From Patescibacteria group bacterium (lineage in GTDB: Bacteria > Patescibacteriota > Patescibacteriia > Patescibacteriales > UBA12465), in NCBI GenBank assembly GCA_049318005.1, contig JBMOHE010000003.1, positions 5,183 to 69,182 of the forward strand: 64,000 bases of DNA, read 5' to 3'. Position 1 is the stretch's first letter, and each line of letters begins with the position of its first letter. The translations under genes were made by a program, and so were the position numbers. This document shows positions 1-64,000 of this stretch, in pieces. The notes beneath the pieces were generated by a model. It was not told the DNA's origin, did no database searches, and saw nothing but the letters and a program-made list of their open reading frames with translations.

Positions 1-1080
1 AATGAATATAGAAACTTTTTAATTTCAGAAAGCATAGATGAGGCGAAAGAAAAAATATCACACTATTTTGAATTAGCGAAGAAATATTTAGCCTCAACCT
101 TATTTTGCGAAGCGGTTGACCATCAAATAGTTAATGAACTAGTTGAGGATCTTGAAGTAAAGAATGTTAATGAATTTATTGAGACTTCAATATTGCCAAC
201 AAGACCGTCTTTCGTTAATCATCAAAACCAGCTTCTTCTAGATGATAAGGATATTACTTGGTCATTCACTAATTATTTTTCCGCTCCTGAAAAAGATGAG
301 AGATTAAAATTAGTTGAAAAAAAACGTAGTGAACTCATTGTGAAAGAAACGGAAGAGGAAATTGAAAAAAATGAAAAAGCTGCACAAGTAAATCAGGATC
401 TAGTTAATGTTTTAATTGAAAATAGTTCCTCTGAGCAAAAGAAACTTATAGAGTTTATTCAGGTTTCAATTAACATGCGAGATGAAAGAAAAGAATTTAT
501 TCTCAAGTTGTTTACGATGCTGGGAGATTCTTTGAGATATTTGGCAAAAGAGCTTAATATCTCTTATGATGCGATAAGTACCATGGTTGACGTAGAGATT
601 AATAAACTTGAAGACCCTTTATTCCTTGCGACTCTCAAAGAGAGATCAGAAAGAGGGGTTGTTATGATAAGTTATAATGATGGTTCGAAAGTTGGAGTAA
701 TTGATTATGATTTTGCAAAAAGTATAATTTTTGATGAATCAATTAAAGGGGATAGCTTAGAAGGGGTTTGCGCCAATAAGGGGAATTATATTGGTAAGGT
801 AAGAGTAATTATTTCTGAAAAAGATTTTCATCAATTTGAAGATGGGGAAATTTTAGTCACGGGTATGACCAGGGCGGAATACGTTCCTCTGATGAGAAAA
901 GCTGGAGCAATTGTTACGGATGAGGGCGGAGTTACTTGTCATGCGGCTATTATTTCAAGGGAATTAGGAAAGCCTTGTATTATAAACACAAGAATAGCTA
1001 CTCAAGTATTGAAAGATGGCGACGAAGTTGAAGTCGATGCTGATAATGGGGTTGTTAGAATTATAAAATCAGCTAAATAA
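1..1080 (+). CDS. PEP-utilising enzyme family protein, 5'-truncated at the window edge; C-terminal phosphohistidine swivel domain
   Basis: Frame 1 is open from nt 1, with no stop before the TTG at 193 used by the ORF track, so the gene begins upstream of the window. The C-terminus carries the PEP-utilising mobile-domain signature GGVTCHAAIISRELGKPCI. The ORF ends right after it, with no PEP/pyruvate TIM-barrel domain. Confidence 0.6.
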   Translation, partial: NEYRNFLISESIDEAKEKISHYFELAKKYLASTLFCEAVDHQIVNELVEDLEVKNVNEFIETSILPTRPSFVNHQNQLLLDDKDITWSFTNYFSAPEKDERLKLVEKKRSELIVKETEEEIEKNEKAAQVNQDLVNVLIENSSSEQKKLIEFIQVSINMRDERKEFILKLFTMLGDSLRYLAKELNISYDAISTMVDVEINKLEDPLFLATLKERSERGVVMISYNDGSKVGVIDYDFAKSIIFDESIKGDSLEGVCANKGNYIGKVRVIISEKDFHQFEDGEILVTGMTRAEYVPLMRKAGAIVTDEGGVTCHAAIISRELGKPCIINTRIATQVLKDGDEVEVDADNGVVRIIKSAK

Positions 1081-1105
1081 ATAATTAAAAAAAGAAGATA
1101 AAATA

Positions 1106-1137
1106 AAACACATCTTAAGTAAAGATGTGTTTTTGTT
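1106..1137. terminator. Bidirectional hairpin terminator between the PEP-enzyme gene (+) and tRNA-Glu (-)
   Basis: aaacacatctt/aagatgtgttt inverted repeat with a 5-nt loop. It is flanked by a T-run on the plus strand and an A-run (a T-run on the minus strand). Confidence 0.6.
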
Positions 1138-1212
1138 TGGTAGTCCCTAGGGGAATCGAACCCCTGTTAACAGGATGAAAACCTGACGTCCTAACCACTA
1201 GACGAAGGGACC
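1138..1212 (-). tRNA. tRNA-Glu (anticodon UUC) with encoded CCA
   Basis: The reverse complement folds by hand as a cloverleaf. Acceptor GGTCCCT/AGGGACT, D arm GTCT-AGTGGTTA-GGAC, anticodon arm TCAGG-TTTTCAT-CCTGT (UUC), variable TAAC, T arm AGGGG-TTCGATT-CCCCT, discriminator A, then CCA. Confidence 0.9.
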
Positions 1213-1277
1213 ATTTTTTTCAAAATAAAAATCTAATCGCTTAGATTCATTACTATTCTATATATAAAAGCCATTCC

Positions 1278-1306
1278 TGTCAATATTAAAAACTTAGTGC
1301 TATAAT
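1278..1306 (+). promoter_or_regulatory. Putative sigma70-type promoter with extended -10 (TGcTATAAT) for the patatin/PLD operon
   Basis: tgcTATAAT at 1298-1306 with a weak -35-like tgtcaa 17 nt upstream. The same gcTATAAT pattern recurs upstream of other genes in this window. Confidence 0.35.
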
Positions 1307-1342
1307 ATCTTTGTAATTAGGGGAAAATTAATTCTTTTTTGT

Positions 1343-2143
1343 ATGAAAAAAAATAAAACTATTGGTTTAGCCCTGGGTTCAGGCGGCTTCCGTGGCTTCG
1401 CGCATATTGGCGCGATAAGATCACTTGAAAAAAATGGCATCCCTATAAGCTATTTAAGTGGTTGCAGTATTGGCGCTTGGGTAGCTGCTTATTATTCTCT
1501 TTTTTTAGATATTAATAAACTAGAAGAGGACATGACTGCTAATCCACGAGAGAATATGCTTTTGCTTTTTGATTTAAGCTGGAATGGCGGATTCGTTGGT
1601 GGATCAAAATTTGCGGGTTTTTTAGAAAAAAATTTACAGCATAAAAAATTCTCTGACACAAAAATTCCCTTAAAAATAATAACAACTGATTTGATTTCCG
1701 GCATGCCTTATATATTTGAAAGCGGAGACGTTGCTCAAGCGGTTAGAGCGAGCACTTCCTTACCGATTCTTTTCAAACCGATGGAATATAAAAACAAGTT
1801 ATTAGTAGACGGGGGATTAATTAACCCCGTGCCTGGAGATTTAGTTAGAAAAATGGGGGCTGATATTGTTATTGGTGTAAATTTATATAATAAAAATGAA
1901 TTTATTAAACAAAATTTTCCGATTACAAAAGTTATTATTCGAAGTGCTAGAATCGGCTTACATAGTTTGGCGAAGATGGCGATGCGTGACGTGGACGTCG
2001 CTGTTGAACCTGATGTTTCAAAATATAACGAAGAGAGTAGTGTGTCACAGTATTTTACTAAAGATATCGCCAATGAAATAATTAGAATTGGAGAAAAGGC
2101 GATGGACAAAGCAATTCCTCAAATTAAAGAACTCTTAAAATAA
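1343..2143 (+). CDS. Patatin-like phospholipase
   Basis: Oxyanion motif GSGGFRG, nucleophile elbow GCSIG (GxSxG) and catalytic Asp motif VDGGL (DGG). Confidence 0.85.
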   Translation: MKKNKTIGLALGSGGFRGFAHIGAIRSLEKNGIPISYLSGCSIGAWVAAYYSLFLDINKLEEDMTANPRENMLLLFDLSWNGGFVGGSKFAGFLEKNLQHKKFSDTKIPLKIITTDLISGMPYIFESGDVAQAVRASTSLPILFKPMEYKNKLLVDGGLINPVPGDLVRKMGADIVIGVNLYNKNEFIKQNFPITKVIIRSARIGLHSLAKMAMRDVDVAVEPDVSKYNEESSVSQYFTKDIANEIIRIGEKAMDKAIPQIKELLK

Positions 2144-2144
2144 A

Positions 2145-3182
2145 ATGAAATATCGTTTATATACAACAACTCAAAAAGCTTGGGACGGAATGTTTAAAGG
2201 AATCGCCTCGGCTCAAAAATCAATTTACATTGAGATGTATATTTTTTTGGATGATACTCAGACCACTCATAACTTTCTTGGCTTATTAAAAGAGAAAGCC
2301 AAGGCGGGTGTTGAGGTTGTAATTATTGCCGATGCGATTGGTAGCTTTTATTTAAAGGGTTCAGCAGTTAACGAACTAAGGGCGGCGGGAATTGAATTCA
2401 TTTATTTTAGTCACTGGTTAAGACGTACTCATCGTAAAATAGTAATTATTGATAACAAGTTAGCTTTTATAGGTGGTGTTAATATTAAAGAACAGCTTAG
2501 ACATTGGCGTGATCTTCAAGTAAGAATTGATGGTCGGGTTGTGGTGCCGTTACTTCAATCCTTCGCCTATGTTTATGAAGATCTAGGTGGAAAAAAAGAA
2601 TCTATTTTGAAATACAGTCGCATGCCGCTAATTAAAAAAATTAAATCATGGATTACTGATACGATTATCGGTAAGAGTCGTCCTTATAGTTTAAATAATT
2701 ATTTTAAAGAAAAAATTGGGGCGGCTAAAACATCAGTTAAAATTGTTACGCCGTATCTTTTGCCACCTCGTCGTTTAATCGCGATGTTGGATGCAGCTTG
2801 TCTACGGGGAGTTAATGTGGAAATTTTAATTCCTAATGATACCGATGTTAAGGCACTAAATAAAGTTAACTATTTGAATGCCTGTCGCATGGCGGGCTTT
2901 GGTGTTAAATTTTATTTAATGCCAATGATGAATCACGCGAAAATTATGTTAATCGATGGGGATGAGGGCTTGATTGGTTCTCAGAATATGGATGTCTTAT
3001 CTTTCAACATGAACATGGAGGCCGGAGTTTTCTTTAAACAGAAGCAGGCGGTAAAAGATTTGGATAATTTATTTGAGCATTGGAAAAAAGAGGCGATTTA
3101 TTTTAATGCAGCCGAGAAAAAAATTACCTGGTACGATAAAATTTTATTAAGTATCATGAAATTATTTTTTCCGATTTTATAG
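2145..3182 (+). CDS. Phospholipase D superfamily protein (cardiolipin-synthase-like, two HKD motifs)
   Basis: HRKIVIIDNKLAFIGGVN and HAKIMLIDGDEGLIGSQN both match HxKxxxxD...G(G/S)xN. The start lies 1 nt after the patatin stop. Confidence 0.8.
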   Translation: MKYRLYTTTQKAWDGMFKGIASAQKSIYIEMYIFLDDTQTTHNFLGLLKEKAKAGVEVVIIADAIGSFYLKGSAVNELRAAGIEFIYFSHWLRRTHRKIVIIDNKLAFIGGVNIKEQLRHWRDLQVRIDGRVVVPLLQSFAYVYEDLGGKKESILKYSRMPLIKKIKSWITDTIIGKSRPYSLNNYFKEKIGAAKTSVKIVTPYLLPPRRLIAMLDAACLRGVNVEILIPNDTDVKALNKVNYLNACRMAGFGVKFYLMPMMNHAKIMLIDGDEGLIGSQNMDVLSFNMNMEAGVFFKQKQAVKDLDNLFEHWKKEAIYFNAAEKKITWYDKILLSIMKLFFPIL

Positions 3183-3208
3183 GATTATAAGGGTATATGC
3201 TTAACTTT

Positions 3209-3240
3209 CAAGACTAGGTCGCTCTAGTCTTGTTTTTTTT
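3209..3240 (+). terminator. Rho-independent terminator
   Basis: 9-bp stem caagactag/ctagtcttg, 6-nt loop, followed by T8. Confidence 0.75.
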
Positions 3241-3289
3241 CGAATATTCGGCTATAATAAATCTAATAATTTTTTAATTTTTAATTACC

Positions 3290-5782
3290 ATGGCAGGAAA
3301 TTTTATTAAGATTAAAGGAGCTCGTACAAATAATTTAAAAAATATTGATTTAGATATTCCTCGTGATAAATTAGTTGTTATTACGGGTTTATCTGGTTCA
3401 GGAAAATCCTCTTTAGCTTTTGATACTGTTTATGCTGAAGGACAACGTCGTTACGTTGAGTCCTTGTCTTCTTATGCGCGTCAGTTTGTTGGTTTAATGG
3501 ATAAGCCTGACGTTGATATGATTGAAGGTTTATCTCCTGCTATTTCTATTGATCAAAGAACAGTTGGCCATAATCCTCGCTCAACCGTTGGCACCGTAAC
3601 TGAAATTTATGATTATCTAAGATTGTTATATTCAAAATGTGGTCAGCCATATTGTCCTAATTGTAATGTTAAATTAAAAAAAGAAGCGGAAGAAAAAAAG
3701 ACAGAAAAGAAGGTTCGTGGACGTGATGTAAAATCGGTTAAGATGGAAAGATTTTTTACCTGTCCTGATTGTAATTATCGCCGAGCCGAACTAGAACCTA
3801 GGGACTTTTCTTTTAACTCTGGTCATGGTGCTTGTTCTGTTTGTGGAGGACTAGGAACTAAATCAGAAATCGATCCAGAGTTAGTTTTTAATGCTAATTT
3901 AAGTATTTTAGAAGGAGCGATAAAACCTTTATCCCACTCAAATTTAAGCGGCAACGGACTGTTCATGGAATTAAACGAACTCGCGACTCGCAACGCTTTT
4001 AGTTTAAGACCGGCCGTTAAAGATTTAAATCCTGAACATAAGAAATTAATTTTGCGCGGTGATAATCAGTTTGTCGGTTTACTAAAAAGTTTAGAAGATA
4101 AATATAATGAAACTAAGTCTAGTTTTGTTAAATCGGAAATTGAAAAAGTCATGCGTGTTTCGCTTTGTCCTGAATGTCACGGGGCTCGTTTAAAGCAGGA
4201 AATTTTATCGGTTAAAATTGATAACTTATCTGTTTTTGATATCACCAACAAGAGCATTAAAGATTTGCAAGTATTATTAAATAAATGGCTAAACGGAGGA
4301 TTAATTTTAAATGGCCAGACGAAAGTAGTTGAACCTATCGTTAAAGAAATGATTAAAAACTTAGAATTACTTTCTAACGTTGGTTTATATTATTTAACGT
4401 TAAGCCGCAGTGCATCTACTCTATCGGGCGGTGAAGCCCAAAGAATTAGACTAGCTTCTCAAGTAGGCTCTACTTTAAGCGGAGTTTTATATGTATTAGA
4501 TGAACCGTCTATCGGCTTGCATCAACGCGATAATGATAAATTAATTACAACTTTAAAAAATTTACGTGATAATGGGAACACCGTGATTGTTGTTGAGCAT
4601 GATGCTTCGACTATGTTAGCGGCTGACTGGTTAATTGATGTTGGCCCTGGTGCAGGTGAACATGGCGGGACTATTCTGTATTCTGGCGTTCCTGAAAACA
4701 TTAAAGACTGTAAAGAATCTTTAACTGGCGCATATTTATCCGGTAAAAAAGAAATTAAAGTGCCGGCCAAGTTTAGAGCTGGAAATGGCAAATCAATTAA
4801 AATTATTGGCGCGACTGAACATAATTTAAAAAATATTGATGTTGAAATTCCGCTTGGTAAATTAGTTGCGATTACTGGTGTTTCTGGGTCGGGTAAATCA
4901 ACTTTAATGACTGATATTTTAGCTAATGCTTTAAGCCGTAAATTCTATAGAGCTAAAGTTGAACCAGGCGCTCATAAAGAATTAACTGGTTTAGAACATA
5001 TAGATAAAGTAATTGATATCGATCAGTCGCCTATTGGTCGCACGCCTCGCTCTAACCCCGCAACCTATACTGGCCTATTTACTTATATCCGTGATTTATT
5101 TGCCGAACTTCCGGAAGCACGCGTTAAAGGTTTGGGCGCTGGCCATTTTTCTTTCAATGTTCCTGGTGGTCGCTGTGAAAACTGTGCGGGTGACGGAGTT
5201 ATAAAAGTTGAGATGCAATTTTTATCTGACGTTTATTTAACTTGTGACGTTTGCGGTGGAAAGAAATTTAAACCAAAAGTTTTAGAAGTTTTATATCAAG
5301 GTAAAAATATTTTTGAAGTATTAGAGATGACCGTTACCGAAGCCCATGAATTTTTTAAGAATCACTCCGCAATTAGTCAGAAATTAAAAACTTTAGAAGA
5401 AGTTGGGCTTGGTTATATTAGACTCGGTCAGAGTGCTACGACTTTTTCAGGCGGCGAAGCGCAGAGAATTAAACTCGCAACCGAATTATCTCGTCGTGCG
5501 ACTGGAAAAACTTTATATATTTTAGATGAGCCAACGACCGGTCTGCATTTCGCTGATATAGACAGACTCTTAAAAGTTTTAAACATGTTAGTTGATCAAG
5601 GAAATACGGTTTTAATCATTGAACATAATTTAGACGTTATAAAGTCCGTAGATTGGATTATAGATTTGGGTCCAGATGGCGGGGAATTAGGAGGAAATTT
5701 AGTGGCTGCCTGCAGTCCACTGGATATTATAAAAATACCCGCGAGTTTAACAGGAAAATATTTAAAAGAAATTCTTAAATAA
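3290..5782 (+). CDS. uvrA: Excinuclease ABC subunit A (short form, 830 aa)
   Basis: Two ABC modules with Walker [10 protein letters not shown] and GVSGSGKST, signature LSGGEAQR twice, and Walker B LYVLDEPS and LYILDEPT. Zn-finger CxxC pairs are present. The region between the first two CxxC pairs is only about 32 aa. Confidence 0.9.
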
Positions 5783-5785
5783 AAT

Positions 5786-5817
5786 AAAAACCCTTGAGAG
5801 TATCAAGGGTTTTTTGT
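5786..5817 (+). terminator. Rho-independent terminator after uvrA (copy 1 of a duplicated hairpin)
   Basis: aaaaacccttga-gagta-tcaagggttttt followed by more T. Confidence 0.8.
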
Positions 5818-5818
5818 A

Positions 5819-5847
5819 TTGACAGTCGGCATGTATAATTGTAGTAT
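5819..5847 (+). promoter_or_regulatory. Putative promoter of the 146-aa orphan gene
   Basis: TTGACA, a 17-nt spacer, then TAGTAT. A strong SD (taggagg) lies 7 nt before the ATG at 5908. Confidence 0.4.
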
Positions 5848-5907
5848 TTATAGTTAACAAACAAAGTACTTTCTAAATATAATATTAAAACCATAGGAGG
5901 CAATATA

Positions 5908-6348
5908 ATGAAAACCAGGAAAAATTTAGCGCCAGTAGAGCATATTATAGATTGTAATTTAGAGCCAAATAGCACTCTGAGCTGGAAAATTGTCAGACAT
6001 ATAAAAGGAGGAATTATAAATTTCGACGTAAACAAGGTGACCTTGTATTTATCAGAAAAGCAGCAGAAAGGAGAAATTCAGGGCGAAGCTTTAATGAGAG
6101 AATTAAATGGTCTGCCGGTTATGAACTCTAATGTACTGACATACTTAATCCATCACCCTGAAATAATTCCAAAAAAATGGAAGAATAAGAAAATCTATTT
6201 TTGGGGAACTATTTCATCTGGAGAAGTATATACTTTCGTTCATTGTCTTTGTTGGTTTGATGGAAAATGGGTGGTTCGTGCTAGCTCGCCAGATAGATAT
6301 TTTGGCCGCAATTGCCCAGCCATTCTTTACGATTATAAAAACCCTTGA
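5908..6348 (+). CDS. Hypothetical protein (146 aa)
   Basis: ORF with its own promoter-like element and an AGGAGG SD. I recognise no motif in it. Confidence 0.55.
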   Translation: MKTRKNLAPVEHIIDCNLEPNSTLSWKIVRHIKGGIINFDVNKVTLYLSEKQQKGEIQGEALMRELNGLPVMNSNVLTYLIHHPEIIPKKWKNKKIYFWGTISSGEVYTFVHCLCWFDGKWVVRASSPDRYFGRNCPAILYDYKNP

Positions 6349-6364
6349 GAATCAAGGGTTTTTT
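6337..6364. terminator. Bidirectional terminator (copy 2 of the duplicated hairpin)
   Basis: aaaaacccttga-gaa-tcaagggtttttt between convergent genes. It overlaps the last codons of the 146-aa ORF. Confidence 0.75.
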
Positions 6365-6378
6365 CATAAATAATAAAT

Positions 6379-6876
6379 TTATAAATCCGCCACAATCTTC
6401 AACTCCAAATTTTTATTACTAGTTTCTAAAATTGCGAAAGTCGCGGCGTTAAATACGCCCGCTAAAGTTCCTGGGTTAGCAATAATGAGTCCATCATCTT
6501 TCTCTAGCCAAGGTTTATGAGTATGGCCGTAAAAAATAAAGTCGAGTTTAAATGGAGCGAGCTCTTTTACTTTTCTAATTTTATCTGGTTCATGACAAAA
6601 ACCAATATTTACTCCAGCTATTTCGTTAACTGCAATCTCGCCGTAATAATTAATATTTGAGAATTTGCTTAAATCTTTTTCTTCGTAAAGGTCAGCGTTA
6701 CCTGAAACAATAAAAATCTCGCCTAAAAAGTTTTTAGCGAGATTTTTTACAGTATCTAAATTCGTTATATCACCACAGCAAATTAATTTACTTACTTCAT
6801 TTTCTTCGCAGTAGCTTAAACAGGTTTTTAAATTAGCTAAATTATCATGAATATCAGAAATAATTGCGATTAACAT
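6379..6876 (-). CDS. Metallophosphoesterase, YfcE/MJ0936 family
   Basis: Calcineurin-like motifs ISDIHDN, CGDI, GNAD and GHTH. Confidence 0.8.
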   Translation of the reverse strand: MLIAIISDIHDNLANLKTCLSYCEENEVSKLICCGDITNLDTVKNLAKNFLGEIFIVSGNADLYEEKDLSKFSNINYYGEIAVNEIAGVNIGFCHEPDKIRKVKELAPFKLDFIFYGHTHKPWLEKDDGLIIANPGTLAGVFNAATFAILETSNKNLELKIVADL

Positions 6877-6877
6877 A

Positions 6878-7453
6878 TTATTTCTTAGCGCGCAATTTTA
6901 TTTCATAAGTCATTTGCTCTAACTTACGTAAATGACCACGAGACTGATCGTATTTTGTTCTTAAATAGCCTGTCATGTCAAAATCAATTAACTGGCCCAT
7001 GATATCTTCAGCTAATTTTTTTATTTTTGCTACTTCAGAAAACTTTCCACTAGCGGCTTGGTTAGTTGCATAGCGAACAAGCTCTCCAATCATATCGCAA
7101 ATACCGCCTAAATAGGATTCATAGTCTAGAGTTAAACCTTTTACGGCTTCAATTGGTTTATTTTTAACAACTAAATATAAAGTTTTTCCTTCTAAGTATT
7201 CTTCAGCCGCGGCTTTATATGCGCCTTCGCGATGAAGTCTTTCAAAACCAAATCTTTCTTCTAAATTCTTTAAAGCTTTTTCTATTTCTTTAATTTTTGC
7301 CTCCGCGACTTTAAAATCTTGGCGTTGAAGAGCAAAAATAGTTTTCTTAGCTTCAAATAAAATATTATTAGAGGCGCTGATAATCTGGCGACGCTCTGAT
7401 TCGTTAGCTTGGTAATCTTTCTTTAATTGAACTAAAAATTTATCGTTAATCAT
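6878..7453 (-). CDS. Translin-family protein
   Basis: The C-terminal half aligns by eye to human translin. LDYESYLGGICDMIGELVR matches LDVEDYLSGVLILASELSR, GKFS matches GDYS, and LRTKYDQSRGHLRKLEQMTYE matches LRKRYDGLKYDVKKVEEVVYD. Confidence 0.6.
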   Translation of the reverse strand: MINDKFLVQLKKDYQANESERRQIISASNNILFEAKKTIFALQRQDFKVAEAKIKEIEKALKNLEERFGFERLHREGAYKAAAEEYLEGKTLYLVVKNKPIEAVKGLTLDYESYLGGICDMIGELVRYATNQAASGKFSEVAKIKKLAEDIMGQLIDFDMTGYLRTKYDQSRGHLRKLEQMTYEIKLRAKK

Positions 7454-7489
7454 ATATATTTTTGTTTATTCCGCCTTGGGCGGGTGTTA

Positions 7490-10400
7490 TTAAACTACTC
7501 GGAAAACTTCTTCAATGCTGGTTTCGCCATTTAAGGCTTTTAAAATACCATCTTGGAGCATCGAAATCGAGCCATCTTTAATAGATGCTTGCTCTACTTC
7601 AAAGTCAGTCGAATTTTCTTTTTGAATTAAAGTTTGAATTTCAGGAGTCATGGTAATTGTTTCATATAATCCTAAGCGTCCCTTATAACCAATCTTTCCA
7701 CATTTCTCGCAACCAACTCCGTGATAGAAAATTAATTTTTCAGGAATCTTAATTTCAGGATTATTTATCTGACCTAAAATATCTTGAACACGTTTTAAAT
7801 CTTCAGGGGATAATTCAACGGCCGCTTTGCAGTAAGGGCAGAGTTTTCGAACGAGACGCTGACCAATTGTAAATTCAATTGCATTGGCGAGTGTCTGTCT
7901 ATCAAGACCAAGGCCAGCAAAACGAGAAATCGCTCCAGCCGCGCTATTAGCATGGATAGTTGATAATACTAAGTGACCAGTTAAAGACGCTTCCATTGCA
8001 ATCTTAGCTGTTTCAGCATCACGGATTTCTCCTATCATCATGATATTAGGATTTTGACGAAGCAGAGAACGCATCGCTGCGGCAAAAGTATATCCGCCAG
8101 CTTCATCAATCTGAGTTTGCATGACGCCTGGTAGTTGATATTCAATCGGATCTTCAACGGTAATAATTTTTACATCCGGTTTATTTAATTTATTTAAGAT
8201 ACTATAAAGAGTCGTTGTTTTACCGCTACCGGTTGGACCAGTCGTAATAATAATACCGCGAGTTTTAGTCATCGCTTTCTCTAGCGCTTTAAGGGCGACT
8301 GAAGTAATACCTAATTTTTCCATTTCTAAATTAACCGCGTTAGTCGATAATAAGCGAATAACAATCGTTTCGCCGTAACCGCCAGCGATAATTGATAAAC
8401 GACAATCAAGCTTTTTATCAGGAAGATAAACACTAAAACGCCCATCAAAGGTTGCGCGTTTAATATTCGTAGCTTCGCCAGCTAGAATTTTTATTTCAGA
8501 TAATAATGGTAAGTAACTTGTTTTCGGTAGTTTCAAAATATCATGAAGCACACCATCAATACGGAAACGAATACTTACTTCTTTTTCAGTTGGCTCAATA
8601 TGAATATCGCCGGCATCATTAACAACCGCAAGGGCCATAACTAAATTAATCAATTCAGAGGTTGGGACTTCTTTGGCGTGTTCAGCAATTTTTTCTATAT
8701 TTTGGCTTAAATCTTTAGCCTTCGCATATTCTTCGGCTTTAATTTTAACACCACGACCAATAGTTTGAGAAATAACAATGTCGTAAAGTTCATTGATATA
8801 ATCAAAATTTCCAATTACTCGATAAACTTCCTCTAGTGATGTGCGACCCTCTATTACTTTCAAAACACCATCTTGAAGCATAGTTATCATTCCATTTTCA
8901 ATTGCTTGTTGAAGGATTTTAAATGAGGGAGCATTATCAATTGTTAATTGTTTTATCTTATCATCCATTGTAAATACTTCGTAGATTCCAAGACGGCCAT
9001 AATATCCTATAAAGTTGCAGGCCTCGCAACCAGCTCCGCCTTTATAAATTTTAGGAATAGTGGCTGGAATATTTAATCCCGCTTTTGGGGAAATAACCGC
9101 TAAAATTTTATTTATTTGTTCGCTTTCGTCATCATTTAAAACATGTTCTACTCGGCAATGTGGACAAACCTTTCTAAGAAGACGTTGGCCGATAACAGCA
9201 TTAATTGAAGGGACTAGAAAGTATGGCTTAACGCCCATATCAATTAACCGAGGAATTACTCCGGCAGCATCATTAGTATGAAGAGTTGATAGAACTAAAT
9301 GGCCAGTTAAAGATGCTTGAACAGCAATTTCCGCCGTTTCTAAATCACGAACTTCGCCAACCATAACAACGTTAGGATCTTGACGTAAGATAGAGCGTAA
9401 ACCGTCAGAAAAAGTATAGCCACGTTTTGTATCGACTTGGCTTTGGTTAATTCCTTTTAATTGATATTCAATTGGATCTTCGAGAGTAATTATTTTCGTG
9501 CCTGGTTGGTTAAGCTTGTTAATAACTGCGTATAAAGTAGTTGTTTTTCCGCTTCCAGTCGGACCGGTTGTTAGAATCAAGCCGTTTGGTTTGCTTATTT
9601 CTCTTTTTAAAATTGGAATTATTTCTGGACGAAAGCCTAATTCATCAAGGTCTAAAGAGGCGGTCGAGGAATCAAGCAAACGCATAACAACGCTCTCTCC
9701 GAAGGCAGTTGGCAGAAAAGAACTTCGAACATCTATATTCTTTTTTGATAAATGGATAGTATAGCGGCCATCTTGGGGCTTATCTTCAATATTAATTTTA
9801 ACGCGAGCTAGTATTTTCAAACGAGAAATAATTTTTTTCCATTTATCACGATTAATAATAGCCGCTTCTTGTAAAACGCCATCAATTCTTAATCTTATAA
9901 CAACGCCGGTTTCTTCAGCCTCAATATGGACATCACTCGCCCTAACTTTTAAAGCTGTCGCTAAAATTAAAGTAATGACATCGCTAATATTAACATCGTT
10001 TATTTTATCGTTTAAACTTTTATAACTTGAAATGTCGGCTTTAAATTGTTCAAGGCTAGCCTCGCTAATTTCGATGCCGCTATCATAACGTTTTACTTTT
10101 GGTACATTGGCGTATTCTTCAAGCGCGCGATCAAGGCTATTTTTTGAAATTAAATATATTTTTCCGGCCGCAAAATACTGTTCAGTTAAACGTTCAAGCT
10201 CGCTCTCTGTTCCAATAGTCTTTTCTAAACATCCGAGTCTAATATTTTTACCATCATAGTAGAAGCAAACCAGATTAAGTTCGCGAGCCACGTCTTCTGG
10301 TATTAAAACAATCGCATCTGGGCTTACCGGGAAACTAGCTAAATTAACATAATCAAGACAAAGCAGCTTCGCCTGCTTTTCTGTTTGTTTTTCTATTTCC

Positions 10401-10501
10401 TTGAGTTTAATTTCGGTTTGCTTTTTAGCAAAACGACCGGTGACACTTTCTTCGTCATCGGTCGGATTAATCAAGTTTTTTATTGAAGCTAAATCGCTCA
10501 T
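7490..10501 (-). CDS. Tandem-duplicated type II/IV secretion (PilB/GspE-like) ATPase, 1003 aa
   Basis: There are two complete ATPase modules in one ORF. Walker A GPTGSGKTTTLY occurs at nt 9542-9565 and 8216-8239. Asp box ITLEDPIEY and ITVEDPIEY. His box GHLVLSTLHTN and GHLVLSTIHAN. Tetracysteine motifs CPHC...CEAC and CPYC...CEKC. An N-terminal T2SSE_N-like region is present. Confidence 0.9.
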   Translation of the reverse strand: MSDLASIKNLINPTDDEESVTGRFAKKQTEIKLKEIEKQTEKQAKLLCLDYVNLASFPVSPDAIVLIPEDVARELNLVCFYYDGKNIRLGCLEKTIGTESELERLTEQYFAAGKIYLISKNSLDRALEEYANVPKVKRYDSGIEISEASLEQFKADISSYKSLNDKINDVNISDVITLILATALKVRASDVHIEAEETGVVIRLRIDGVLQEAAIINRDKWKKIISRLKILARVKINIEDKPQDGRYTIHLSKKNIDVRSSFLPTAFGESVVMRLLDSSTASLDLDELGFRPEIIPILKREISKPNGLILTTGPTGSGKTTTLYAVINKLNQPGTKIITLEDPIEYQLKGINQSQVDTKRGYTFSDGLRSILRQDPNVVMVGEVRDLETAEIAVQASLTGHLVLSTLHTNDAAGVIPRLIDMGVKPYFLVPSINAVIGQRLLRKVCPHCRVEHVLNDDESEQINKILAVISPKAGLNIPATIPKIYKGGAGCEACNFIGYYGRLGIYEVFTMDDKIKQLTIDNAPSFKILQQAIENGMITMLQDGVLKVIEGRTSLEEVYRVIGNFDYINELYDIVISQTIGRGVKIKAEEYAKAKDLSQNIEKIAEHAKEVPTSELINLVMALAVVNDAGDIHIEPTEKEVSIRFRIDGVLHDILKLPKTSYLPLLSEIKILAGEATNIKRATFDGRFSVYLPDKKLDCRLSIIAGGYGETIVIRLLSTNAVNLEMEKLGITSVALKALEKAMTKTRGIIITTGPTGSGKTTTLYSILNKLNKPDVKIITVEDPIEYQLPGVMQTQIDEAGGYTFAAAMRSLLRQNPNIMMIGEIRDAETAKIAMEASLTGHLVLSTIHANSAAGAISRFAGLGLDRQTLANAIEFTIGQRLVRKLCPYCKAAVELSPEDLKRVQDILGQINNPEIKIPEKLIFYHGVGCEKCGKIGYKGRLGLYETITMTPEIQTLIQKENSTDFEVEQASIKDGSISMLQDGILKALNGETSIEEVFRVV

Positions 10502-10504
10502 AGT

Positions 10505-11482
10505 CTATTTTTTTTGGAATATTCTTTCTAATTTAGCAGTAGCATTATTCTCCTTTAAATGTAAATATAAATCAGTCCAGACGGTAATTTGAAAAGTTGT
10601 TAGAATTGATCCAAAGGTTACTATAAATACTAAACATAAAAATAGAACTAGGAAGCTTAGCCAAGTTAGTGAGAAAATAAGACTTAGCCAAAGGAAAGGG
10701 AAGAAAATAATGGCAGCAATAATAAGAATAAGGGCGGTTGAGACAAAGCTTATGATAAAAAGAATTAGAGCAATCTCTAAACTGATTAGCCAGTTCTTCT
10801 TGAAAATTGAATAAGCCTTTTCCATTGATTGAACTAAGCTTTTATTTTCTAAAACGCGACAAGAGATTGCGTATTTTATAATCAAAGATAAAGAGACTGA
10901 CACAGGAACAAAGATTACAAACAAAATAGTATAAGCAATAACAAATGCATAGTTAGTGCTCATAACCATGAATAACAAAGGTAGACTGATAATAAAGAAG
11001 GCAAAGCTAATTAAAAGCTTTATCAAAATATTTAAACCTAAAACTGACCAAAAATGGGTATTGCCAATAGTTAAACCCTCACGAACTGTTAAATTCGAAA
11101 TTTTCTTTTTGCTACTTAATATTTTTTTGACATTATCAACTAGAGCGGCTTGAGAACTTATTGCTAGCCAGACAAAAACAGCTATTAAAGTTAGTGTTAA
11201 CAATAGAATTGTTATGGCATTAATAATGACAAGAAAGTTCTGGCCAGCTAAATTAATGATTCCAAACCAAACTAGTTGGCAGAACTCATTAATGGCTAGT
11301 AAGGTATTTAGACCTTGGTAAGAGCTATCTATAATTCCTTGGCCAAAGGTTTGAGTTATAAACTGGTATTCCATTGATCCGCCAGCGATTGCTAGTGACG
11401 CAAAAAGGCCAAAAAACCATAAATATTTATGATTCCAGACGATTGACCAGGCCTGTTTTAAAATTGAGCGATAAGAGAGCAT
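10505..11482 (-). CDS. Polytopic membrane protein, unknown function
   Basis: Multiple long hydrophobic segments. The stop lies 3 nt upstream of the pilB-like start, suggesting the same operon. Confidence 0.6.
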   Translation of the reverse strand: MLSYRSILKQAWSIVWNHKYLWFFGLFASLAIAGGSMEYQFITQTFGQGIIDSSYQGLNTLLAINEFCQLVWFGIINLAGQNFLVIINAITILLLTLTLIAVFVWLAISSQAALVDNVKKILSSKKKISNLTVREGLTIGNTHFWSVLGLNILIKLLISFAFFIISLPLLFMVMSTNYAFVIAYTILFVIFVPVSVSLSLIIKYAISCRVLENKSLVQSMEKAYSIFKKNWLISLEIALILFIISFVSTALILIIAAIIFFPFLWLSLIFSLTWLSFLVLFLCLVFIVTFGSILTTFQITVWTDLYLHLKENNATAKLERIFQKK

Positions 11483-11593
11483 ATGTTTTAAATTAATTGA
11501 AAAACTTAATAAAGTCTGATATTATTATAACATAATTTTATAATTAGTACCAAATAATAAAGCTCTAATTCAGAGTATTTTTAATATTTTTTT

Positions 11594-13294
11594 ATGTCGA
11601 CAGTTTTAGATAATTTAAAAAAGCAGATTTCTGACGAATTGAAACTAAAAAAAGCAATTTTTTCATATCCTCCTAGTGTCGATTTGGGAGATTTGAGTTT
11701 GGCTTGTTTTGAAATAGCCAAAGAGCAGAAATTAAATCCCGCTGAAGCGGCTAAAAATTTAGAGTTAAGGTTAAAAAGTAAAAAAAAGTTAAAAAAATAT
11801 TTTAGTGAAATAAAAGCGACTGGCCCATATTTAAATTTCTTTATAAATCCTGGATATTTAGCTAATCGAGTGATAACCAGAATAAAAAAAGATAAGAATA
11901 AATATGGTTTCAATAAATCAGGTAAATTAAAGAGGGTAATGATTGAGTATTCAAATGGCAATACTCACAAAGAGTATCACGTTGGTCATCTTCGAAATAT
12001 TTCCTACGGAGATTCTGTTAGTCGTTTATTTTCAGCCAATGGTTATAAAGCGATGCCTGTTTCATATATAAATGACTTTGGTATTCACGTCGCTAAAACC
12101 ATCTGGAACTGGCAAAGAGATAAAAAATATGAAAATAGCTATGAAAATAAGGGTTATCTACTCGGTAAATGTTATAGTGAGGCAGCCCAAGAACTAATAA
12201 GCCGCCCTGAACATAAAGAAAGAGTCATCTCTATTATGAAGGAAATAGAAAGCCGTCGTGGTAAGTCTTACGATTTATGGAAAGAAACTCGTTCTTGGAG
12301 CATAAATTATTTCGGAGCTATCTATAATGAGCTGGGAATTAAGTTTGACCATATTTTCTATGAGAGCGAGTTTATTGATGCGGGCTTAAAATTAGTCTCA
12401 GAATTAACTGCCTCGGGAGAACTTGTTAAGAGCGAGGGGGCAATTATCGCTAATTTAGAAAAATATAATTTAGGAGTCTTGCCAATTATAAGAACAGACG
12501 GGACGGCTCTTTATCCCGTCGCCGATTTTGCCTTGGCTCAAGAAAAATTCAAAAAATATAAAGTGGAAGAATCAATTTACGTGGTTGATGTTAGACAGGG
12601 TCTATATTTTCAGCAACTAGCCAAAATTTTTGAATTAATTGGCTATAAGCAGAAAATAAAACATTTAGGATATGACTTTGTTACCTTGCCGGACGGCATG
12701 ATGTCTTCTCGAACGGGGAATGTTATTACTTATGAAGAATTAAAAACCAAAATTTTTGAAAAGTTAAACGCTGAAACAAGATCGCGCCATGAAGATTGGA
12801 CAGATGACAGAGTTAAACAAGTCGCCTGGAACTTAACGGTTTCAACTATAAAATTTGAAATGCTTAAAGTTAGCGCTGATAAGATTATTGTTTTTAATTT
12901 TGAGGAAGCTTTGCGGTTTGATGGTTTTACGGCCTGTTATTTACAATATGGTTATGTCCGTTTGAAAAGTATTATTCGCCGTGAAGGCTTTAATTTTCTT
13001 GCCCCGGCACTCAATTTAAATGACCTAAAAGAGGCTAAAGAAAAAGAGTTGTTATTGAAATTGGCTCGTTACTCTGAAGTCATAAAAATTGCTAGTGAAA
13101 AAAATAATCCGAGCGAACTTGCTAAATATTTATTTGAGCTGGTACAATTATTCAACGATTATTATCATAATATCAACATTTTAAAATCTGAACCAAGAAC
13201 ACGTCGAGCCCGATTAGCCCTAGCTAAAGCGATCGCGCAGGTTATAGGTAACGGCTTTGACATTTTAGGTCTTAAAACAATTGAAGAAATGTAA
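11594..13294 (+). CDS. argS: Arginine--tRNA ligase
   Basis: Class I HIGH motif HVGHLRN, and the length and C-terminal anticodon-binding region typical of ArgRS. Confidence 0.9.
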   Translation: MSTVLDNLKKQISDELKLKKAIFSYPPSVDLGDLSLACFEIAKEQKLNPAEAAKNLELRLKSKKKLKKYFSEIKATGPYLNFFINPGYLANRVITRIKKDKNKYGFNKSGKLKRVMIEYSNGNTHKEYHVGHLRNISYGDSVSRLFSANGYKAMPVSYINDFGIHVAKTIWNWQRDKKYENSYENKGYLLGKCYSEAAQELISRPEHKERVISIMKEIESRRGKSYDLWKETRSWSINYFGAIYNELGIKFDHIFYESEFIDAGLKLVSELTASGELVKSEGAIIANLEKYNLGVLPIIRTDGTALYPVADFALAQEKFKKYKVEESIYVVDVRQGLYFQQLAKIFELIGYKQKIKHLGYDFVTLPDGMMSSRTGNVITYEELKTKIFEKLNAETRSRHEDWTDDRVKQVAWNLTVSTIKFEMLKVSADKIIVFNFEEALRFDGFTACYLQYGYVRLKSIIRREGFNFLAPALNLNDLKEAKEKELLLKLARYSEVIKIASEKNNPSELAKYLFELVQLFNDYYHNINILKSEPRTRRARLALAKAIAQVIGNGFDILGLKTIEEM

Positions 13295-13321
13295 ACTAAC
13301 TAGGAATTATAAAATAACTAT

Positions 13322-14710
13322 ATGAAGAAAAACGAAAAAGATAATCTGATGGATAAAATTGTATCGCTTTGTAAGCGTCGTGGTTTTGTTTTTCCATCTT
13401 CAGAAATTTATGATGGCTTTGCGGCTGTTTATGATATGGGGCCATACGGAGTGGAACTCGCAAATAATATTAAGAAAGAATGGTGGAGGGCTATGACTCA
13501 AGTTCGAGATGATATTGTTGGGCTTGATTCAGCAATTTTTATGAGCCCTAGAGTTTGGGAGGCATCTGGTCATGTAAAAGGTTTTTCTGATCCACTAACT
13601 GAATGTAAAAAATGCCATGGTCGTTTACGTCTTGATACTTTATTAGAAGAAGCCGGAATAATGGCGGATGAAAAAATGAGCGAAGAAGAAATTAATCAAA
13701 TTTTTTCTGATAATAAAGATAAAATTAAATGCCCATCATGTGGCGGACAAGATTTTACTCCTGGAAAAAAGTTTAATTTATTAGTTCAATCTAATTTAGG
13801 AAATTTTACGAGTGACTGGACTAAAGATCCAACTTATTTACGTGGCGAAACTTGCCAAGGTATTTATACTAACTATAAAAATGTTTTAGATTCAACTCGT
13901 GTTAAGATTCCGTTTGGCATTGCTCAAATTGGTAAAGCTTTTAGAAATGAAATTACGGCTCGTCAATTTATTTTTCGTACTCGTGAGTTTGAACAAATGG
14001 AAATGCAATATTTCGTTAAAGAAGAGGGCGAGATGGAACATTATGACGCTTGGAGAAAAACTAGATGGAATTTTTATTTGGATTTAGGTTTCAAAGAAGA
14101 AAATTTAAAATGGCATAAACATGAAAATTTAGTTTTTTATGCTAAAGAAGCTTATGATATTGAATATAATTTTCCATTTGGGTTTAAGGAGCTAGAAGGT
14201 ATTCATGCACGTGGAGATTATGATCTATCAGTTCATAGTAAGGCGTCAGGAAAAGAATTAAATTATCTAGACCCAGTTACTAACGAAAAATTTATTCCAC
14301 ATATCGTTGAAACTTCAGTCGGCGTTGGCAGAACTTTTTTAGCAGCGTTAACAGAATTTTATAGAGAGGAAGAAATGGAAGGAGATACTAGAATTGTTTT
14401 AGCTTTTCCGCCAAAGTTAGCCCCAATTAAAGTGGCTGTTTTCCCGTTATTAAAAAATAAACCAGAATTAGTTGCTAAGGCGCGTGAAGTTTTTGATTCG
14501 CTTAAGAAAAATTGGCGCTGTGAATTTGATGACAATGGTAATATTGGAAAACGTTATCGTCGTCAAGATGAAATTGGTACTCCTTATTGTGTAACTATCG
14601 ATTTCGAAAGTTTAGATAATAATGAAGTAACAATTCGTCATCGCGATGAGATGACGCAAGAAAGAATAAAAATTTCTGAGCTTGAAGAATATTTCCGCTT
14701 AAAAATTTAA
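13322..14710 (+). CDS. glyQS: Glycine--tRNA ligase (dimeric class II type)
   Basis: Class II motifs FRNEITARQFIFRTREFEQMEMQYF and ETSVGVGR, with a C-terminal anticodon-binding domain. Confidence 0.9.
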   Translation: MKKNEKDNLMDKIVSLCKRRGFVFPSSEIYDGFAAVYDMGPYGVELANNIKKEWWRAMTQVRDDIVGLDSAIFMSPRVWEASGHVKGFSDPLTECKKCHGRLRLDTLLEEAGIMADEKMSEEEINQIFSDNKDKIKCPSCGGQDFTPGKKFNLLVQSNLGNFTSDWTKDPTYLRGETCQGIYTNYKNVLDSTRVKIPFGIAQIGKAFRNEITARQFIFRTREFEQMEMQYFVKEEGEMEHYDAWRKTRWNFYLDLGFKEENLKWHKHENLVFYAKEAYDIEYNFPFGFKELEGIHARGDYDLSVHSKASGKELNYLDPVTNEKFIPHIVETSVGVGRTFLAALTEFYREEEMEGDTRIVLAFPPKLAPIKVAVFPLLKNKPELVAKAREVFDSLKKNWRCEFDDNGNIGKRYRRQDEIGTPYCVTIDFESLDNNEVTIRHRDEMTQERIKISELEEYFRLKI

Positions 14711-14762
14711 AAATAAAAATAGAAAAATAAAATTTAAAATATCTACTCAAGGTGTAATAAAC

Positions 14763-14801
14763 AAAAATTCTTAGCCGCAAAATAAGCTAAGAATTTTTTT
14801 T
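14763..14801 (+). terminator. Rho-independent terminator after glyQS
   Basis: aaaaattcttagc/gctaagaattttt stem with a 10-nt loop, then a T-run. Confidence 0.75.
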
Positions 14802-14823
14802 ATCTAAAAAAGCGAAAAAAGTA

Positions 14824-14852
14824 TTGCTACTTAAAACTATTAGTTGTATAAT
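14824..14852 (+). promoter_or_regulatory. Putative promoter of the histone-like gene
   Basis: TTGCTA, a 17-nt spacer, then TATAAT. Confidence 0.5.
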
Positions 14853-14933
14853 AAATATAGAAGATAAAAAATTATATAAAAAATTTTTTTTCAAAATAAA
14901 AATTTTAATTTACTTACGAAAGGGGGTGAGTTT

Positions 14934-15104
14934 ATGAAAAAGAAAACTGCTAAAAAAGTTGTAAAAAAAGTTGCAGCTAAAAAACCAGCTAAGAAAGTTG
15001 TAAAGAAGGCTGTTAAAAAAGTTGTAAAAAAAGTTGCAGCTAAAAAACCAGCTAAAAAAGTTGTAAAAAAGGCTGTTAAAAAAGTTGCAAAGAAAAAGAA
15101 ATAA
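14934..15104 (+). CDS. Lys/Ala/Val-rich histone H1-like DNA-binding protein (56 aa); below the ORF-track size cutoff
   Basis: Hand translation gives MKKKTAKKVVKKVAAKKPAKKVVKKAVKKVVKKVAAKKPAKKVVKKAVKKVAKKKK*. A strong SD (aaagggggtg) lies 6 nt upstream, with a promoter before and a terminator after. Confidence 0.7.
   Translation: MKKKTAKKVVKKVAAKKPAKKVVKKAVKKVVKKVAAKKPAKKVVKKAVKKVAKKKK
14952..15077 (+). repeat. 2 x 63-nt in-frame tandem repeat inside the histone-like gene
   Basis: Units 14952-15014 and 15015-15077 differ only at a few synonymous aag/aaa positions. Each encodes KKVVKKVAAKKPAKKVVKKAV. Confidence 0.85.
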
Positions 15105-15166
15105 AATTAATTAAAATTTATTAGTATTTTATTAGTAAATTTTATTATTTTAAAAATTATACAAAA

Positions 15167-15196
15167 AGCGTTCTGCGGAATCAGAGCGTTTTTTGT
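15167..15196 (+). terminator. Terminator after the histone-like gene
   Basis: agcgttctg/cagagcgtt stem (9 bp including 2 G-U pairs) followed by a T-run. Confidence 0.6.
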
Positions 15197-15218
15197 ATTA
15201 AAAAATATTTTGGATATG

Positions 15219-15248
15219 AAAAGAGGCTGTTCGGAATTGAACAGCCTC
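15219..15248 (-). terminator. Terminator of the minus-strand 246-aa gene
   Basis: 10-bp perfect stem gaggctgttc/gaacagcctc with a 6-nt loop, and a T-run on the minus strand. Confidence 0.6.
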
Positions 15249-15269
15249 GGCGTCTTTTTGTTTCGACAA

Positions 15270-16010
15270 TTAGCTGAATGCTTTTTTTAAAATAAGTGGA
15301 AAGCGATTGCCGAATCGATTTGATTCTGTGGCCGGCTCAACTTTCTTTACAACTTTTTTTAATTCAAGCTTCGACTCATTCTTCGAATCATTGATTTTGT
15401 AAACGATTTTTTTCGCCACAGTTAATTTTACTTCGGCTTCGGGCTTGTTGATAACTGTTCGCGGCTTAATTTCGTCAAAGCGAATTACTTTCTCTGTCTC
15501 AGGAATAGTAACTTCATTTTTTGATCCAGTGGCGGTTGTTCCTAAGCGAAGAATGTTTTTTGCTTCGTGCAATTTTTCTCCTGTTTCTTCGATGTCAATG
15601 ATAATCGTTTTTTCTCCACTGAGAAGGCAAACTTTTTCTTTGATGATTACCTTCGCTACGATTTCATTTCCGAAGGCGCTTTCAGTTACTAAAAAGTGAC
15701 GGATTACGCTTGGGCGTAGTTTGTTATCAGGCATTCGAACCGGGAAGTCGCCGTGAACATAATGACTATCAAGATCTGTCATTGTAAGTTTACTTAAGCT
15801 TTCGTCAATAAAGACCACGATCTTATGCTCAGGGATTAACTTGAGATATTTTGCATCTTTTCTTGGGATGCTTACTCTCACTAATTCGGCCGTCATGATT
15901 TCTTTAAAAACGGAGCTAATATAAGTGCGTTCATGTTTTTTGGCTAAATTCATTGCCAATTCAATTTTCTCCAGTACTTCAGTACTTGCCGTTACGGTGT
16001 TTGATTTCAT
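15270..16010 (-). CDS. Hypothetical protein (246 aa)
   Basis: Long ORF with a terminator downstream. I recognise no motif. Confidence 0.55.
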   Translation of the reverse strand: MKSNTVTASTEVLEKIELAMNLAKKHERTYISSVFKEIMTAELVRVSIPRKDAKYLKLIPEHKIVVFIDESLSKLTMTDLDSHYVHGDFPVRMPDNKLRPSVIRHFLVTESAFGNEIVAKVIIKEKVCLLSGEKTIIIDIEETGEKLHEAKNILRLGTTATGSKNEVTIPETEKVIRFDEIKPRTVINKPEAEVKLTVAKKIVYKINDSKNESKLELKKVVKKVEPATESNRFGNRFPLILKKAFS

Positions 16011-16214
16011 GTCTAATTTTTTTTATGGATTTTAATATTATTTTTTTAAACTACTATTTCCCAGAACTTAAAACTAATTAAGTCTAGGAAAGATAATTAT
16101 ACATCTTTTTTAATGTTTTGTCAAGGGTTGAATCTATGTCTTTAGATTATCTTTATCGCCAATAGCATATACTTACTATAATTCATAAAATTTATTTAAT
16201 ATTAGTATAATATT

Positions 16215-17039
16215 ATGAAAAAAGCAGCAATATATGTATTTATCGTGATTATTTCTATTAGTCTTGTACTATTTTCAATTTCTATGTTCTCGGGGCTATT
16301 TAAGCAAAAAACCGGAGTTATTTTTTTTGATGTTGGTCAGGGAGATTCGGCTCTCATAAAATTACCTAATAATAAAGTTATATTAATAGATGGAGGTCCG
16401 GACAAGCTTGTTATAAATCGCTTAGGCAAAGAGCTTCCGTATTTTAAGAGAGTAATTAATTATCTTATTATTAGCCATTTTCATGATGACCACGTTATCG
16501 GTTTTTTAGAACTAATCAAGCGCTATAAGGTTAAAAATATAATATATATAGAAGAGTCCGAGAAGCCAATTATTATAAAGGATTTGTTAAATCTAGCCAA
16601 GAAAGAAGGGGTCAATCTTATTCCCCTAAAAGATACATTAATAATAGACTATTCTTCAGACTGTTCTCTTAAGTTGATAAATCCAGAAATATTAGAGGTC
16701 CCCGATGATCCAAATAACTCGATTATAACAAAATTTAACTGCAGGGGAATTAAAGCGCTTTTTACTGGTGATAATCCGGAAAAGGTTGAGAAAGCTCTAA
16801 TAAACAAGGGAATTGATTTAAGCTCTGATGTCTTCAAGGCCTCTCATCATGGCTCTAAAAGTGCTAATAGTGAAGACTTTTTAAGGGCGATTGGTTTAAA
16901 ATTGCTTATTATTTCGGTTGGAGTTGATAATCGTTTTGGTCATCCCAGTTTTGATGTTTTAGATAGAGCAAAATACTTAAATATAACAATAAAAAGGACG
17001 GACGAGCTTGGCTCTATTAGAATCTCTGGTGGCGATTAA
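16215..17039 (+). CDS. ComEC/Rec2-related metallo-beta-lactamase domain protein with an N-terminal TM anchor
   Basis: An N-terminal hydrophobic helix is followed by FFDVGQGDSALI, HFHDDHVIG and ASHHGS, as in the C-terminal MBL domain of ComEC. Confidence 0.75.
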   Translation: MKKAAIYVFIVIISISLVLFSISMFSGLFKQKTGVIFFDVGQGDSALIKLPNNKVILIDGGPDKLVINRLGKELPYFKRVINYLIISHFHDDHVIGFLELIKRYKVKNIIYIEESEKPIIIKDLLNLAKKEGVNLIPLKDTLIIDYSSDCSLKLINPEILEVPDDPNNSIITKFNCRGIKALFTGDNPEKVEKALINKGIDLSSDVFKASHHGSKSANSEDFLRAIGLKLLIISVGVDNRFGHPSFDVLDRAKYLNITIKRTDELGSIRISGGD

Positions 17040-17056
17040 ACAAAGCTCAAAAAGTG

Positions 17057-17085
17057 TTGACAGATAGATTTAAATATGATACTAT
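17057..17085 (+). promoter_or_regulatory. Putative promoter
   Basis: TTGACA, a 17-nt spacer, then TACTAT, with an overlapping TATAAT 3 nt later. It lies inside the non-ATG N-terminal extension proposed by the ORF track. Confidence 0.4.
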
Positions 17086-17152
17086 AATTTATCAAAGAAT
17101 AACTTTGATTTGTAAATTAAAAATTAATATTCACCAAAAAAATAAGAAAATC

Positions 17153-18124
17153 ATGAAAAGATTATTTTTTCTTGCTTTGATCGTAGCTTTTTTTGTGCCA
17201 AGTAAAATTCTTGCCCAAGCTACAGTAACAAATGAAACAAATGCAGTGCTTGTACTAAAAAGCACTACGGGCTCAGGCGAATTAGTTGTTCAGCCAAATT
17301 CAAAAAACCGTGGATCATTTATCTCCTCTTCCGGGGCGTTTAATTTCGATCTTTATGCTTGCGAAGGGGCGAAAGAAATGTATGTCGCTACTTTCAAAAA
17401 AAATGTAAGCGCGGGGAGGTTTTCAATCACTAACAAAGATTTAACTGGAGACATTACTCCCGCTCCCGAATTTGGAAAAGAAAAAATTGTGACGCCACCA
17501 ATTCAGGAAACGGGTCAGTTATTTGTTTCCGAAAGACAGGTTGTTTATACTACCAAATTGGTGTTAAAAAACTCATCAAGTTATCGAGTTACAGCTTTGG
17601 ATGGAGTTCTTAACGGATTAGCCTTAGCTCCAAATCAAGCTTCGGTTGATTCATTTTCTCTTCCGACAGGTCAATTCGAAGTAACATTCAAACACGACGT
17701 TAACGCTGAAACGGAGCTTGGTTTAGGTGGCTCAACTAACAAGGCCAGAGACAAGGTTTCCTTAGGAAAAAGTTATAGGCAGTCGGTCTTTTCAACCATC
17801 ATTGTTCAAGGGCAAAAAGAACTTGTTATCAAAGATGATTACTTAAATTTTACTGAGTGTTTCTTTGTCACTACTTTTGCGAAGTCGAATATTCCGTTTA
17901 AAATTGTATTTACTGCCGGCCTCTGGAAAGGGCAGGCATTAAATCAGGGTGAATATACTCGTCGCGCAAAATTATCAGAGGGGTTTAACTCTTTGGCAAT
18001 TCAATATGTCGGAAGCGATGGTCTGAAGTATCAGGCCGATATAGAAGTGATTGTCACCGCTCGTGACAAACCACTAATATTGAGAGAAATCGATATTAAA
18101 AACAAAAAAATGATTAAACAATAA
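17153..18124 (+). CDS. Secreted hypothetical protein (start moved to the ATG at 17153)
   Basis: MKRLFFLALIVAFFVPSKILAQA is a classical signal peptide. The upstream TTG extension overlaps the promoter-like element. Confidence 0.6.
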   Translation: MKRLFFLALIVAFFVPSKILAQATVTNETNAVLVLKSTTGSGELVVQPNSKNRGSFISSSGAFNFDLYACEGAKEMYVATFKKNVSAGRFSITNKDLTGDITPAPEFGKEKIVTPPIQETGQLFVSERQVVYTTKLVLKNSSSYRVTALDGVLNGLALAPNQASVDSFSLPTGQFEVTFKHDVNAETELGLGGSTNKARDKVSLGKSYRQSVFSTIIVQGQKELVIKDDYLNFTECFFVTTFAKSNIPFKIVFTAGLWKGQALNQGEYTRRAKLSEGFNSLAIQYVGSDGLKYQADIEVIVTARDKPLILREIDIKNKKMIKQ

Positions 18125-18143
18125 ACAAAAATATTGCTTAATC

Positions 18144-18171
18144 GGGCTCCCCTTAAAAGGAGCCTTTTTTA
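18144..18171 (+). terminator. Rho-independent terminator
   Basis: ggctcc/ggagcc stem followed by T6. Confidence 0.55.
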
Positions 18172-18262
18172 TTATTATTTATTATTGTTTGGTTGACCGT
18201 GACTAGTCATTTTGTTATACTAAAAATAAGGTTAAATGACCTATTTTTATTGTAAAAGATAT

Positions 18263-18907
18263 ATGATTATAACTTGGCAAGGGCATTCATGCTTTAAAAT
18301 TCAGGATAAAGTTGGCCCCGATGGAGTTACTCTGGTAACCGATCCATTCAACAAAGAAACTGGCTTAAAAGTTCCTAACTTTGAAGCCGATATTATAACT
18401 GTTTCCCATGATCATAAAGATCATAATAATATTGACGCTTTGCGCGGCAATCCTTTTGTTGTTTCTTGCGCTGGTGAATATGATTTTAAGAATGTTTTAA
18501 TTGAAGGGATTGATTCTTATCATGACGAAGTTAAAGGCAAGGAAAGGGGTTCTAATATAATGTATCGAATTGAAATTGACGATATTTCGGTTGCTCACTT
18601 AGGTGATTTAGGTGAAGTATTGGATAATGCCCAACTTGAAAAACTAGTAGGGACTGATGTGTTACTTATTCCAGTTGGAGGGAAATATACGCTCGATGCT
18701 AAGAAGGCAGTTGAAGTTATTTCTCAAATTGAACCGAGAATAGTTATTCCTATGCATTATAAAACCGATGGTTTAAAATATGAGCTTGATTCAATTGATA
18801 AGTTTATCAAAGAAATTGGCTTAACCCCGGTTTACGAAGAAAAATTAAAAATTTCCAAAAAAGATCTTCCTCAGGAAGATATGGAACTTGTAATATTAAG
18901 TATTTAA
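18263..18907 (+). CDS. MBL-fold metal-dependent hydrolase (UPF0173-like)
   Basis: MIITWQGHSCFKI is the typical N-terminus of this family. SHDHKDH metal motif. The start is moved from 18236 to the internal ATG. Confidence 0.75.
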   Translation: MIITWQGHSCFKIQDKVGPDGVTLVTDPFNKETGLKVPNFEADIITVSHDHKDHNNIDALRGNPFVVSCAGEYDFKNVLIEGIDSYHDEVKGKERGSNIMYRIEIDDISVAHLGDLGEVLDNAQLEKLVGTDVLLIPVGGKYTLDAKKAVEVISQIEPRIVIPMHYKTDGLKYELDSIDKFIKEIGLTPVYEEKLKISKKDLPQEDMELVILSI

Positions 18908-18911
18908 ATTT

Positions 18912-19514
18912 ATGATCCACCCAAAAAAAGAAAGAACTTTAGTTATCCTTAAACCAGACGCCGTGCAACGTGGTTTAATTGGTGAAATTATTAAAAGAAT
19001 TGAGACGACCGGCTTAAAACTAGTTGCTTTAAAGATAGTTAACGCTACCGAAGATCAGCTTTGGAAACATTATAATAAAGATGACGAGTGGTATTTAAAA
19101 AAAGGAACCAATACTATTAATGATAGAAAAAATTTAGGTATGCCGGTTGAAAAAGAGGCTCTTGAATATGGTAAAGATATTATTCGCGCTCTTGTTAAGT
19201 TTATGAGTTGCGGACCAGTTGTTACTATGGTTTGGGAGGGGAATCAAGCAGTTGGAATCGTTAAAAAAATTGTTGGTTCGACTGAACCATTATCTTCGGC
19301 TAGCGGAACACTTCGCGGGGATTATACCCTAGATTCTTATGAGCTAGCGAGTCTTGATGATAGAGCGGTTAGAAACTTGATTCATTGTTCTGATCCAGTT
19401 AGTGACGCTGAAAGAGAAATTCCAATTTGGTTTAGTGATAACGAGGTATTAAATTATAAATTAGTAGCTGAACAAATTTTATATGATATAAATTTGGATG
19501 GCATTAAAGAATAA
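18912..19514 (+). CDS. ndk: Nucleoside diphosphate kinase (long form, 200 aa)
   Basis: ERTLVILKPDAVQRGLIGEII, SGPVVTMVWEG, and the active-site His in NLIHCSD. Confidence 0.85.
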   Translation: MIHPKKERTLVILKPDAVQRGLIGEIIKRIETTGLKLVALKIVNATEDQLWKHYNKDDEWYLKKGTNTINDRKNLGMPVEKEALEYGKDIIRALVKFMSCGPVVTMVWEGNQAVGIVKKIVGSTEPLSSASGTLRGDYTLDSYELASLDDRAVRNLIHCSDPVSDAEREIPIWFSDNEVLNYKLVAEQILYDINLDGIKE

Positions 19515-19534
19515 ATTAAAAATAATTTATAAGT

Positions 19535-20029
19535 ATGGAATCTGAAGTGGCTAAGAGAAACTTTTTAATTAAAGTCGGAGTTGGGGCAATTATGTCTTTA
19601 ATTCTTGTTTTTTGGTTTTTAAATATTAAAAATGTTTTTGTTGGAAATTCTGACCTAGAAAACAAAAAAAGTTCCGAAGAAGTCCTAAACTTAAAAGATG
19701 ATTTTAATGAAGTGGCTGATAAAATGACAAAAAGTTTAGAACAGATTGGCGCTACTAACGAAAAATTAAATTTGGCTAGCAGTTCCTTGGTTAATGAATT
19801 AATCATTGAAACAAATAAAATTGCTTCGTCTACTAATTCTGATACAATTTCTACTAGTACGACTGTGATTTCTACTAGTTCACTACCGATTATCTCTGAA
19901 ATTAAAACACCATCAAATAATGTAAAAAATAATTGCCCAGTGTACATAAATTGTATGCCTTCGGTTGGCGCTGCTCGTCCTTGTACGATTCCGCCTGGCT
20001 GTGAGGGGGTAACGCTAATCGCTTATTAA
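19535..20029 (+). CDS. Hypothetical membrane-anchored protein with a Cys-containing C-terminus
   Basis: N-terminal TM helix (VGVGAIMSLILVFWFL). It is co-directional with its neighbours and is preferred over the antisense ORF 19516-19947. Confidence 0.5.
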   Translation: MESEVAKRNFLIKVGVGAIMSLILVFWFLNIKNVFVGNSDLENKKSSEEVLNLKDDFNEVADKMTKSLEQIGATNEKLNLASSSLVNELIIETNKIASSTNSDTISTSTTVISTSSLPIISEIKTPSNNVKNNCPVYINCMPSVGAARPCTIPPGCEGVTLIAY

Positions 20030-20038
20030 TTTTTGTTT

Positions 20039-22594
20039 ATGCCTAAATTAGATAAAGAAAAAATAGATAAAGAAAAAATAGATAAAGAAAAAAAAGAAAA
20101 TATTCAAGATGACGAAGCAAAAGTTATTCCGAATTCTCGTCGTCAAACTGAATATGGAATAATTGAAGACCAGCCGCTTGTTGATGAAATGAGTAAGTCT
20201 TATTTGGAATATGCGATGAGCGTTATTGTTTCGCGCGCCTTGCCTGACGTTCGTGACGGCATGAAGCCAGTTCATAGACGTATTTTATATGCGATGTGGA
20301 GTATTGGTTTAAGAGCTAATGTAAAATTTAGAAAATCAGCGACTGTCGTCGGTGAAGTTTTGGGTAAATACCATCCCCATGGAGATACTGCTGTTTACGA
20401 TTCAATGGTTCGTATGGCTCAAGATTTTTCGATGCGTTATCCGCTTGTTCGTGGCCAAGGTAACTTTGGCTCAATGGACGGCGATAATGCAGCGGCCATG
20501 CGTTATACCGAAGCTAAACTTTCTGCGATTTCCGAAGAAATGCTTTTTGATATTGATAAGGATACAGTTGATTTTATTCCTAACTATGATGGCAGTCATA
20601 AAGAGCCAAGAGTTTTACCAGCTAAATTACCAAATTTATTATTAAATGGAACTATGGGTATTGCCGTCGGCATGGCGACCAATATTCCGCCTCATAATTT
20701 AAGAGAATTAGCTGGCGCAATCGATCATTTAATTGAAAATCCAGAAGCTAGTATTGAAGATTTAATGAAGTTTGTTAAAGGTCCTGATTTTCCAACTGGC
20801 GGTATTATTTATGATAAGAAGGAAATTTTAGCCGCTTACGCAACTGGAAAAGGCGGAGTTGTTTTGCGTGGTAAAGCGGATATTGAAGAAATGAAAGGTG
20901 GTAGTTTTCAAATTATAGTTTCAGAAATACCTTATCAAGTTAATAAGGCTGATCTGGTCGAAAAAATTGCTGACCTAGTTAAAGATAAAAAAATTGAAGG
21001 CATTAAGGCTTTGCGCGACGAATCTGATAAGGATGGTGTCCGTATTGTTATGGAGCTTAAAAAAGATTCATATCCAAAAAAGATTTTAAATAGTTTATAT
21101 AAACACACTTCACTGCAAACAACCTTCCATTTAAACATGTTGGCGTTAGTTGATGGTATTCAGCCAAAAGTTTTGACGTTAAAAATGATTCTTGAAGAAT
21201 ATATTAAGCATCGTCAAGAAATTGTTCGTCGTCGAACTCTATTTGATTTAAATAAGGCTAAAGATAGAGCCCATATCCTTGAAGGTTTAATGATCGCCTT
21301 AAAGAATATTGATGAAGTAATTAAAACAATTAAAGCTTCTAAAGATAAAGAGATTGCTAAACAAAATTTAATTAAGAAATTTAAATTATCTGAGCGCCAA
21401 GCAGTTGCTATTTTAGAAATGCGCCTTCAGAATTTAGCCAACCTTGAACAGCTAAGAGTTGAAACTGAGTTGAAAGAAAAAATGGCGCTTATTAAAGAGC
21501 TAGAAGCTATTCTTAAGTCAGTTGCCAGAATGAAGACGATTGTTAAAGACGAGTTGACTGCTTTAGTTGATAAATATGGTGATGATAGAAAAACTACCGT
21601 CGTTGCTCATGGTGTTGGTGAATTTAGCATGGAAGATTTAGTTCCTAATGAAGAAACGGTTGTTATGATGACTCGCGATGGCTACATTAAGAGACTTGAG
21701 CCAGATACTTTTAAAGTCCAGGCTAGAGGCGGGAAGGGTGTTATGGGATTAACCACTAAAGAAGAAGATACGGTTGAATTCATGTTTACTTCCCAGACCC
21801 ATAACGATATTTTATTCTTTACTACTAAGGGTAGAGCTTTCCAATTAAAAGTTTATGAAATTCCACAAGCTTCAAGAATAGCGAAGGGAACACCGGTTGT
21901 TAATTTTCTTCAGTTAATTGGCGGAGAGCAAATCTCTTCAATTCTACCACTTGATAAGGCGGTCTTTAGTAAATATCTTTTCTTTGCAACTGAGAAGGGC
22001 TTAGTTAAAAAAGTTGAGTTAGCAGCTTTTTCTAATGTTCGTCGCTCTGGATTGATTGCAATTAAAATCAAAGATGATGATAAACTTATTTGGGTTAAAC
22101 CAACTTCTGGTAGTGACCATATAGAGCTAGTAACTGCTAATGGTCAGGCAATTAGATTCAAAGAAACCGATGTTCGTGATATGGGTCGTGGTGCGGCTGG
22201 GGTTCACGGTATTCGTCTTCATAAAGATGATAAGGTTATCGGTATTGGAATCGCAAAGACTGATAAAGAAAAGAAAAGAAATTACCAAATCTTAACTATC
22301 ATGGCACATGGTTTTGGTAAAAGAACCGAATTAAGTTCTTATAAGGTTCAGGGGCGTGGTGGTAGCGGTATTAAGACCGCCAAAGTAACTGATAAGACTG
22401 GTAAAATTACTAACGCTTTCCTCGTCAATGCTGATTCGATGGAAGAAAGAGATATAATTATTATTTCTGAAAATGGCCAGGTAATTAGAACCCCGTTTAA
22501 GACAGTTAGCGTTTTAGGTCGCGATACCCAAGGGGTTAGAATTATGAGATTTAAAGAAGATAATGATAGAGTCGCGGGTGTTACTTGGGTTTAG
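20039..22594 (+). CDS. gyrA: DNA gyrase subunit A
   Basis: [26 protein letters not shown], and the active-site region [11 protein letters not shown]-terminal beta-pinwheel repeats. The ATG at 20039 is preferred to the TTG at 20033. Confidence 0.9.
20051..20093 (+). repeat. 15-nt tandem repeat (about 2.8 copies) at the gyrA 5' end
   Basis: gataaagaaaaaata appears twice plus a partial copy, encoding [14 protein letters not shown]. Confidence 0.8.
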
Positions 22595-22602
22595 AATTAA
22601 TT

Positions 22603-23079
22603 ATGATGAAAGATTCTATAAAAGAAAATATAAGAGAAAATATTAAGCCAAGAAAATTTCTTAAAGATTTTCGTGAGTTTGCCGTAAAAGGAAATGTGGT
22701 TGATTTGGCAGTCGCGGTTGTTATTGGTGCGGCTTTCGGTAAGATAGTTTCTTCTTTGGTCGCTGATGTTGTTATGCCTCTGGTTAGCGTTTTAATAGGT
22801 GGTGTAAATTTTTCTAATCTTAAATGGACTTTGAAAGAAGTTGTTTTAGGAGATAACGGTATCGTTAAAAATGCGGCCGTGACTATAAACATCGGAGCTT
22901 TTCTTCAAAATATATTTGATTTTGTTATCATTGCGCTTGCTGTGTTCTTGATGGTTAAAATTATTGGTCGTCTTAAAAAACAATTATTAAAAGAAGAGGC
23001 ATGTGGCGAGGTTGCGCCGGCGCCTTTAACTAAGGACCAAGAGTTGTTAGCAGAAATCAGAGATCTATTAAAAAAATAA
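22603..23079 (+). CDS. mscL: Large-conductance mechanosensitive channel
   Basis: [37 protein letters not shown] is the MscL TM1 signature. The start is set to the ATG at 22603. Confidence 0.85.
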
Positions 23080-23085
23080 ATTAAA

Positions 23086-24219
23086 ATGAATACAACTGTT
23101 TTAATTCTTGTTTCAGTTTTAATATTAGCTGGCCTCGTGGCGGTAATTTTTTTATTGTTAAGTCGTAAAGAAAATACTGGTGGCGACCTTAAGCTTGATG
23201 CACTAGCTGAACGTTTGATTCAGCAATCAGAAAAATTATCTCAATTATCGTCTCAAAATAGTGAATTGCGTCAGGAATTAGATAAAAAATTATCGGAAAC
23301 TCATAGAACTAATCAAGAACAGTTTGGCCAAACGACCAGAATTGTTCAAAATATTAGCGCACAATCAGCTAAGTTAATCTCTGATGTTACTGAAAAGTTA
23401 ACTAAACTCGATGAGACAAATAAACAGGTCGTTAATTTTTCCGCTCAACTTCAGAACTTGCAGGATATTTTAAAAAATCCAAAACAACGCGGCGTTCTTG
23501 GCGAATATTTTTTAGAAGAAACTTTAAAAAATGTTTTGCCCCCTGGTTCTTACGAGATGCAGTATAAAATGGGCAAGGACGAAAAAACCGGGAAAGACTT
23601 AATTGTTGATGCGGTTGTGTTTGTTAAAGATAAAGTTATTCCGATTGACGCTAAATTCTCCCTAGAAAATTATGAGAGAATTTTAAATGCGACCGACGCG
23701 GAATCAAGAGAAAAATTTGAAGCTGTTTTCAAGCAGGATTTAAAAAATAGAATTGATGAGACTGCAAAATATGTATTACCCGAGAGAAAAACCATGGAAT
23801 TCGCTTTCATGTTTATTCCGTCCGAGGCTATCTACTATGATTTACTAGTTAATAAAGTTGGCGCGGTTAAAGTTAATACTCGTGATTTAATTGAATATGC
23901 TTTTCGTGATAAAAAGGTTATTATTGTTTCGCCAACTTCGTTCCTGGCTTATTTGCAAACAGTTTTACAAGGCTTAAAAGCAATGCAAATTGAGGAAAAG
24001 GCCAAGGAGATACGGGTTAATATTGAAAAATTAGGTAAGCACATGAACAGCTATGATGATTTTATGAAAAAACTCGGCACTAGCATGTCGACAACCGTAA
24101 ATCATTATAATAATGCTTACCTAGAATTTAAAAAAATTGATAAGGATGTGACTAAAATTACCGATAAAGAAAGCAAAATTGAGCCTTTAAAAATAGATAG
24201 ACCGAAAAATGTTTCCTAG
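23086..24219 (+). CDS. rmuC: DNA recombination protein RmuC
   Basis: N-terminal TM anchor, a long coiled coil, and the C-terminal RmuC nuclease-like region (VDAVV...PIDAKF...FMFIPSE). Confidence 0.8.
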   Translation: MNTTVLILVSVLILAGLVAVIFLLLSRKENTGGDLKLDALAERLIQQSEKLSQLSSQNSELRQELDKKLSETHRTNQEQFGQTTRIVQNISAQSAKLISDVTEKLTKLDETNKQVVNFSAQLQNLQDILKNPKQRGVLGEYFLEETLKNVLPPGSYEMQYKMGKDEKTGKDLIVDAVVFVKDKVIPIDAKFSLENYERILNATDAESREKFEAVFKQDLKNRIDETAKYVLPERKTMEFAFMFIPSEAIYYDLLVNKVGAVKVNTRDLIEYAFRDKKVIIVSPTSFLAYLQTVLQGLKAMQIEEKAKEIRVNIEKLGKHMNSYDDFMKKLGTSMSTTVNHYNNAYLEFKKIDKDVTKITDKESKIEPLKIDRPKNVS

Positions 24220-25105
24220 TGAGCTAAAAACTGAAGAGCAAATATCAGAAGCAATCATTGGCGTGATTGTTTTCTTTGATTTATTCGATTACCCGCTCAG
24301 TGCTTATGAGATTTGGAAATATTTAGACAAGAAAACGAGCTTAATTATTATAGTTAAGTCATTAGAAAATTTAAAAATAATTGGTAAAAAAAATGGCCTC
24401 TTTTTTCTGGCCGGAAGAGAGGAAATTATTGATATTCGTCAGAAAAGACATAATTATTCACTGCGAAAAATTAAAATTGCCAATCGTTTTAGTAAACTTT
24501 TCTCCCTTTTGCCATACGTGAAAACAGTTATTTTATCTAATTCTATTGGGCTTTACAATCTTCGAGATGGCAGTGACATAGATTTTTTTATTATTAGTTC
24601 TGCTAATCGGATTTGGCTAACAAGACTTTATTGCGCTGGAGTAGCCGCTTTATTAAATAGTCGACCAAGTTTTAAAAATAAACGCGATAAGATTTGTTTG
24701 AGTTTTTATATAAGTACTGAAAATTTAAATCTAGATAATTTAAAATTAGTTGGTGGAGATCCATATTTTTACTACTGGCTTAGAAGTTTTATTTTGTTGT
24801 ATAATAAAGATAAGACCTATGAAGATTTTTTGTCTGCTAATTGTTTGGAAAGATCACCAGACTCTTACGTTCCAGGGACCCTTGAAATTGATAGGAAAAA
24901 AGAATTTAAAATCAGTAGGTCTTTTGAAAATATTGCTAAGAAAATACAATTTTTAATTATGTCGCCAGCCTTAAAGCGGGCGATTAACAATTCAGTTGGC
25001 GTTGTTATTAATGATAAAGTTTTAAAACTTTATTTAACAGATAATCGCCAAGATTATAGAGAAAAATATGGAAACAAGATTAAACAAGTTCTTGCGCAAG
25101 ACTAA
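24209..25105 (+). CDS. Hypothetical protein, possible nucleotidyltransferase fold
   Basis: GS..DIDFFII resembles the minimal-NTase G[SG]...DxD motif. It overlaps rmuC by 11 nt and the next gene by 38 nt. Confidence 0.45.
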   Translation: MFPSELKTEEQISEAIIGVIVFFDLFDYPLSAYEIWKYLDKKTSLIIIVKSLENLKIIGKKNGLFFLAGREEIIDIRQKRHNYSLRKIKIANRFSKLFSLLPYVKTVILSNSIGLYNLRDGSDIDFFIISSANRIWLTRLYCAGVAALLNSRPSFKNKRDKICLSFYISTENLNLDNLKLVGGDPYFYYWLRSFILLYNKDKTYEDFLSANCLERSPDSYVPGTLEIDRKKEFKISRSFENIAKKIQFLIMSPALKRAINNSVGVVINDKVLKLYLTDNRQDYREKYGNKIKQVLAQD

Positions 25106-26369
25106 TGAATGTCTAATTTATTTATTTGTTTTTATTTTGCCTTGGCAAATTAAATTAATTATTCAGCCGGCTGAAACTAACTATTCAGAAATTAGTCTTT
25201 ACTTTAGTCATGCCTTGCTTCTAGTTATATTAATTATTTTTCTCTGGCTTCGCCTAAAGGCGAGCGATCACGAAGATGACTCAAAGCTAATTATTTATTC
25301 TTTGGCGGCCTTAGAGGTATTCGTCTTTATCTCTATATTTTTTGCTCCCGATAAATTATTAGCTTTTTATCGTTATTTTATTTTTCTAGTTGCACTTAGT
25401 TTATTTTTTATTGTTAGAATAGGTTCAGAACAAAAAAGTTATCAAGAAACTCTATTTGATAAAATTAATTTGGTATATTGTTTACTGGCTAGCGTTTTTC
25501 TTCATGCTTCTTTAGGAATTTACCAATTTTTAACACAAAGTACTTTTGCTTTTAAGTATTTAGGTTTAGCTGACCACAATCCAGAAACTCTAGGTACGGC
25601 AGTTGTTGAAACATTAAACGGTCGTTGGTTGCGAGCTTACGGAGGTCTTGATCACCCAAATATATTAGGGGGAGTTTTGGCTATTTCCTTAATTTTAGCT
25701 GCATATCTATTGGCTAAAAAGAAAATGCTAAACACTTCTAAGGAAATTTGGTCATCCATTTTTCTATTTATTTTTTACTTCATTTCTTTATACGCTTTAT
25801 TTTTCACTTTTTCTCGTAGCGCTTGGTTAGCTTTTGCCGTTGGCCTTGTTATCCTTTTAATTATTTTTATTATAAATAAAGACAAATGGATAGTAGGTCG
25901 TTTCATTGCTTTGTTATTTTTTTCAGCTATATTGATGATTATTGCTATCGCCCCTTTTCAGGAATTACTGATGGTTAGAGTTGAGGCTGAAACAAGATTG
26001 GAACAAAAATCGATAAAAGAACGGAATTCATATTTCGTTCAATCGCGAGATCTGTTACAGAATAATTTTTTATCGGGCGTCGGAATAGGAAACTATAGTT
26101 CGGCGGTCGCTTTGAGCGATAATAATAAAAAACCCGCCTGGGAATATCAGCCGGTTCATAATACTTTTTTGTTACTTTGGGTCGAGGGAGGATTTTTTTC
26201 TTTTATATCTTTCTTAATTTTTCTTTTCTTTTTAATAAAAAATGGTCGTCGAGAAATGTTTGCTTTTGCAATCCTGGTGCCGCTTATTGTTTTAATGTTT
26301 TTAGATCATTGGCTTATTAGTTTGCCTTTTGGTCTATTATTCTTGTTCTTAATTCTTGGGCTTATTTGA
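25068..26369 (+). CDS. O-antigen ligase / Wzy_C-family polytopic membrane protein
   Basis: More than 10 hydrophobic helices. TFSRSAWLAF and a HNTFLLLW-type loop are typical of O-antigen ligase-like proteins. Confidence 0.65.
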   Translation: METRLNKFLRKTNECLIYLFVFILPWQIKLIIQPAETNYSEISLYFSHALLLVILIIFLWLRLKASDHEDDSKLIIYSLAALEVFVFISIFFAPDKLLAFYRYFIFLVALSLFFIVRIGSEQKSYQETLFDKINLVYCLLASVFLHASLGIYQFLTQSTFAFKYLGLADHNPETLGTAVVETLNGRWLRAYGGLDHPNILGGVLAISLILAAYLLAKKKMLNTSKEIWSSIFLFIFYFISLYALFFTFSRSAWLAFAVGLVILLIIFIINKDKWIVGRFIALLFFSAILMIIAIAPFQELLMVRVEAETRLEQKSIKERNSYFVQSRDLLQNNFLSGVGIGNYSSAVALSDNNKKPAWEYQPVHNTFLLLWVEGGFFSFISFLIFLFFLIKNGRREMFAFAILVPLIVLMFLDHWLISLPFGLLFLFLILGLI

Positions 26370-26587
26370 TAATTATTTTGGAGAATTAATAAATCTCGTT
26401 CTAAATTTTTTAATATTTTGTTTAAGATAGCGGCATTAGGGCAGCTATCTTTTGTTATTTGCTGCTTTACCAGACTTAAAACAGCTGCGATTGTTCCAAA
26501 ATAATCATCATTTTCAACATGAAATTTTACACTCGCCTCATCTTTGACTAGCCAGGCAATTGGGGTTATTTTATATTTTTTTGGCAT
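26306..26587 (-). CDS. Hypothetical small protein (93 aa)
   Basis: ORF starting 18 nt downstream of radC on the same strand. No recognisable motif. Its 3' end overlaps the convergent gene. Confidence 0.4.
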   Translation of the reverse strand: MPKKYKITPIAWLVKDEASVKFHVENDDYFGTIAAVLSLVKQQITKDSCPNAAILNKILKNLERDLLILQNNYQISPRIKNKNNRPKGKLISQ

Positions 26588-26605
26588 AGTAATATATTTT
26601 TAATA

Positions 26606-27322
26606 CTAGATAATACTGGCAAATTTATTTTTCCCGATAATTAAATGATCTAGTACTTCAATATCCAATATTCGCCCAGCCTCTATTAATTTATTAGTTA
26701 TCTCAACGTCAGCTTTAGTTGCTTTGACGACGCCAGATGGATGGTTATGAGCGATAATTAAGGCAGCGGCTGAATATTCTAAAGCGGGGCGAAAGACTTC
26801 TCTCGGTTGAACGAGCGAAGCGTCTAGCGTTCCAATTGAAATTACTTCATCGTGAATCAATTGGTAGTGAGTATTTAAGTACAGACCTCTAAACTGTTCT
26901 TTATTAAGAGTGCCCATGTCTTTAAGATATTCATAGGCCTGCTTAGCGGTTCGAATAGTTATTGAGCCTCCAGGCTTTTTCTGATAAAAGCGACGACCAA
27001 GCTCAAAACAAGCAACAATCTGGCAGGCTTTGACCAAGGGTATTTTTAAATCCTTTTCTATTATGGTTGGATCTTTCTGATAGGCGATGCCTTTTTCGCC
27101 ATATTCTCTAATGAGACGGCTGGCCATGGAATAAACCTCTTCTTTCTTTGTGCCCACACCAAGAATAATCGATAATAATTCGACTGAGTTTAAAGCTCCG
27201 GCTCCATTTTGGACCATTTTTTCACGTGGCTTCTCATCATCGGGCATGTCCCTGACGGCCAAGATTTTATATTGCTTGCCGTGATTTAAGACAAAATTAT
27301 GATCGCTTATTTTATAGGGCAT
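26606..27322 (-). CDS. radC: RadC-family JAB/MPN domain protein
   Basis: HNHPSG JAMM motif and an N-terminal helix-hairpin-helix-like region. Confidence 0.85.
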   Translation of the reverse strand: MPYKISDHNFVLNHGKQYKILAVRDMPDDEKPREKMVQNGAGALNSVELLSIILGVGTKKEEVYSMASRLIREYGEKGIAYQKDPTIIEKDLKIPLVKACQIVACFELGRRFYQKKPGGSITIRTAKQAYEYLKDMGTLNKEQFRGLYLNTHYQLIHDEVISIGTLDASLVQPREVFRPALEYSAAALIIAHNHPSGVVKATKADVEITNKLIEAGRILDIEVLDHLIIGKNKFASII

Positions 27323-27421
27323 ATAATTAGTATTAATAAAAAGAGGAAAATAATTCCCACCTTTAAATTATAGCAAAAATGTGATAAATTTAGAACATCT
27401 TTAATAGATTAAAATAAATAT

Positions 27422-28687
27422 ATGAATAACTATAAAAAGTCATTTTTGCCAAATAAAGTGCCACTATTTACCATTCCGATTAAAGGAGCGAAAGTAACCA
27501 CGGTTTTGGTAATGTTCAAAACTGGTTCTAAATATGAAACTAGAGAAAATAATGGAATTTCTCATTTTTTAGAGCATATGTTTTTTAAAGGAACTAAGAA
27601 TCGTCTCGATACATTAGCTCTTTCTAGTGAAATAGACTCTTTGGGCGGAGAATATAATGCCTTTACTTCTAAAGAGTTCACTGGCTACTGGTTTAAAGTT
27701 ACTAGCAATAAATTGCCAAAGGTTTTTAATATTTTAAGTGACATGCTGTTCAATTCGAAGTTTGAAGCTGATGAAATAGAAAGAGAGAAGGGGGTAATTA
27801 TTGAAGAACTTAATATGTACGAAGATAATCCTCGCATGCATATTGAAGATGTTTTTGAGCAATGTCTTTATGGCGATGCTCCGGCTGGCTGGGAAACCAT
27901 AGGTACTAAAGAGAATATTAGAAGATTCAAGCGAGAAGATTTCATTAAATACTTTGAAGCGCAATATGGAGCTAAAAGTGCTCATATAATTGTTGCTGGA
28001 GCAGTTAAGCCAAGCGATAAAAAAATGATTACTAAGTTTTTTAGTGGTTTTGGTAATCATCAATATAGAATTAAGCCGGCTGTAGTTGAAAAACAAAAGA
28101 CCCCAGAGATTAAAGTTTTTCCAAAAAAGACTGATCAATTATTCTTATCATTAGGCGTTAGAACTGTGAAAATAGATCATGCTGATGAATTTAAACTAAA
28201 ATTACTTTCAATAATTTTAGGAGGTTCTATGAGTTCTCGTTTATTTATTAGTTTAAGAGAGAGAAATAGCTTGGCTTACTTTGTTATGAGTACTACAGAA
28301 TTTTATTCTGATTCCGGATATTTGACTACCGAAGCTGGCGTTCCAATTGAGAAGATTAATGAAGCGGTAAAAATTATTTTAAATGAATATAAAAAAATAT
28401 CAGAAGAATTAATTCCCGAGAAGGAACTTAAAAAAGCTAAAGATATTCTGCAAGGTAAAGTTGCTCTCCAAATGGAAGCTAGTGATAACCTAGCCAATTG
28501 GTACGCGCAGCAGGCTATTTATAGAAAGAAGCCAGTTACACCAGGCGATTTAGTTAAAAAAATAAAAAAAATAAGCTCTTCTGAGCTTAGAGAAATTGCT
28601 AAAAAATATTTTGTAAATAAAGGATTAAATTTAGCGATCATAGGTTCTGTCGATGAGAAAAAAATTAAACCAATTCTTAAATTTTAA
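27422..28687 (+). CDS. M16-family (pitrilysin-like) zinc peptidase
   Basis: Inverted zinc motif HFLEHMFFKGT (HxxEH). Confidence 0.85.
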   Translation: MNNYKKSFLPNKVPLFTIPIKGAKVTTVLVMFKTGSKYETRENNGISHFLEHMFFKGTKNRLDTLALSSEIDSLGGEYNAFTSKEFTGYWFKVTSNKLPKVFNILSDMLFNSKFEADEIEREKGVIIEELNMYEDNPRMHIEDVFEQCLYGDAPAGWETIGTKENIRRFKREDFIKYFEAQYGAKSAHIIVAGAVKPSDKKMITKFFSGFGNHQYRIKPAVVEKQKTPEIKVFPKKTDQLFLSLGVRTVKIDHADEFKLKLLSIILGGSMSSRLFISLRERNSLAYFVMSTTEFYSDSGYLTTEAGVPIEKINEAVKIILNEYKKISEELIPEKELKKAKDILQGKVALQMEASDNLANWYAQQAIYRKKPVTPGDLVKKIKKISSSELREIAKKYFVNKGLNLAIIGSVDEKKIKPILKF

Positions 28688-28701
28688 TAATAAGATTTAA
28701 A

Positions 28702-31700
28702 ATGAAATCAGAATTACTCGCCAAATTAAATAAAGCGCAAAAAGAAGCTGTCACTCATGACGAGGGACCGCTTTTGATTGTCGCTGGGGCCGGTACAGGG
28801 AAGACGACAGTTTTAATTAACCGCCTGGCCTATTTAATTATGGAGAAAAAGGTCCCTAGCGATGAGATTCTTTTATTAACCTTTACTGAGAAAGCGGCTG
28901 GCGAGATGGAGGAAAGGTCTGATAAGATTTTGCCCTATGGTTATACTGATTTATGGATTAATACTTTTCATGGCTTTGGTGAAAGATTGCTTCGTGAACA
29001 CGCGTTAGACGTCGGTTTAAGTGCTAACTTCAAACTATTAACCGCGACCGAACAATGGGTTTTAATTAAGAAAAATTTGGAGCGTTTTAATCTTGATTAT
29101 TACAAACCGCTTGGCAACCCAACTAAGTTTATTTCGGAATTAATAAGACATTTTTCAAGGTTAAATGATGAAAATATTTTAGTTGATGAATATCTTGAGT
29201 ATGCTAATAATTTAAAAGAGACTGACGAGGGGAATGCAGACGAAGACGATGAGGACGGAAGTATGGGCCTAGATAATGTTCGTGTTAAAGAATTAGCTAG
29301 CGCTTATGAAATATATAAACAGCTACTTCTTGAAAATAACTATTTAGATTTTGGTGATTTAATTGTTTATACAATTAAACTTTTTAAAGAACGACCAAAT
29401 ATTTTAAAATATTACCGATCTAAATTCAAATATTTGATGGTTGATGAGTTTCAGGATACTAATTTAGCACAGTATGAATTAGTAAAATTATTAGCAGCGC
29501 CAAAAAATAATTTAGTTGTTGTAGGAGACGATGATCAGGCGATTTATAAATTCCGTGGTGCTTCAATTTCTAATATCATGCAGTTTAAGGATGATTTTAA
29601 AGGAACCAAGGAATTAGTTTTAACAGAGAATTATCGCTCTCGTCAGGAAATTTTAGATCATGCTTATAAGTTTATTCAAAACAATAATCCTAATCGTCTT
29701 GAAGATAAATTAAAAATTGATAAACGTTTGATCGCCAAGGGTGATGTTAATAAAAAAGCAAAAAAAGAAGCGGCTTTAAAATTTTATAATTTTGAAACGG
29801 CTGCTGATGAAGTTGCCTTTGTTGCTCAGAAAATAGCCGAAACCTATGAGAAAAACCAAGAGAAGGGCGAAGAGGCTTTATGGTCAGATTTTGCGATTTT
29901 AGTAAGAGCTAACGAAACTGCCGATGCTTATGTCAAAGAGTTGAATCGCTATAATATTCCCAATCAGTTTATGTCTTGGCGCGGTTTATATTATAAGCCT
30001 TTAATTTTAGATATTTTGGCATATTTGCGACTTCTTGATAACTACCATGAATCAGCTGCTCTATTTAGGGTTTTGAATATGGAAATTTTTAAAGTTTCCC
30101 ATTTAGATCTTGTAACTATTAATAAAATGGCCGCGCGTAAAGTTTGGTCTTTATACGAAGCTTTATATAATATTGATAAAATTCCTGATATTAGCGAAGA
30201 GAGTTATAAAAATATTAAAAAACTATTAGATTTAATAGCTAGGCATTCGCTCATGGTCGCTACTCAAAAACCAACGAAGATATTTTTAACTTTTGCTTAT
30301 GAATCAGGTCTTCTTGAGGGCTTTGATCATGACAGAGATTTGGAACTGTATTCATATTTAAATCAGTTATATCAGAAAATAAAGCGCTTAGAAGAAAGTG
30401 AGCCCGACTTAAGACTAAAAGATTTTTTAAGTATTATAAATTTAGAATTAGAAGCGGGTGAAACTGGATCATTAAAATTAGATTTTGCCGATAATGAAAC
30501 GGTAAAGATTATGACCGTCCACGGGTCTAAGGGCTTAGAGTTTAAATATGTTTTTATTGTTAATTTGGTTGATAAAAAATTTCCGACTATTGCTAGGGGA
30601 GAAAAAATATCCTTGCCTGATGCTTTAGTTAAGGAAAAAATTATTGGTAGTTCTGATTTTCACTTAGAAGAAGAGCGCCGTTTGTTTTATGTAGCGGCGA
30701 CTCGTGCTAAAGAAGAGTTATATTTAAGTGGCGCTAAAGATTACGGCGGCGTTAGAGAGAAAAAACCATCTCGTTTTATAAGTGAGATGGAGCTTACTAG
30801 CTCAATCTTGCCAGAATTAAAACTTTCGCAAAAAAATGAGTTTTTACGCGATCTCCATTATTTAAATTCGCGTGAAATAGTTGCGAGCAGCGAAAAGATG
30901 GCCGCTGAAAAATACCCTCTTCCGGAAAAATTTTCATTTTCGCAGTTAGCGGCTTTCTCAACTTGTCCGCTGCAGTATAAATTTGCTTTTGTTCTAAAGA
31001 TTCCTGCCTCGACCGATAAATCTAGTTTAATTTTTGGTCGCGTACTTCATAATACTTTATATAATTTTTTATTACCGGTTTTAAGTGAGCGCCAGAAAAT
31101 GGAAGGTACTTTATTTGGGGATTCAGAAAGCGGAGAGAGTAAGAAAAAAATTTCACAGTATTTAAATGAAAAAAGACTCTTAGAAATTTACGAAGAATTT
31201 TGGGTAGCTGATGGTTATGACACAAAAAAAGAAAGAGACGACTATAAAAAGAAAGGAATAGATGCTTTACATAAATTTTGGGCCGCGTATAGTGCTAATC
31301 CGCCTAAAGAAATTTTCTTTTTAGAAAAAAAGTTTTCTTTTAAGATTGAAGGCGATATTATTAAAGGCGCGATTGATAGAATTGATAAACATGCTGATGG
31401 TAGTTTAGAAATTATTGATTATAAGACCGGAAAAACAAAAATAAAATTAGCTTATAGTGAAAAACGCCAGTTAATTCTTTATCAACTGTTTATTGAAGAA
31501 TTTTTGCGAGTGAAAGTTAGTGCTTTAAGTTATTATTATTTAGAAAGTGGTGAGAAGTTTACATTCACTGCGACCGCTAAAGATATAACTAAATTGAAAT
31601 TAGAAGTTAGAGATGAGATTGCGGCAATTAAAAAACGCGATTTTACGCCAACCCCATCACCTATGTGTGGCTTCTGCGATTTTAATTCAATTTGCGAATT

Positions 31701-31713
31701 TAAACAGCGTTAG
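28702..31713 (+). CDS. UvrD/PcrA-type superfamily 1 helicase fused to a C-terminal PD-(D/E)XK Cas4/AddB-like nuclease
   Basis: Walker A GAGTGKTT, DEFQDT, and VGDDDQAIYKFRGA. The C-terminus has CPLQYKF...DRID...IIDYKTGK...CGFCDFNSIC, which is a nuclease motif plus a 4-Cys cluster. Confidence 0.85.
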   Translation: MKSELLAKLNKAQKEAVTHDEGPLLIVAGAGTGKTTVLINRLAYLIMEKKVPSDEILLLTFTEKAAGEMEERSDKILPYGYTDLWINTFHGFGERLLREHALDVGLSANFKLLTATEQWVLIKKNLERFNLDYYKPLGNPTKFISELIRHFSRLNDENILVDEYLEYANNLKETDEGNADEDDEDGSMGLDNVRVKELASAYEIYKQLLLENNYLDFGDLIVYTIKLFKERPNILKYYRSKFKYLMVDEFQDTNLAQYELVKLLAAPKNNLVVVGDDDQAIYKFRGASISNIMQFKDDFKGTKELVLTENYRSRQEILDHAYKFIQNNNPNRLEDKLKIDKRLIAKGDVNKKAKKEAALKFYNFETAADEVAFVAQKIAETYEKNQEKGEEALWSDFAILVRANETADAYVKELNRYNIPNQFMSWRGLYYKPLILDILAYLRLLDNYHESAALFRVLNMEIFKVSHLDLVTINKMAARKVWSLYEALYNIDKIPDISEESYKNIKKLLDLIARHSLMVATQKPTKIFLTFAYESGLLEGFDHDRDLELYSYLNQLYQKIKRLEESEPDLRLKDFLSIINLELEAGETGSLKLDFADNETVKIMTVHGSKGLEFKYVFIVNLVDKKFPTIARGEKISLPDALVKEKIIGSSDFHLEEERRLFYVAATRAKEELYLSGAKDYGGVREKKPSRFISEMELTSSILPELKLSQKNEFLRDLHYLNSREIVASSEKMAAEKYPLPEKFSFSQLAAFSTCPLQYKFAFVLKIPASTDKSSLIFGRVLHNTLYNFLLPVLSERQKMEGTLFGDSESGESKKKISQYLNEKRLLEIYEEFWVADGYDTKKERDDYKKKGIDALHKFWAAYSANPPKEIFFLEKKFSFKIEGDIIKGAIDRIDKHADGSLEIIDYKTGKTKIKLAYSEKRQLILYQLFIEEFLRVKVSALSYYYLESGEKFTFTATAKDITKLKLEVRDEIAAIKKRDFTPTPSPMCGFCDFNSICEFKQR

Positions 31714-31728
31714 ATAAACTAAATATAT

Positions 31729-32748
31729 ATGGATACAAACGATAGATTAATTAGTCCGATTGAAAGACGTGGCGATGAGCAACTTGATTTGTCTTTGCGC
31801 CCAAAAACTTTAGGTGAATATATAGGACAAGAGAAAATTAAAGCTAATTTAGAAATAACGATTGCGGCTGCTAAAAAAAGAAATGAGCCGATTGAGCATG
31901 TTTTATTATATGGAGCTCCTGGACTCGGAAAAACTACTTTAGCTCACGTTATCGCCAATGAAATCGGGGCTAATATTAGAATTACTTCTGGCCCAGCGAT
32001 TGAAAAGAGCGGCGATTTAGCGGCGATTTTAACCAATCTTGAAGCGGGCGATATTTTATTTATTGATGAAATTCATAGACTTCATAAAACAATTGAGGAA
32101 ATTTTATACCCAGCCATGGAAGATTATGCTCTTGATATTGTTATGGGCAAAGGGCCAAGTGCGAGAACTTTACGTTTAGATTTACCGAAGTTTACTATTA
32201 TTGGGGCAACTACTTTAGCAAGTTTATTATCAGCTCCTCTTCGTGATCGTTTTGGTATTACGCATCATTTAAATTTTTATGAAACTGGAGATATTGAAAG
32301 AATTATTAAGCGTAGTGCAAAAATTTTGGGAGTAGAAATTGATGATGATGCTAAAAATGCGATTGCAACTCGTAGTCGCCGCACCCCTCGTATAGCAAAT
32401 AGATTATTAAAACGCGTTCGTGATTATTGTGACGTTAAAGGGGACGGAAAAATAAGTTTGAAAGATTGTTTAGAGGCTTTTAATATGCTTGAAGTTGACG
32501 AACTGGGGCTCGATTTAATCGACAGAAGAATACTTGAAACAATCGCTAATAAATTTAAAGGTGGACCAGTTGGTTTAAATACACTCGCTGCATCAACGGG
32601 TGAAGAAATGGATACAATCGAAAACATGTATGAGCCATATTTAATGCAACTCGGATTTTTAGATAGATCACCGCGCGGTAGAATTATTACTCACTTGGGT
32701 TATGAGCATTTAGGCTTGAAAGTTCCGGGAGCGGATAAGTTATTATAA
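31729..32748 (+). CDS. ruvB: Holliday junction branch migration ATPase RuvB
   Basis: [21 protein letters not shown] and [15 protein letters not shown]. Confidence 0.92.
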
Positions 32749-32753
32749 ATATA

Positions 32754-33371
32754 ATGAATTATAAAAATATAATTGGGATTTTAGCCGCCGTTATCGGTTT
32801 TATTGGTTATATACCATATTTCAGGGATATACTTTTGAAGAAGACTAAACCGCATTTATTCTCGTGGTTTATTTGGACCTTAATTAGCGGTATCGCTTTT
32901 TTTGCTCAGATGAATGAAGGAGCGGGCTCAGGAGCCTGGGTTGTTGGCTTAAGTTCAATTATCTGTTTTTCAATTGGCGTTCTCGCTCTTTTTCAAGGAG
33001 AAAGAAAAATAACTACCCCAGATTGGATAGCTTTGTCGGGGGCAATAATTGGCTTAACGTTATGGCAGGTAACTAGTAATCCTCTATTAGCAATTATTTT
33101 TGTAACTATCGCCGATGCCCTCGCTTTTATTCCATCTTTTAGAAAAGCTTATTATAAGCCGTATGAGGAAACGCAAATAACATGGTTAGTGTCTTCCTTT
33201 AAATTTATTCTTGCTCTTATCGCTACCGAATCCTACGGCTTAACGACTGTTTTGTATCCGCTATCCCTTGTTTTAACAAATGGTGGTTTTCTAGTAATGC
33301 TTTTAATACGTCGCAAAATTTTGAGCAAAGCTCAGATTAAAGAAGTCCCAGGAGTAGGTAAATTACTATAA
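32754..33371 (+). CDS. Polytopic membrane protein, unknown function
   Basis: About 6 hydrophobic helices. No motif recognised. Confidence 0.55.
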   Translation: MNYKNIIGILAAVIGFIGYIPYFRDILLKKTKPHLFSWFIWTLISGIAFFAQMNEGAGSGAWVVGLSSIICFSIGVLALFQGERKITTPDWIALSGAIIGLTLWQVTSNPLLAIIFVTIADALAFIPSFRKAYYKPYEETQITWLVSSFKFILALIATESYGLTTVLYPLSLVLTNGGFLVMLLIRRKILSKAQIKEVPGVGKLL

Positions 33372-33442
33372 ATAATTTTTTTCAAAGAAATTTTAAATCC
33401 AGGTTTTGCGAAGCAAAACAAACATTGAAACATAGGGCATGA

Positions 33443-33488
33443 GCCATAGATACTATTTTTTAAGAATTTAAAAAATAGTATCTATGGC
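33443..33488. repeat. Perfect 19-bp inverted repeat (hairpin) upstream of queA
   Basis: gccatagatactatttttt, an 8-nt loop, then aaaaaatagtatctatggc. A second small hairpin gttttgc-gaa-gcaaaac lies at 33403-33419. Confidence 0.8.
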
Positions 33489-33503
33489 GAATCCAGTTTA
33501 CAT

Positions 33504-34556
33504 ATGACAACGCTAGTCTCCGATTTTGATTACAACTTACCATCCGAGCTAATTGCTCAAAAACCAGTTAGACCGCGAGACCACTCGCGGCTTTTATTGT
33601 TAAATAAAAAAACAGGAGAAATAAATCATCAGCATTTTTACAATATTATAGACTATCTTAAGAAGGGTGACCTATTAGTTTTAAATAACTCCAAAGTTTT
33701 TCCAGCCCGTCTTCACGGATACAAGAAAGAAACTGGTGGTGCAATAGAAATTTTTCTTCACAAAAAATTGTTGGAAAATAATTGGGAGTGTCTGCTAAAA
33801 GGGAAGGTAAAAGAAGGATTAATAATCACTTTAACTAAAAATTTAGAAGCTGAAGTTAACAAAAATAATAATGACGGTACCTGGCAAGTTGCTTTTAGTT
33901 TAAGTGGCGAAAAATTTTGGTCGGCTATTAATAAAATTGGCGAAGTTCCTTTGCCACCTTATATAAAACGTGAAACTCAAAAAGCGAGCGATAAAAATAA
34001 TTATCAAACCGTTTTTGCAGCTAAAAATAAAGTTGGTTCCGCCGCCGCTCCTACCGCCGGCTTGCACATGACTAATAGTCTTTTAAAGAAAATTAAGGCT
34101 AAGGGCGTAAAAGTAGTAGAGTTAACTTTGCATGTTGGTATGGGAACTTTCGCTCCGATGAAAACGGAGAAAATTTCTGAGCATATTATGCATAGTGAGT
34201 TCGTGGAAATTAGTGCTGAAACCTTAAAAGCGGTTCTCGATACCAAAAAAAATCATGGTCGTGTAATTCCAGTAGGAACTACGAGTTGTCGTTCCTTGGA
34301 GTCAGTTGACTGGAAAAAGATAATTAGAAATAAAAAAGTAGCTCCCGAATCTTTTTGGACAGATATCTTTATTCATCCTGGCTATAAATTTAAGGTGGTT
34401 AACGCTTTAATTACTAACTTTCACTTACCAAAATCAACTCTATTAATGTTAGTTAGTTCTTTGGCGGGAGAAGTAAGCATAAAAAAAGCCTATTTAGACG
34501 CTGTAAATCACAAATATCGCTTCTTCAGTTATGGCGACGCGATGTTTATTTATTAA
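33504..34556 (+). CDS. queA: S-adenosylmethionine:tRNA ribosyltransferase-isomerase
   Basis: FDYNLPSELIAQ, LPPYIKR and AAPTAGLHMT. Confidence 0.9.
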   Translation: MTTLVSDFDYNLPSELIAQKPVRPRDHSRLLLLNKKTGEINHQHFYNIIDYLKKGDLLVLNNSKVFPARLHGYKKETGGAIEIFLHKKLLENNWECLLKGKVKEGLIITLTKNLEAEVNKNNNDGTWQVAFSLSGEKFWSAINKIGEVPLPPYIKRETQKASDKNNYQTVFAAKNKVGSAAAPTAGLHMTNSLLKKIKAKGVKVVELTLHVGMGTFAPMKTEKISEHIMHSEFVEISAETLKAVLDTKKNHGRVIPVGTTSCRSLESVDWKKIIRNKKVAPESFWTDIFIHPGYKFKVVNALITNFHLPKSTLLMLVSSLAGEVSIKKAYLDAVNHKYRFFSYGDAMFIY

Positions 34557-34576
34557 AATTAGCCAAAAAGCCCGAT

Positions 34577-34605
34577 TTGATTTTTTTGATTTTTTCTGTT
34601 ATACT
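34577..34605 (+). promoter_or_regulatory. Putative promoter of lepB
   Basis: TTGATT, a 17-nt spacer, then TATACT. Confidence 0.35.
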
Positions 34606-34664
34606 TCGAATAATTGTTGTCTATTTTATTATTATCTTAATTTTTCTTGGAAAAATAAAAGTTT

Positions 34665-35240
34665 ATGAAGAAGTTTTTTCTTTTTGTTTGGGAAATTCTA
34701 AAAGTTGGCTTAGTTTCGGCAGCGATTATAATTCCAATCCGTTATTTTTTAATCCAACCATTTTTTGTTAAGGGAGCTTCAATGGAGCCAAATTTTCATG
34801 ATAAAGAATATTTAATTATTGACGAGCTAACTTATAGACTCGAGACTCCTATTAGAGGGCAAGTTGTCGTTTTCCGTTATCCTCGTAATCCTCAAGAATA
34901 TTTTATTAAACGTATAATTGCTTTACCAGGAGAGGAGGTCCAATTAAAGGATGGTAAAGTAACCATTTTTAATTCTAATCATCCTAAGGGATTAACTTTA
35001 GAAGAAAAATATTTGCCTAAAGATTTAGCTACCTACCCAGTTAATCAAGATGAGGCGAAAGTTGTAGTTGGGCCTGATGAATATTATGTTTTAGGTGATA
35101 ATCGTAACGCCTCCAAAGATTCGAGATTTTTTGGGGTTGTAAATAAAAGTTTTTTAATTGGTAAAGTTTTATTTCGTGGATGGCCCTTTAACGAAGTAAC
35201 GGTTTTTAATAAATCTTATTGGCCACAATATAATAATTAA
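34665..35240 (+). CDS. lepB: Signal peptidase I
   Basis: N-terminal TM, catalytic Ser box GASMEPN, Lys box KRIIALPGE, and GDNRNASKDSR. Confidence 0.85.
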   Translation: MKKFFLFVWEILKVGLVSAAIIIPIRYFLIQPFFVKGASMEPNFHDKEYLIIDELTYRLETPIRGQVVVFRYPRNPQEYFIKRIIALPGEEVQLKDGKVTIFNSNHPKGLTLEEKYLPKDLATYPVNQDEAKVVVGPDEYYVLGDNRNASKDSRFFGVVNKSFLIGKVLFRGWPFNEVTVFNKSYWPQYNN

Positions 35241-35245
35241 TTTCT

Positions 35246-36634
35246 ATGCCTAGACACAAAAAAGTATTGCCAGAAATAAACTTAAAAAAGTCCGAAGATA
35301 AAGCTGAGAAAAAAACTCCTCGTCTTTTAGGAATGAAGGATATTGTTGGCTCAGAACAAATTTGTTATGACTACGTTGTTAATAAAGCTTTAAATTTAGC
35401 TAAGTTATATAGTTTTTCTTCAATAAAGACGCCTATTTTAGAGAGTTTTTCCTTATATAAGAAATCGACTCGTCGAAATAATGATAAAGAATTTTATTTT
35501 GTCGAGGCGGAAAAAAATGAAAAAAATATTTTACGTCCGGAATTAACTCAAGGTATAGTTCGCGCTTATATTGAAAATAATTTAGGAGAAAGCGGCTTAC
35601 CGGCTCGTTTATATTCTTTGGGTTCTGTCTTTCGCCATGAAAAATTACAGTCTGGACGTTATCGTGAGTCAACTCAATTTGATTTAGAAATTATTGGTGA
35701 AAAAAAAGCGATGGCGGAGGCAATTTTAATTACTATTGCTCATAATTTCTTTGAGGAATTAAATATCGGAACCCAGCTCCAGATTAATAGCATTGGTTCA
35801 GCTGAATGTCGTAAAGAATATTGTAATAAATTAACTGCTTTTTTTAAGGAGAGAGGTCGTCGTTCAAAACTATGCAATTCATGTAAAAATAATTTAGGCA
35901 AAACTTGTTTGAGTTTACTTGATTGCAAAGAAGATGCTTGTGTTAAGTTGCGTGAGGAGGCTCCGCAGATTGCTGATTATTTATCCGATGAGAGCCGAGA
36001 ACATTTTACTAGAACTTTAGAATTTTTAGATGAATTAAACATCACTTATAATTTTAACCCATATTTAGTGCGCGGTTTGAATTATTATAATGATACTATT
36101 TTTGAATTTTGGCCGACTAATGAAGACGGAACATCCCAGGGTAAATTAGCTCTTGGCGGTGGTGGTCGCTATGATTCTTTAGTAGAAGGACTTGGCGGCG
36201 CTTCAGTTCCGGCCGTTGGTTTAGCTCTTGGTATTGAAAGAACTGTCTCACGCCTAAAAGATAAGCACCTTTTGACAAATCCAGAAGAAGACGATATAGT
36301 ATTCATTGCCCAGTTAGGTGATCAAGCTAAATTAAAGGCTTTGCAGCTATTCCAAGAACTAAGACGAGCTGGATTTAATGTTCGTCAGTCATTTGCTTCA
36401 GATAGCTTAAAAGTTCAGCTTGAGGAAGCAGTTCTCATGAAAGCGAAAACTGCTTTAATATTAGGTAAAAAAGAGATAATGGACGGAACTATATTAATGA
36501 GAGAAATGGACTCTAGTGCTCAAGAAACAGTAGTTTATAAGAAAATTAAGGAGCGTTTAGCTAAAAAAGATAAATTAGTCGAAAAGAAATTAAATAATAA
36601 TAGAAAGGAAGGAGGGTTATATGGCGGATTTTAA
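35246..36634 (+). CDS. hisS: Histidine--tRNA ligase
   Basis: RPELTQGIVRAY, FRHEKLQSGRYRESTQFDLEIIG and GGGGRYDSLV...AVGLALGIER. Confidence 0.85.
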   Translation: MPRHKKVLPEINLKKSEDKAEKKTPRLLGMKDIVGSEQICYDYVVNKALNLAKLYSFSSIKTPILESFSLYKKSTRRNNDKEFYFVEAEKNEKNILRPELTQGIVRAYIENNLGESGLPARLYSLGSVFRHEKLQSGRYRESTQFDLEIIGEKKAMAEAILITIAHNFFEELNIGTQLQINSIGSAECRKEYCNKLTAFFKERGRRSKLCNSCKNNLGKTCLSLLDCKEDACVKLREEAPQIADYLSDESREHFTRTLEFLDELNITYNFNPYLVRGLNYYNDTIFEFWPTNEDGTSQGKLALGGGGRYDSLVEGLGGASVPAVGLALGIERTVSRLKDKHLLTNPEEDDIVFIAQLGDQAKLKALQLFQELRRAGFNVRQSFASDSLKVQLEEAVLMKAKTALILGKKEIMDGTILMREMDSSAQETVVYKKIKERLAKKDKLVEKKLNNNRKEGGLYGGF

Positions 36635-36854
36635 AAGAAAGCCTGGTGAAAGTTTCGAAAGTTTTTTACGAAAATTCAAAAAGGGCCTAAAAAACAGCAA
36701 AAGACTCGAAAAAGCTAGATCAAAGCAACATCTTGAATCGAAGCACACAAAACGTCTTCAGAAAAAGTATGCTTTAACTAGTTTGGCTTTGAGTAAGAAA
36801 AATGAACATTTGCGACGTATCGGTAAATTACCGGAGAGCACAATGAGAGCATAA
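36621..36854 (+). CDS. rpsU: 30S ribosomal protein S21
   Basis: A small, very basic protein. GESFESFLRKFKK...KHTKRLQKK fits the S21 pattern. It overlaps hisS by 14 nt. Confidence 0.6.
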   Translation: MADFKRKPGESFESFLRKFKKGLKNSKRLEKARSKQHLESKHTKRLQKKYALTSLALSKKNEHLRRIGKLPESTMRA

Positions 36855-36875
36855 TTAAAAAATTGTTCGTATATA

Positions 36876-36903
36876 AAAATCCTCCTAAATTAGGAGGATT
36901 TTT
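36876..36903. terminator. Bidirectional terminator between rpsU (+) and rel (-)
   Basis: aaaatcctcct-aaatt-aggaggatttt. Confidence 0.75.
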
Positions 36904-36910
36904 GTTTAGT

Positions 36911-38377
36911 TTATTTTTTTATTCCTGGGATAAATCTTTTAATTTTTTCGAATCCTGATTTCTTAGCAAACTGTTTAATTCTATCTCGAGCCCTTCTTGT
37001 TTTGGCAAACTTAAGCCAGTCTTTATTTGGGTACAGGCGATTTTTTTCAATAATTATTTGGACAAGATCGCCATTTTTTAATTCTTGATCAAGTTTTCCT
37101 AGCTTATCATTTATAATTACGCCCGAAGCTTTATTGCCAATGTTACTATGAACAGCATAGGCAAAATCGATTGGGCTAGCGCCTTCAGGTAATTCAAACA
37201 CATCTCCTTTAGGAGAGAATACAAAAATACGATCGCGAAAAATATCCATTTTAATATTTTTAACGAGTTCGCTAGTATTGGTTACTTCTTTTTGAATTTC
37301 AATAATTTCTTTTACCCATGAAGGTGGCTGATAACTTGGGTGACCCTTTTTTGATTTATAATACCAATGAGCCGAAAGACCGTAAATTGATTCCTCATGC
37401 ATTTCCTGGGTTCGAATTTGAAATTCGGCCAAGGTTCCGTCTGGACCAAAAATAGTGGTGTGTAGCGACCTGTACCCGTTTGGTTTTGGCACGGCAATAT
37501 AGTCTTTAAAACGATTAGGTTTTGGTTTCCAAAGAGTATGAATGATCCCTAGAGCTTTATAGCAGTCATTTATAGTTGGCACGATTACTCTTAGGCCAAA
37601 AACATCATATATTTCATCGAACTGCTTGTCTTTTTCTTGCATTTTTCGGTATATGCTATAGAGATGCTTAAAACGCGCTTCAATATCATAAGTAACGCCA
37701 GCTTCCTCGAGTTTAGGAATGAAAATATCTTTTATTTTTTGAAAAAAGCGATTGCGTTCAACTTTTCTTTCAACTTCATATTTGTATTCGATCTCATGAA
37801 ATTTATCTGGATATAAATACTTAAAACAAATATCTTCCATCTGCCATTTTAAGCGCCCAATTCCAAGTAAACCAGCGATAGGCGCATAAATTTCTAATGT
37901 TTCCTGAGCAATTCTTTTTTGTTTTTCAGGCGGTAAAATATCAAGCGTCCTTAAGTTATGAAGGCGGTCACAAAATTTAATAAAAATTACTCTTAAATCG
38001 CTAGTCATGGCGAGAAACATTCTTTTTAAATTTTCTCTATAACGTTCAATTCCGCGATATTTAATTTTTCCTAATTTAGTTACCCCTCTTACTAAGTTAT
38101 GGACCTCTGTCCCAAATAAGTCATTTATTTCTTCTAGATCATGACTAGTATCTTCAGGAACATCATGAAGTATTCCGGCGGTAACGGTCGCTAAATCAGC
38201 CTTAATTTCAGCCAGGATATAAGCAGTATGAAGTGGATGTTGAATATAAGGTTCTCCGCCTTTTCTCATCTGTCCTTCGTGGGCCATTTCGGCAAAATTA
38301 AAAGCTTTCTCGAGGATGGAAGTATCTTCTCCGGGATGATTTTCTTCGAATTTTTTTATTATCCTTTCAATCGTCAT
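36911..38377 (-). CDS. rel: Short RelA/SpoT homologue (HD hydrolase + synthetase + TGS; 488 aa)
   Basis: HD motif HDVPED, synthetase region YRSLHTTI...EFQIRT, and a TGS domain (IFVFSPKGDVFELPEGASPIDFAYAVH). The protein ends about 45 aa after TGS. Confidence 0.85.
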   Translation of the reverse strand: MTIERIIKKFEENHPGEDTSILEKAFNFAEMAHEGQMRKGGEPYIQHPLHTAYILAEIKADLATVTAGILHDVPEDTSHDLEEINDLFGTEVHNLVRGVTKLGKIKYRGIERYRENLKRMFLAMTSDLRVIFIKFCDRLHNLRTLDILPPEKQKRIAQETLEIYAPIAGLLGIGRLKWQMEDICFKYLYPDKFHEIEYKYEVERKVERNRFFQKIKDIFIPKLEEAGVTYDIEARFKHLYSIYRKMQEKDKQFDEIYDVFGLRVIVPTINDCYKALGIIHTLWKPKPNRFKDYIAVPKPNGYRSLHTTIFGPDGTLAEFQIRTQEMHEESIYGLSAHWYYKSKKGHPSYQPPSWVKEIIEIQKEVTNTSELVKNIKMDIFRDRIFVFSPKGDVFELPEGASPIDFAYAVHSNIGNKASGVIINDKLGKLDQELKNGDLVQIIIEKNRLYPNKDWLKFAKTRRARDRIKQFAKKSGFEKIKRFIPGIKK

Positions 38378-38471
38378 AAAACTGTTTTTCTTTTTTATTT
38401 ATTATGTTATAATAAATACAAATAAAGTATAACAAGGGAACAAATAATTTAAAAGTTTTTCATCTTTCAGA

Positions 38472-41264
38472 ATGACTAAAAAAATTAAATTAATTCTTTT
38501 TATTTTTGGCTTCATTGCTTTGGCATTTGTGGCTAATTTTGCTTTTGCTCAAAGTGGAAATGATACCTTCGGGATTGAAAAAACCAATACTGCACTAAAT
38601 GGTTCCTTGGGCATTTCTGGTACTGACCCAATTTTAGTTGCAAGCCGGGTTATCCAAATTGCTTTAAGCTTTTTAGGCATGCTGGCTTTAATTTTAACGA
38701 TTTATGCTGGGTTCCTTTGGATGACTTCTAATGGGGAAGAAGATAGAGTTACGAGAGCTAAGATGATTTTAAGAAACGCTGTTATTGGCCTTCTTATTAT
38801 TTTAGCCTCCTGGGCAATAGTAACTTTTGTAATTAGTAAGTTGGTTGGAGTGACTGGTGGTGGAGCTAATAATCCTGGCGCCTATACTGGTGGCAATTTT
38901 TCTGACCCTGGGACTGGAGCAATCGGTTCTTGTACGGTAGGTATTTTTTATCCCGAGAATGATCAAAAAGACGTTGCTAGAAATACTTCTATTATCATTA
39001 CGTTTAAAGAAGAAATAAAACTAGATACAGTTTGTATAAATGATTCGGGTGATGCTTGTGAATGCGGAATAATTGATAATGGAAAAACATGTAATAAAAT
39101 TAATCCTAAAACAATTAGAATATTTAAAACGGATTTAGGTGATGCTTGTTCAAGTGGATCATGTCCAAATACTAATGCCAACGCAACCGATGTAACCGTT
39201 TCAGTTTCAAGCGATAAAAAAACTTTAATTTTAACTCCCCTTTCTTATCTTGGTAGCCCAACTACAAACTTTTGGTATTCGGTAAAGATAGGTAGTGATT
39301 TAAAAAAGATTGATGGTTTGTCGATGTTTAAATCTTGTGCAAGTGATTATTTTGTTTGGAAGTTTGAAGTTAGTAATCGCTTAGACTTAACTCCTCCCCA
39401 GGTTGTGTATGGAAAAATATTTCCTCGGCCAGATAATCAAGAAGATGTTGCCAATGAAACACAGGCCGCTCTTCCTGCCAAGGCTTTGCTTTCCGTTAGC
39501 GCCTGTCCAAATACTTATAGCAGCTCAACTATAGTTAGTGTTACTCCTGACGGAAATTCTCCGGCCGCGAGCGCCTTGCCTTTGGCGTATAGTGGTGATT
39601 TGAAAAAATTTAGAGTAGTCGTTTCTAATGACTCAAAAGACAAAGTTCAGTTATTCGACGGCAATGATGATAAAAATTTATTAGGAGTAGCTGATTTCGA
39701 TGTACAAGGAAATGCTAAGTTTAATAATTTTTTTATTTTTAAGGCGGAAGATCGTAGTGTTGGCAACGCCTGGATAGTTAATGTAAAACCTGAAATTAAT
39801 GCCGACGCCTTAACTATCGGCGATGAAGTTTATACCTTTGTTTCTGGTCCTTTAGGAAATAATAACATTCCTGTTCCAAATAATTGTGGAACCATGAGTA
39901 ATGAAGAAAAAATGACTTTAGTTTCTACGGTTTATTCTGTTCTTAGTGGTGATCCATTAGTTAAGCCAGAGATAAACGCTAATGGAATAATGTTGATAGC
40001 TAAGGTCGCTGGAGTCAGCGGTAATAATATTAATCTTTCAACTACTAATCCTAGCGCTATCCAAGTTCAGGCTTTTAAAGACGGAATTGATTTTAAAAAT
40101 ATAGCAAAAACTCTTGATAAAAAAGATGTGCCAATGAATACTGTTATTCAAGTTAACTTTAGTGAGGCGATTAATCCTTTAAAAATTTCTGGTCTTGCCT
40201 CCGAGGTTAAAGATTATATTAAAGTTGTTAATTATGATTTTGCGACCGCCAAGGCTAGTAGCTCTCCTTGCACTTTGAATAAAGATTGTCGCTCATATAA
40301 ATGTGAAGGAGCTGTTGGAGCTAAGACTTGTATTGGCGATTATGTAAATGGAAAATTTTTAGTTAGTAATTCTTACAAAACAGTTGAGTTCGTTTCTGAT
40401 AATGAATGTGGCGTTAATGGATGTGGTGAAAAAATTTATTGCTTGCCAGCTGATAGCCATTTAACAGTAGAATTAAGATCCGCTGATTTAAAGGTTTGCT
40501 CAACTAACGATGATTGTTTAGCTTTGGCCCCTTATAGCGGTTGCGCTTCTACTACTTTAGGATATAAAACTTGTCAAAACACAGATGGCAAAAATTATCC
40601 AAGCGCAAATGGAGATCTAAATGGTGTTATTGACGCATCATTAAATTCCTTTGATGGTGATAGAAATACTTATTCTGATGGTCCGATAAATTATTTTAGT
40701 GATAACTACAGTTTGGCTGATCTTAATAATTTAAATAAAAAAGATAATTACAGATGGAATTTTTATGTTAATGATCAGATAAACACCACTCCACCACAGA
40801 TAGAAGAGATTACCCCTTCCCAAGGAAATATGGGAGTAAATCTTGCTGAGCCTATAAAAATTACTTGGAATACTTTAATGATGAACAGTAGTTTGACGAC
40901 TGGTAGCAGCATGGTGAAAAATGGATCAAGCACGGTTGAACATAAACTAATTAATTTGAAGAGTACGACGCCAACAGCGATTGGATATTGGGTTGAAAAT
41001 GATAATGTTGATACGGAGTACTCTAAAGGAGGGGTTATAATCCCTCTTGATGGAGAGCCAGATAAAACAATTTCTTATATAAAACACACCGCTTTTTCAG
41101 AAGCTATGTCTTACCGCGCTCAGGCTGGGTCAGGAATTAAAGATATTTATCAAAATTGCTTTAAGCCAAGCGCTGATAAGAATTGTCCCGTAACTGCCAC
41201 TAATCCATCTTGTTGTTTCGGAAAAGCAACTAGCACTCTAAGTGCTGATGGTAATTGCCAGTAG
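38472..41264 (+). CDS. Giant surface protein 1 (930 aa): signal peptide + VirB2/TrbC-like two-helix module + Cys-containing Ig-like ectodomain
   Basis: Signal peptide ending AFA-Q. Two hydrophobic helices flank YAGFLWMTSNGEEDRVTRAK. A Gly-rich linker follows, then SbsA-Ig-like segments (for example NTSIIITFKEEI, NTVIQVNFSEAI, EPIKITWNTLM) and multiple Cys pairs. Confidence 0.8.
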   Translation: MTKKIKLILFIFGFIALAFVANFAFAQSGNDTFGIEKTNTALNGSLGISGTDPILVASRVIQIALSFLGMLALILTIYAGFLWMTSNGEEDRVTRAKMILRNAVIGLLIILASWAIVTFVISKLVGVTGGGANNPGAYTGGNFSDPGTGAIGSCTVGIFYPENDQKDVARNTSIIITFKEEIKLDTVCINDSGDACECGIIDNGKTCNKINPKTIRIFKTDLGDACSSGSCPNTNANATDVTVSVSSDKKTLILTPLSYLGSPTTNFWYSVKIGSDLKKIDGLSMFKSCASDYFVWKFEVSNRLDLTPPQVVYGKIFPRPDNQEDVANETQAALPAKALLSVSACPNTYSSSTIVSVTPDGNSPAASALPLAYSGDLKKFRVVVSNDSKDKVQLFDGNDDKNLLGVADFDVQGNAKFNNFFIFKAEDRSVGNAWIVNVKPEINADALTIGDEVYTFVSGPLGNNNIPVPNNCGTMSNEEKMTLVSTVYSVLSGDPLVKPEINANGIMLIAKVAGVSGNNINLSTTNPSAIQVQAFKDGIDFKNIAKTLDKKDVPMNTVIQVNFSEAINPLKISGLASEVKDYIKVVNYDFATAKASSSPCTLNKDCRSYKCEGAVGAKTCIGDYVNGKFLVSNSYKTVEFVSDNECGVNGCGEKIYCLPADSHLTVELRSADLKVCSTNDDCLALAPYSGCASTTLGYKTCQNTDGKNYPSANGDLNGVIDASLNSFDGDRNTYSDGPINYFSDNYSLADLNNLNKKDNYRWNFYVNDQINTTPPQIEEITPSQGNMGVNLAEPIKITWNTLMMNSSLTTGSSMVKNGSSTVEHKLINLKSTTPTAIGYWVENDNVDTEYSKGGVIIPLDGEPDKTISYIKHTAFSEAMSYRAQAGSGIKDIYQNCFKPSADKNCPVTATNPSCCFGKATSTLSADGNCQ

Positions 41265-41269
41265 AATTT

Positions 41270-44200
41270 ATGTTTAAAAAAAATTCGAAAAAATTAATCG
41301 CCCTTTCCTTACTAATGAGTGGACTATTATTTGCGCGCTTTGCTTTGGCGCAAGATTTTGGTACGGAAATAGTTAATAATAGTTTAAATGGATCGCTAGG
41401 CACAATGACCGATCCTCGTGAGCTGGCCGGTAGAATAATAAATATAGCCCTCGGCTTTTTAAGTGTTGTTGCTGTTGGGTTTATTCTTTATGCCGGTTTT
41501 CTTTGGATGACTTCTAATGGCGAGGAGGACAGAATAACAAAAGCTAAACAAATTTTAAGAAGTGGCCTTATTGGTCTTGGTATAATTTTATCTTCTTGGG
41601 CGATTGCAAGTTTTGTAATTTTAAAATTAAGTGGAGCGATAGGTAGCGATGGAAATAGTAATGGTGGTGGCTGTTTAGAAAATACTGTTAGTCCTTGTGG
41701 TTGCGGAGGATCAATGATTTGTAGTAATGGATTTTATGGTGCTTGTGTGGGATCAAATTTAGATAATTGCTCTAATCCGCCAACTAGTTGTGATTCTAGC
41801 TCGACCCCTGGTTGTCAGGCGGCTAGTCAAATTTGTGCAGCTGGAGATTATTGTGATAATAGTTGTCTTTGCCAGACTAAGGCGGAACTAGGTGACTCTT
41901 GCGATGCTGACTTAAATAATCAAACCTGCGATGTTGATAATAATCGTTGCGCTGAATATTTAACTTGTAATCCTAATACTTGTTTATGTGATGGACCGCC
42001 GGCAATTACCGGCATGAGTCCTATCGGGGGTTTCTGTAGTAATGATGCTAGTAAATCTTGTGCGAAAGACGCTGATTGTGGAGAGGGAAATACTTGTAAT
42101 GATAACACCCCAAACGGCGCGGCTAATAATTTTATTACTATCTCAGGAACGAACTTTGGCGAATACTCAGCCACTAATAGTAAGATTGTATTTTTAGGAG
42201 GTGATCAGTCAAATTCAATTTCTGGTCCCGGTGAAAGCGAAGACCCGATTGGCCCTCCAATTGGCGTGCCCGCAACTGCGCGCGAAGCCGTTTCTCCCTC
42301 AGTTATCAATCCTTCATGTATTAGTTTTTGGCGCAACGATCAAATTGTTATTGCGGTTCCATCTGGTGTTCAAACCGGGCCGATAAAAGTTACTAACAAA
42401 GAAGGTTTGAGCGATATTACTAACGATAACTTTGGTCCTTCATTGCCTGATTTTGTTGCTAACGGAATAAGTCGTCCTGGTCTTTGTGATTTAGACCCGG
42501 TTAAAGGATCTTTAAGCTCAGAGGTTAACTATCAGGGCGTAAATTTATATTCAGGCAAAGCTTACTTCGGCAATTATAAAAGTAATGTTAGTGGTTTATA
42601 TTCAAATTTTAATGTCGCTTCGGGTTTATCTGGAACCTCGACAACCCCAAATATTCGCGAAGGTGAGTCCGGAAGTTTTGTTGAAACTGTTGTAAATGGA
42701 TCTTTACAAAAAAGTAATTATCTAAAATTCATAAAAGACAGAGAAGAAGGAGATGGTCCCTATATCATGTCTTTCTCGCCAATTGATGGTGCTCCTGGCC
42801 AATATGTAACTATTAAAGGATCTGGTTTCGGTGGCGCAAAGGGTGAAAATAAAGTTTATTTTGTTACAGGAAATAGTAAGATTGAAGCTTCTTATGCTTT
42901 TCCGGCAATTTGTGCTAATTCAGTTTGGGGAGAAAATCAAATAATTATTAAAGTTCCAGCACTTATCGCTAATGATAGTTATCAGCTTGAAGTTCAAATT
43001 GCCTCAACTACACTTTCTACTCAAAGATTGAATCCAAATACTTTTGGCGTTAATGATTCTCTTAAATTAAGACCAAGCTTGTGTAAAATGGACCCGGTCA
43101 CGGGACCAATTGATACCCCACTTATTCTTTGGGGAGAGTATTTTGGTAAAGTTGGTAGTAATGGCCTAGTTCAGTTTAATTTTAGACAGAATGCTAACGG
43201 AATAATTAAAAATGAAAATGAAGCCAATGTAATAAATACCAGCGTGCCAAAGATGGCGCTTACTGGTCCAGTTAAAGTTATTAATAATGAAAGCGGAAAT
43301 GAATTAAATTTTTCAGTTAGCGAATGCACAAAAAATGAGGAATGTAATAATCAAGTTTGTTGCCCTCAAAATACTTATAGAAAGGGTCGTTGTGTAAATG
43401 ATTTAAGCGAGTGCGTCGTAGATATCCCAACTTCAGTTTATGAGTGGAGTTTTAGTACTAGCTTTGACGCTAGCACAACACCAAAATTTTCTAGTTGCTT
43501 AGGTTTATCTAAATACTTGGGCTCTTGCTATCAAGGGGCTATGTGCCCTAATAGTGCTGGTGCCTGTTCATCACCTTCAACTAGTTATGATAAGGTCGTC
43601 GGTTCTTGCGACGTAACTTGTAATAATGTCCCTGGATGTAGTTCGGCAACTTGCGGCTATGATAAAGATTTAGATAAATGCGTTAATAAATCTACGGAAA
43701 AAGTTTGTGATCTATCTAGTTCTATTAGTTTTGAGGCTAGCGATTATTCAATTAAAGACGCTAAGCCAAATACAACTGAAAAAAAATGTAATAGCGAGGG
43801 AAAGTGGGAAATTAAAGCTCAAACTTCTTGCCCAATTGGCTGGACTAAGGGTCTGAATAATGCTTGTACTCAGGATGATTCTAGTTGTAATCTTTGTGCG
43901 GATAAATTAACTTGCGAAAAAGTTGGGACTACAAATAAATGTGTTTCAGAAAAATTATGTAAAGATAGTCAAGCGATTTGTCTTGATAATTTAGATAATT
44001 TAGCATCCCCTGACAACTGTATAATTAAAGTTGCTCCGAGTTGTGAGTGCTGTTGTCGTATAGGGAAAGACACTGAAGACTGCTGCGCCCCCTTAACTTG
44101 CGCTGGTAAATGTGGATCCGATGTAACGGCTAATTCTAATACTTATGGGTCATGTTCTGGATGTGCTGCAGTTGGTACAACGCAAGATGCTCATGACTCG

Positions 44201-47161
44201 GCCTGTAATTGCGCAAATAGTTCTGGTAAATATTGTTCAATTTCTTCTTCAACTCCGCAGGGAATTTGTACGGATTGTGCCGGGATTGATACTCAAGAAA
44301 GTTGCGGCGATCATTCTTCAGTCTGCTGCTTTGACGCAAACAAGACCGCTACAACAACTGATGATGTATGTCGTGGACTTGGTTCCAATAAAGTTTTGAG
44401 CGTAAATAAAAATGACAAAGCAAATTACGGATATTGTGCTTTCTTTAATTGCCAAGTTGCTCCAGCCGATCCATTAATTTGCGCTTCAACTACTCCGGTA
44501 AAAGTCGGCTCTTATACAATAGAAGGGGACTGTGTATCATCTTGCCTTAAAGGTAGTGATGATATTTGTGCTGGTCTTAAGACTAAAGATGCTTGTTCTA
44601 ATGAGAGCGCCTGTTGTTTTGATTCTGTAACAAAAAAGTGTAAGTCTGGAGGAAAAATTACCGCAGGAGTAGATAATGGTTATTGCGCTTATTATAATTG
44701 TAATGATGGCGATCATCTTTCCTGTTCCTTAGTTGCTTCAACAACTGGTAAATTTATTGACCCTGTAAAATGTGATGATAGTTGTGCTAACCCACCAACT
44801 GGTGCTGGTTTGGGCTGCATGACGTCGACTGCTTCTACCACTTGTAATTTTAATTTATGTACAGCGTCTGGACTTAGTTGTTTACAGGACACAGGCAATT
44901 CGCCTATTTCAATTGGCGGCGAATATCCTAGTTGCGGTACATGTTGTTGTCAGCCTAAAACTGATACAACTGCTGACTCTTGCAAGAGTCCACTAACTCC
45001 AAATCTTTTTTGTCAGGCTGACACTGGATCATGCTCCGGCGCTAGTCGTGGATTATGCTGTGGTTGTACTAGTGATAGTGATTGCGGAGGAGAAGTAACA
45101 ATTGGTTGTGGCCTTGATTCCTGTTGCCAGGCTCGTCCAAAAGTTTCTTCTACTCAGCCTTCTATAGATGCCACTAATATTTGTCGAAACGCGGCCATAA
45201 AAATTACTTTCAATCAGAAAATGGATACTAATAGTTTCCTAAATAATTTTATTTTATTTGAAGAAAAAACATATGGTAATGGCATCTGTCCTGCCGGTAC
45301 GTTTTTAGCTGATGCCAATGCCGTCTCGGAAATTGCTAGAGCGCAAAATAAAAATATCTTTGTTCGCCTTTGGGAGAATATAAAAACAAAGACAGCTGCG
45401 ATATTTAATCATAAAAATAGCCAAGCCTTGGGGGCAGCGCCAAGTGCAGATAAATTATATTGTTCAGTCCCAGGCACAGTTAGTTCTGAGGATAGTGGTC
45501 CTCAAACTAGCTTAGAGTTTACTCCCGAAAAAGCTCTTTCTCCAGCGACAAACTATTATGTAGTTGTTAAAGGGGACGAAACCTTAACTAGCAAGGCTGG
45601 TGTATTAAGCGCGTCTCAAATTGGAATGAATGAAGCAGGTTTCAGAGAGGCAACGGTGATTACTAATGGAGTTAATAAAAATTATACAACTAAATTTACA
45701 AATGCTGTTCACTTTAATAATTTAAGCTATAAAAATGCTTATAGTTATAAATTTACAACTTTATCTGACCAGGGGGTTTCGGCTGGAATCTGTGCAATTG
45801 AATATGTAACGCTTGGTCCAAGTTCTTATCTTTTCAAAACAACAACAAATGCATTAAACGAAAAAGATGATAATAGCGACGCTACTTTTGACACGGCAAT
45901 TGATGGTGATAAGGCTTTTACGGCCGCCGCTTATAGTTCTAATAACCAATTGCTTTACCCGGTTGTTGGTTACGCTTGGGATTGGAAGTGGATAGTTATA
46001 GATCCTTCAGTCGTCGATATTTCTACTAAACCGCTTAATCTTCCTGAGACCAGAAAGTTAATTACTGCTAAAACGGGAGTAACTGATGGACAAACAATAA
46101 TAAGAGCTACGATTGATATGAGCAAATATAGATCTGGTTGCGGAAGTTCTTGTAATGCTTTTGCGGTGGGCGACGGTCAGACTGCTTCTAGTGATATCTA
46201 TGTTTTTCTTTGCAGTAATCCTTGGCCGGCTGTAAAAGTTGATGGTACTTGGAGTCCTTGGAATGATGCGGGGGCAAATTGTTCTATGGGAGTAGCCAAT
46301 TCTTGTGATAATTTTAATTATAAATTCTATTATTGCCGAGATGCTGGTGGTCCGGGAACGCTGGATGACTTGCCGGCTATTAATAATTCTCCAATTACAC
46401 GTAGCGGAAATTTATTATGTAGTTTAGATAATACTCCTTGTTCAATAATTAATTCCCCATGTGGAGCGGAAAATAAGGGGGTTTGTCTTTGGAACATTCT
46501 TAAAGAATCGTATTTTTTCAGAGAAGCAATTTTAAGTGGAGCAACGATCAGCTCGGCTTATAGTACGGGCAAGGGAGGGGAAGTAAGAATCGTCTGGCAG
46601 TCCCCAGCCGCGAACGTTGCTTCTTACAAAGTTTATTATTTGCAATCAGGTAACGGCACCATGCTCTCTAAAGAATTTAAAGCGCTTGGGACTGGTGGAG
46701 TTTGTTCTAGCGGCTCAAATATTAATACTTGCAACACGATCATATCCGGTTTAAATAACACCCAAGACTACATTTTCAAAGTAAGTGTAATTTCTGTTAA
46801 TAAAACCGAAAGTTCTTTTTCCAATGAGCTTACTGCTAAACCAACTGATGTCTATCCGCCAGCCATACCAGCCGGGTTAAAGTTTGAAGTAATTGGAACA
46901 CAAATTAAATTTTCTTGGACACCAGACGCAGATAAAACAGTTGTTTATCGTCTTTACCATGGCGTTGCTTCAGGAAAGTATGCGGAATCATTTGATTCGG
47001 CTCCAGGCTTATCTACTATGACTTTAGACTTAAATATTTTGAAATCTGGCAAGAACTACTTTGCTCTTTCAGCTATTGATAACGCGAAGAATGAAAGTGC
47101 GAAGTCAATCGAAAAAATTGCCGATATGGTTAATGGCTTGATTGTTAACCCAGCTAACTAA
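41270..47161 (+). CDS. Giant surface protein 2 (about 1963 aa): paralogous VirB2/TrbC-like module + very Cys-rich region + IPT/TIG-like, Ig-like and FN3-like domains
   Basis: The ATG at 41270 lies 6 nt after the upstream stop. The N-terminal module YAGFLWMTSNGEEDRITKAK is paralogous to that of the 38472 gene. IPT/TIG-like repeats (FITISGTNFG, YVTIKGSGFGG, LILWGEYFG). Two C-terminal FN3-like segments (VRIVWQSP...YKVYY, IKFSWTPD...YRLYHG). Confidence 0.8.
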   Translation: MFKKNSKKLIALSLLMSGLLFARFALAQDFGTEIVNNSLNGSLGTMTDPRELAGRIINIALGFLSVVAVGFILYAGFLWMTSNGEEDRITKAKQILRSGLIGLGIILSSWAIASFVILKLSGAIGSDGNSNGGGCLENTVSPCGCGGSMICSNGFYGACVGSNLDNCSNPPTSCDSSSTPGCQAASQICAAGDYCDNSCLCQTKAELGDSCDADLNNQTCDVDNNRCAEYLTCNPNTCLCDGPPAITGMSPIGGFCSNDASKSCAKDADCGEGNTCNDNTPNGAANNFITISGTNFGEYSATNSKIVFLGGDQSNSISGPGESEDPIGPPIGVPATAREAVSPSVINPSCISFWRNDQIVIAVPSGVQTGPIKVTNKEGLSDITNDNFGPSLPDFVANGISRPGLCDLDPVKGSLSSEVNYQGVNLYSGKAYFGNYKSNVSGLYSNFNVASGLSGTSTTPNIREGESGSFVETVVNGSLQKSNYLKFIKDREEGDGPYIMSFSPIDGAPGQYVTIKGSGFGGAKGENKVYFVTGNSKIEASYAFPAICANSVWGENQIIIKVPALIANDSYQLEVQIASTTLSTQRLNPNTFGVNDSLKLRPSLCKMDPVTGPIDTPLILWGEYFGKVGSNGLVQFNFRQNANGIIKNENEANVINTSVPKMALTGPVKVINNESGNELNFSVSECTKNEECNNQVCCPQNTYRKGRCVNDLSECVVDIPTSVYEWSFSTSFDASTTPKFSSCLGLSKYLGSCYQGAMCPNSAGACSSPSTSYDKVVGSCDVTCNNVPGCSSATCGYDKDLDKCVNKSTEKVCDLSSSISFEASDYSIKDAKPNTTEKKCNSEGKWEIKAQTSCPIGWTKGLNNACTQDDSSCNLCADKLTCEKVGTTNKCVSEKLCKDSQAICLDNLDNLASPDNCIIKVAPSCECCCRIGKDTEDCCAPLTCAGKCGSDVTANSNTYGSCSGCAAVGTTQDAHDSACNCANSSGKYCSISSSTPQGICTDCAGIDTQESCGDHSSVCCFDANKTATTTDDVCRGLGSNKVLSVNKNDKANYGYCAFFNCQVAPADPLICASTTPVKVGSYTIEGDCVSSCLKGSDDICAGLKTKDACSNESACCFDSVTKKCKSGGKITAGVDNGYCAYYNCNDGDHLSCSLVASTTGKFIDPVKCDDSCANPPTGAGLGCMTSTASTTCNFNLCTASGLSCLQDTGNSPISIGGEYPSCGTCCCQPKTDTTADSCKSPLTPNLFCQADTGSCSGASRGLCCGCTSDSDCGGEVTIGCGLDSCCQARPKVSSTQPSIDATNICRNAAIKITFNQKMDTNSFLNNFILFEEKTYGNGICPAGTFLADANAVSEIARAQNKNIFVRLWENIKTKTAAIFNHKNSQALGAAPSADKLYCSVPGTVSSEDSGPQTSLEFTPEKALSPATNYYVVVKGDETLTSKAGVLSASQIGMNEAGFREATVITNGVNKNYTTKFTNAVHFNNLSYKNAYSYKFTTLSDQGVSAGICAIEYVTLGPSSYLFKTTTNALNEKDDNSDATFDTAIDGDKAFTAAAYSSNNQLLYPVVGYAWDWKWIVIDPSVVDISTKPLNLPETRKLITAKTGVTDGQTIIRATIDMSKYRSGCGSSCNAFAVGDGQTASSDIYVFLCSNPWPAVKVDGTWSPWNDAGANCSMGVANSCDNFNYKFYYCRDAGGPGTLDDLPAINNSPITRSGNLLCSLDNTPCSIINSPCGAENKGVCLWNILKESYFFREAILSGATISSAYSTGKGGEVRIVWQSPAANVASYKVYYLQSGNGTMLSKEFKALGTGGVCSSGSNINTCNTIISGLNNTQDYIFKVSVISVNKTESSFSNELTAKPTDVYPPAIPAGLKFEVIGTQIKFSWTPDADKTVVYRLYHGVASGKYAESFDSAPGLSTMTLDLNILKSGKNYFALSAIDNAKNESAKSIEKIADMVNGLIVNPAN

Positions 47162-47202
47162 ATAAGTAATTGCTTAAAATAGTAAAAAATTAATTTTCAT
47201 AT

Positions 47203-50200
47203 ATGAAAAAAAACAAACTGATTATTTTTTGGCTTATTGTTATTTTGTTTGTGCCACTTATTATTTTAAATGTCACTCTTGCCCAAACAAATACGTCTGC
47301 CAATAATTCTAGCGGCTCTTATGTGAATAGTAATGATGCTATCGGTGTAAGAATTATTCCAAATAATGATCATCTCAGTATTTCTAGCTGGTATAAAAGT
47401 AAGGGTTTCACTGGCGCGCCTCAAGCTTTGATAGTGGACGGTTATGAGGCTATTCGTGATGGTCGAACGGTTTATGTAAATGCAGCCAACGTTAAGGGAA
47501 AACAAATTTTTACAAATATTTATTTGATTTCATATAACCAGGATCCTTCAATAAAAACTATTGATATTCTTGGCCAAATTGTTAAAAACTGGAAATTCAA
47601 TACTGACTTAGTTGAGAGAACTAACCCAGCTCCAAGCTGTGAAATATCTTCTGTATCTTGCACGACAAATGCGGATTGTGTTTCCAACCAAATATGTAGC
47701 ACTTCGGCTAATGATTCACCTTATTCCTTTTCTACTCCTAATTCATGCCAATTAAAAACAACTAAATATTGTCTAACTGACAGTGACTGTCCTACGAGCT
47801 TTTTCTGTAGTAGTGCTAAAGCAAAAATAATTAGAGACATGAAAAGAATTAGCAAGACTGAAGATTTAAAAGAAGCCTTATATAAGTATAAATCAGCTAA
47901 GGGATATTACCCTAAATTATCAGCTGGGAGTTATTTAAGTAATCAAACTATCTCTGCTTGGCCAAGTTGGTCCGAATCTTTTTTATCAGAATTATCTCTG
48001 CCTAGTATTACAGATCCAGTTAATCGTTTAGGCGCTTGTCCTGGTTATGACGCTAAGACTTGTTGGAATAAAGATACAAGAAGATTTTATAGTGCGTCTA
48101 ATGGAAGTTTGCTATTACCAGCTGGAAGCTTTGGTTTTGTTTACAAAACTGATTCTCAAGGATCAACCTTTGATCTTTGCTCTGTTATGGAGACCAGGGA
48201 ACCGACAACCGATTTGAACTTTCAATTTTCACCGGCTATGCCAGTTAATTCAAATTGTGTTTTAGCAACTGGAGTATTATCTAACGGAACATTATCTAAT
48301 ACCGCGCCTCATATAACTAATTCCTATTTAATGGGTGATACTGGGCAGGAATTTAAAGGCTCGCTTGAGGTTGTTGATAATCAGAATAATCCAATGACTT
48401 GGGATTTTAATACAAGTGGAGTTAATTGGATTCAAGCCGGCTGGAGCGCGGCACCTACCCTAAAGGAGACGGCTAATCCTAATCAGAAGAAAATAACCGC
48501 GGTTAAAGCTGGTAACCCTGGCGTTTATCCGGTTAAACTAACGGTTACCGATGGAGTTAAAATCAATGGCCTAGTTGGGACTTTAAGCACAACTACTAAT
48601 ATAGTAATTGTTAATCCAAAATCATTTATTGAGGCTGAAAATGCTGAATATTTACTAAATCCAAAAACGACTTTTAATTATAGTTTTTATTTTTCAGATG
48701 ATAATTTGGTCGATTATAAAACGGCGTTTAAAGTGACAGCAATTAGTAGTAGTAATGCCTATAATCCCTTGAGTGCTCCAAGCTCTGTTGAAGCGGCAGG
48801 GATAAATCGTTATAAAGTAAATTACTTGGTAAAAATACCAGTTACAAGTAAATTTTATTTCGATGCTAATTATATTTATCGTTTAACGGTTAGTGATAAA
48901 TTTAGAGCGGAAACAACCAAGGATATAAAAATTGCCATTAAAAGCGCGGCCCCTAATTTGAATTTTAATTGTTCAAGCACTGGACGCTTGGGCTCAACTT
49001 ATTCTTGTTTACTTGGCCCTACTGAGCAGGCAGACCAAAAATTAACTTATTCTACTAATGGTTTAAATTTTGGAGGTTTAGTAATTACGAGTAACGCAAC
49101 TTCGTCATATTTAAGTTCTCAAGAAACTAATCTGCCAACTAGTGGTTCTAGTAGCACTACTGTAAGTATTAAAGTTACTAATGAATATGGCGCATCAACA
49201 ACAAAAGCTTTCAATTTAAGTCTTAAGACTTATTGTGGAGACGGAATTTTACAAGATAAAGAACCTAATACTGAGGCACGGGGTGGTATTTATAATGACG
49301 GTTATGAAGATTGTGATGGAACGGCCGGTGTTGCAACTTCGGTTTCAACTAGTTCGAGCAAACAATATGCTTGTACAACTTTTAACAAAAATACGCCTAA
49401 TCCAATTGTAACTAATGGATACTGCGTATTTAAGTCACCGGTTAATGGTGGCGGTTTCTGTGGTGACGGATATTGTCAAACAAAATATGAAAATAAGGAT
49501 AATTGTGATCAGGATTGTTTATCTATTTGTGTTCCTACTTGTGAGGCAAAGGGAAGTGATTGTGGTGATAATGGCTGCGGAGGAATTTGCGGGGAATGCA
49601 GTATAGGCGATGAATGTTTTGGGGGCAAGTGCTGTATGAAGGAGGCAACCATTAAAACTTCATTTTATTCAGGTAATCAGGCAGATGAAATAATTGAGGT
49701 TTATTTCAATGGCAAAAAAGGAGCCTTGTCTTCTAGCGGGAGTTTTGATGGGGTCGTTTCTCATGGTAAGAATGTTTTAGCAATTAAGGCAGATGGTTTT
49801 GAGTCTTTTGACAGAGCTATAGTTGCTAAACTTGACCAGATTTCCCAAACTATTAATCCAGTCACAAAACAAGCAAAAAACGCTTGTCGAGCCGTGACGA
49901 CCGATAATTTAAAAAATTGGAAATGTCGAAATACTATTAATAACGGAAGCTATATTACTCAAACTTGGGCAGATTTAGATTATAATGATTCTTCTTGGAC
50001 AAACCCAATAAATACTGGGACCACGACCCAAGGAGCAAATATTTGGGCCCTAGATTTTCTTGATGATGAACAATCAAAAACATCGCAGCAATTAACAACG
50101 GCTTATTGTCGCTATACTTTTACTGGAGACCAGTTAGATAGTGATCATTCAACTCCTGATTGCGCTGGTAAAGAATGTGGGCCAAACGGGGTTGGCGGCT

Positions 50201-51687
50201 CTTGTCGCCCAAATAATTGCCCGGCGATCAATATTGATTCAGCAAATAATAAACCTAACCAGAATTTTAAATGTAATGAGACTTTAGGAAAGTGTGAATG
50301 TACAAAAGATACGGCCGAAACAAGAAATGCTAACAATAACAAAATTGCTGGCCAAGAAGGCTCAGCTTGTGGAACTTTCAGTGATACTTGTAACGGCATG
50401 ACTAAGGCTGGAAATATTTGCGGGGAAGGCTTGTATTGCAATCTTTCAACTGCCAACAATAAAGCAAAAAATTATTATATTGGTGAGCATAGCTATGTTG
50501 CTCTTGGTATACAGATTTATGATAATACTTCAATTACTGAAAATGGTGGGGATCTTTCTCACAAGAATGACTACCAATTCATTACAAAGGGTTGTAATTC
50601 TAATGCGCCAGACAATACCTGCCAGAAGAAATGCTGGGACACTAGTATTACTAAAGAGTTGACCGTTAGACAAGGTGATATTCCTGAGACAACTACTTGT
50701 GCTCTTGCAAGTAAGAAGGAGGACCCTGATTGTGATGCTTCGGGCTACGCTAATCCAGCTTGTCCTAGCGATTGCGATGCAACGCGTACTGAGCTTACAG
50801 GAGGAAAAGGAATAAAGAATGACAGTTGCGTTAGAGGTTATTCTTGTTGGTTTGGCATGGCTACTTGTTATGAGTGGAATCGAAGATTGGCTTGGAGTTG
50901 CAGTGAAACAGTAACTACAAGAGCCTTTTTCGGTCAAAGTTGTGGCGCTGGCAATAATGCTATTGATGCTAGTGGTAACTGTACTTGTAAACCGATTGAT
51001 TGTGCTGGAAAGTGTGGGTCTAATGGATGCGGAGGTGTTTGTAATAACGGTTTATGTGGCGATTCTCAAATATGTAGTAGCGGCACTTGTGTAAGCTGTA
51101 GTCATGATTGTAGCGGTAAAGCTTGTGGTCAAGAAAATAGTTGTGGTGAAAAATGTTCTAGCGGTTCTTGCCCAACTTTGTCAAATGGAGTAGCGTTGAC
51201 TTGTGAAAATAATACTTGCACGTGTAAGCCTAATTGCGCCGGTAAGACCTGTGGCGCAGATGATAGTTGTGGAGGTAAATGTTATAATGTAAATAATACT
51301 TGTGGCGCAAGCCAATATTGTACAACCTTTGGATGTAGAGATAGCTTTGGAGCGTGCGAAAGTCAGACAGACAATTTGGACTATCAAGAAGTTTGTTGGT
51401 CTAAGGATAGCGAAGGGACTTGCCCGGCAAATAATCCGTATAAGTGCCTCTGGTTTACCGGCGGAACCTGTAGCAGCCTTAAAACTACTGGCCCCGCGCT
51501 TCAGGCTTGTGCAAGCATTTTAACTCGATCAGCCTGTAAAGCAGCAACCCCGACAAATTTATGCAGATGGATGTCTGACGGTTTCTGTACTAGCTTAGAA
51601 ATGAGCAAGAAATTAAGTTGCAAGATTAATCGCACTTTTGGTGACTGTGAAGCAGCCGCTGATTGCAGCTGGAATACTCTTGAATAA
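47203..51687 (+). CDS. Giant Cys-rich secreted protein 3 (1494 aa) with an embedded pseudopilin-like globular domain
   Basis: N-terminal signal/anchor. Residues about 205-330 (nt about 47815-48192) resemble type IV pilin/GspG globular domains (RDMKRISKTEDLKEALYKYKSAKGYYP...LPSITDPVN...FVYKTD...FDLCSVME). Repeated CxGKxCGxxxxCGGxC units and CGDG...CD repeats are also present. Confidence 0.8.
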   Translation: MKKNKLIIFWLIVILFVPLIILNVTLAQTNTSANNSSGSYVNSNDAIGVRIIPNNDHLSISSWYKSKGFTGAPQALIVDGYEAIRDGRTVYVNAANVKGKQIFTNIYLISYNQDPSIKTIDILGQIVKNWKFNTDLVERTNPAPSCEISSVSCTTNADCVSNQICSTSANDSPYSFSTPNSCQLKTTKYCLTDSDCPTSFFCSSAKAKIIRDMKRISKTEDLKEALYKYKSAKGYYPKLSAGSYLSNQTISAWPSWSESFLSELSLPSITDPVNRLGACPGYDAKTCWNKDTRRFYSASNGSLLLPAGSFGFVYKTDSQGSTFDLCSVMETREPTTDLNFQFSPAMPVNSNCVLATGVLSNGTLSNTAPHITNSYLMGDTGQEFKGSLEVVDNQNNPMTWDFNTSGVNWIQAGWSAAPTLKETANPNQKKITAVKAGNPGVYPVKLTVTDGVKINGLVGTLSTTTNIVIVNPKSFIEAENAEYLLNPKTTFNYSFYFSDDNLVDYKTAFKVTAISSSNAYNPLSAPSSVEAAGINRYKVNYLVKIPVTSKFYFDANYIYRLTVSDKFRAETTKDIKIAIKSAAPNLNFNCSSTGRLGSTYSCLLGPTEQADQKLTYSTNGLNFGGLVITSNATSSYLSSQETNLPTSGSSSTTVSIKVTNEYGASTTKAFNLSLKTYCGDGILQDKEPNTEARGGIYNDGYEDCDGTAGVATSVSTSSSKQYACTTFNKNTPNPIVTNGYCVFKSPVNGGGFCGDGYCQTKYENKDNCDQDCLSICVPTCEAKGSDCGDNGCGGICGECSIGDECFGGKCCMKEATIKTSFYSGNQADEIIEVYFNGKKGALSSSGSFDGVVSHGKNVLAIKADGFESFDRAIVAKLDQISQTINPVTKQAKNACRAVTTDNLKNWKCRNTINNGSYITQTWADLDYNDSSWTNPINTGTTTQGANIWALDFLDDEQSKTSQQLTTAYCRYTFTGDQLDSDHSTPDCAGKECGPNGVGGSCRPNNCPAINIDSANNKPNQNFKCNETLGKCECTKDTAETRNANNNKIAGQEGSACGTFSDTCNGMTKAGNICGEGLYCNLSTANNKAKNYYIGEHSYVALGIQIYDNTSITENGGDLSHKNDYQFITKGCNSNAPDNTCQKKCWDTSITKELTVRQGDIPETTTCALASKKEDPDCDASGYANPACPSDCDATRTELTGGKGIKNDSCVRGYSCWFGMATCYEWNRRLAWSCSETVTTRAFFGQSCGAGNNAIDASGNCTCKPIDCAGKCGSNGCGGVCNNGLCGDSQICSSGTCVSCSHDCSGKACGQENSCGEKCSSGSCPTLSNGVALTCENNTCTCKPNCAGKTCGADDSCGGKCYNVNNTCGASQYCTTFGCRDSFGACESQTDNLDYQEVCWSKDSEGTCPANNPYKCLWFTGGTCSSLKTTGPALQACASILTRSACKAATPTNLCRWMSDGFCTSLEMSKKLSCKINRTFGDCEAAADCSWNTLE

Positions 51688-51713
51688 TAATTTCACACTA
51701 TAAAATAATTTAT

Positions 51714-52043
51714 ATGAATATAAATCTAAAATTAGATAAGAAAAAAATAATTATTATTGGTTCGGTGGCCTTAATAATAATTTTAATTATTGTTTTCTCT
51801 ATCGTAATCTATCAAAAAAATAAATCAGCCGAAAATAATGGCGCAACTAAAACTGAAAAAATTTTTACGCCTGATTTTCTAAGCACTGAAGAAAAAACTA
51901 AGTTAGAAATTCCAACCGAGGTAAAAATTCAAGCGATGGCTAGAGATAAGAACGGTAAGGTTACTGTTTATAAAGTTATCAAGGGAACTTCTGATGTTGA
52001 AGATCCAGCTAAAGTTGAACCTATTAGCCCAAGATCTAAATAA
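51714..52043 (+). CDS. Small single-pass membrane protein
   Basis: One TM helix (IIIIGSVALIIILIIVFSIVIY). Co-directional with the cluster. Confidence 0.55.
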   Translation: MNINLKLDKKKIIIIGSVALIIILIIVFSIVIYQKNKSAENNGATKTEKIFTPDFLSTEEKTKLEIPTEVKIQAMARDKNGKVTVYKVIKGTSDVEDPAKVEPISPRSK

Positions 52044-52133
52044 ACAATTAAAACTTGCTGGTCAAGCAAAAAATTATTCGCTATAATTTAAATATTAATA
52101 AATAAGCCGCTTAAAGCGGTCACTCAAAAATAT

Positions 52134-52883
52134 ATGTTTAACGATCTTAATAATCCTAATGCCTCTGGTCATGCGGCCGTTGACGATATTTTTGCTGAAA
52201 CCGATAAAACGAACCAAAATAGCATGCCGTCAGACATTGAAACCCATAGAGTTGGTTTAGCAAATAATGGCAGTGTAGCGCCTTTGGTCAGCAATACTTT
52301 ATCTGAAAATATGGTTGAAACTCAAGGTGGTAAAAAAAATTATTTAAGAATTGTAATTATTGTTGTAATTGTTATAGCTATTTTAGGTGGTGCTTATTTT
52401 ACCTATTCTCAGTTTTTTGCGCCTAGTACTCAGGAAATAATTGCTACTACGACTCCTAAAGTTGAAAAGAAGGCTGTTGAGTCACCACTTGCTCCAAAAA
52501 CAGAGGATACTGGATTTGTTCCTGTTATCCCAGAGGCTGATCAAACTCCAGCCGTTGAATCAACTACTAGCGAAACGGATATAATTCCAAATACAGATGT
52601 TCCTACTACTGAAGATATAAATACTCCATCAGTCGATTTAGCTGTAGATTCAGATAGTGATGGCTTAACGGATGCTGAGGAGAAAATAGCCGGAACTAAT
52701 TCTAATGTTATTGATACTGATAATGACGGCCTAAGTGATTATGAGGAAGTAAAAATTTATTTAACTAACTCGCTTGCCGCCGATACTGATGGAGATTCTT
52801 ATTTAGATGGCGCCGAAGTTAAGGGTGGTTATGACCCTAATGTTAAGGGCGGAAAACTCCCTGGCAATACACCTAAAAATTAG
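52134..52883 (+). CDS. Single-pass membrane protein with thrombospondin type-3-like Ca-binding repeats
   Basis: A TM helix followed by DSDSDGLTDAEE, DTDNDGLSDYEE and DTDGDSYLDGAE. Confidence 0.7.
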   Translation: MFNDLNNPNASGHAAVDDIFAETDKTNQNSMPSDIETHRVGLANNGSVAPLVSNTLSENMVETQGGKKNYLRIVIIVVIVIAILGGAYFTYSQFFAPSTQEIIATTTPKVEKKAVESPLAPKTEDTGFVPVIPEADQTPAVESTTSETDIIPNTDVPTTEDINTPSVDLAVDSDSDGLTDAEEKIAGTNSNVIDTDNDGLSDYEEVKIYLTNSLAADTDGDSYLDGAEVKGGYDPNVKGGKLPGNTPKN

Positions 52884-52906
52884 TTTTTTTGGGTTTAATT
52901 TTCCTT

Positions 52907-53107
52907 ATGTTAAAAAGTAATAACTCTAAACCAAATTCGCGACCAAGTATGTTTGGCGGCAGCGTTAAAAGGCCGACTCTTTCCCTGAACCTACATACTA
53001 TGCCGCAAACAATTACTAGCCACTGGACAAGGTGGCTGGTTTTAGGTTTTGTTATTTTATCTATATTTGCGGTAGCCTCATTCTTGCTTTATTCTTTTAC
53101 GCAATAA
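52907..53107 (+). CDS. Small C-terminally anchored membrane protein (66 aa)
   Basis: ATG at 52907 with a C-terminal TM helix (WLVLGFVILSIFAVASFLLY). Weak call. Confidence 0.35.
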   Translation: MLKSNNSKPNSRPSMFGGSVKRPTLSLNLHTMPQTITSHWTRWLVLGFVILSIFAVASFLLYSFTQ

Positions 53108-53110
53108 TCT

Positions 53111-54157
53111 ATGTTTGGCGCTAAAAAGAAAATAAAAAAAAATGATGAAAGTGCGGAGATAACTCTAAAAGTTAATTCTGATTTGCTTGTGCGTAATATG
53201 CCCAGCTTAGCAAAGCTCACTAATACTTCGCTATCTTCGAACCTAAAACCAGCTCAAGCAAGCCATAATGTTCTATCCTCGATTGAAAGGCCGACTGGCA
53301 ATAAGCACCAGACGGTTGGAATATTGATTATTCTAGGCGGCTGCATTTTAATTGGAGCCTTGGTTTATTTGAGCTATATTTTTATTATTAAACCGCAAGC
53401 CGCTAGCAATGTTAAAAAAGTGGTAGCTCCTGAACCAGCTAAAAATAGCGTTATAAATATTAAACCGGCTACTAGCAGCGAAGAAATAATTACACCGGTA
53501 GCAAGTATCGTTGCGACTATTACGCCAACAGCTCTGGGTTTAGAAGATATCGCTTCGACGACTACTATGGCCGAAGAGTCGACTGGACGAAATAGTATTG
53601 ATTTACCACCTCTTCTCGATACTGATAGTGATGGCTTAATTGATGATGAGGAAACAGTTTTAGGCGCAAACCCTAATGCCGAAGATTCAAACAACAATAA
53701 TTATAAGGATGCAGCTGAGCTAGCTAATAACTATGATCCAGCCGGAAGCGGTAAAATTGAGACTAATAAATATTTAGCCAAATATGCCGACAATGCCAAT
53801 ACTTATGATTTTTTATATCCAAAAGATTGGGAATTTAGTATTTTAAATAATAATTCAATTATTATTTTTAATTCACCAGACGACTCAATTATCCAGGTTT
53901 CTGTCCAAGAAAATACTACTAAACAAGCTATTCTAGCTTGGTATAACGAGTCTTTCCCTGACAGCGCACTTACTAGTGACAGGTTAAAATCGACGGGTAC
54001 TTGGGATGGAGTTATGAGCGACGACGGTTTAAATTTTTATTTAACTGATAAAAAAAAGGCTAATATTTACGTAATTTCATATATTCCAGCCGTGATGAAT
54101 CGCCTTGCTTATCCAAATATATTTAAGCTAATGATAAACTCATTAGTAATAAAATAA
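53111..54157 (+). CDS. Single-pass membrane protein with one DxDxDG repeat and an unknown C-terminal domain
   Basis: TM helix (VGILIILGGCILIGALVYLSYIFII), then DTDSDGLIDDEE, then a globular C-terminal region of about 130 aa. Confidence 0.65.
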   Translation: MFGAKKKIKKNDESAEITLKVNSDLLVRNMPSLAKLTNTSLSSNLKPAQASHNVLSSIERPTGNKHQTVGILIILGGCILIGALVYLSYIFIIKPQAASNVKKVVAPEPAKNSVINIKPATSSEEIITPVASIVATITPTALGLEDIASTTTMAEESTGRNSIDLPPLLDTDSDGLIDDEETVLGANPNAEDSNNNNYKDAAELANNYDPAGSGKIETNKYLAKYADNANTYDFLYPKDWEFSILNNNSIIIFNSPDDSIIQVSVQENTTKQAILAWYNESFPDSALTSDRLKSTGTWDGVMSDDGLNFYLTDKKKANIYVISYIPAVMNRLAYPNIFKLMINSLVIK

Positions 54158-54158
54158 A

Positions 54159-54187
54159 TAGACAATCAGCCTAAATTTTGCTATAAA
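54159..54187 (+). promoter_or_regulatory. Putative promoter of the ncRNA/RT operon (extended -10)
   Basis: TAGACA at 54159-54164, a 17-nt spacer, then TGc-TATAAA at 54179-54187. The predicted TSS at about 54192-54196 coincides with the first base of the ncRNA closing helix. Confidence 0.45.
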
Positions 54188-54194
54188 TAAGATA

Positions 54195-54388
54195 TTAGCT
54201 AGCTTATAAAGTCGTCGTAGCCACCTAAATTTATTTAGGGTACCAAAAATTATAGTATTAGTCGTCTTATTCGTTGGTACCGTGGCGCCTAGTAGTATAA
54301 TTAGCACCCATCACTGGGTTCAATACTATTTTCGATTTGTGATGCGCCGTTTGGTGGCATCGCGCTACGGCGACTAGCTAGTTTTTTT
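54195..54388 (+). ncRNA. Structured non-coding RNA immediately upstream of the RT (retron msr-msd-like or DRT-type ncRNA candidate)
   Basis: A 247-nt gap with no ORF. The long-range closing helix is 54195-54221 paired with 54364-54381: 11 bp gtcgtcgtagc/gctacggcgac plus 6-7 bp tagctag/ctagcta, with a 5' bulge. Internal hairpins are 54224-54239 (cctaaa/tttagg), 54239-54281 (ggtaccaa/ttggtacc) and an extended imperfect hairpin at 54284-54348. It ends in T7 (54382-54388), 16 nt before the RT ATG. Confidence 0.55.
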
Positions 54389-54404
54389 ATAGTTAATATT
54401 TAAT

Positions 54405-55616
54405 ATGAAAAATCAGATTATTGATCTAGCGAATATTAAACAGGCTTACTTAGACCTTGCAAATCAATTTGAAGAAAAATTAAAGACGACCCGTTATACC
54501 GGGTTTGATTCTGTTAAGTTAACAGATGTTGATTATAAGGCTACCGGTATTTTAGATGAGGTTAGGTCTGATTTAGTAAATTCTGCACCGCTTACTCCAG
54601 TTAGATTAGTTAATATTTTAAAAAAAGACGGGAAAAAAAGGGAAGTTTTCATTTTGACTGTTAAGGATAGAATTAGAGCTAGGGCAATTTATCGAATTTT
54701 AGAACCACTGTTTGAGTTAAATTATAGTCCTTATCTTTTTTCCTATCGCTCAAGTCACCCCAGCGCCTATGCGGCTCGGAGCGTTGCTAGACGCTACCAT
54801 CGTTATTTTGGCCAGGATTATGTCATGACAATTGATATAAAAGATTATTTTAATTATCTTGACCATGATGTAATTAGAAAACAGCTCACTGCGCTTGGCA
54901 TAAAAAACGATGTTCTAGAAATGATTGAGCCATTTTTTAAGATAAAACTCTGGCAGAATGGCAAGCTAGTTACTTGGGATAAAGGAATCCCTCAAGGTAC
55001 TCCTTTCAACTCTTTATTTTCAAACTACTATTTAACAGATCTTGATAACGAGCTAGGCTCAAAGGTCTCTCTCTATAGGCGAGTCGGTGACGATTTAATT
55101 GCCTTTGATAAAAATAAGGAAAAATTAGAAGAAGTTTTTAATCTAGCTAAAAAAAGAATTACCGATCTCGGGCTAGTAATTCAGGATAAAAAAACTCATT
55201 TTGCTAAGAATACTGAGGAATTTTCCTATTTAGGTTATCTTTTTAAAGATAATTCTCTCCGTTTACGTTCTGGGCTAGTTCGAGAATTAAAAATTGCTTG
55301 GCATAAAGAATTAAAATATAATCATTCTAGTTTAGAAAAAAAAGTTTCAAAATTAAAAAGTTTGTGTTTTTTCTCAGAAAATAATTTTCAAACTCAGTTT
55401 TTAGAAATTTTAAAACAGCATCAACAGCTAGATGACGATGAGGGGGTTAAGCAGTTGTCTAATCAATTCTATAATTATGTAGCGGCTTATCTATTTGGTA
55501 AAGCGACGCCGAGAAATAGGCGTTTAGCCAAAGAAAAACTTAAAGAAATAAAAATACCTTCTTTTTATGAGTATTACTTGGCCTACAGACGGGGCAAAAA
55601 AAAGTCCGCGGCTTAA
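54405..55616 (+). CDS. Reverse transcriptase (403 aa), non-intron, non-DGR type
   Basis: RT motifs in order: 1/2 KKDGKKREVFILTVKDRIRARAIY; 3 SYRSSHPSAYAA; A YVMTIDIKDYFNYLDH; B GIPQGTPFNSLFSNYYL; C YRRVGDDLIAF (nt 55083-55094 encode VGDD); D/E KTHF...FSYLGYLF. An alpha-helical thumb-like tail follows. Confidence 0.9.
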   Translation: MKNQIIDLANIKQAYLDLANQFEEKLKTTRYTGFDSVKLTDVDYKATGILDEVRSDLVNSAPLTPVRLVNILKKDGKKREVFILTVKDRIRARAIYRILEPLFELNYSPYLFSYRSSHPSAYAARSVARRYHRYFGQDYVMTIDIKDYFNYLDHDVIRKQLTALGIKNDVLEMIEPFFKIKLWQNGKLVTWDKGIPQGTPFNSLFSNYYLTDLDNELGSKVSLYRRVGDDLIAFDKNKEKLEEVFNLAKKRITDLGLVIQDKKTHFAKNTEEFSYLGYLFKDNSLRLRSGLVRELKIAWHKELKYNHSSLEKKVSKLKSLCFFSENNFQTQFLEILKQHQQLDDDEGVKQLSNQFYNYVAAYLFGKATPRNRRLAKEKLKEIKIPSFYEYYLAYRRGKKKSAA

Positions 55617-57324
55617 ACTTTTTCAAGCACGACGAAGTATTAAATTTGAAAATGGGCGCCTAACTATTACCCGGTGGCAGTATAGGCGTTTAAAAAAATT
55701 TTACATTCAGCATAAAACTAAATTTTTTTGGTTATTTTTATGTTTAATAGTTCAGTCTCTGCTGGAAATTTCTTTGCCAGTTTTTAGCTCGGTAATTGTA
55801 AAAGAAGTAAATATTTTTATTTACAATAAGCAAATTGTCTCATATCTTTCCGTTTTGTTTTTAGGTGTGGCTGTTTATTTAGTTAGTGCCTTTCTATATT
55901 TATTAGTCGAAAAAACTTTAATTATTCAGTTAATTAATGAGCTTAGAGAACATTGGTTCAAATTATTTTTGTATCGCGCACCCAATCGAACTAATAGTCG
56001 CGATAAAGCAAAATTATTAGCGAAGGTTACTTATCATTTTTCTTTGCTCCAGGTAAGTTTAGGTGCCTCTATAGGTGGCGCTCTACGCTGGACTATAAAC
56101 TTTTTTGTTCTTTTAGCCTTTGCTTTAACTAGTAGCTGGTCTTTAGTTTTTTATGTTTTGGCCAGCTCTATTTTTAGCATAATTTTGTTAGTAATTGGTT
56201 ATTATATTGGTTTGTATTATTTAAGTCGTGAAGCCTCGCTTTCTAGCGCTATTATTAGCCATATTTCTGAACAAGCTGACCAAGTTTCATTACTACAAAA
56301 TCAAGCTAGAGAGAAGGAATCAATAAACCAAATGCGTCGCCTTGTAGCTCTCGACTCCGTTCTTAAAATACGAAGAACTCTTTGGATGAATTATGGCAAT
56401 AAACTTATATATTCTTTAATTGTTATTTCGACAGTCTTAGTCATAGTTGTGCCTAGCATTTTTCCTGATATTAATTTCGCGTCACTTCTGTCAGGAATAG
56501 ATATATTTTTTGGCTTGATAGTCGCCTTGCTAATTCGACAGCTATATTTAGGACTGAGAATCGGCTTGAATGCAGTGCCAACGCAAATCGGCCTTTCTTT
56601 GTCATTGCCGCAGCCCGAAAGTCCGAGGGTAAGACTGGACAAGGTTGGAGAATTTAAGGAAATTGTTTTTAAATCAAAAAAGTTTAAATTGACCCCTGGC
56701 GGTAGTTATTTTAAAAACGTTGAAATACTATTTAAGTCTGGTTGCGCGTATTTATTTTTTGGCGAGCTTGGATCAGGAAAAAATCAATTAGCAAAAATTT
56801 TTAGTGGTCGCTCAATAGAAGAGGGGAAGCCCTGGATAATCAGGCTTAATGGAGAAAGATATCTATATAAAGAATGGCGTAGAGTTTCTCGTCGAGCTTT
56901 TTTTGTAAGTGGCAAGATTGCTGGCGGAGCATCGCTCGCTGAAATTATTTCCGGAGAAGCAAAGACGAAAATTAAATCCGAACAAATTGAAAAAATTTGT
57001 CTTCTTATAGAAGAAATACCGGCCTTAAACTTTTTAAATAATATTCCAAAATTAATTGCGGCCAATATTGATCAAACATCTTTTACGGAAGCGGAAAAAG
57101 TTTTAGTGGAACTAGCTTATTGTTTAATTAGGGAGCCAAATTTAATCGTTATTGATGACTCAGTTTTTTATTTACCTGACCCAAGAATTAAAGAGATGTT
57201 AGAAATATTAGCGCCTCGTTTAAAAAAATCAATTATAATTTTATTTTCAAGACATAAATTAGACTATTTAGACTTTACTAATATTTATGAAATCAACAAA
57301 AAGTTTTTTAAAGAAAATTCCTAG
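55567..57324 (+). CDS. ABC-exporter-like membrane protein with a degenerate nucleotide-binding domain (585 aa)
   Basis: A basic N-terminus and about 6 TM helices arranged like type-I ABC exporter TMDs. The C-terminal NBD has Walker A GELGSGKN (nt 56761-56784) and Walker B LIVIDD (57142-57159). FTEAE stands in place of the LSGGQ signature. The H-loop-like segment is SRHKL. It overlaps the RT by 50 nt. Confidence 0.75.
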   Translation: MSITWPTDGAKKSPRLKLFQARRSIKFENGRLTITRWQYRRLKKFYIQHKTKFFWLFLCLIVQSLLEISLPVFSSVIVKEVNIFIYNKQIVSYLSVLFLGVAVYLVSAFLYLLVEKTLIIQLINELREHWFKLFLYRAPNRTNSRDKAKLLAKVTYHFSLLQVSLGASIGGALRWTINFFVLLAFALTSSWSLVFYVLASSIFSIILLVIGYYIGLYYLSREASLSSAIISHISEQADQVSLLQNQAREKESINQMRRLVALDSVLKIRRTLWMNYGNKLIYSLIVISTVLVIVVPSIFPDINFASLLSGIDIFFGLIVALLIRQLYLGLRIGLNAVPTQIGLSLSLPQPESPRVRLDKVGEFKEIVFKSKKFKLTPGGSYFKNVEILFKSGCAYLFFGELGSGKNQLAKIFSGRSIEEGKPWIIRLNGERYLYKEWRRVSRRAFFVSGKIAGGASLAEIISGEAKTKIKSEQIEKICLLIEEIPALNFLNNIPKLIAANIDQTSFTEAEKVLVELAYCLIREPNLIVIDDSVFYLPDPRIKEMLEILAPRLKKSIIILFSRHKLDYLDFTNIYEINKKFFKENS

Positions 57325-58771
57325 AATTCCAAAACGGATAGTTTTAATTTTTTTTGGCGTTATTATTCTTGTCATGTTGATTGCAGCATCAGTTTTTTGG
57401 TTAATTGATAGTAGATTATTTAACAATAAGTACGCGCCAAAGTATTCAGAAGAAGCTCCTCGCAACCTTGAAGCGGAAATTTTATTTAATAATAAAGTTG
57501 GTGAGAGCGAATTTTCAGCCGCCTTTGTTGGTCTGATCAGGAGTGCAAGTTCAAGTATTGATTTAGCAATGTATTCTCTTGATTCGACTGAAATTAGAGA
57601 TGAACTTTATAAGGCTGCTAATCGTGGGGTGATTGTCAGAGCAGTCGTTTCTTCAAATAAAAGAACCCAATACAATAATTTATTTAAAGACAAGCCAGCT
57701 AATGTCTTCTTAAGTGAGGAAAATTTGGGCCCCAAACAGAACGGCTTTATGCATAATAAATATATTATTAGTGATGCAAATAGTAGTAAAAAGACAATGA
57801 TTACAGGGTCTTTTAACTCAACTCGTCTTCAGGAGTTATATGATCCGAGCTTCATATTTAAGACTTATGATGAGACTATGATTAAATACTACGGCCAAGA
57901 ATTTGAACGTCTATTTTCCGGGAAATCTGGTTTGGCTAAATTTAATGATAAAACTTATAGTGCTTGGCAGGCGGATTTGAATTATAAAAATGGAAAAATG
58001 GAAATTTGGTGGAGCCCTGGTTCTGGCGAGGTAACTATAAAAAAAAGAATGCTCGAGCTCATTTATCAGGCCGAGGAATCTATTGATATCATGATTTGGC
58101 AGACGACGGATAAAGAAATCTCTCAAGCTCTAATTGATAAAGCGGCTAGCGGTGTTAAGGTAAGAATTATTGCTGATGACTCTAACGCCTGGCTCGATGT
58201 TTCCGCGCTTCCCCAGATAGTCGCCGCCAGTTTAAATTCTAATAACTTAATTATTGTTGATGACGCGGCCAGAACAGTTGATTTTTTAAATGAGATATTT
58301 AAAGACTCTCTAGTCGATAAAAATAACTTTAATTCTTTTCTGCATCACCATGCTTTAATAATTGATAAGAAAATCTTAATTTCTGGGAGTGGAAACTGGA
58401 GTTATAGTGCTAATTTCAGTAATGATGAAAACACATTAATTACTACAGTGCCCGATTTAATTAAATTGTATCAAGACTCATTTGATTTTAATTTTAATAA
58501 GTTACATAAACAAAGTTTAGAATTCAAATTAAGTCAGGAAGAGATAATCCTTCCCAATTTGAATTCTTATCTTGGTTATAATCTAGTTTTATTAGGAGAA
58601 GATTCAAAATCAGCGCCTATGACCCAGATTTGTTCAAGTGAAATAATCAGACTTAATGAATTTAAAATAAAAATTCCTGAAAATTGTAAAAATAAAGCTT
58701 TAAATATTTTTATTATTAATTCAACTGGTGAAGTTGAGGCTAATCGCTTGATTGGAAAAATTAATATTTAG
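57287..58771 (+). CDS. Membrane-anchored PLD-superfamily protein (two HKD-type lobes; nuclease or phospholipase)
   Basis: Basic N-terminus plus a TM helix (IVLIFFGVIILVMLIAASVFWLI). HKD1 is HNKYIISD...GSFN (nt 57752-57775). HKD2 is HHHALIID...GSGN (nt 58343-58366), with His in place of Lys. It overlaps the ABC-like gene by 38 nt. Confidence 0.8.
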   Translation: MKSTKSFLKKIPRIPKRIVLIFFGVIILVMLIAASVFWLIDSRLFNNKYAPKYSEEAPRNLEAEILFNNKVGESEFSAAFVGLIRSASSSIDLAMYSLDSTEIRDELYKAANRGVIVRAVVSSNKRTQYNNLFKDKPANVFLSEENLGPKQNGFMHNKYIISDANSSKKTMITGSFNSTRLQELYDPSFIFKTYDETMIKYYGQEFERLFSGKSGLAKFNDKTYSAWQADLNYKNGKMEIWWSPGSGEVTIKKRMLELIYQAEESIDIMIWQTTDKEISQALIDKAASGVKVRIIADDSNAWLDVSALPQIVAASLNSNNLIIVDDAARTVDFLNEIFKDSLVDKNNFNSFLHHHALIIDKKILISGSGNWSYSANFSNDENTLITTVPDLIKLYQDSFDFNFNKLHKQSLEFKLSQEEIILPNLNSYLGYNLVLLGEDSKSAPMTQICSSEIIRLNEFKIKIPENCKNKALNIFIINSTGEVEANRLIGKINI

Positions 58772-58796
58772 TCTTGCGCTTTAAAGTTTCATAAAT

Positions 58797-58831
58797 AAAA
58801 AAACGAGACGATTAGTTCGTCTCGTTTTTTA
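58797..58831. terminator. Bidirectional terminator closing the RT operon (+) and clpP (-)
   Basis: aaaaaaacgagacga-ttagt-tcgtctcgtttttt. Confidence 0.8.
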
Positions 58832-58846
58832 TTTTATTTATAGATT

Positions 58847-59425
58847 TTATTTTTTGATTATTTTATCAATTATTCCGTAAGCCTTAGCTTCGTCAGCGCT
58901 CATATAGTAATCTCTATCGCTATCTTTCTCGACTATCTCCGGCTTTTTTCCAGTATGAGCGGCAATGATTTTATTTAGTCTATCTTTTGTCTTTAAAATA
59001 TGAGCAGCGTGAATTTTAATGTCTGACGCTTGCCCTTCGGTTCCGCCCATGACTTGATGAATCATAACTTCGCTATTTGGTAACGCAAAACGTTTTCCTG
59101 GTTCTCCGGCCGCTAATAGAACCGAAGCCATCGAAGCGGCCATGCCTATGCAAATAGTCGTGACTGGTGATTTTATATATTGCATGGTGTCGTAAATTGC
59201 TAAACCGGCCGAAACTGACCCCCCGGGGGAATTAATATAGAATTTAATGTCTTTATCGCTATTTTCGGCATCAAGGAAGAGAAACTGGGCAATTACGATA
59301 TTAGCAGTATGATCGTCGATTGCTTCGCCCAAAAAGATGATTCTATCCTTTAAAAGACGGGAATATATATCGTAAGCACGCTCTATTTGGCCCTCTTTTT
59401 CAATAACTGTAGGTATTAATGGCAT
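58847..59425 (-). CDS. clpP: ATP-dependent Clp protease proteolytic subunit
   Basis: INSPGGSV, active-site Ser in GMAASMAS, and His in MIHQ. Confidence 0.92.
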
Positions 59426-59627
59426 ATTTTTACTTGTCCGCCTGGGGCGGATAATTATTTAATAACCCTATTATAAACAAAATACGCGTTTTTGTAAAGA
59501 TTTGTTGAGCTGTTTGGGTGCAGGGAGCTTGATTTTTATTTTTAACTATTCTAAGATTTTAGGGTCTGAAACTAATATAAAATAAATTCGACCATTTTTA
59601 GGTCGATTACATTTTTTTCATAATATT

Positions 59628-61178
59628 ATGTCATTTAAGCAAAAATTCTCGAAATTGTCTGAGCGGGCGAAAGCCGGGTGGATTTTAGGAATTATTATGA
59701 TTTTCGCAGTCATGGTTGCCTTAACCGTGGGTGGAAATATTTATAATAATTTTGCAAAAAATTTATCAAAAAAAACTAATCAAATTGTTTCTTTGCCACT
59801 TGTTACTGAAATTCCTTTCAGTCTTGGCTTAGATCTTCAGGGTGGTACTCATTTAGTTTATCAAGCTGATGTAAAAAATATTCCCGAAGCTGATAGAGCT
59901 GGGGCTTTAGAAGCAGCTCGTGATGTTATTGAGCGCCGAGTTAATGCTTTTGGCGTTAGTGAGCCGGTTGTTCAAGTAAATCAAGGCATAAATGGAGAAT
60001 ATCGTATTATTGCTGAACTAGCCGGAATTAAAGATGTTAATGAAGCGATTAAATTGATTGGTGAAACTCCTATTCTTGAATTTAAAGAACAGGGAACTGC
60101 CGTTGCAACAACGGGAACAACGTCATCTTCGACTGCTGAACTCACTCAAGATTGGAAGAACACGGAATTAACTGGAAAATATTTAAAGAGAGCTTCTTTA
60201 CAATTCAATCCTAATGATGGTTCACCTGAAGTTAATTTAGAGTTTAACGCTGAGGGGTCTAAAATGTTTGAAGAAATTACTGGCAGAAATATTGGCAAGC
60301 CAGTTGCTATTTTTCTTGATGGCTATCCTATTAGTGTGCCAACTGTTAATGATAAAATTACCGGTGGTTCAGCTAGCATCTCTGGACGCTTTAACGTTGA
60401 AGAAGCTAAACTTTTAGTTAAACGTTTAAATTCTGGAGCTTTGCCAGTTCCAATTAGTTTAATCTCTCAGAAAACTGTTGAAGCTAGTCTTGGCGCTAAA
60501 TCTATTGATAATAGCATGAAGGCGGGTTTAATCGGCTTGTTACTGGTTTCTATTTTCATGATTTTATATTATCGTCTACCAGGAGTCTTGTCAGTTTTAT
60601 CTTTATTAGTTTACGGCTTAACAGTTCTAGCTATTTTTAAAGCCTTGCCTGTTTGGTTAGCTTTAATTCTGGTTGTAACCATGATAGGTCTAATATTCTA
60701 TACTTTTAGTGAGCTTAAAATATTTAATGGAACTCTCGCTGTATTATTTTCAGTTATTGGGGTTTTATTATTCTTTTATGCTCAACAAGCAGTAACCTTA
60801 TCCTTATCTGGCGTCGCTGGGTTTATTCTTTCAATCGGCATTGCCGTTGATGCAAATATTTTAATCTTTGCTCGTACTCGAGAAGAATTAAAACTTGGGA
60901 AATCAGTTAGCCAGGCGATTGACAGTGGGTTTAAACGTGCTTGGCCATCAATTCGCGATGGTAACGTTTCGACTATTATTACTTGTTTAATTTTAATGTT
61001 CTTTGGAACATCTTCCGTTAAGGGTTTCGGAACAACCTTATTTATCGGTATTGCTGTATCTTTATTCAGTGCCATTGTTATCACCCATACTTTATTTGTT
61101 TTAATTCTAGGTGATTGGCTTGAAAAGAGAACTTGGCTACTTGGAGTTAAAAAAGCTAAGGTAGAAGAAAATAAATAA
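59628..61178 (+). CDS. secD: Protein translocase subunit SecD
   Basis: LGLDLQGG, a periplasmic P1 domain, and the C-terminal 6-TM bundle with GIAVDANILIF. Confidence 0.9.
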   Translation: MSFKQKFSKLSERAKAGWILGIIMIFAVMVALTVGGNIYNNFAKNLSKKTNQIVSLPLVTEIPFSLGLDLQGGTHLVYQADVKNIPEADRAGALEAARDVIERRVNAFGVSEPVVQVNQGINGEYRIIAELAGIKDVNEAIKLIGETPILEFKEQGTAVATTGTTSSSTAELTQDWKNTELTGKYLKRASLQFNPNDGSPEVNLEFNAEGSKMFEEITGRNIGKPVAIFLDGYPISVPTVNDKITGGSASISGRFNVEEAKLLVKRLNSGALPVPISLISQKTVEASLGAKSIDNSMKAGLIGLLLVSIFMILYYRLPGVLSVLSLLVYGLTVLAIFKALPVWLALILVVTMIGLIFYTFSELKIFNGTLAVLFSVIGVLLFFYAQQAVTLSLSGVAGFILSIGIAVDANILIFARTREELKLGKSVSQAIDSGFKRAWPSIRDGNVSTIITCLILMFFGTSSVKGFGTTLFIGIAVSLFSAIVITHTLFVLILGDWLEKRTWLLGVKKAKVEENK

Positions 61179-61189
61179 TAATTAATTAT

Positions 61190-62104
61190 ATGATTTATAA
61201 GATAATCCAAAAAAGAAAAATTTTCTTAACCCTATCAAGTCTAGCCGCTGCCGCTTCTATCTTCGCACTTTTTTTCTGGGGTTTGAATTTCGGTATCGAT
61301 TTTACAGGAGGAAGTTTGATGGAAGTCGAGTTTAGTAATTATAAACCTAGTGTTACTGAAGTTCAGGATAGCTTAAAAAATGTTGATCTTCATGGTTTAG
61401 TAATTCAGCCAACTGAAAATTCTGTTATTTTACGTTTTAAAGAAAATACGGAAGACGTCCATCAATTAGTTGCTAAAAATCTTCAGGAATTAGTTAAAAA
61501 TAAACAGGGGGCAAGCTTTAAGGAATTACAATTTGATTCAGTCGGCGCCTCTATTGGGCAAGAATTAAAAAGTAAATCATTCAATGCAACTGTGATTGTA
61601 TTTATAATGATTATTCTTTATATCTCCTGGGCGTTTAAAGGCGTATCTAAGCCAGTGGCTTCATGGAAATATGGCGTAGCTGCTATTATCGCCTTAATTC
61701 ATGATATTTTATTTATTCTCGGTGTGTTTTCAGTTCTTGGTCATTTTTATGGGATTGAAGTTAACACTCCGTTTATCGCCGCTGTTTTAACTGTGCTTGG
61801 TTATAGCGTAAGTGATACTATTATTGTATTCGATCGTATTCGTGAAAACTTACCGAAGAGCCATGAAGATTTTGAGAACACAGTTAATCGTAGCGTTAAC
61901 CAAACCTTAACCCGTTCAATTAATACCTCTTTCTCGGCTGTTTTAGCCCTACTAGCTATTTTATTCTTTGGTGGCAGTACTATTAAAGATTTTGCCCTTG
62001 CTCTAGCGATAGGTATTGCAGTTGGTACATATAGCTCTATCTTTATTGCTAGTCCAGTTCTTGTTGTTTGGGAGAAGTTAAAACAATCAAAAAAAATCGT
62101 TTAA
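61190..62104 (+). CDS. secF: Protein translocase subunit SecF
   Basis: GIDFTGG, HDILFILGVF, GYSVSDTIIVFDRIRE. Confidence 0.9.
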   Translation: MIYKIIQKRKIFLTLSSLAAAASIFALFFWGLNFGIDFTGGSLMEVEFSNYKPSVTEVQDSLKNVDLHGLVIQPTENSVILRFKENTEDVHQLVAKNLQELVKNKQGASFKELQFDSVGASIGQELKSKSFNATVIVFIMIILYISWAFKGVSKPVASWKYGVAAIIALIHDILFILGVFSVLGHFYGIEVNTPFIAAVLTVLGYSVSDTIIVFDRIRENLPKSHEDFENTVNRSVNQTLTRSINTSFSAVLALLAILFFGGSTIKDFALALAIGIAVGTYSSIFIASPVLVVWEKLKQSKKIV

Positions 62105-62120
62105 GAAAGACGAAAATATA

Positions 62121-62150
62121 AAAAAATGGGCTGTTTTCAGCCCATTTTTT
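62121..62150 (+). terminator. Rho-independent terminator after secF
   Basis: aaaatgggctg-tttt-cagcccatttt followed by more T. Confidence 0.8.
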
Positions 62151-62168
62151 ATTTGCTATAATAAGGAG

Positions 62169-64000
62169 ATGAAACATATTTTTAAATTGCGCGGGCGAGA
62201 AATAATTGATCTTTTAATAGAGTTTCTATACTTAGCGATAATTTTTATAGTTCCTTTGTATTTTTCTTTATTATTTCCGACGGAGAATATTTTTGAATTA
62301 AGCAAATCAGTTATTTTCAAAATTTTATTGTATCTAATTTTATTTTTATCTCTTATAAAATTAGCTTTTTATTATTCGGATGGAATTTTCAAGAACATTA
62401 AGAATAGCAAGGTACTCATAAAACTAAACAAACATCATTTGATTCCTGGCATTTTTATTTTAGGGTTAGGAGTTAGTCTTTTCTTCTCAATAAATTTGGC
62501 TCAGTCTTTTTTTGGTTCATATAGGAGTCAAGCAGGATATTTAAATTACTTGGCTTATTTTATCTGGTTTGTTCTGCTAGTTTTTAATATTAAAACAATC
62601 AATAACGAAATAAATGCAGATAACAAAAAAGAGTCCATTCAGAAAAAAATACAACATATTTTAATTACTATAACTTTGTCCGGTTTTTTGGTGGCCGTTT
62701 ATGGAATTTTACAAATTTTAGGAATAGATTTCTTAATATGGCAGGAGGATCCGATGCTAACTTTGAGAGCGGTTTCTACTTTTGGTCAACCAAATTTTTT
62801 AGCCTCATGGCTCTTACTGATTATCCCAATTAGTGCTTATTTAGTTTATGAGAGCAAAAATTTTTTAATTAGGTTTTTTTACCTTCTAGTTTTTTTCGCT
62901 CAATTAGCTTGTTTAATATCAACCTCGAGCCGTGGCGCTTTTGTTGCTTTAGCTATAGCAGCCCTTCTTTTAGGAGTTTATTTTATAAAATCTATAAATC
63001 TAAAGAGAGTTAATAAGATTTTTATTGGCCTGGCTTTATTAGTTATTTTCTTTTTGGGAATTATTGGGTTTAACCTCGTTTCACCTGGTCGCTTAAATAG
63101 TTTAAAGTCTTTTAATGAGGGAAGTTTGGCGGCGAGAATTAATTATTATTCTGCAGCCGTTGAGGCAATCGGATTAAGTCCGGTATTCGGTTATGGCTTA
63201 GAAAATAGCGAGCAAGTATTTATAAAATATTATCGAAGTGATTGGGGCATTTATGCTAAGGTTGGGACTTCAACTGATAGGGCTCATAATTTAATTCTCG
63301 ACATTCTTATGACGGTCGGTTTTTACGGTTTGATTTTGTTTGGTCTTTTATATTACTATCTTTTTCGTTTAGCCAAAGAAAATATTAAAGAAAAAAAATC
63401 TCCCTATTTATCGATTGCCATACTCTTTGGAGCTTTTGCTTATCTTATATCGCTAATGTTTAATTTTTCATTAGTCGCTGGTGAAATATATTTTTGGCTT
63501 TTTCTAGCTCTCTTATTGGTTATTAATTTGAGCTCAGAAAATAAAGATATAGTTGCTCTCAGTCATGAGGAAAGAAAGAGTCCGTCTAGTTTGGCAGTTA
63601 TTTTCATCGTTGGTTCATTTTTTCTTTCGGCATATTTAATTAATTATGAATTTAGAGTATTAAAAGCTGACCATTATTTTGGCGCGACTCATGAAAAGTT
63701 ATTAGATAGACAATATTATACCGCCCTTACTTTGTCTGAATACACAAATCAAGAAAAAACAAACCCAGTTAATCAAGAATATTACAATCGTATTCTAGCT
63801 AGTATTTTAAGCGACGCTTATGATAAAAAATTAGATTTAACGACAAAAATTGCTATTAAAAATAAACTAACAGACTTAGATAAAAAAATATTTGGTCCTG
63901 ACTATCAAAATATTTTAGTTAAAGCAAAAATTAGCGCCGCCTTAGATAATTTTCCGGAAGCAGAAAAATTATTTCAACAAGTAATAGCAATTAGCCCCTA
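62169..64000 (+). CDS. O-antigen ligase-like polytopic membrane protein with a C-terminal TPR-like extension; 3'-truncated by the window end (absent from the ORF track)
   Basis: Hand translation from the ATG at 62169 is stop-free to nt 64000. It has many TM helices, plus STSSRGAFVALA, GYGLEN and AHNLILDIL motifs typical of Wzy_C/O-antigen ligases. A helical repeat tail follows. Confidence 0.65.
   Translation, partial: MKHIFKLRGREIIDLLIEFLYLAIIFIVPLYFSLLFPTENIFELSKSVIFKILLYLILFLSLIKLAFYYSDGIFKNIKNSKVLIKLNKHHLIPGIFILGLGVSLFFSINLAQSFFGSYRSQAGYLNYLAYFIWFVLLVFNIKTINNEINADNKKESIQKKIQHILITITLSGFLVAVYGILQILGIDFLIWQEDPMLTLRAVSTFGQPNFLASWLLLIIPISAYLVYESKNFLIRFFYLLVFFAQLACLISTSSRGAFVALAIAALLLGVYFIKSINLKRVNKIFIGLALLVIFFLGIIGFNLVSPGRLNSLKSFNEGSLAARINYYSAAVEAIGLSPVFGYGLENSEQVFIKYYRSDWGIYAKVGTSTDRAHNLILDILMTVGFYGLILFGLLYYYLFRLAKENIKEKKSPYLSIAILFGAFAYLISLMFNFSLVAGEIYFWLFLALLLVINLSSENKDIVALSHEERKSPSSLAVIFIVGSFFLSAYLINYEFRVLKADHYFGATHEKLLDRQYYTALTLSEYTNQEKTNPVNQEYYNRILASILSDAYDKKLDLTTKIAIKNKLTDLDKKIFGPDYQNILVKAKISAALDNFPEAEKLFQQVIAISP

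Follow-up and report, generated by a model that had tools for sequence, protein, structure and literature searches.

The locus described here raises the question of what an ABC exporter-like membrane protein with a degenerate ATPase site may be doing when its gene overlaps that of a reverse transcriptase (RT). The window, that is, the whole stretch of 64,000 nucleotides that was analyzed, encodes such a protein together with a PLD-superfamily protein and a structured ncRNA (Table 1). An earlier note on this DNA had proposed that an ABC exporter scaffold was co-opted into an RT system, and a search of the open-access literature, papers on RT systems included, returned no published description of the RT-ABC-PLD combination. 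The ncRNA and the predicted outside location of the PLD protein were both absent from that note.

Organization, Linkage and Hosts of the Cassette

The cassette comprises, in 5' to 3' order, the ncRNA, the RT, the ABC-like protein and the PLD protein. The RT and ABC-like ORFs overlap by exactly 50 nt, as had been noted before, and the ABC-like and PLD ORFs by 38 nt. The order RT, ABC-like, PLD recurs in 13/13 complete loci with RT identity as low as ~32%, ORF overlaps of 30-60 nt and a genomic context that varies from lineage to lineage; a second ABC gene is found in no cassette. The ABC-like gene is a dedicated partner of the RT, always co-encoded with RT and PLD in the loci examined, and the proposed tie between an ABC exporter scaffold and an RT is borne out.

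The ABC-like family is rare: it amounts to about 100-150 clusters, and clustering at 50% identity leaves ~95 representatives in a set of 1.84 billion proteins. Pattern scans of genome and metagenome contig collections, with patterns that were too narrow, returned few loci and did not enter this estimate. A clear score gap in the profile search divides the family from canonical ABC exporters, and homolog and profile searches yielded no close homolog with canonical motifs or unlinked to an RT. The earlier note had named such homologs, or a lack of ABC exporter homology, as findings that would speak against its proposal; neither was seen.

The hosts are mainly Patescibacteria, and the cassette also occurs on contigs of 3-5.5 Mb. 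Its neighbors are housekeeping genes, with no recognizable defense islands; pilin or large surface-protein genes often adjoin it. Synteny is preserved within lineages at 45-66% RT identity (window/L012, L003/L013 and L001/L004), which indicates vertical inheritance of the cassette and a turnover below that typical of defense genes. In the window, the PLD stop codon is separated from the convergent clpP gene by a terminator-like hairpin. Viral contigs scanned with the ABC-like profile gave no match, and carriage by phages or mobile elements was rejected, the only viral-contig match of the RT profile being a contig end without recognizable phage genes. A functional tie to upstream giant secreted proteins was likewise rejected, given that the 1494-aa protein of the window and the 1467-aa protein of locus L006 are not homologous.

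Table 1. Features of the RT-ABC-PLD cassette (nucleotide positions in the window; residue numbers refer to the ABC-like protein).
Feature	Position	Strand	Basis or remark
Structured ncRNA, ~165 nt, upstream of RT	54211..54375	+	Fold z-score, covariation, covariance model
RT, 403 aa, group-II-intron-like	54405..55616	+	Pfam RVT_1 2.5e-24
RT active site YRRVGDD	55074-55094	+	>80% conserved in 116 relatives
ABC-like ORF, 585 aa, type IV ABC exporter-like half-transporter	55567..57324	+	
TMD, six long helices with cytoplasmic extensions	55714..56604	+	AF2 secondary structure, family conservation
Mid-membrane acidic residue E67, TM1	55765	+	Family-defining TMD motif
ICL1 coupling helix KAKLLAKVTYHFSLLQ	56005-56052	+	Family-defining TMD motif
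YLSREASLS	56218-56244	+	Family-defining TMD motif
LDSVLKIRRTLW	56350-56385	+	Family-defining TMD motif
TM6 end RQLYLGLRIGLNAVP	56536-56580	+	Family-defining TMD motif
Degenerate NBD	56650..57321	+	Alignment to MsbA, family census
Walker A GELGSGKN (residues 399-406)	56761-56784	+	Position by MsbA alignment
Q-loop position FVSGK (residues 446-450)	56902-56916	+	Position by MsbA alignment
Signature position FTEAE (residues 506-510)	57082-57096	+	Position by MsbA alignment
Walker B LIVIDD (residues 526-531)	57142-57159	+	Position by MsbA alignment
H-loop position SRHKL (residues 561-565)	57247-57261	+	Position by MsbA alignment
PLD-superfamily protein, 494 aa	57287..58771	+	Pfam PLDc_2 x2, 4e-39
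PLD N-terminal signal anchor	57338-57406	+	
PLD HKD motif 1 HNKYIISD...GSFNST	57752-57823	+	Intact, invariant in family alignment
PLD variant motif 2 HHHALIID...GSGNWS	58343-58402	+	HxH, not HxK
PLD C-terminal beta domain, conserved Cys pair	~58631, ~58685	+	
Bidirectional intrinsic-terminator-like hairpin closing the cassette	58798..58830	.	14-bp stem, T-runs on both strands

Fold and Homology of the ABC-Like Protein

The AlphaFold2 model agrees with the half-transporter order recognized earlier, with a basic N-terminal extension, six long helices (residues 50-86, 90-137, 144-189, 191-241, 249-298, and 313-346) and an alpha/beta NBD (residues 362-585). The Pfam families ABC_tran (4e-5) and ABC_membrane (1.2e-4) match slightly under their gathering scores (bit scores of 22.3 and 24.7, with cut-offs of 28 and 25), and a phmmer search of the PDB aligned residues 121-569 to MsbA (3b5x, E = 1.2e-7). 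Foldseek, suggested before as a check of the exporter fold, extends the match to MsbA over the full length (7bcw, E = 1.9e-14, ~585 columns), with matches to MsbA, TAP, PCAT1, and HlyB ranging from 1e-14 to 1e-12, and the profile of the family matches canonical ABC exporters at E = 1e-13 to 1e-9. The protein is a genuine homolog of type IV ABC exporters, with a similarity far above chance.

The Nucleotide-Binding Domain and the Loss of the ATPase Site

In a HMMER alignment the five motifs of the window protein sit on the MsbA GSGKS, the Q-loop "vsQ," LSGGQ, ILDE, and the H-loop "aHrl." The four motifs named from the letters alone (GELGSGKN, FTEAE, LIVIDD, and SRHKL) are all present, and the Q-loop Gln is missing as had been suspected, with Gly at that position (FVSGK). 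Motifs were then counted in 69 full-length relatives. The LSGGQ signature occurs in none of the 69 (the S-G-G-Q/E pattern is absent), the catalytic Glu after Walker B in 3 (Asn in 37; Asp in the window protein) and the Q-loop Gln in at most 2, whereas the Walker B Asp is kept in 61. An intact Walker A of the GK[ST] type is found in 36/69 relatives and is lost in ~45%, the window sequence being non-canonical as well.

The losses of the Q-loop Gln, LSGGQ and the catalytic Glu are therefore features of the whole family, and at the level of the family the site is not "selectively" degenerate with a retained H-loop, as first described. Two details are local to the window sequence, namely the terminal Asn of Walker A and the H-loop His, since most relatives have GK[ST] and nearly all lack the His (present in at most 3/69); the earlier remark that this His is retained holds for the window protein but not for its family. 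Judged from these residues, the family appears to lack what is needed for ATP hydrolysis or for signature-mediated ATP sandwiching, and its ATPase site would be unable to work canonically. Because residues of the Walker side and of the signature side are missing in one polypeptide, neither composite site would be functional in a homodimer, as had been anticipated, or in any heterodimer. A role in nucleotide binding, also put forward in the earlier note, fails as a universal function of the NBD because Walker A is lost in ~45% of the members, and a nucleotide-gated model is thus not general.

The Conserved Transmembrane Domain

Residues that are at least 85% conserved among the 69 relatives fall almost wholly within the TMD. 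The five family-defining motifs listed in Table 1 are present in nearly all 69 members and missing from canonical ABC exporters, and the intracellular domain of the family contains conserved Arg, Lys, Tyr, Trp, and His residues. What is constrained in this family is the TMD with its coupling helices and the linker from TM6 to the NBD, not the NBD itself.

The Reverse Transcriptase and Its Structured ncRNA

The RT scores 158 bits against the NCBIfam group II RT/maturase model TIGR04416 (cut-off 300), with the RT core alone aligning, and its best PDB match is the GsI-IIC RT (7e-20). In PADLOC it matches a generic RT (7e-43), UG26 (1e-31 to 1.5e-37) and UG17 (4e-31), the UG matches covering the RT core only; UG26 and UG17 (~107 bits) are the nearest defense-RT profiles and rank below the group II intron and generic RT models. 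The retron model NF038233 gives 54 bits (cut-off 235) and the PADLOC retron RT profiles 1e-12 to 3e-17, below the UG models.

Several assignments were rejected on these and related grounds: a retron-clade RT (score far under the model cut-off); a group II intron (no Rfam group II match in 52000-60000 at E<=1, and an RT under the cut-off); UG38, the CPR RT group of Mestre 2022, or another PADLOC UG family as the home of the RT (no family-level match among 22 RTs); and a DGR (no TR/VR-type repeat when the region upstream of the RT was compared with the whole window and 12 other loci), the DGR-type motif being absent from the RT, which has PQG instead. A second RT remnant was dismissed as well, the 44-nt match to the RT 3' end at 63366-63409 being a chance match inside an O-antigen-ligase-like multi-TM ORF.

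The ncRNA is built from a terminal stem (P1), hairpins on its 5' and 3' sides, the latter of which has a CCGUUUGG loop, a further long hairpin and a pseudoknot helix (GGUACC/GGUACC); the single-stranded block UCAAUACUAUUUUCGAUU is conserved. Downstream of the RNA is a T-run (about 54386-54392). Its fold z-score is -5.5. RNAalifold finds compensatory changes in 33/48 pairs, 95.8% of the cells are paired (vs. 34-49% with the partners slid) and double changes occur in 39/51 pairs, those of the pseudoknot helix included. The covariance model R1 scores 149 bits at the window and 50 bits at L015, a locus outside the training set, where the ncRNA is located 1.2 kb from the RT, which argues for a stand-alone RNA and not a leader. 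A tandem duplication of the ncRNA is present in L003.

Upstream of the RT, the covariation-supported ncRNA is found in the closer lineages; the model gave no match in the most distant loci (L009-L011 and L014), where look-alike 3' elements only were recognized by eye. Rfam (E<=1, 52000-60000) contains no family matching the ncRNA, the one sub-threshold match lying on the terminator.

The PLD Partner

Sequence profiles group the PLD protein with nucleases: it matches NCBIfam NucT (8.6e-23), the PADLOC profiles DrmC (9e-17) and MkoC, and, in the PDB, Zucchini, NucT, and Nuc. The second motif is HxHxxxxD...GxxNW in 8/8 aligned relatives. The AlphaFold2 model (pLDDT 90.8) confirms the PLD fold and has as Foldseek matches PLD 7e0m, PLD3/PLD4, and F13, together with lipid-acting PLDs and PS synthase (1e-16 to 1e-15). 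A basic N-flank and a single TM segment occur in 21/21 relatives, with a charge bias across the segment; the C-terminal domain of the long forms contains exactly two Cys, and T9SS-secreted PLDs form the nearest outgroup. The protein is signal-anchored and probably outward-facing, as judged from its predicted topology. As the catalytic fold begins ~10 residues past the TM helix, the active site would lie at the membrane surface.

Possible Functions of the Cassette

The explanation that we tentatively prefer, while giving it somewhat less than an even chance, is that the cassette is a DRT/retron-like RT-ncRNA conflict (anti-phage) system whose membrane module consists of a non-hydrolyzing ABC scaffold and an ecto-PLD. 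Its four parts would be the structured ncRNA, an RT competent by its conserved active site, the ABC-like membrane subunit and a signal-anchored PLD-type phosphodiesterase. The RT-ncRNA complex would produce cDNA, and this cDNA, or an RT-RNA-DNA complex, may be sensed at the cytoplasmic face of an ABC-like homodimer by a surface formed of the degenerate NBDs and the Arg/Lys/Tyr/His-rich intracellular domain. Binding, and not hydrolysis, would then drive the inward/outward switch of the TMD, which may open the membrane or else actuate or feed the PLD at the outer face, so that the infected cell arrests growth or dies. The ABC-like protein would thus play a part like that of SLATT in DRT10 or of the 2TM proteins in type IV retrons.

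This explanation is favored by the exporter fold, the family-wide ATPase defect, the constraint on the TMD, the constant linkage to RT and PLD, the conserved RT active site, the covarying ncRNA, the UG26 and UG17 profiles as nearest defense matches, the precedent of DRT10 and the recurrence of PLD nucleases in defense systems (PADLOC DrmC and MkoC). Counted against it are the housekeeping neighborhood, the vertical inheritance, the loss of Walker A in ~45% of the members and the silence of the ncRNA model in the most distant loci, as well as the higher scores of the RT on group II intron profiles than on any UG profile. An outward-facing PLD is also an odd site for an abortive-infection nuclease, and it is no less compatible with a route that takes nucleic acid or lipid across the membrane.

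One such route, which we regard as unlikely, is a conduit in which the RT is seated on the cytoplasmic side of an ATPase-dead ABC dimer and its ssDNA product is threaded outward through the exporter cavity, DNA polymerization replacing ATP as the force, and is trimmed, released or degraded at the outer face by the PLD3/PLD4-like ecto-enzyme. Such a conduit could serve to dispose of the strand and so keep the system inactive, or to produce extracellular or surface DNA. The three proteins would then occupy three compartments, the RT being cytoplasmic since it has no TM segment, the ABC-like protein in the membrane and the PLD, by prediction, outside; and among the top structural matches of the PLD are PLD3/PLD4, 5' exonucleases that act on ssDNA and have a type II membrane anchor. 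The position of the PLD active site at the membrane, the Cys pair and T9SS-secreted outgroup, the conserved Arg, Lys, Tyr, Trp, and His of the ABC-like intracellular domain and the overlap of all ORFs, consistent with a stoichiometric complex, point the same way. In DRT10, cDNA needs continual removal by an exonuclease (10.64898/2026.04.29.721553). However, passage of nucleic acid is known for no ABC exporter, the acidic E67 is conserved mid-membrane in TM1, the PLD topology is a prediction and Foldseek matches the PLD to lipid-acting enzymes too. The stronger claim that the cassette is a machine powered by reverse transcription that moves ssDNA through the ATPase-dead scaffold to a surface PLD3/PLD4-like exonuclease, or that in reverse draws external nucleic acid in, is improbable; if true, neither an ABC-fold conduit for nucleic acid nor an RT coupled to secretion or uptake would have a precedent.

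It is likewise doubtful, at a low probability, that lipid is the substrate. In that scheme the ABC-like protein, a relative of MsbA and ABCB4, would be a non-hydrolyzing scaffold of the flippase or scramblase type that presents phospholipid to the outward PLD, which would degrade the membrane from outside once licensed by the RT module. Among known structures, lipid flippases (MsbA) do come nearest to the ABC-like protein, true phospholipases D and PS synthases are among the matches of the PLD fold, the PLD active site adjoins the membrane and the first HKD motif is intact; but the sequence profiles of the PLD are those of the Nuc, NucT, Zucchini, and DrmC nucleases and not of Cls or PLD lipid enzymes, and the second HKD motif is HxH.

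A device for nucleic-acid uptake or salvage in ultra-small (CPR) bacteria, in which DNA or RNA outside the cell would be nicked or degraded by the surface PLD and a strand let in through the ABC-like channel, to be copied inside by the RT acting as a ratchet, seems very unlikely. It would suit the mainly patescibacterial hosts, the pilin or surface-protein genes often beside the cassette and the function of NucT-type PLDs in DNA uptake; against it, the presence of a conserved and dedicated ncRNA speaks for cDNA that is self-templated, the protein is folded like an exporter, the family is too rare to be a general CPR trait and the cassette is also found on 3-5.5 Mb contigs. That chance alone placed an ordinary ABC exporter, or the degenerate subunit of a heterodimer, beside an RT has next to no probability and is already contradicted: heterodimers with one degenerate site do exist (TM287/288, BmrCD, and TmrAB, among the Foldseek matches), but here the Walker B/H-loop and signature sides are degenerate in the same polypeptide, which would impair the composite sites with any partner, no cassette has a second ABC gene and the linkage to RT and PLD persists in 13/13 loci over deep divergence.

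If the cassette is a defense or conflict system, as we tentatively prefer, it would bring a new effector logic to RT immunity, a non-hydrolyzing ABC exporter scaffold with an outward PLD, and would add to a small number of such dedicated systems in the Patescibacteria, a poorly understood group. It would also be a natural experiment on the ABC exporter fold without its engine, the TMD and coupling helices being kept while the NBD motifs decay. The predicted layout, with the RT inside, the ABC-like protein in the membrane and the PLD outside, asks whether the RT product crosses the membrane. The compact RT with its ~165-nt ncRNA may be of interest to developers of RT tools.

Comparison with Known Systems

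As in retrons, an ncRNA is followed by an RT and effector genes, and the terminal stem of the ncRNA recalls a1/a2; the RT, however, is far under the retron model cut-offs. We know of no retron type in the Mestre 2020 classification with ABC-exporter or PLD effectors. DRT10 and class 2 UG systems share the free-standing RT, the adjacent structured ncRNA and the co-encoded membrane protein. DRT10 (UG17) consists of an ncRNA, an RT and a transmembrane SLATT effector (PMC12632851), and an ssDNA exonuclease keeps its constitutive cDNA in check, cDNA accumulation being proposed to activate the TM effector (PMC12632851; 10.64898/2026.04.29.721553). In contrast, no locus of the present cassette contains a SLATT gene, the ABC-like protein has no PADLOC match, the membrane protein is an ABC exporter homolog of 585 aa accompanied by a system-encoded PLD, the RT scores higher on group II intron profiles than on UG17/UG26, the ncRNA is without an Rfam match and the hosts are mainly Patescibacteria.

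The ABC-like protein shares with MsbA, BmrA, TAP, PCAT1, and HlyB the elbow, the 6 TM helices with long intracellular extensions, the two coupling helices and the C-terminal NBD, and with type IV exporters in general the Walker B Asp. It differs from them in lacking LSGGQ, the catalytic Glu, the Q-loop Gln and a conserved H-loop His, in its eroding Walker A, in its own ICL1 and TM6-end motifs and in the constant linkage to RT and PLD. An ABC exporter architecture with degenerate nucleotide sites also operates as a switch gated by a ligand in CFTR and SUR, to which the ABC-like protein may be likened. These are eukaryotic C-family proteins that have kept one competent ATP site; in the ABC-like family, unlike these, both sites would be dead and the P-loop is also gone in many members. 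The PLD partner, finally, resembles PLD3/4 in having a single type II anchor at the N-terminus followed by an HKD fold of two lobes, and NucT, Nuc, Zucchini, and DrmC in sequence. It is set apart from PLD3/4 and from Nuc/NucT/Zucchini by its HxHxxxxD motif 2, by an additional beta domain at the C-terminus that carries a Cys pair and by its linkage to an RT.

The ABC-Like Protein and Its Relatives

The cassette consists of four parts, namely a structured RNA, an RT, an ABC exporter scaffold and a signal-anchored PLD, whose coordinates are collected below.

Features of the cassette, motifs of the ABC-like protein (motif counts refer to 69 full-length family members) and equivalent elements in other loci (L handles)
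Feature	Location	Strand	Sequence or length	Remarks
ncRNA	window 54211-54375	+		structured, covariation-supported pseudoknot; upstream of RT
RT ORF	window 54405-55616	+		directly before ABC-like ORF
ABC-like ORF	window 55567-57324	+	585 aa	
PLD ORF	window 57287-58771	+		directly after ABC-like ORF
Terminator-like hairpin	window 58798-58830	bidirectional		between PLD ORF and convergent clpP; ends cassette
Walker A	residues 399-406		GELGSGKN	canonical form kept in 36/69
Q-loop position	residues 446-450		FVSGK	Gln kept in <=2/69
Signature position	residues 506-510		FTEAE	LSGGQ kept in 0/69
Walker B	residues 526-531		LIVIDD	Asp kept in 61/69; catalytic Glu kept in 3/69 (Asn in 37/69)
H-loop position	residues 561-565		SRHKL	His kept in <=3/69
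TM1	mid TM1		E67	>=85% conserved
Conserved pair			N124, R127	>=85% conserved
ICL1 coupling helix			K153/Y156/H157/L160	>=85% conserved
Conserved triad			D263/K267/R270	>=85% conserved
TM6 end			RxxYxSLRxGL[FY]xxP	>=85% conserved
ncRNA copies	L001 6482-6644; L003 6327-6544 and 6614-6814; L004 6493-6658; L012 4807-4978; L013 4823-5025; L015 3566-3775			tandem duplicate in L003
Pilin-like or giant secreted/surface genes	window 47203-54157; L001, L004, L005 (pilin genes); L006 64-4467; L009 1-5686; L011 5079-5651; L014 3569-4735; L016 1502-5719			just upstream of cassette

The ABC-like protein is a genuine ABC exporter homolog, as the earlier note had suggested. Pfam models ABC_membrane (1.2e-4) and ABC_tran (4e-5) match slightly below their gathering scores, and the top phmmer match among PDB sequences is MsbA (1.2e-7, residues 121-569), with ABCB1 and TAP1 among those ranked below it. 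The AlphaFold2 model (mean pLDDT 69, NBD 75-90) begins with an N-terminal extension, continues with six long helices and ends in an alpha/beta NBD, and its full-length Foldseek matches in the PDB are exclusively type IV exporters, with MsbA the best (1.9e-14), then TAP, BmrCD, PCAT1, HlyB, ABCB10, McjD and TmrAB. All the motifs named in that note were found at their places in the ORF translation, and a HMMER alignment sets the five NBD motifs against GSGKS, the Q-loop Gln, LSGGQ, ILDE and the H-loop His of MsbA.

Only six close relatives were returned when 5.8 billion proteins were searched from word seeds; a profile search run exhaustively over 1.84 billion cluster representatives recovered 80 members at E < 1e-30 and about 95 above a clear score gap. 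Close homologs with canonical motifs were looked for among these representatives; exporters carrying GxxGxGKS, LSGGQ, ILDE and the H-loop His appear only past the gap. On the motif counts in 69 full-length members, degeneracy of the NBD is a trait of the whole family and no local accident. The degenerate ATPase site previously described thus extends to the family, whereas the retained H-loop His and the Walker A Asn are idiosyncrasies of the window sequence. Judged by these motifs, the scaffold is incapable of canonical ATP hydrolysis, and ATP binding has probably been lost likewise in many members.

Positions conserved at 85% or more lie nearly all in the transmembrane domain (TMD) and the cytoplasmic extensions; these TMD and intracellular loop (ICL) motifs are not present in canonical exporters and survive even where the NBD motifs are obliterated. 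Selection would appear to target the membrane domain together with the way it couples to an NBD that is structurally kept and chemically inert.

Genomic Context and Distribution

All retrieved loci, 13 of them complete, carry the RT, ABC-like and PLD genes in identical order with overlapping ORFs, a linkage that bears out the proposal of an ABC exporter scaffold as partner in an RT system. The coordinates confirm the 50-nt overlap of the RT and ABC-like ORFs; that of the ABC-like and PLD ORFs is 38 nt. The loci were obtained from close ABC-like relatives (L001, L003, L004), from a 27% identical ABC-like member of a Patescibacteria MAG (L006), from RT relatives of 32-66% identity (L009, L010, L011, L012, L013, L014, L015) and from a PLD relative (L017). 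L017 belongs to an often-sampled relative whose PLD protein, P0292, is indexed in 85 collection blocks. At this locus the ABC-like gene (4324-6029) is predicted as a pair of ORFs (210 and 352 aa) 14 nt apart; the gene may be truly split, carry a frameshift or be a pseudogene.

The RT family comprises at least 146 clusters at E < 1e-10, the named ones mostly from Patescibacteria (Pace-, Komeili-, Magasanik- and Peregrinibacteria); one cluster is located on contigs of 3.0 and 5.5 Mb, and therefore the cassette is not limited to tiny genomes. Its flanks vary by lineage and consist of housekeeping or cell-surface genes, with synteny inside lineages: the window and L012 cassettes lie beside clpP-secD, those of L003 and L013 beside tRNA-Trp and ahpC, and those of L001 and L004 between pilin genes and ligA.

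As a raw count, about 7 out of 10 independent lineages have genes for pilin-like (N_methyl) or giant secreted/surface proteins just upstream of the cassette on its own strand; the giant protein in the window is not homologous to that in L006. In the window, a secreted protein of 1494 aa (47203-51687, +) has an extremely Cys-rich C-terminal half of repeated CGxxxCGxxC modules, and two membrane-anchored proteins of 249 and 348 aa (52134-54157, +) contain repeated DSDGLxDxEE motifs of a calcium-binding, thrombospondin-type-3-like kind; L012 and the vicinity of L010 also have such a TSP3_bac protein. Farther away, a repeat scan revealed a short ORF of Lys/Ala-rich 12-nt and 63-nt repeats (14934-15115, +; AKKxxKK-type, histone H1-like), and a multi-TM ORF, O-antigen ligase-like (Wzy-like) by eye, runs past the window end (62100-64000, +); a 44-nt resemblance between it and the 3' end of the RT is a chance match. 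In the syntenic loci L003 (5949-6022) and L013 (4550-4623) a tRNA-Trp gene lies directly upstream of the ncRNA; in L003 its 3' end plus about 25 nt recurs some 200 nt downstream (about 6190-6240), which looks like an att-type direct repeat, with no integrase nearby.

The Associated RNA, RT and PLD

The 247 nt preceding the RT have a G+C content unusually high for this genome and a fold z of -5.5, and homologous blocks precede the RT in L001, L003 (two tandem copies), L004, L012 and L013. RNAalifold predicts 48 pairs, 33 of them with compensatory changes. Under a structure specified by hand, whose pseudoknot helix joins GGUACC to GGUACC, the paired share of cells is 95.8%, versus 34-49% with slid partners, and double changes occur in 39 of 51 pairs, values attained in none of 500 shuffles. 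A covariance model trained on six sequences scores those copies at 134-160 bits and also detects the untrained L015 copy (50 bits, E = 7e-12). Between the latter and its RT lie 1.2 kb and two ORFs on the opposite strand, an arrangement that speaks for an independent RNA and against an mRNA leader. In the most distant loci the model detects no ncRNA, and only similar-looking 3' elements are seen by eye. The RNA has no Rfam match and was previously unmodelled.

The RT active site (YRRVGDD, over 80% conserved in 116 relatives) is intact in sequence. The RT scores best against group II intron RT models and structures (TIGR04416, 158 bits against a cut-off of 300; GsI-IIC RT, 7e-20), and no group II intron RNA was detected nearby. 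Among defence RT profiles UG26 and UG17 score best (about 107 bits, below a family-level match) and UG38 gives no match. A DGR-type RT was rejected because none of the loci contains a TR/VR repeat.

In the PLD protein a signal anchor is followed by two PLDc_2 domains (4e-39). Of its HKD motifs the first is intact and invariant, and the second is a variant that reads HxHxxxxD instead of HxK in all aligned relatives. By sequence the protein is most similar to NucT, Nuc, Zucchini and DrmC, and one step beyond its close relatives come secreted Bacteroidota PLDs with T9SS tails. The AlphaFold2 model (pLDDT 90.8) best matches bacterial PLD 7e0m, PLD3/PLD4 and vaccinia F13, then PS synthases and classical PLDs. 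PLD3 and PLD4 are 5' exonucleases of ssDNA with a type II membrane anchor. A single hydrophobic helix lies near the N-terminus of each of the 21 close relatives, with 3-10 Lys/Arg on its N-flank and fewer on its C-flank; from this the positive-inside rule, which is well established for membrane-protein topology, predicts that the catalytic domain lies outside the cytoplasm. The only Cys residues of the long forms are a conserved pair in the C-terminal beta domain.

Possible Roles of the Cassette

The reading we favor, at somewhat short of an even chance, is a conflict system resembling DRTs and retrons, and it is preferred because its closest functional analog appears to be DRT10. The predicted outward-facing PLD is awkward for a simple abortive-infection scheme, and for this reason three other explanations stay alive. 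The ABC-like protein may be a conduit passing the RT product across the membrane to an ecto-exonuclease, which is unlikely; it may, with slightly lower probability, be a lipid-presenting scaffold serving an ecto-phospholipase; or the cassette may be an uptake device, which is very improbable. An ordinary transporter or half of a heterodimer is essentially excluded, since one polypeptide is degenerate on both sides of the composite ATP sites and the linkage to RT and PLD is universal.

No description of an RT linked to an ABC exporter homolog and a PLD was found in the open-access full-text literature, so an earlier report is possible; the link is absent from the portions covered of the UG/Abi survey, the myRT paper, the FEMS review and the DRT10 papers, and PADLOC holds no model for the ABC-like protein. 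Within the open-access literature, an RT-ncRNA system with this membrane module is thus apparently undescribed, and it would be categorically new should nucleic acid cross the membrane, to which we give a minority chance.

DRT10 combines a UG17 RT, an ncRNA and a transmembrane SLATT effector; according to the published accounts, the RT makes ncRNA-templated cDNA that builds up on infection (PMC12632851; 10.64898/2026.04.29.721553). In the favored conflict system, a homodimer of the ABC-like protein would take the role of SLATT, its cytoplasmic face (NBD and intracellular domain) reading the RT product or an RT complex, and its TMD would be switched by binding and not by hydrolysis.
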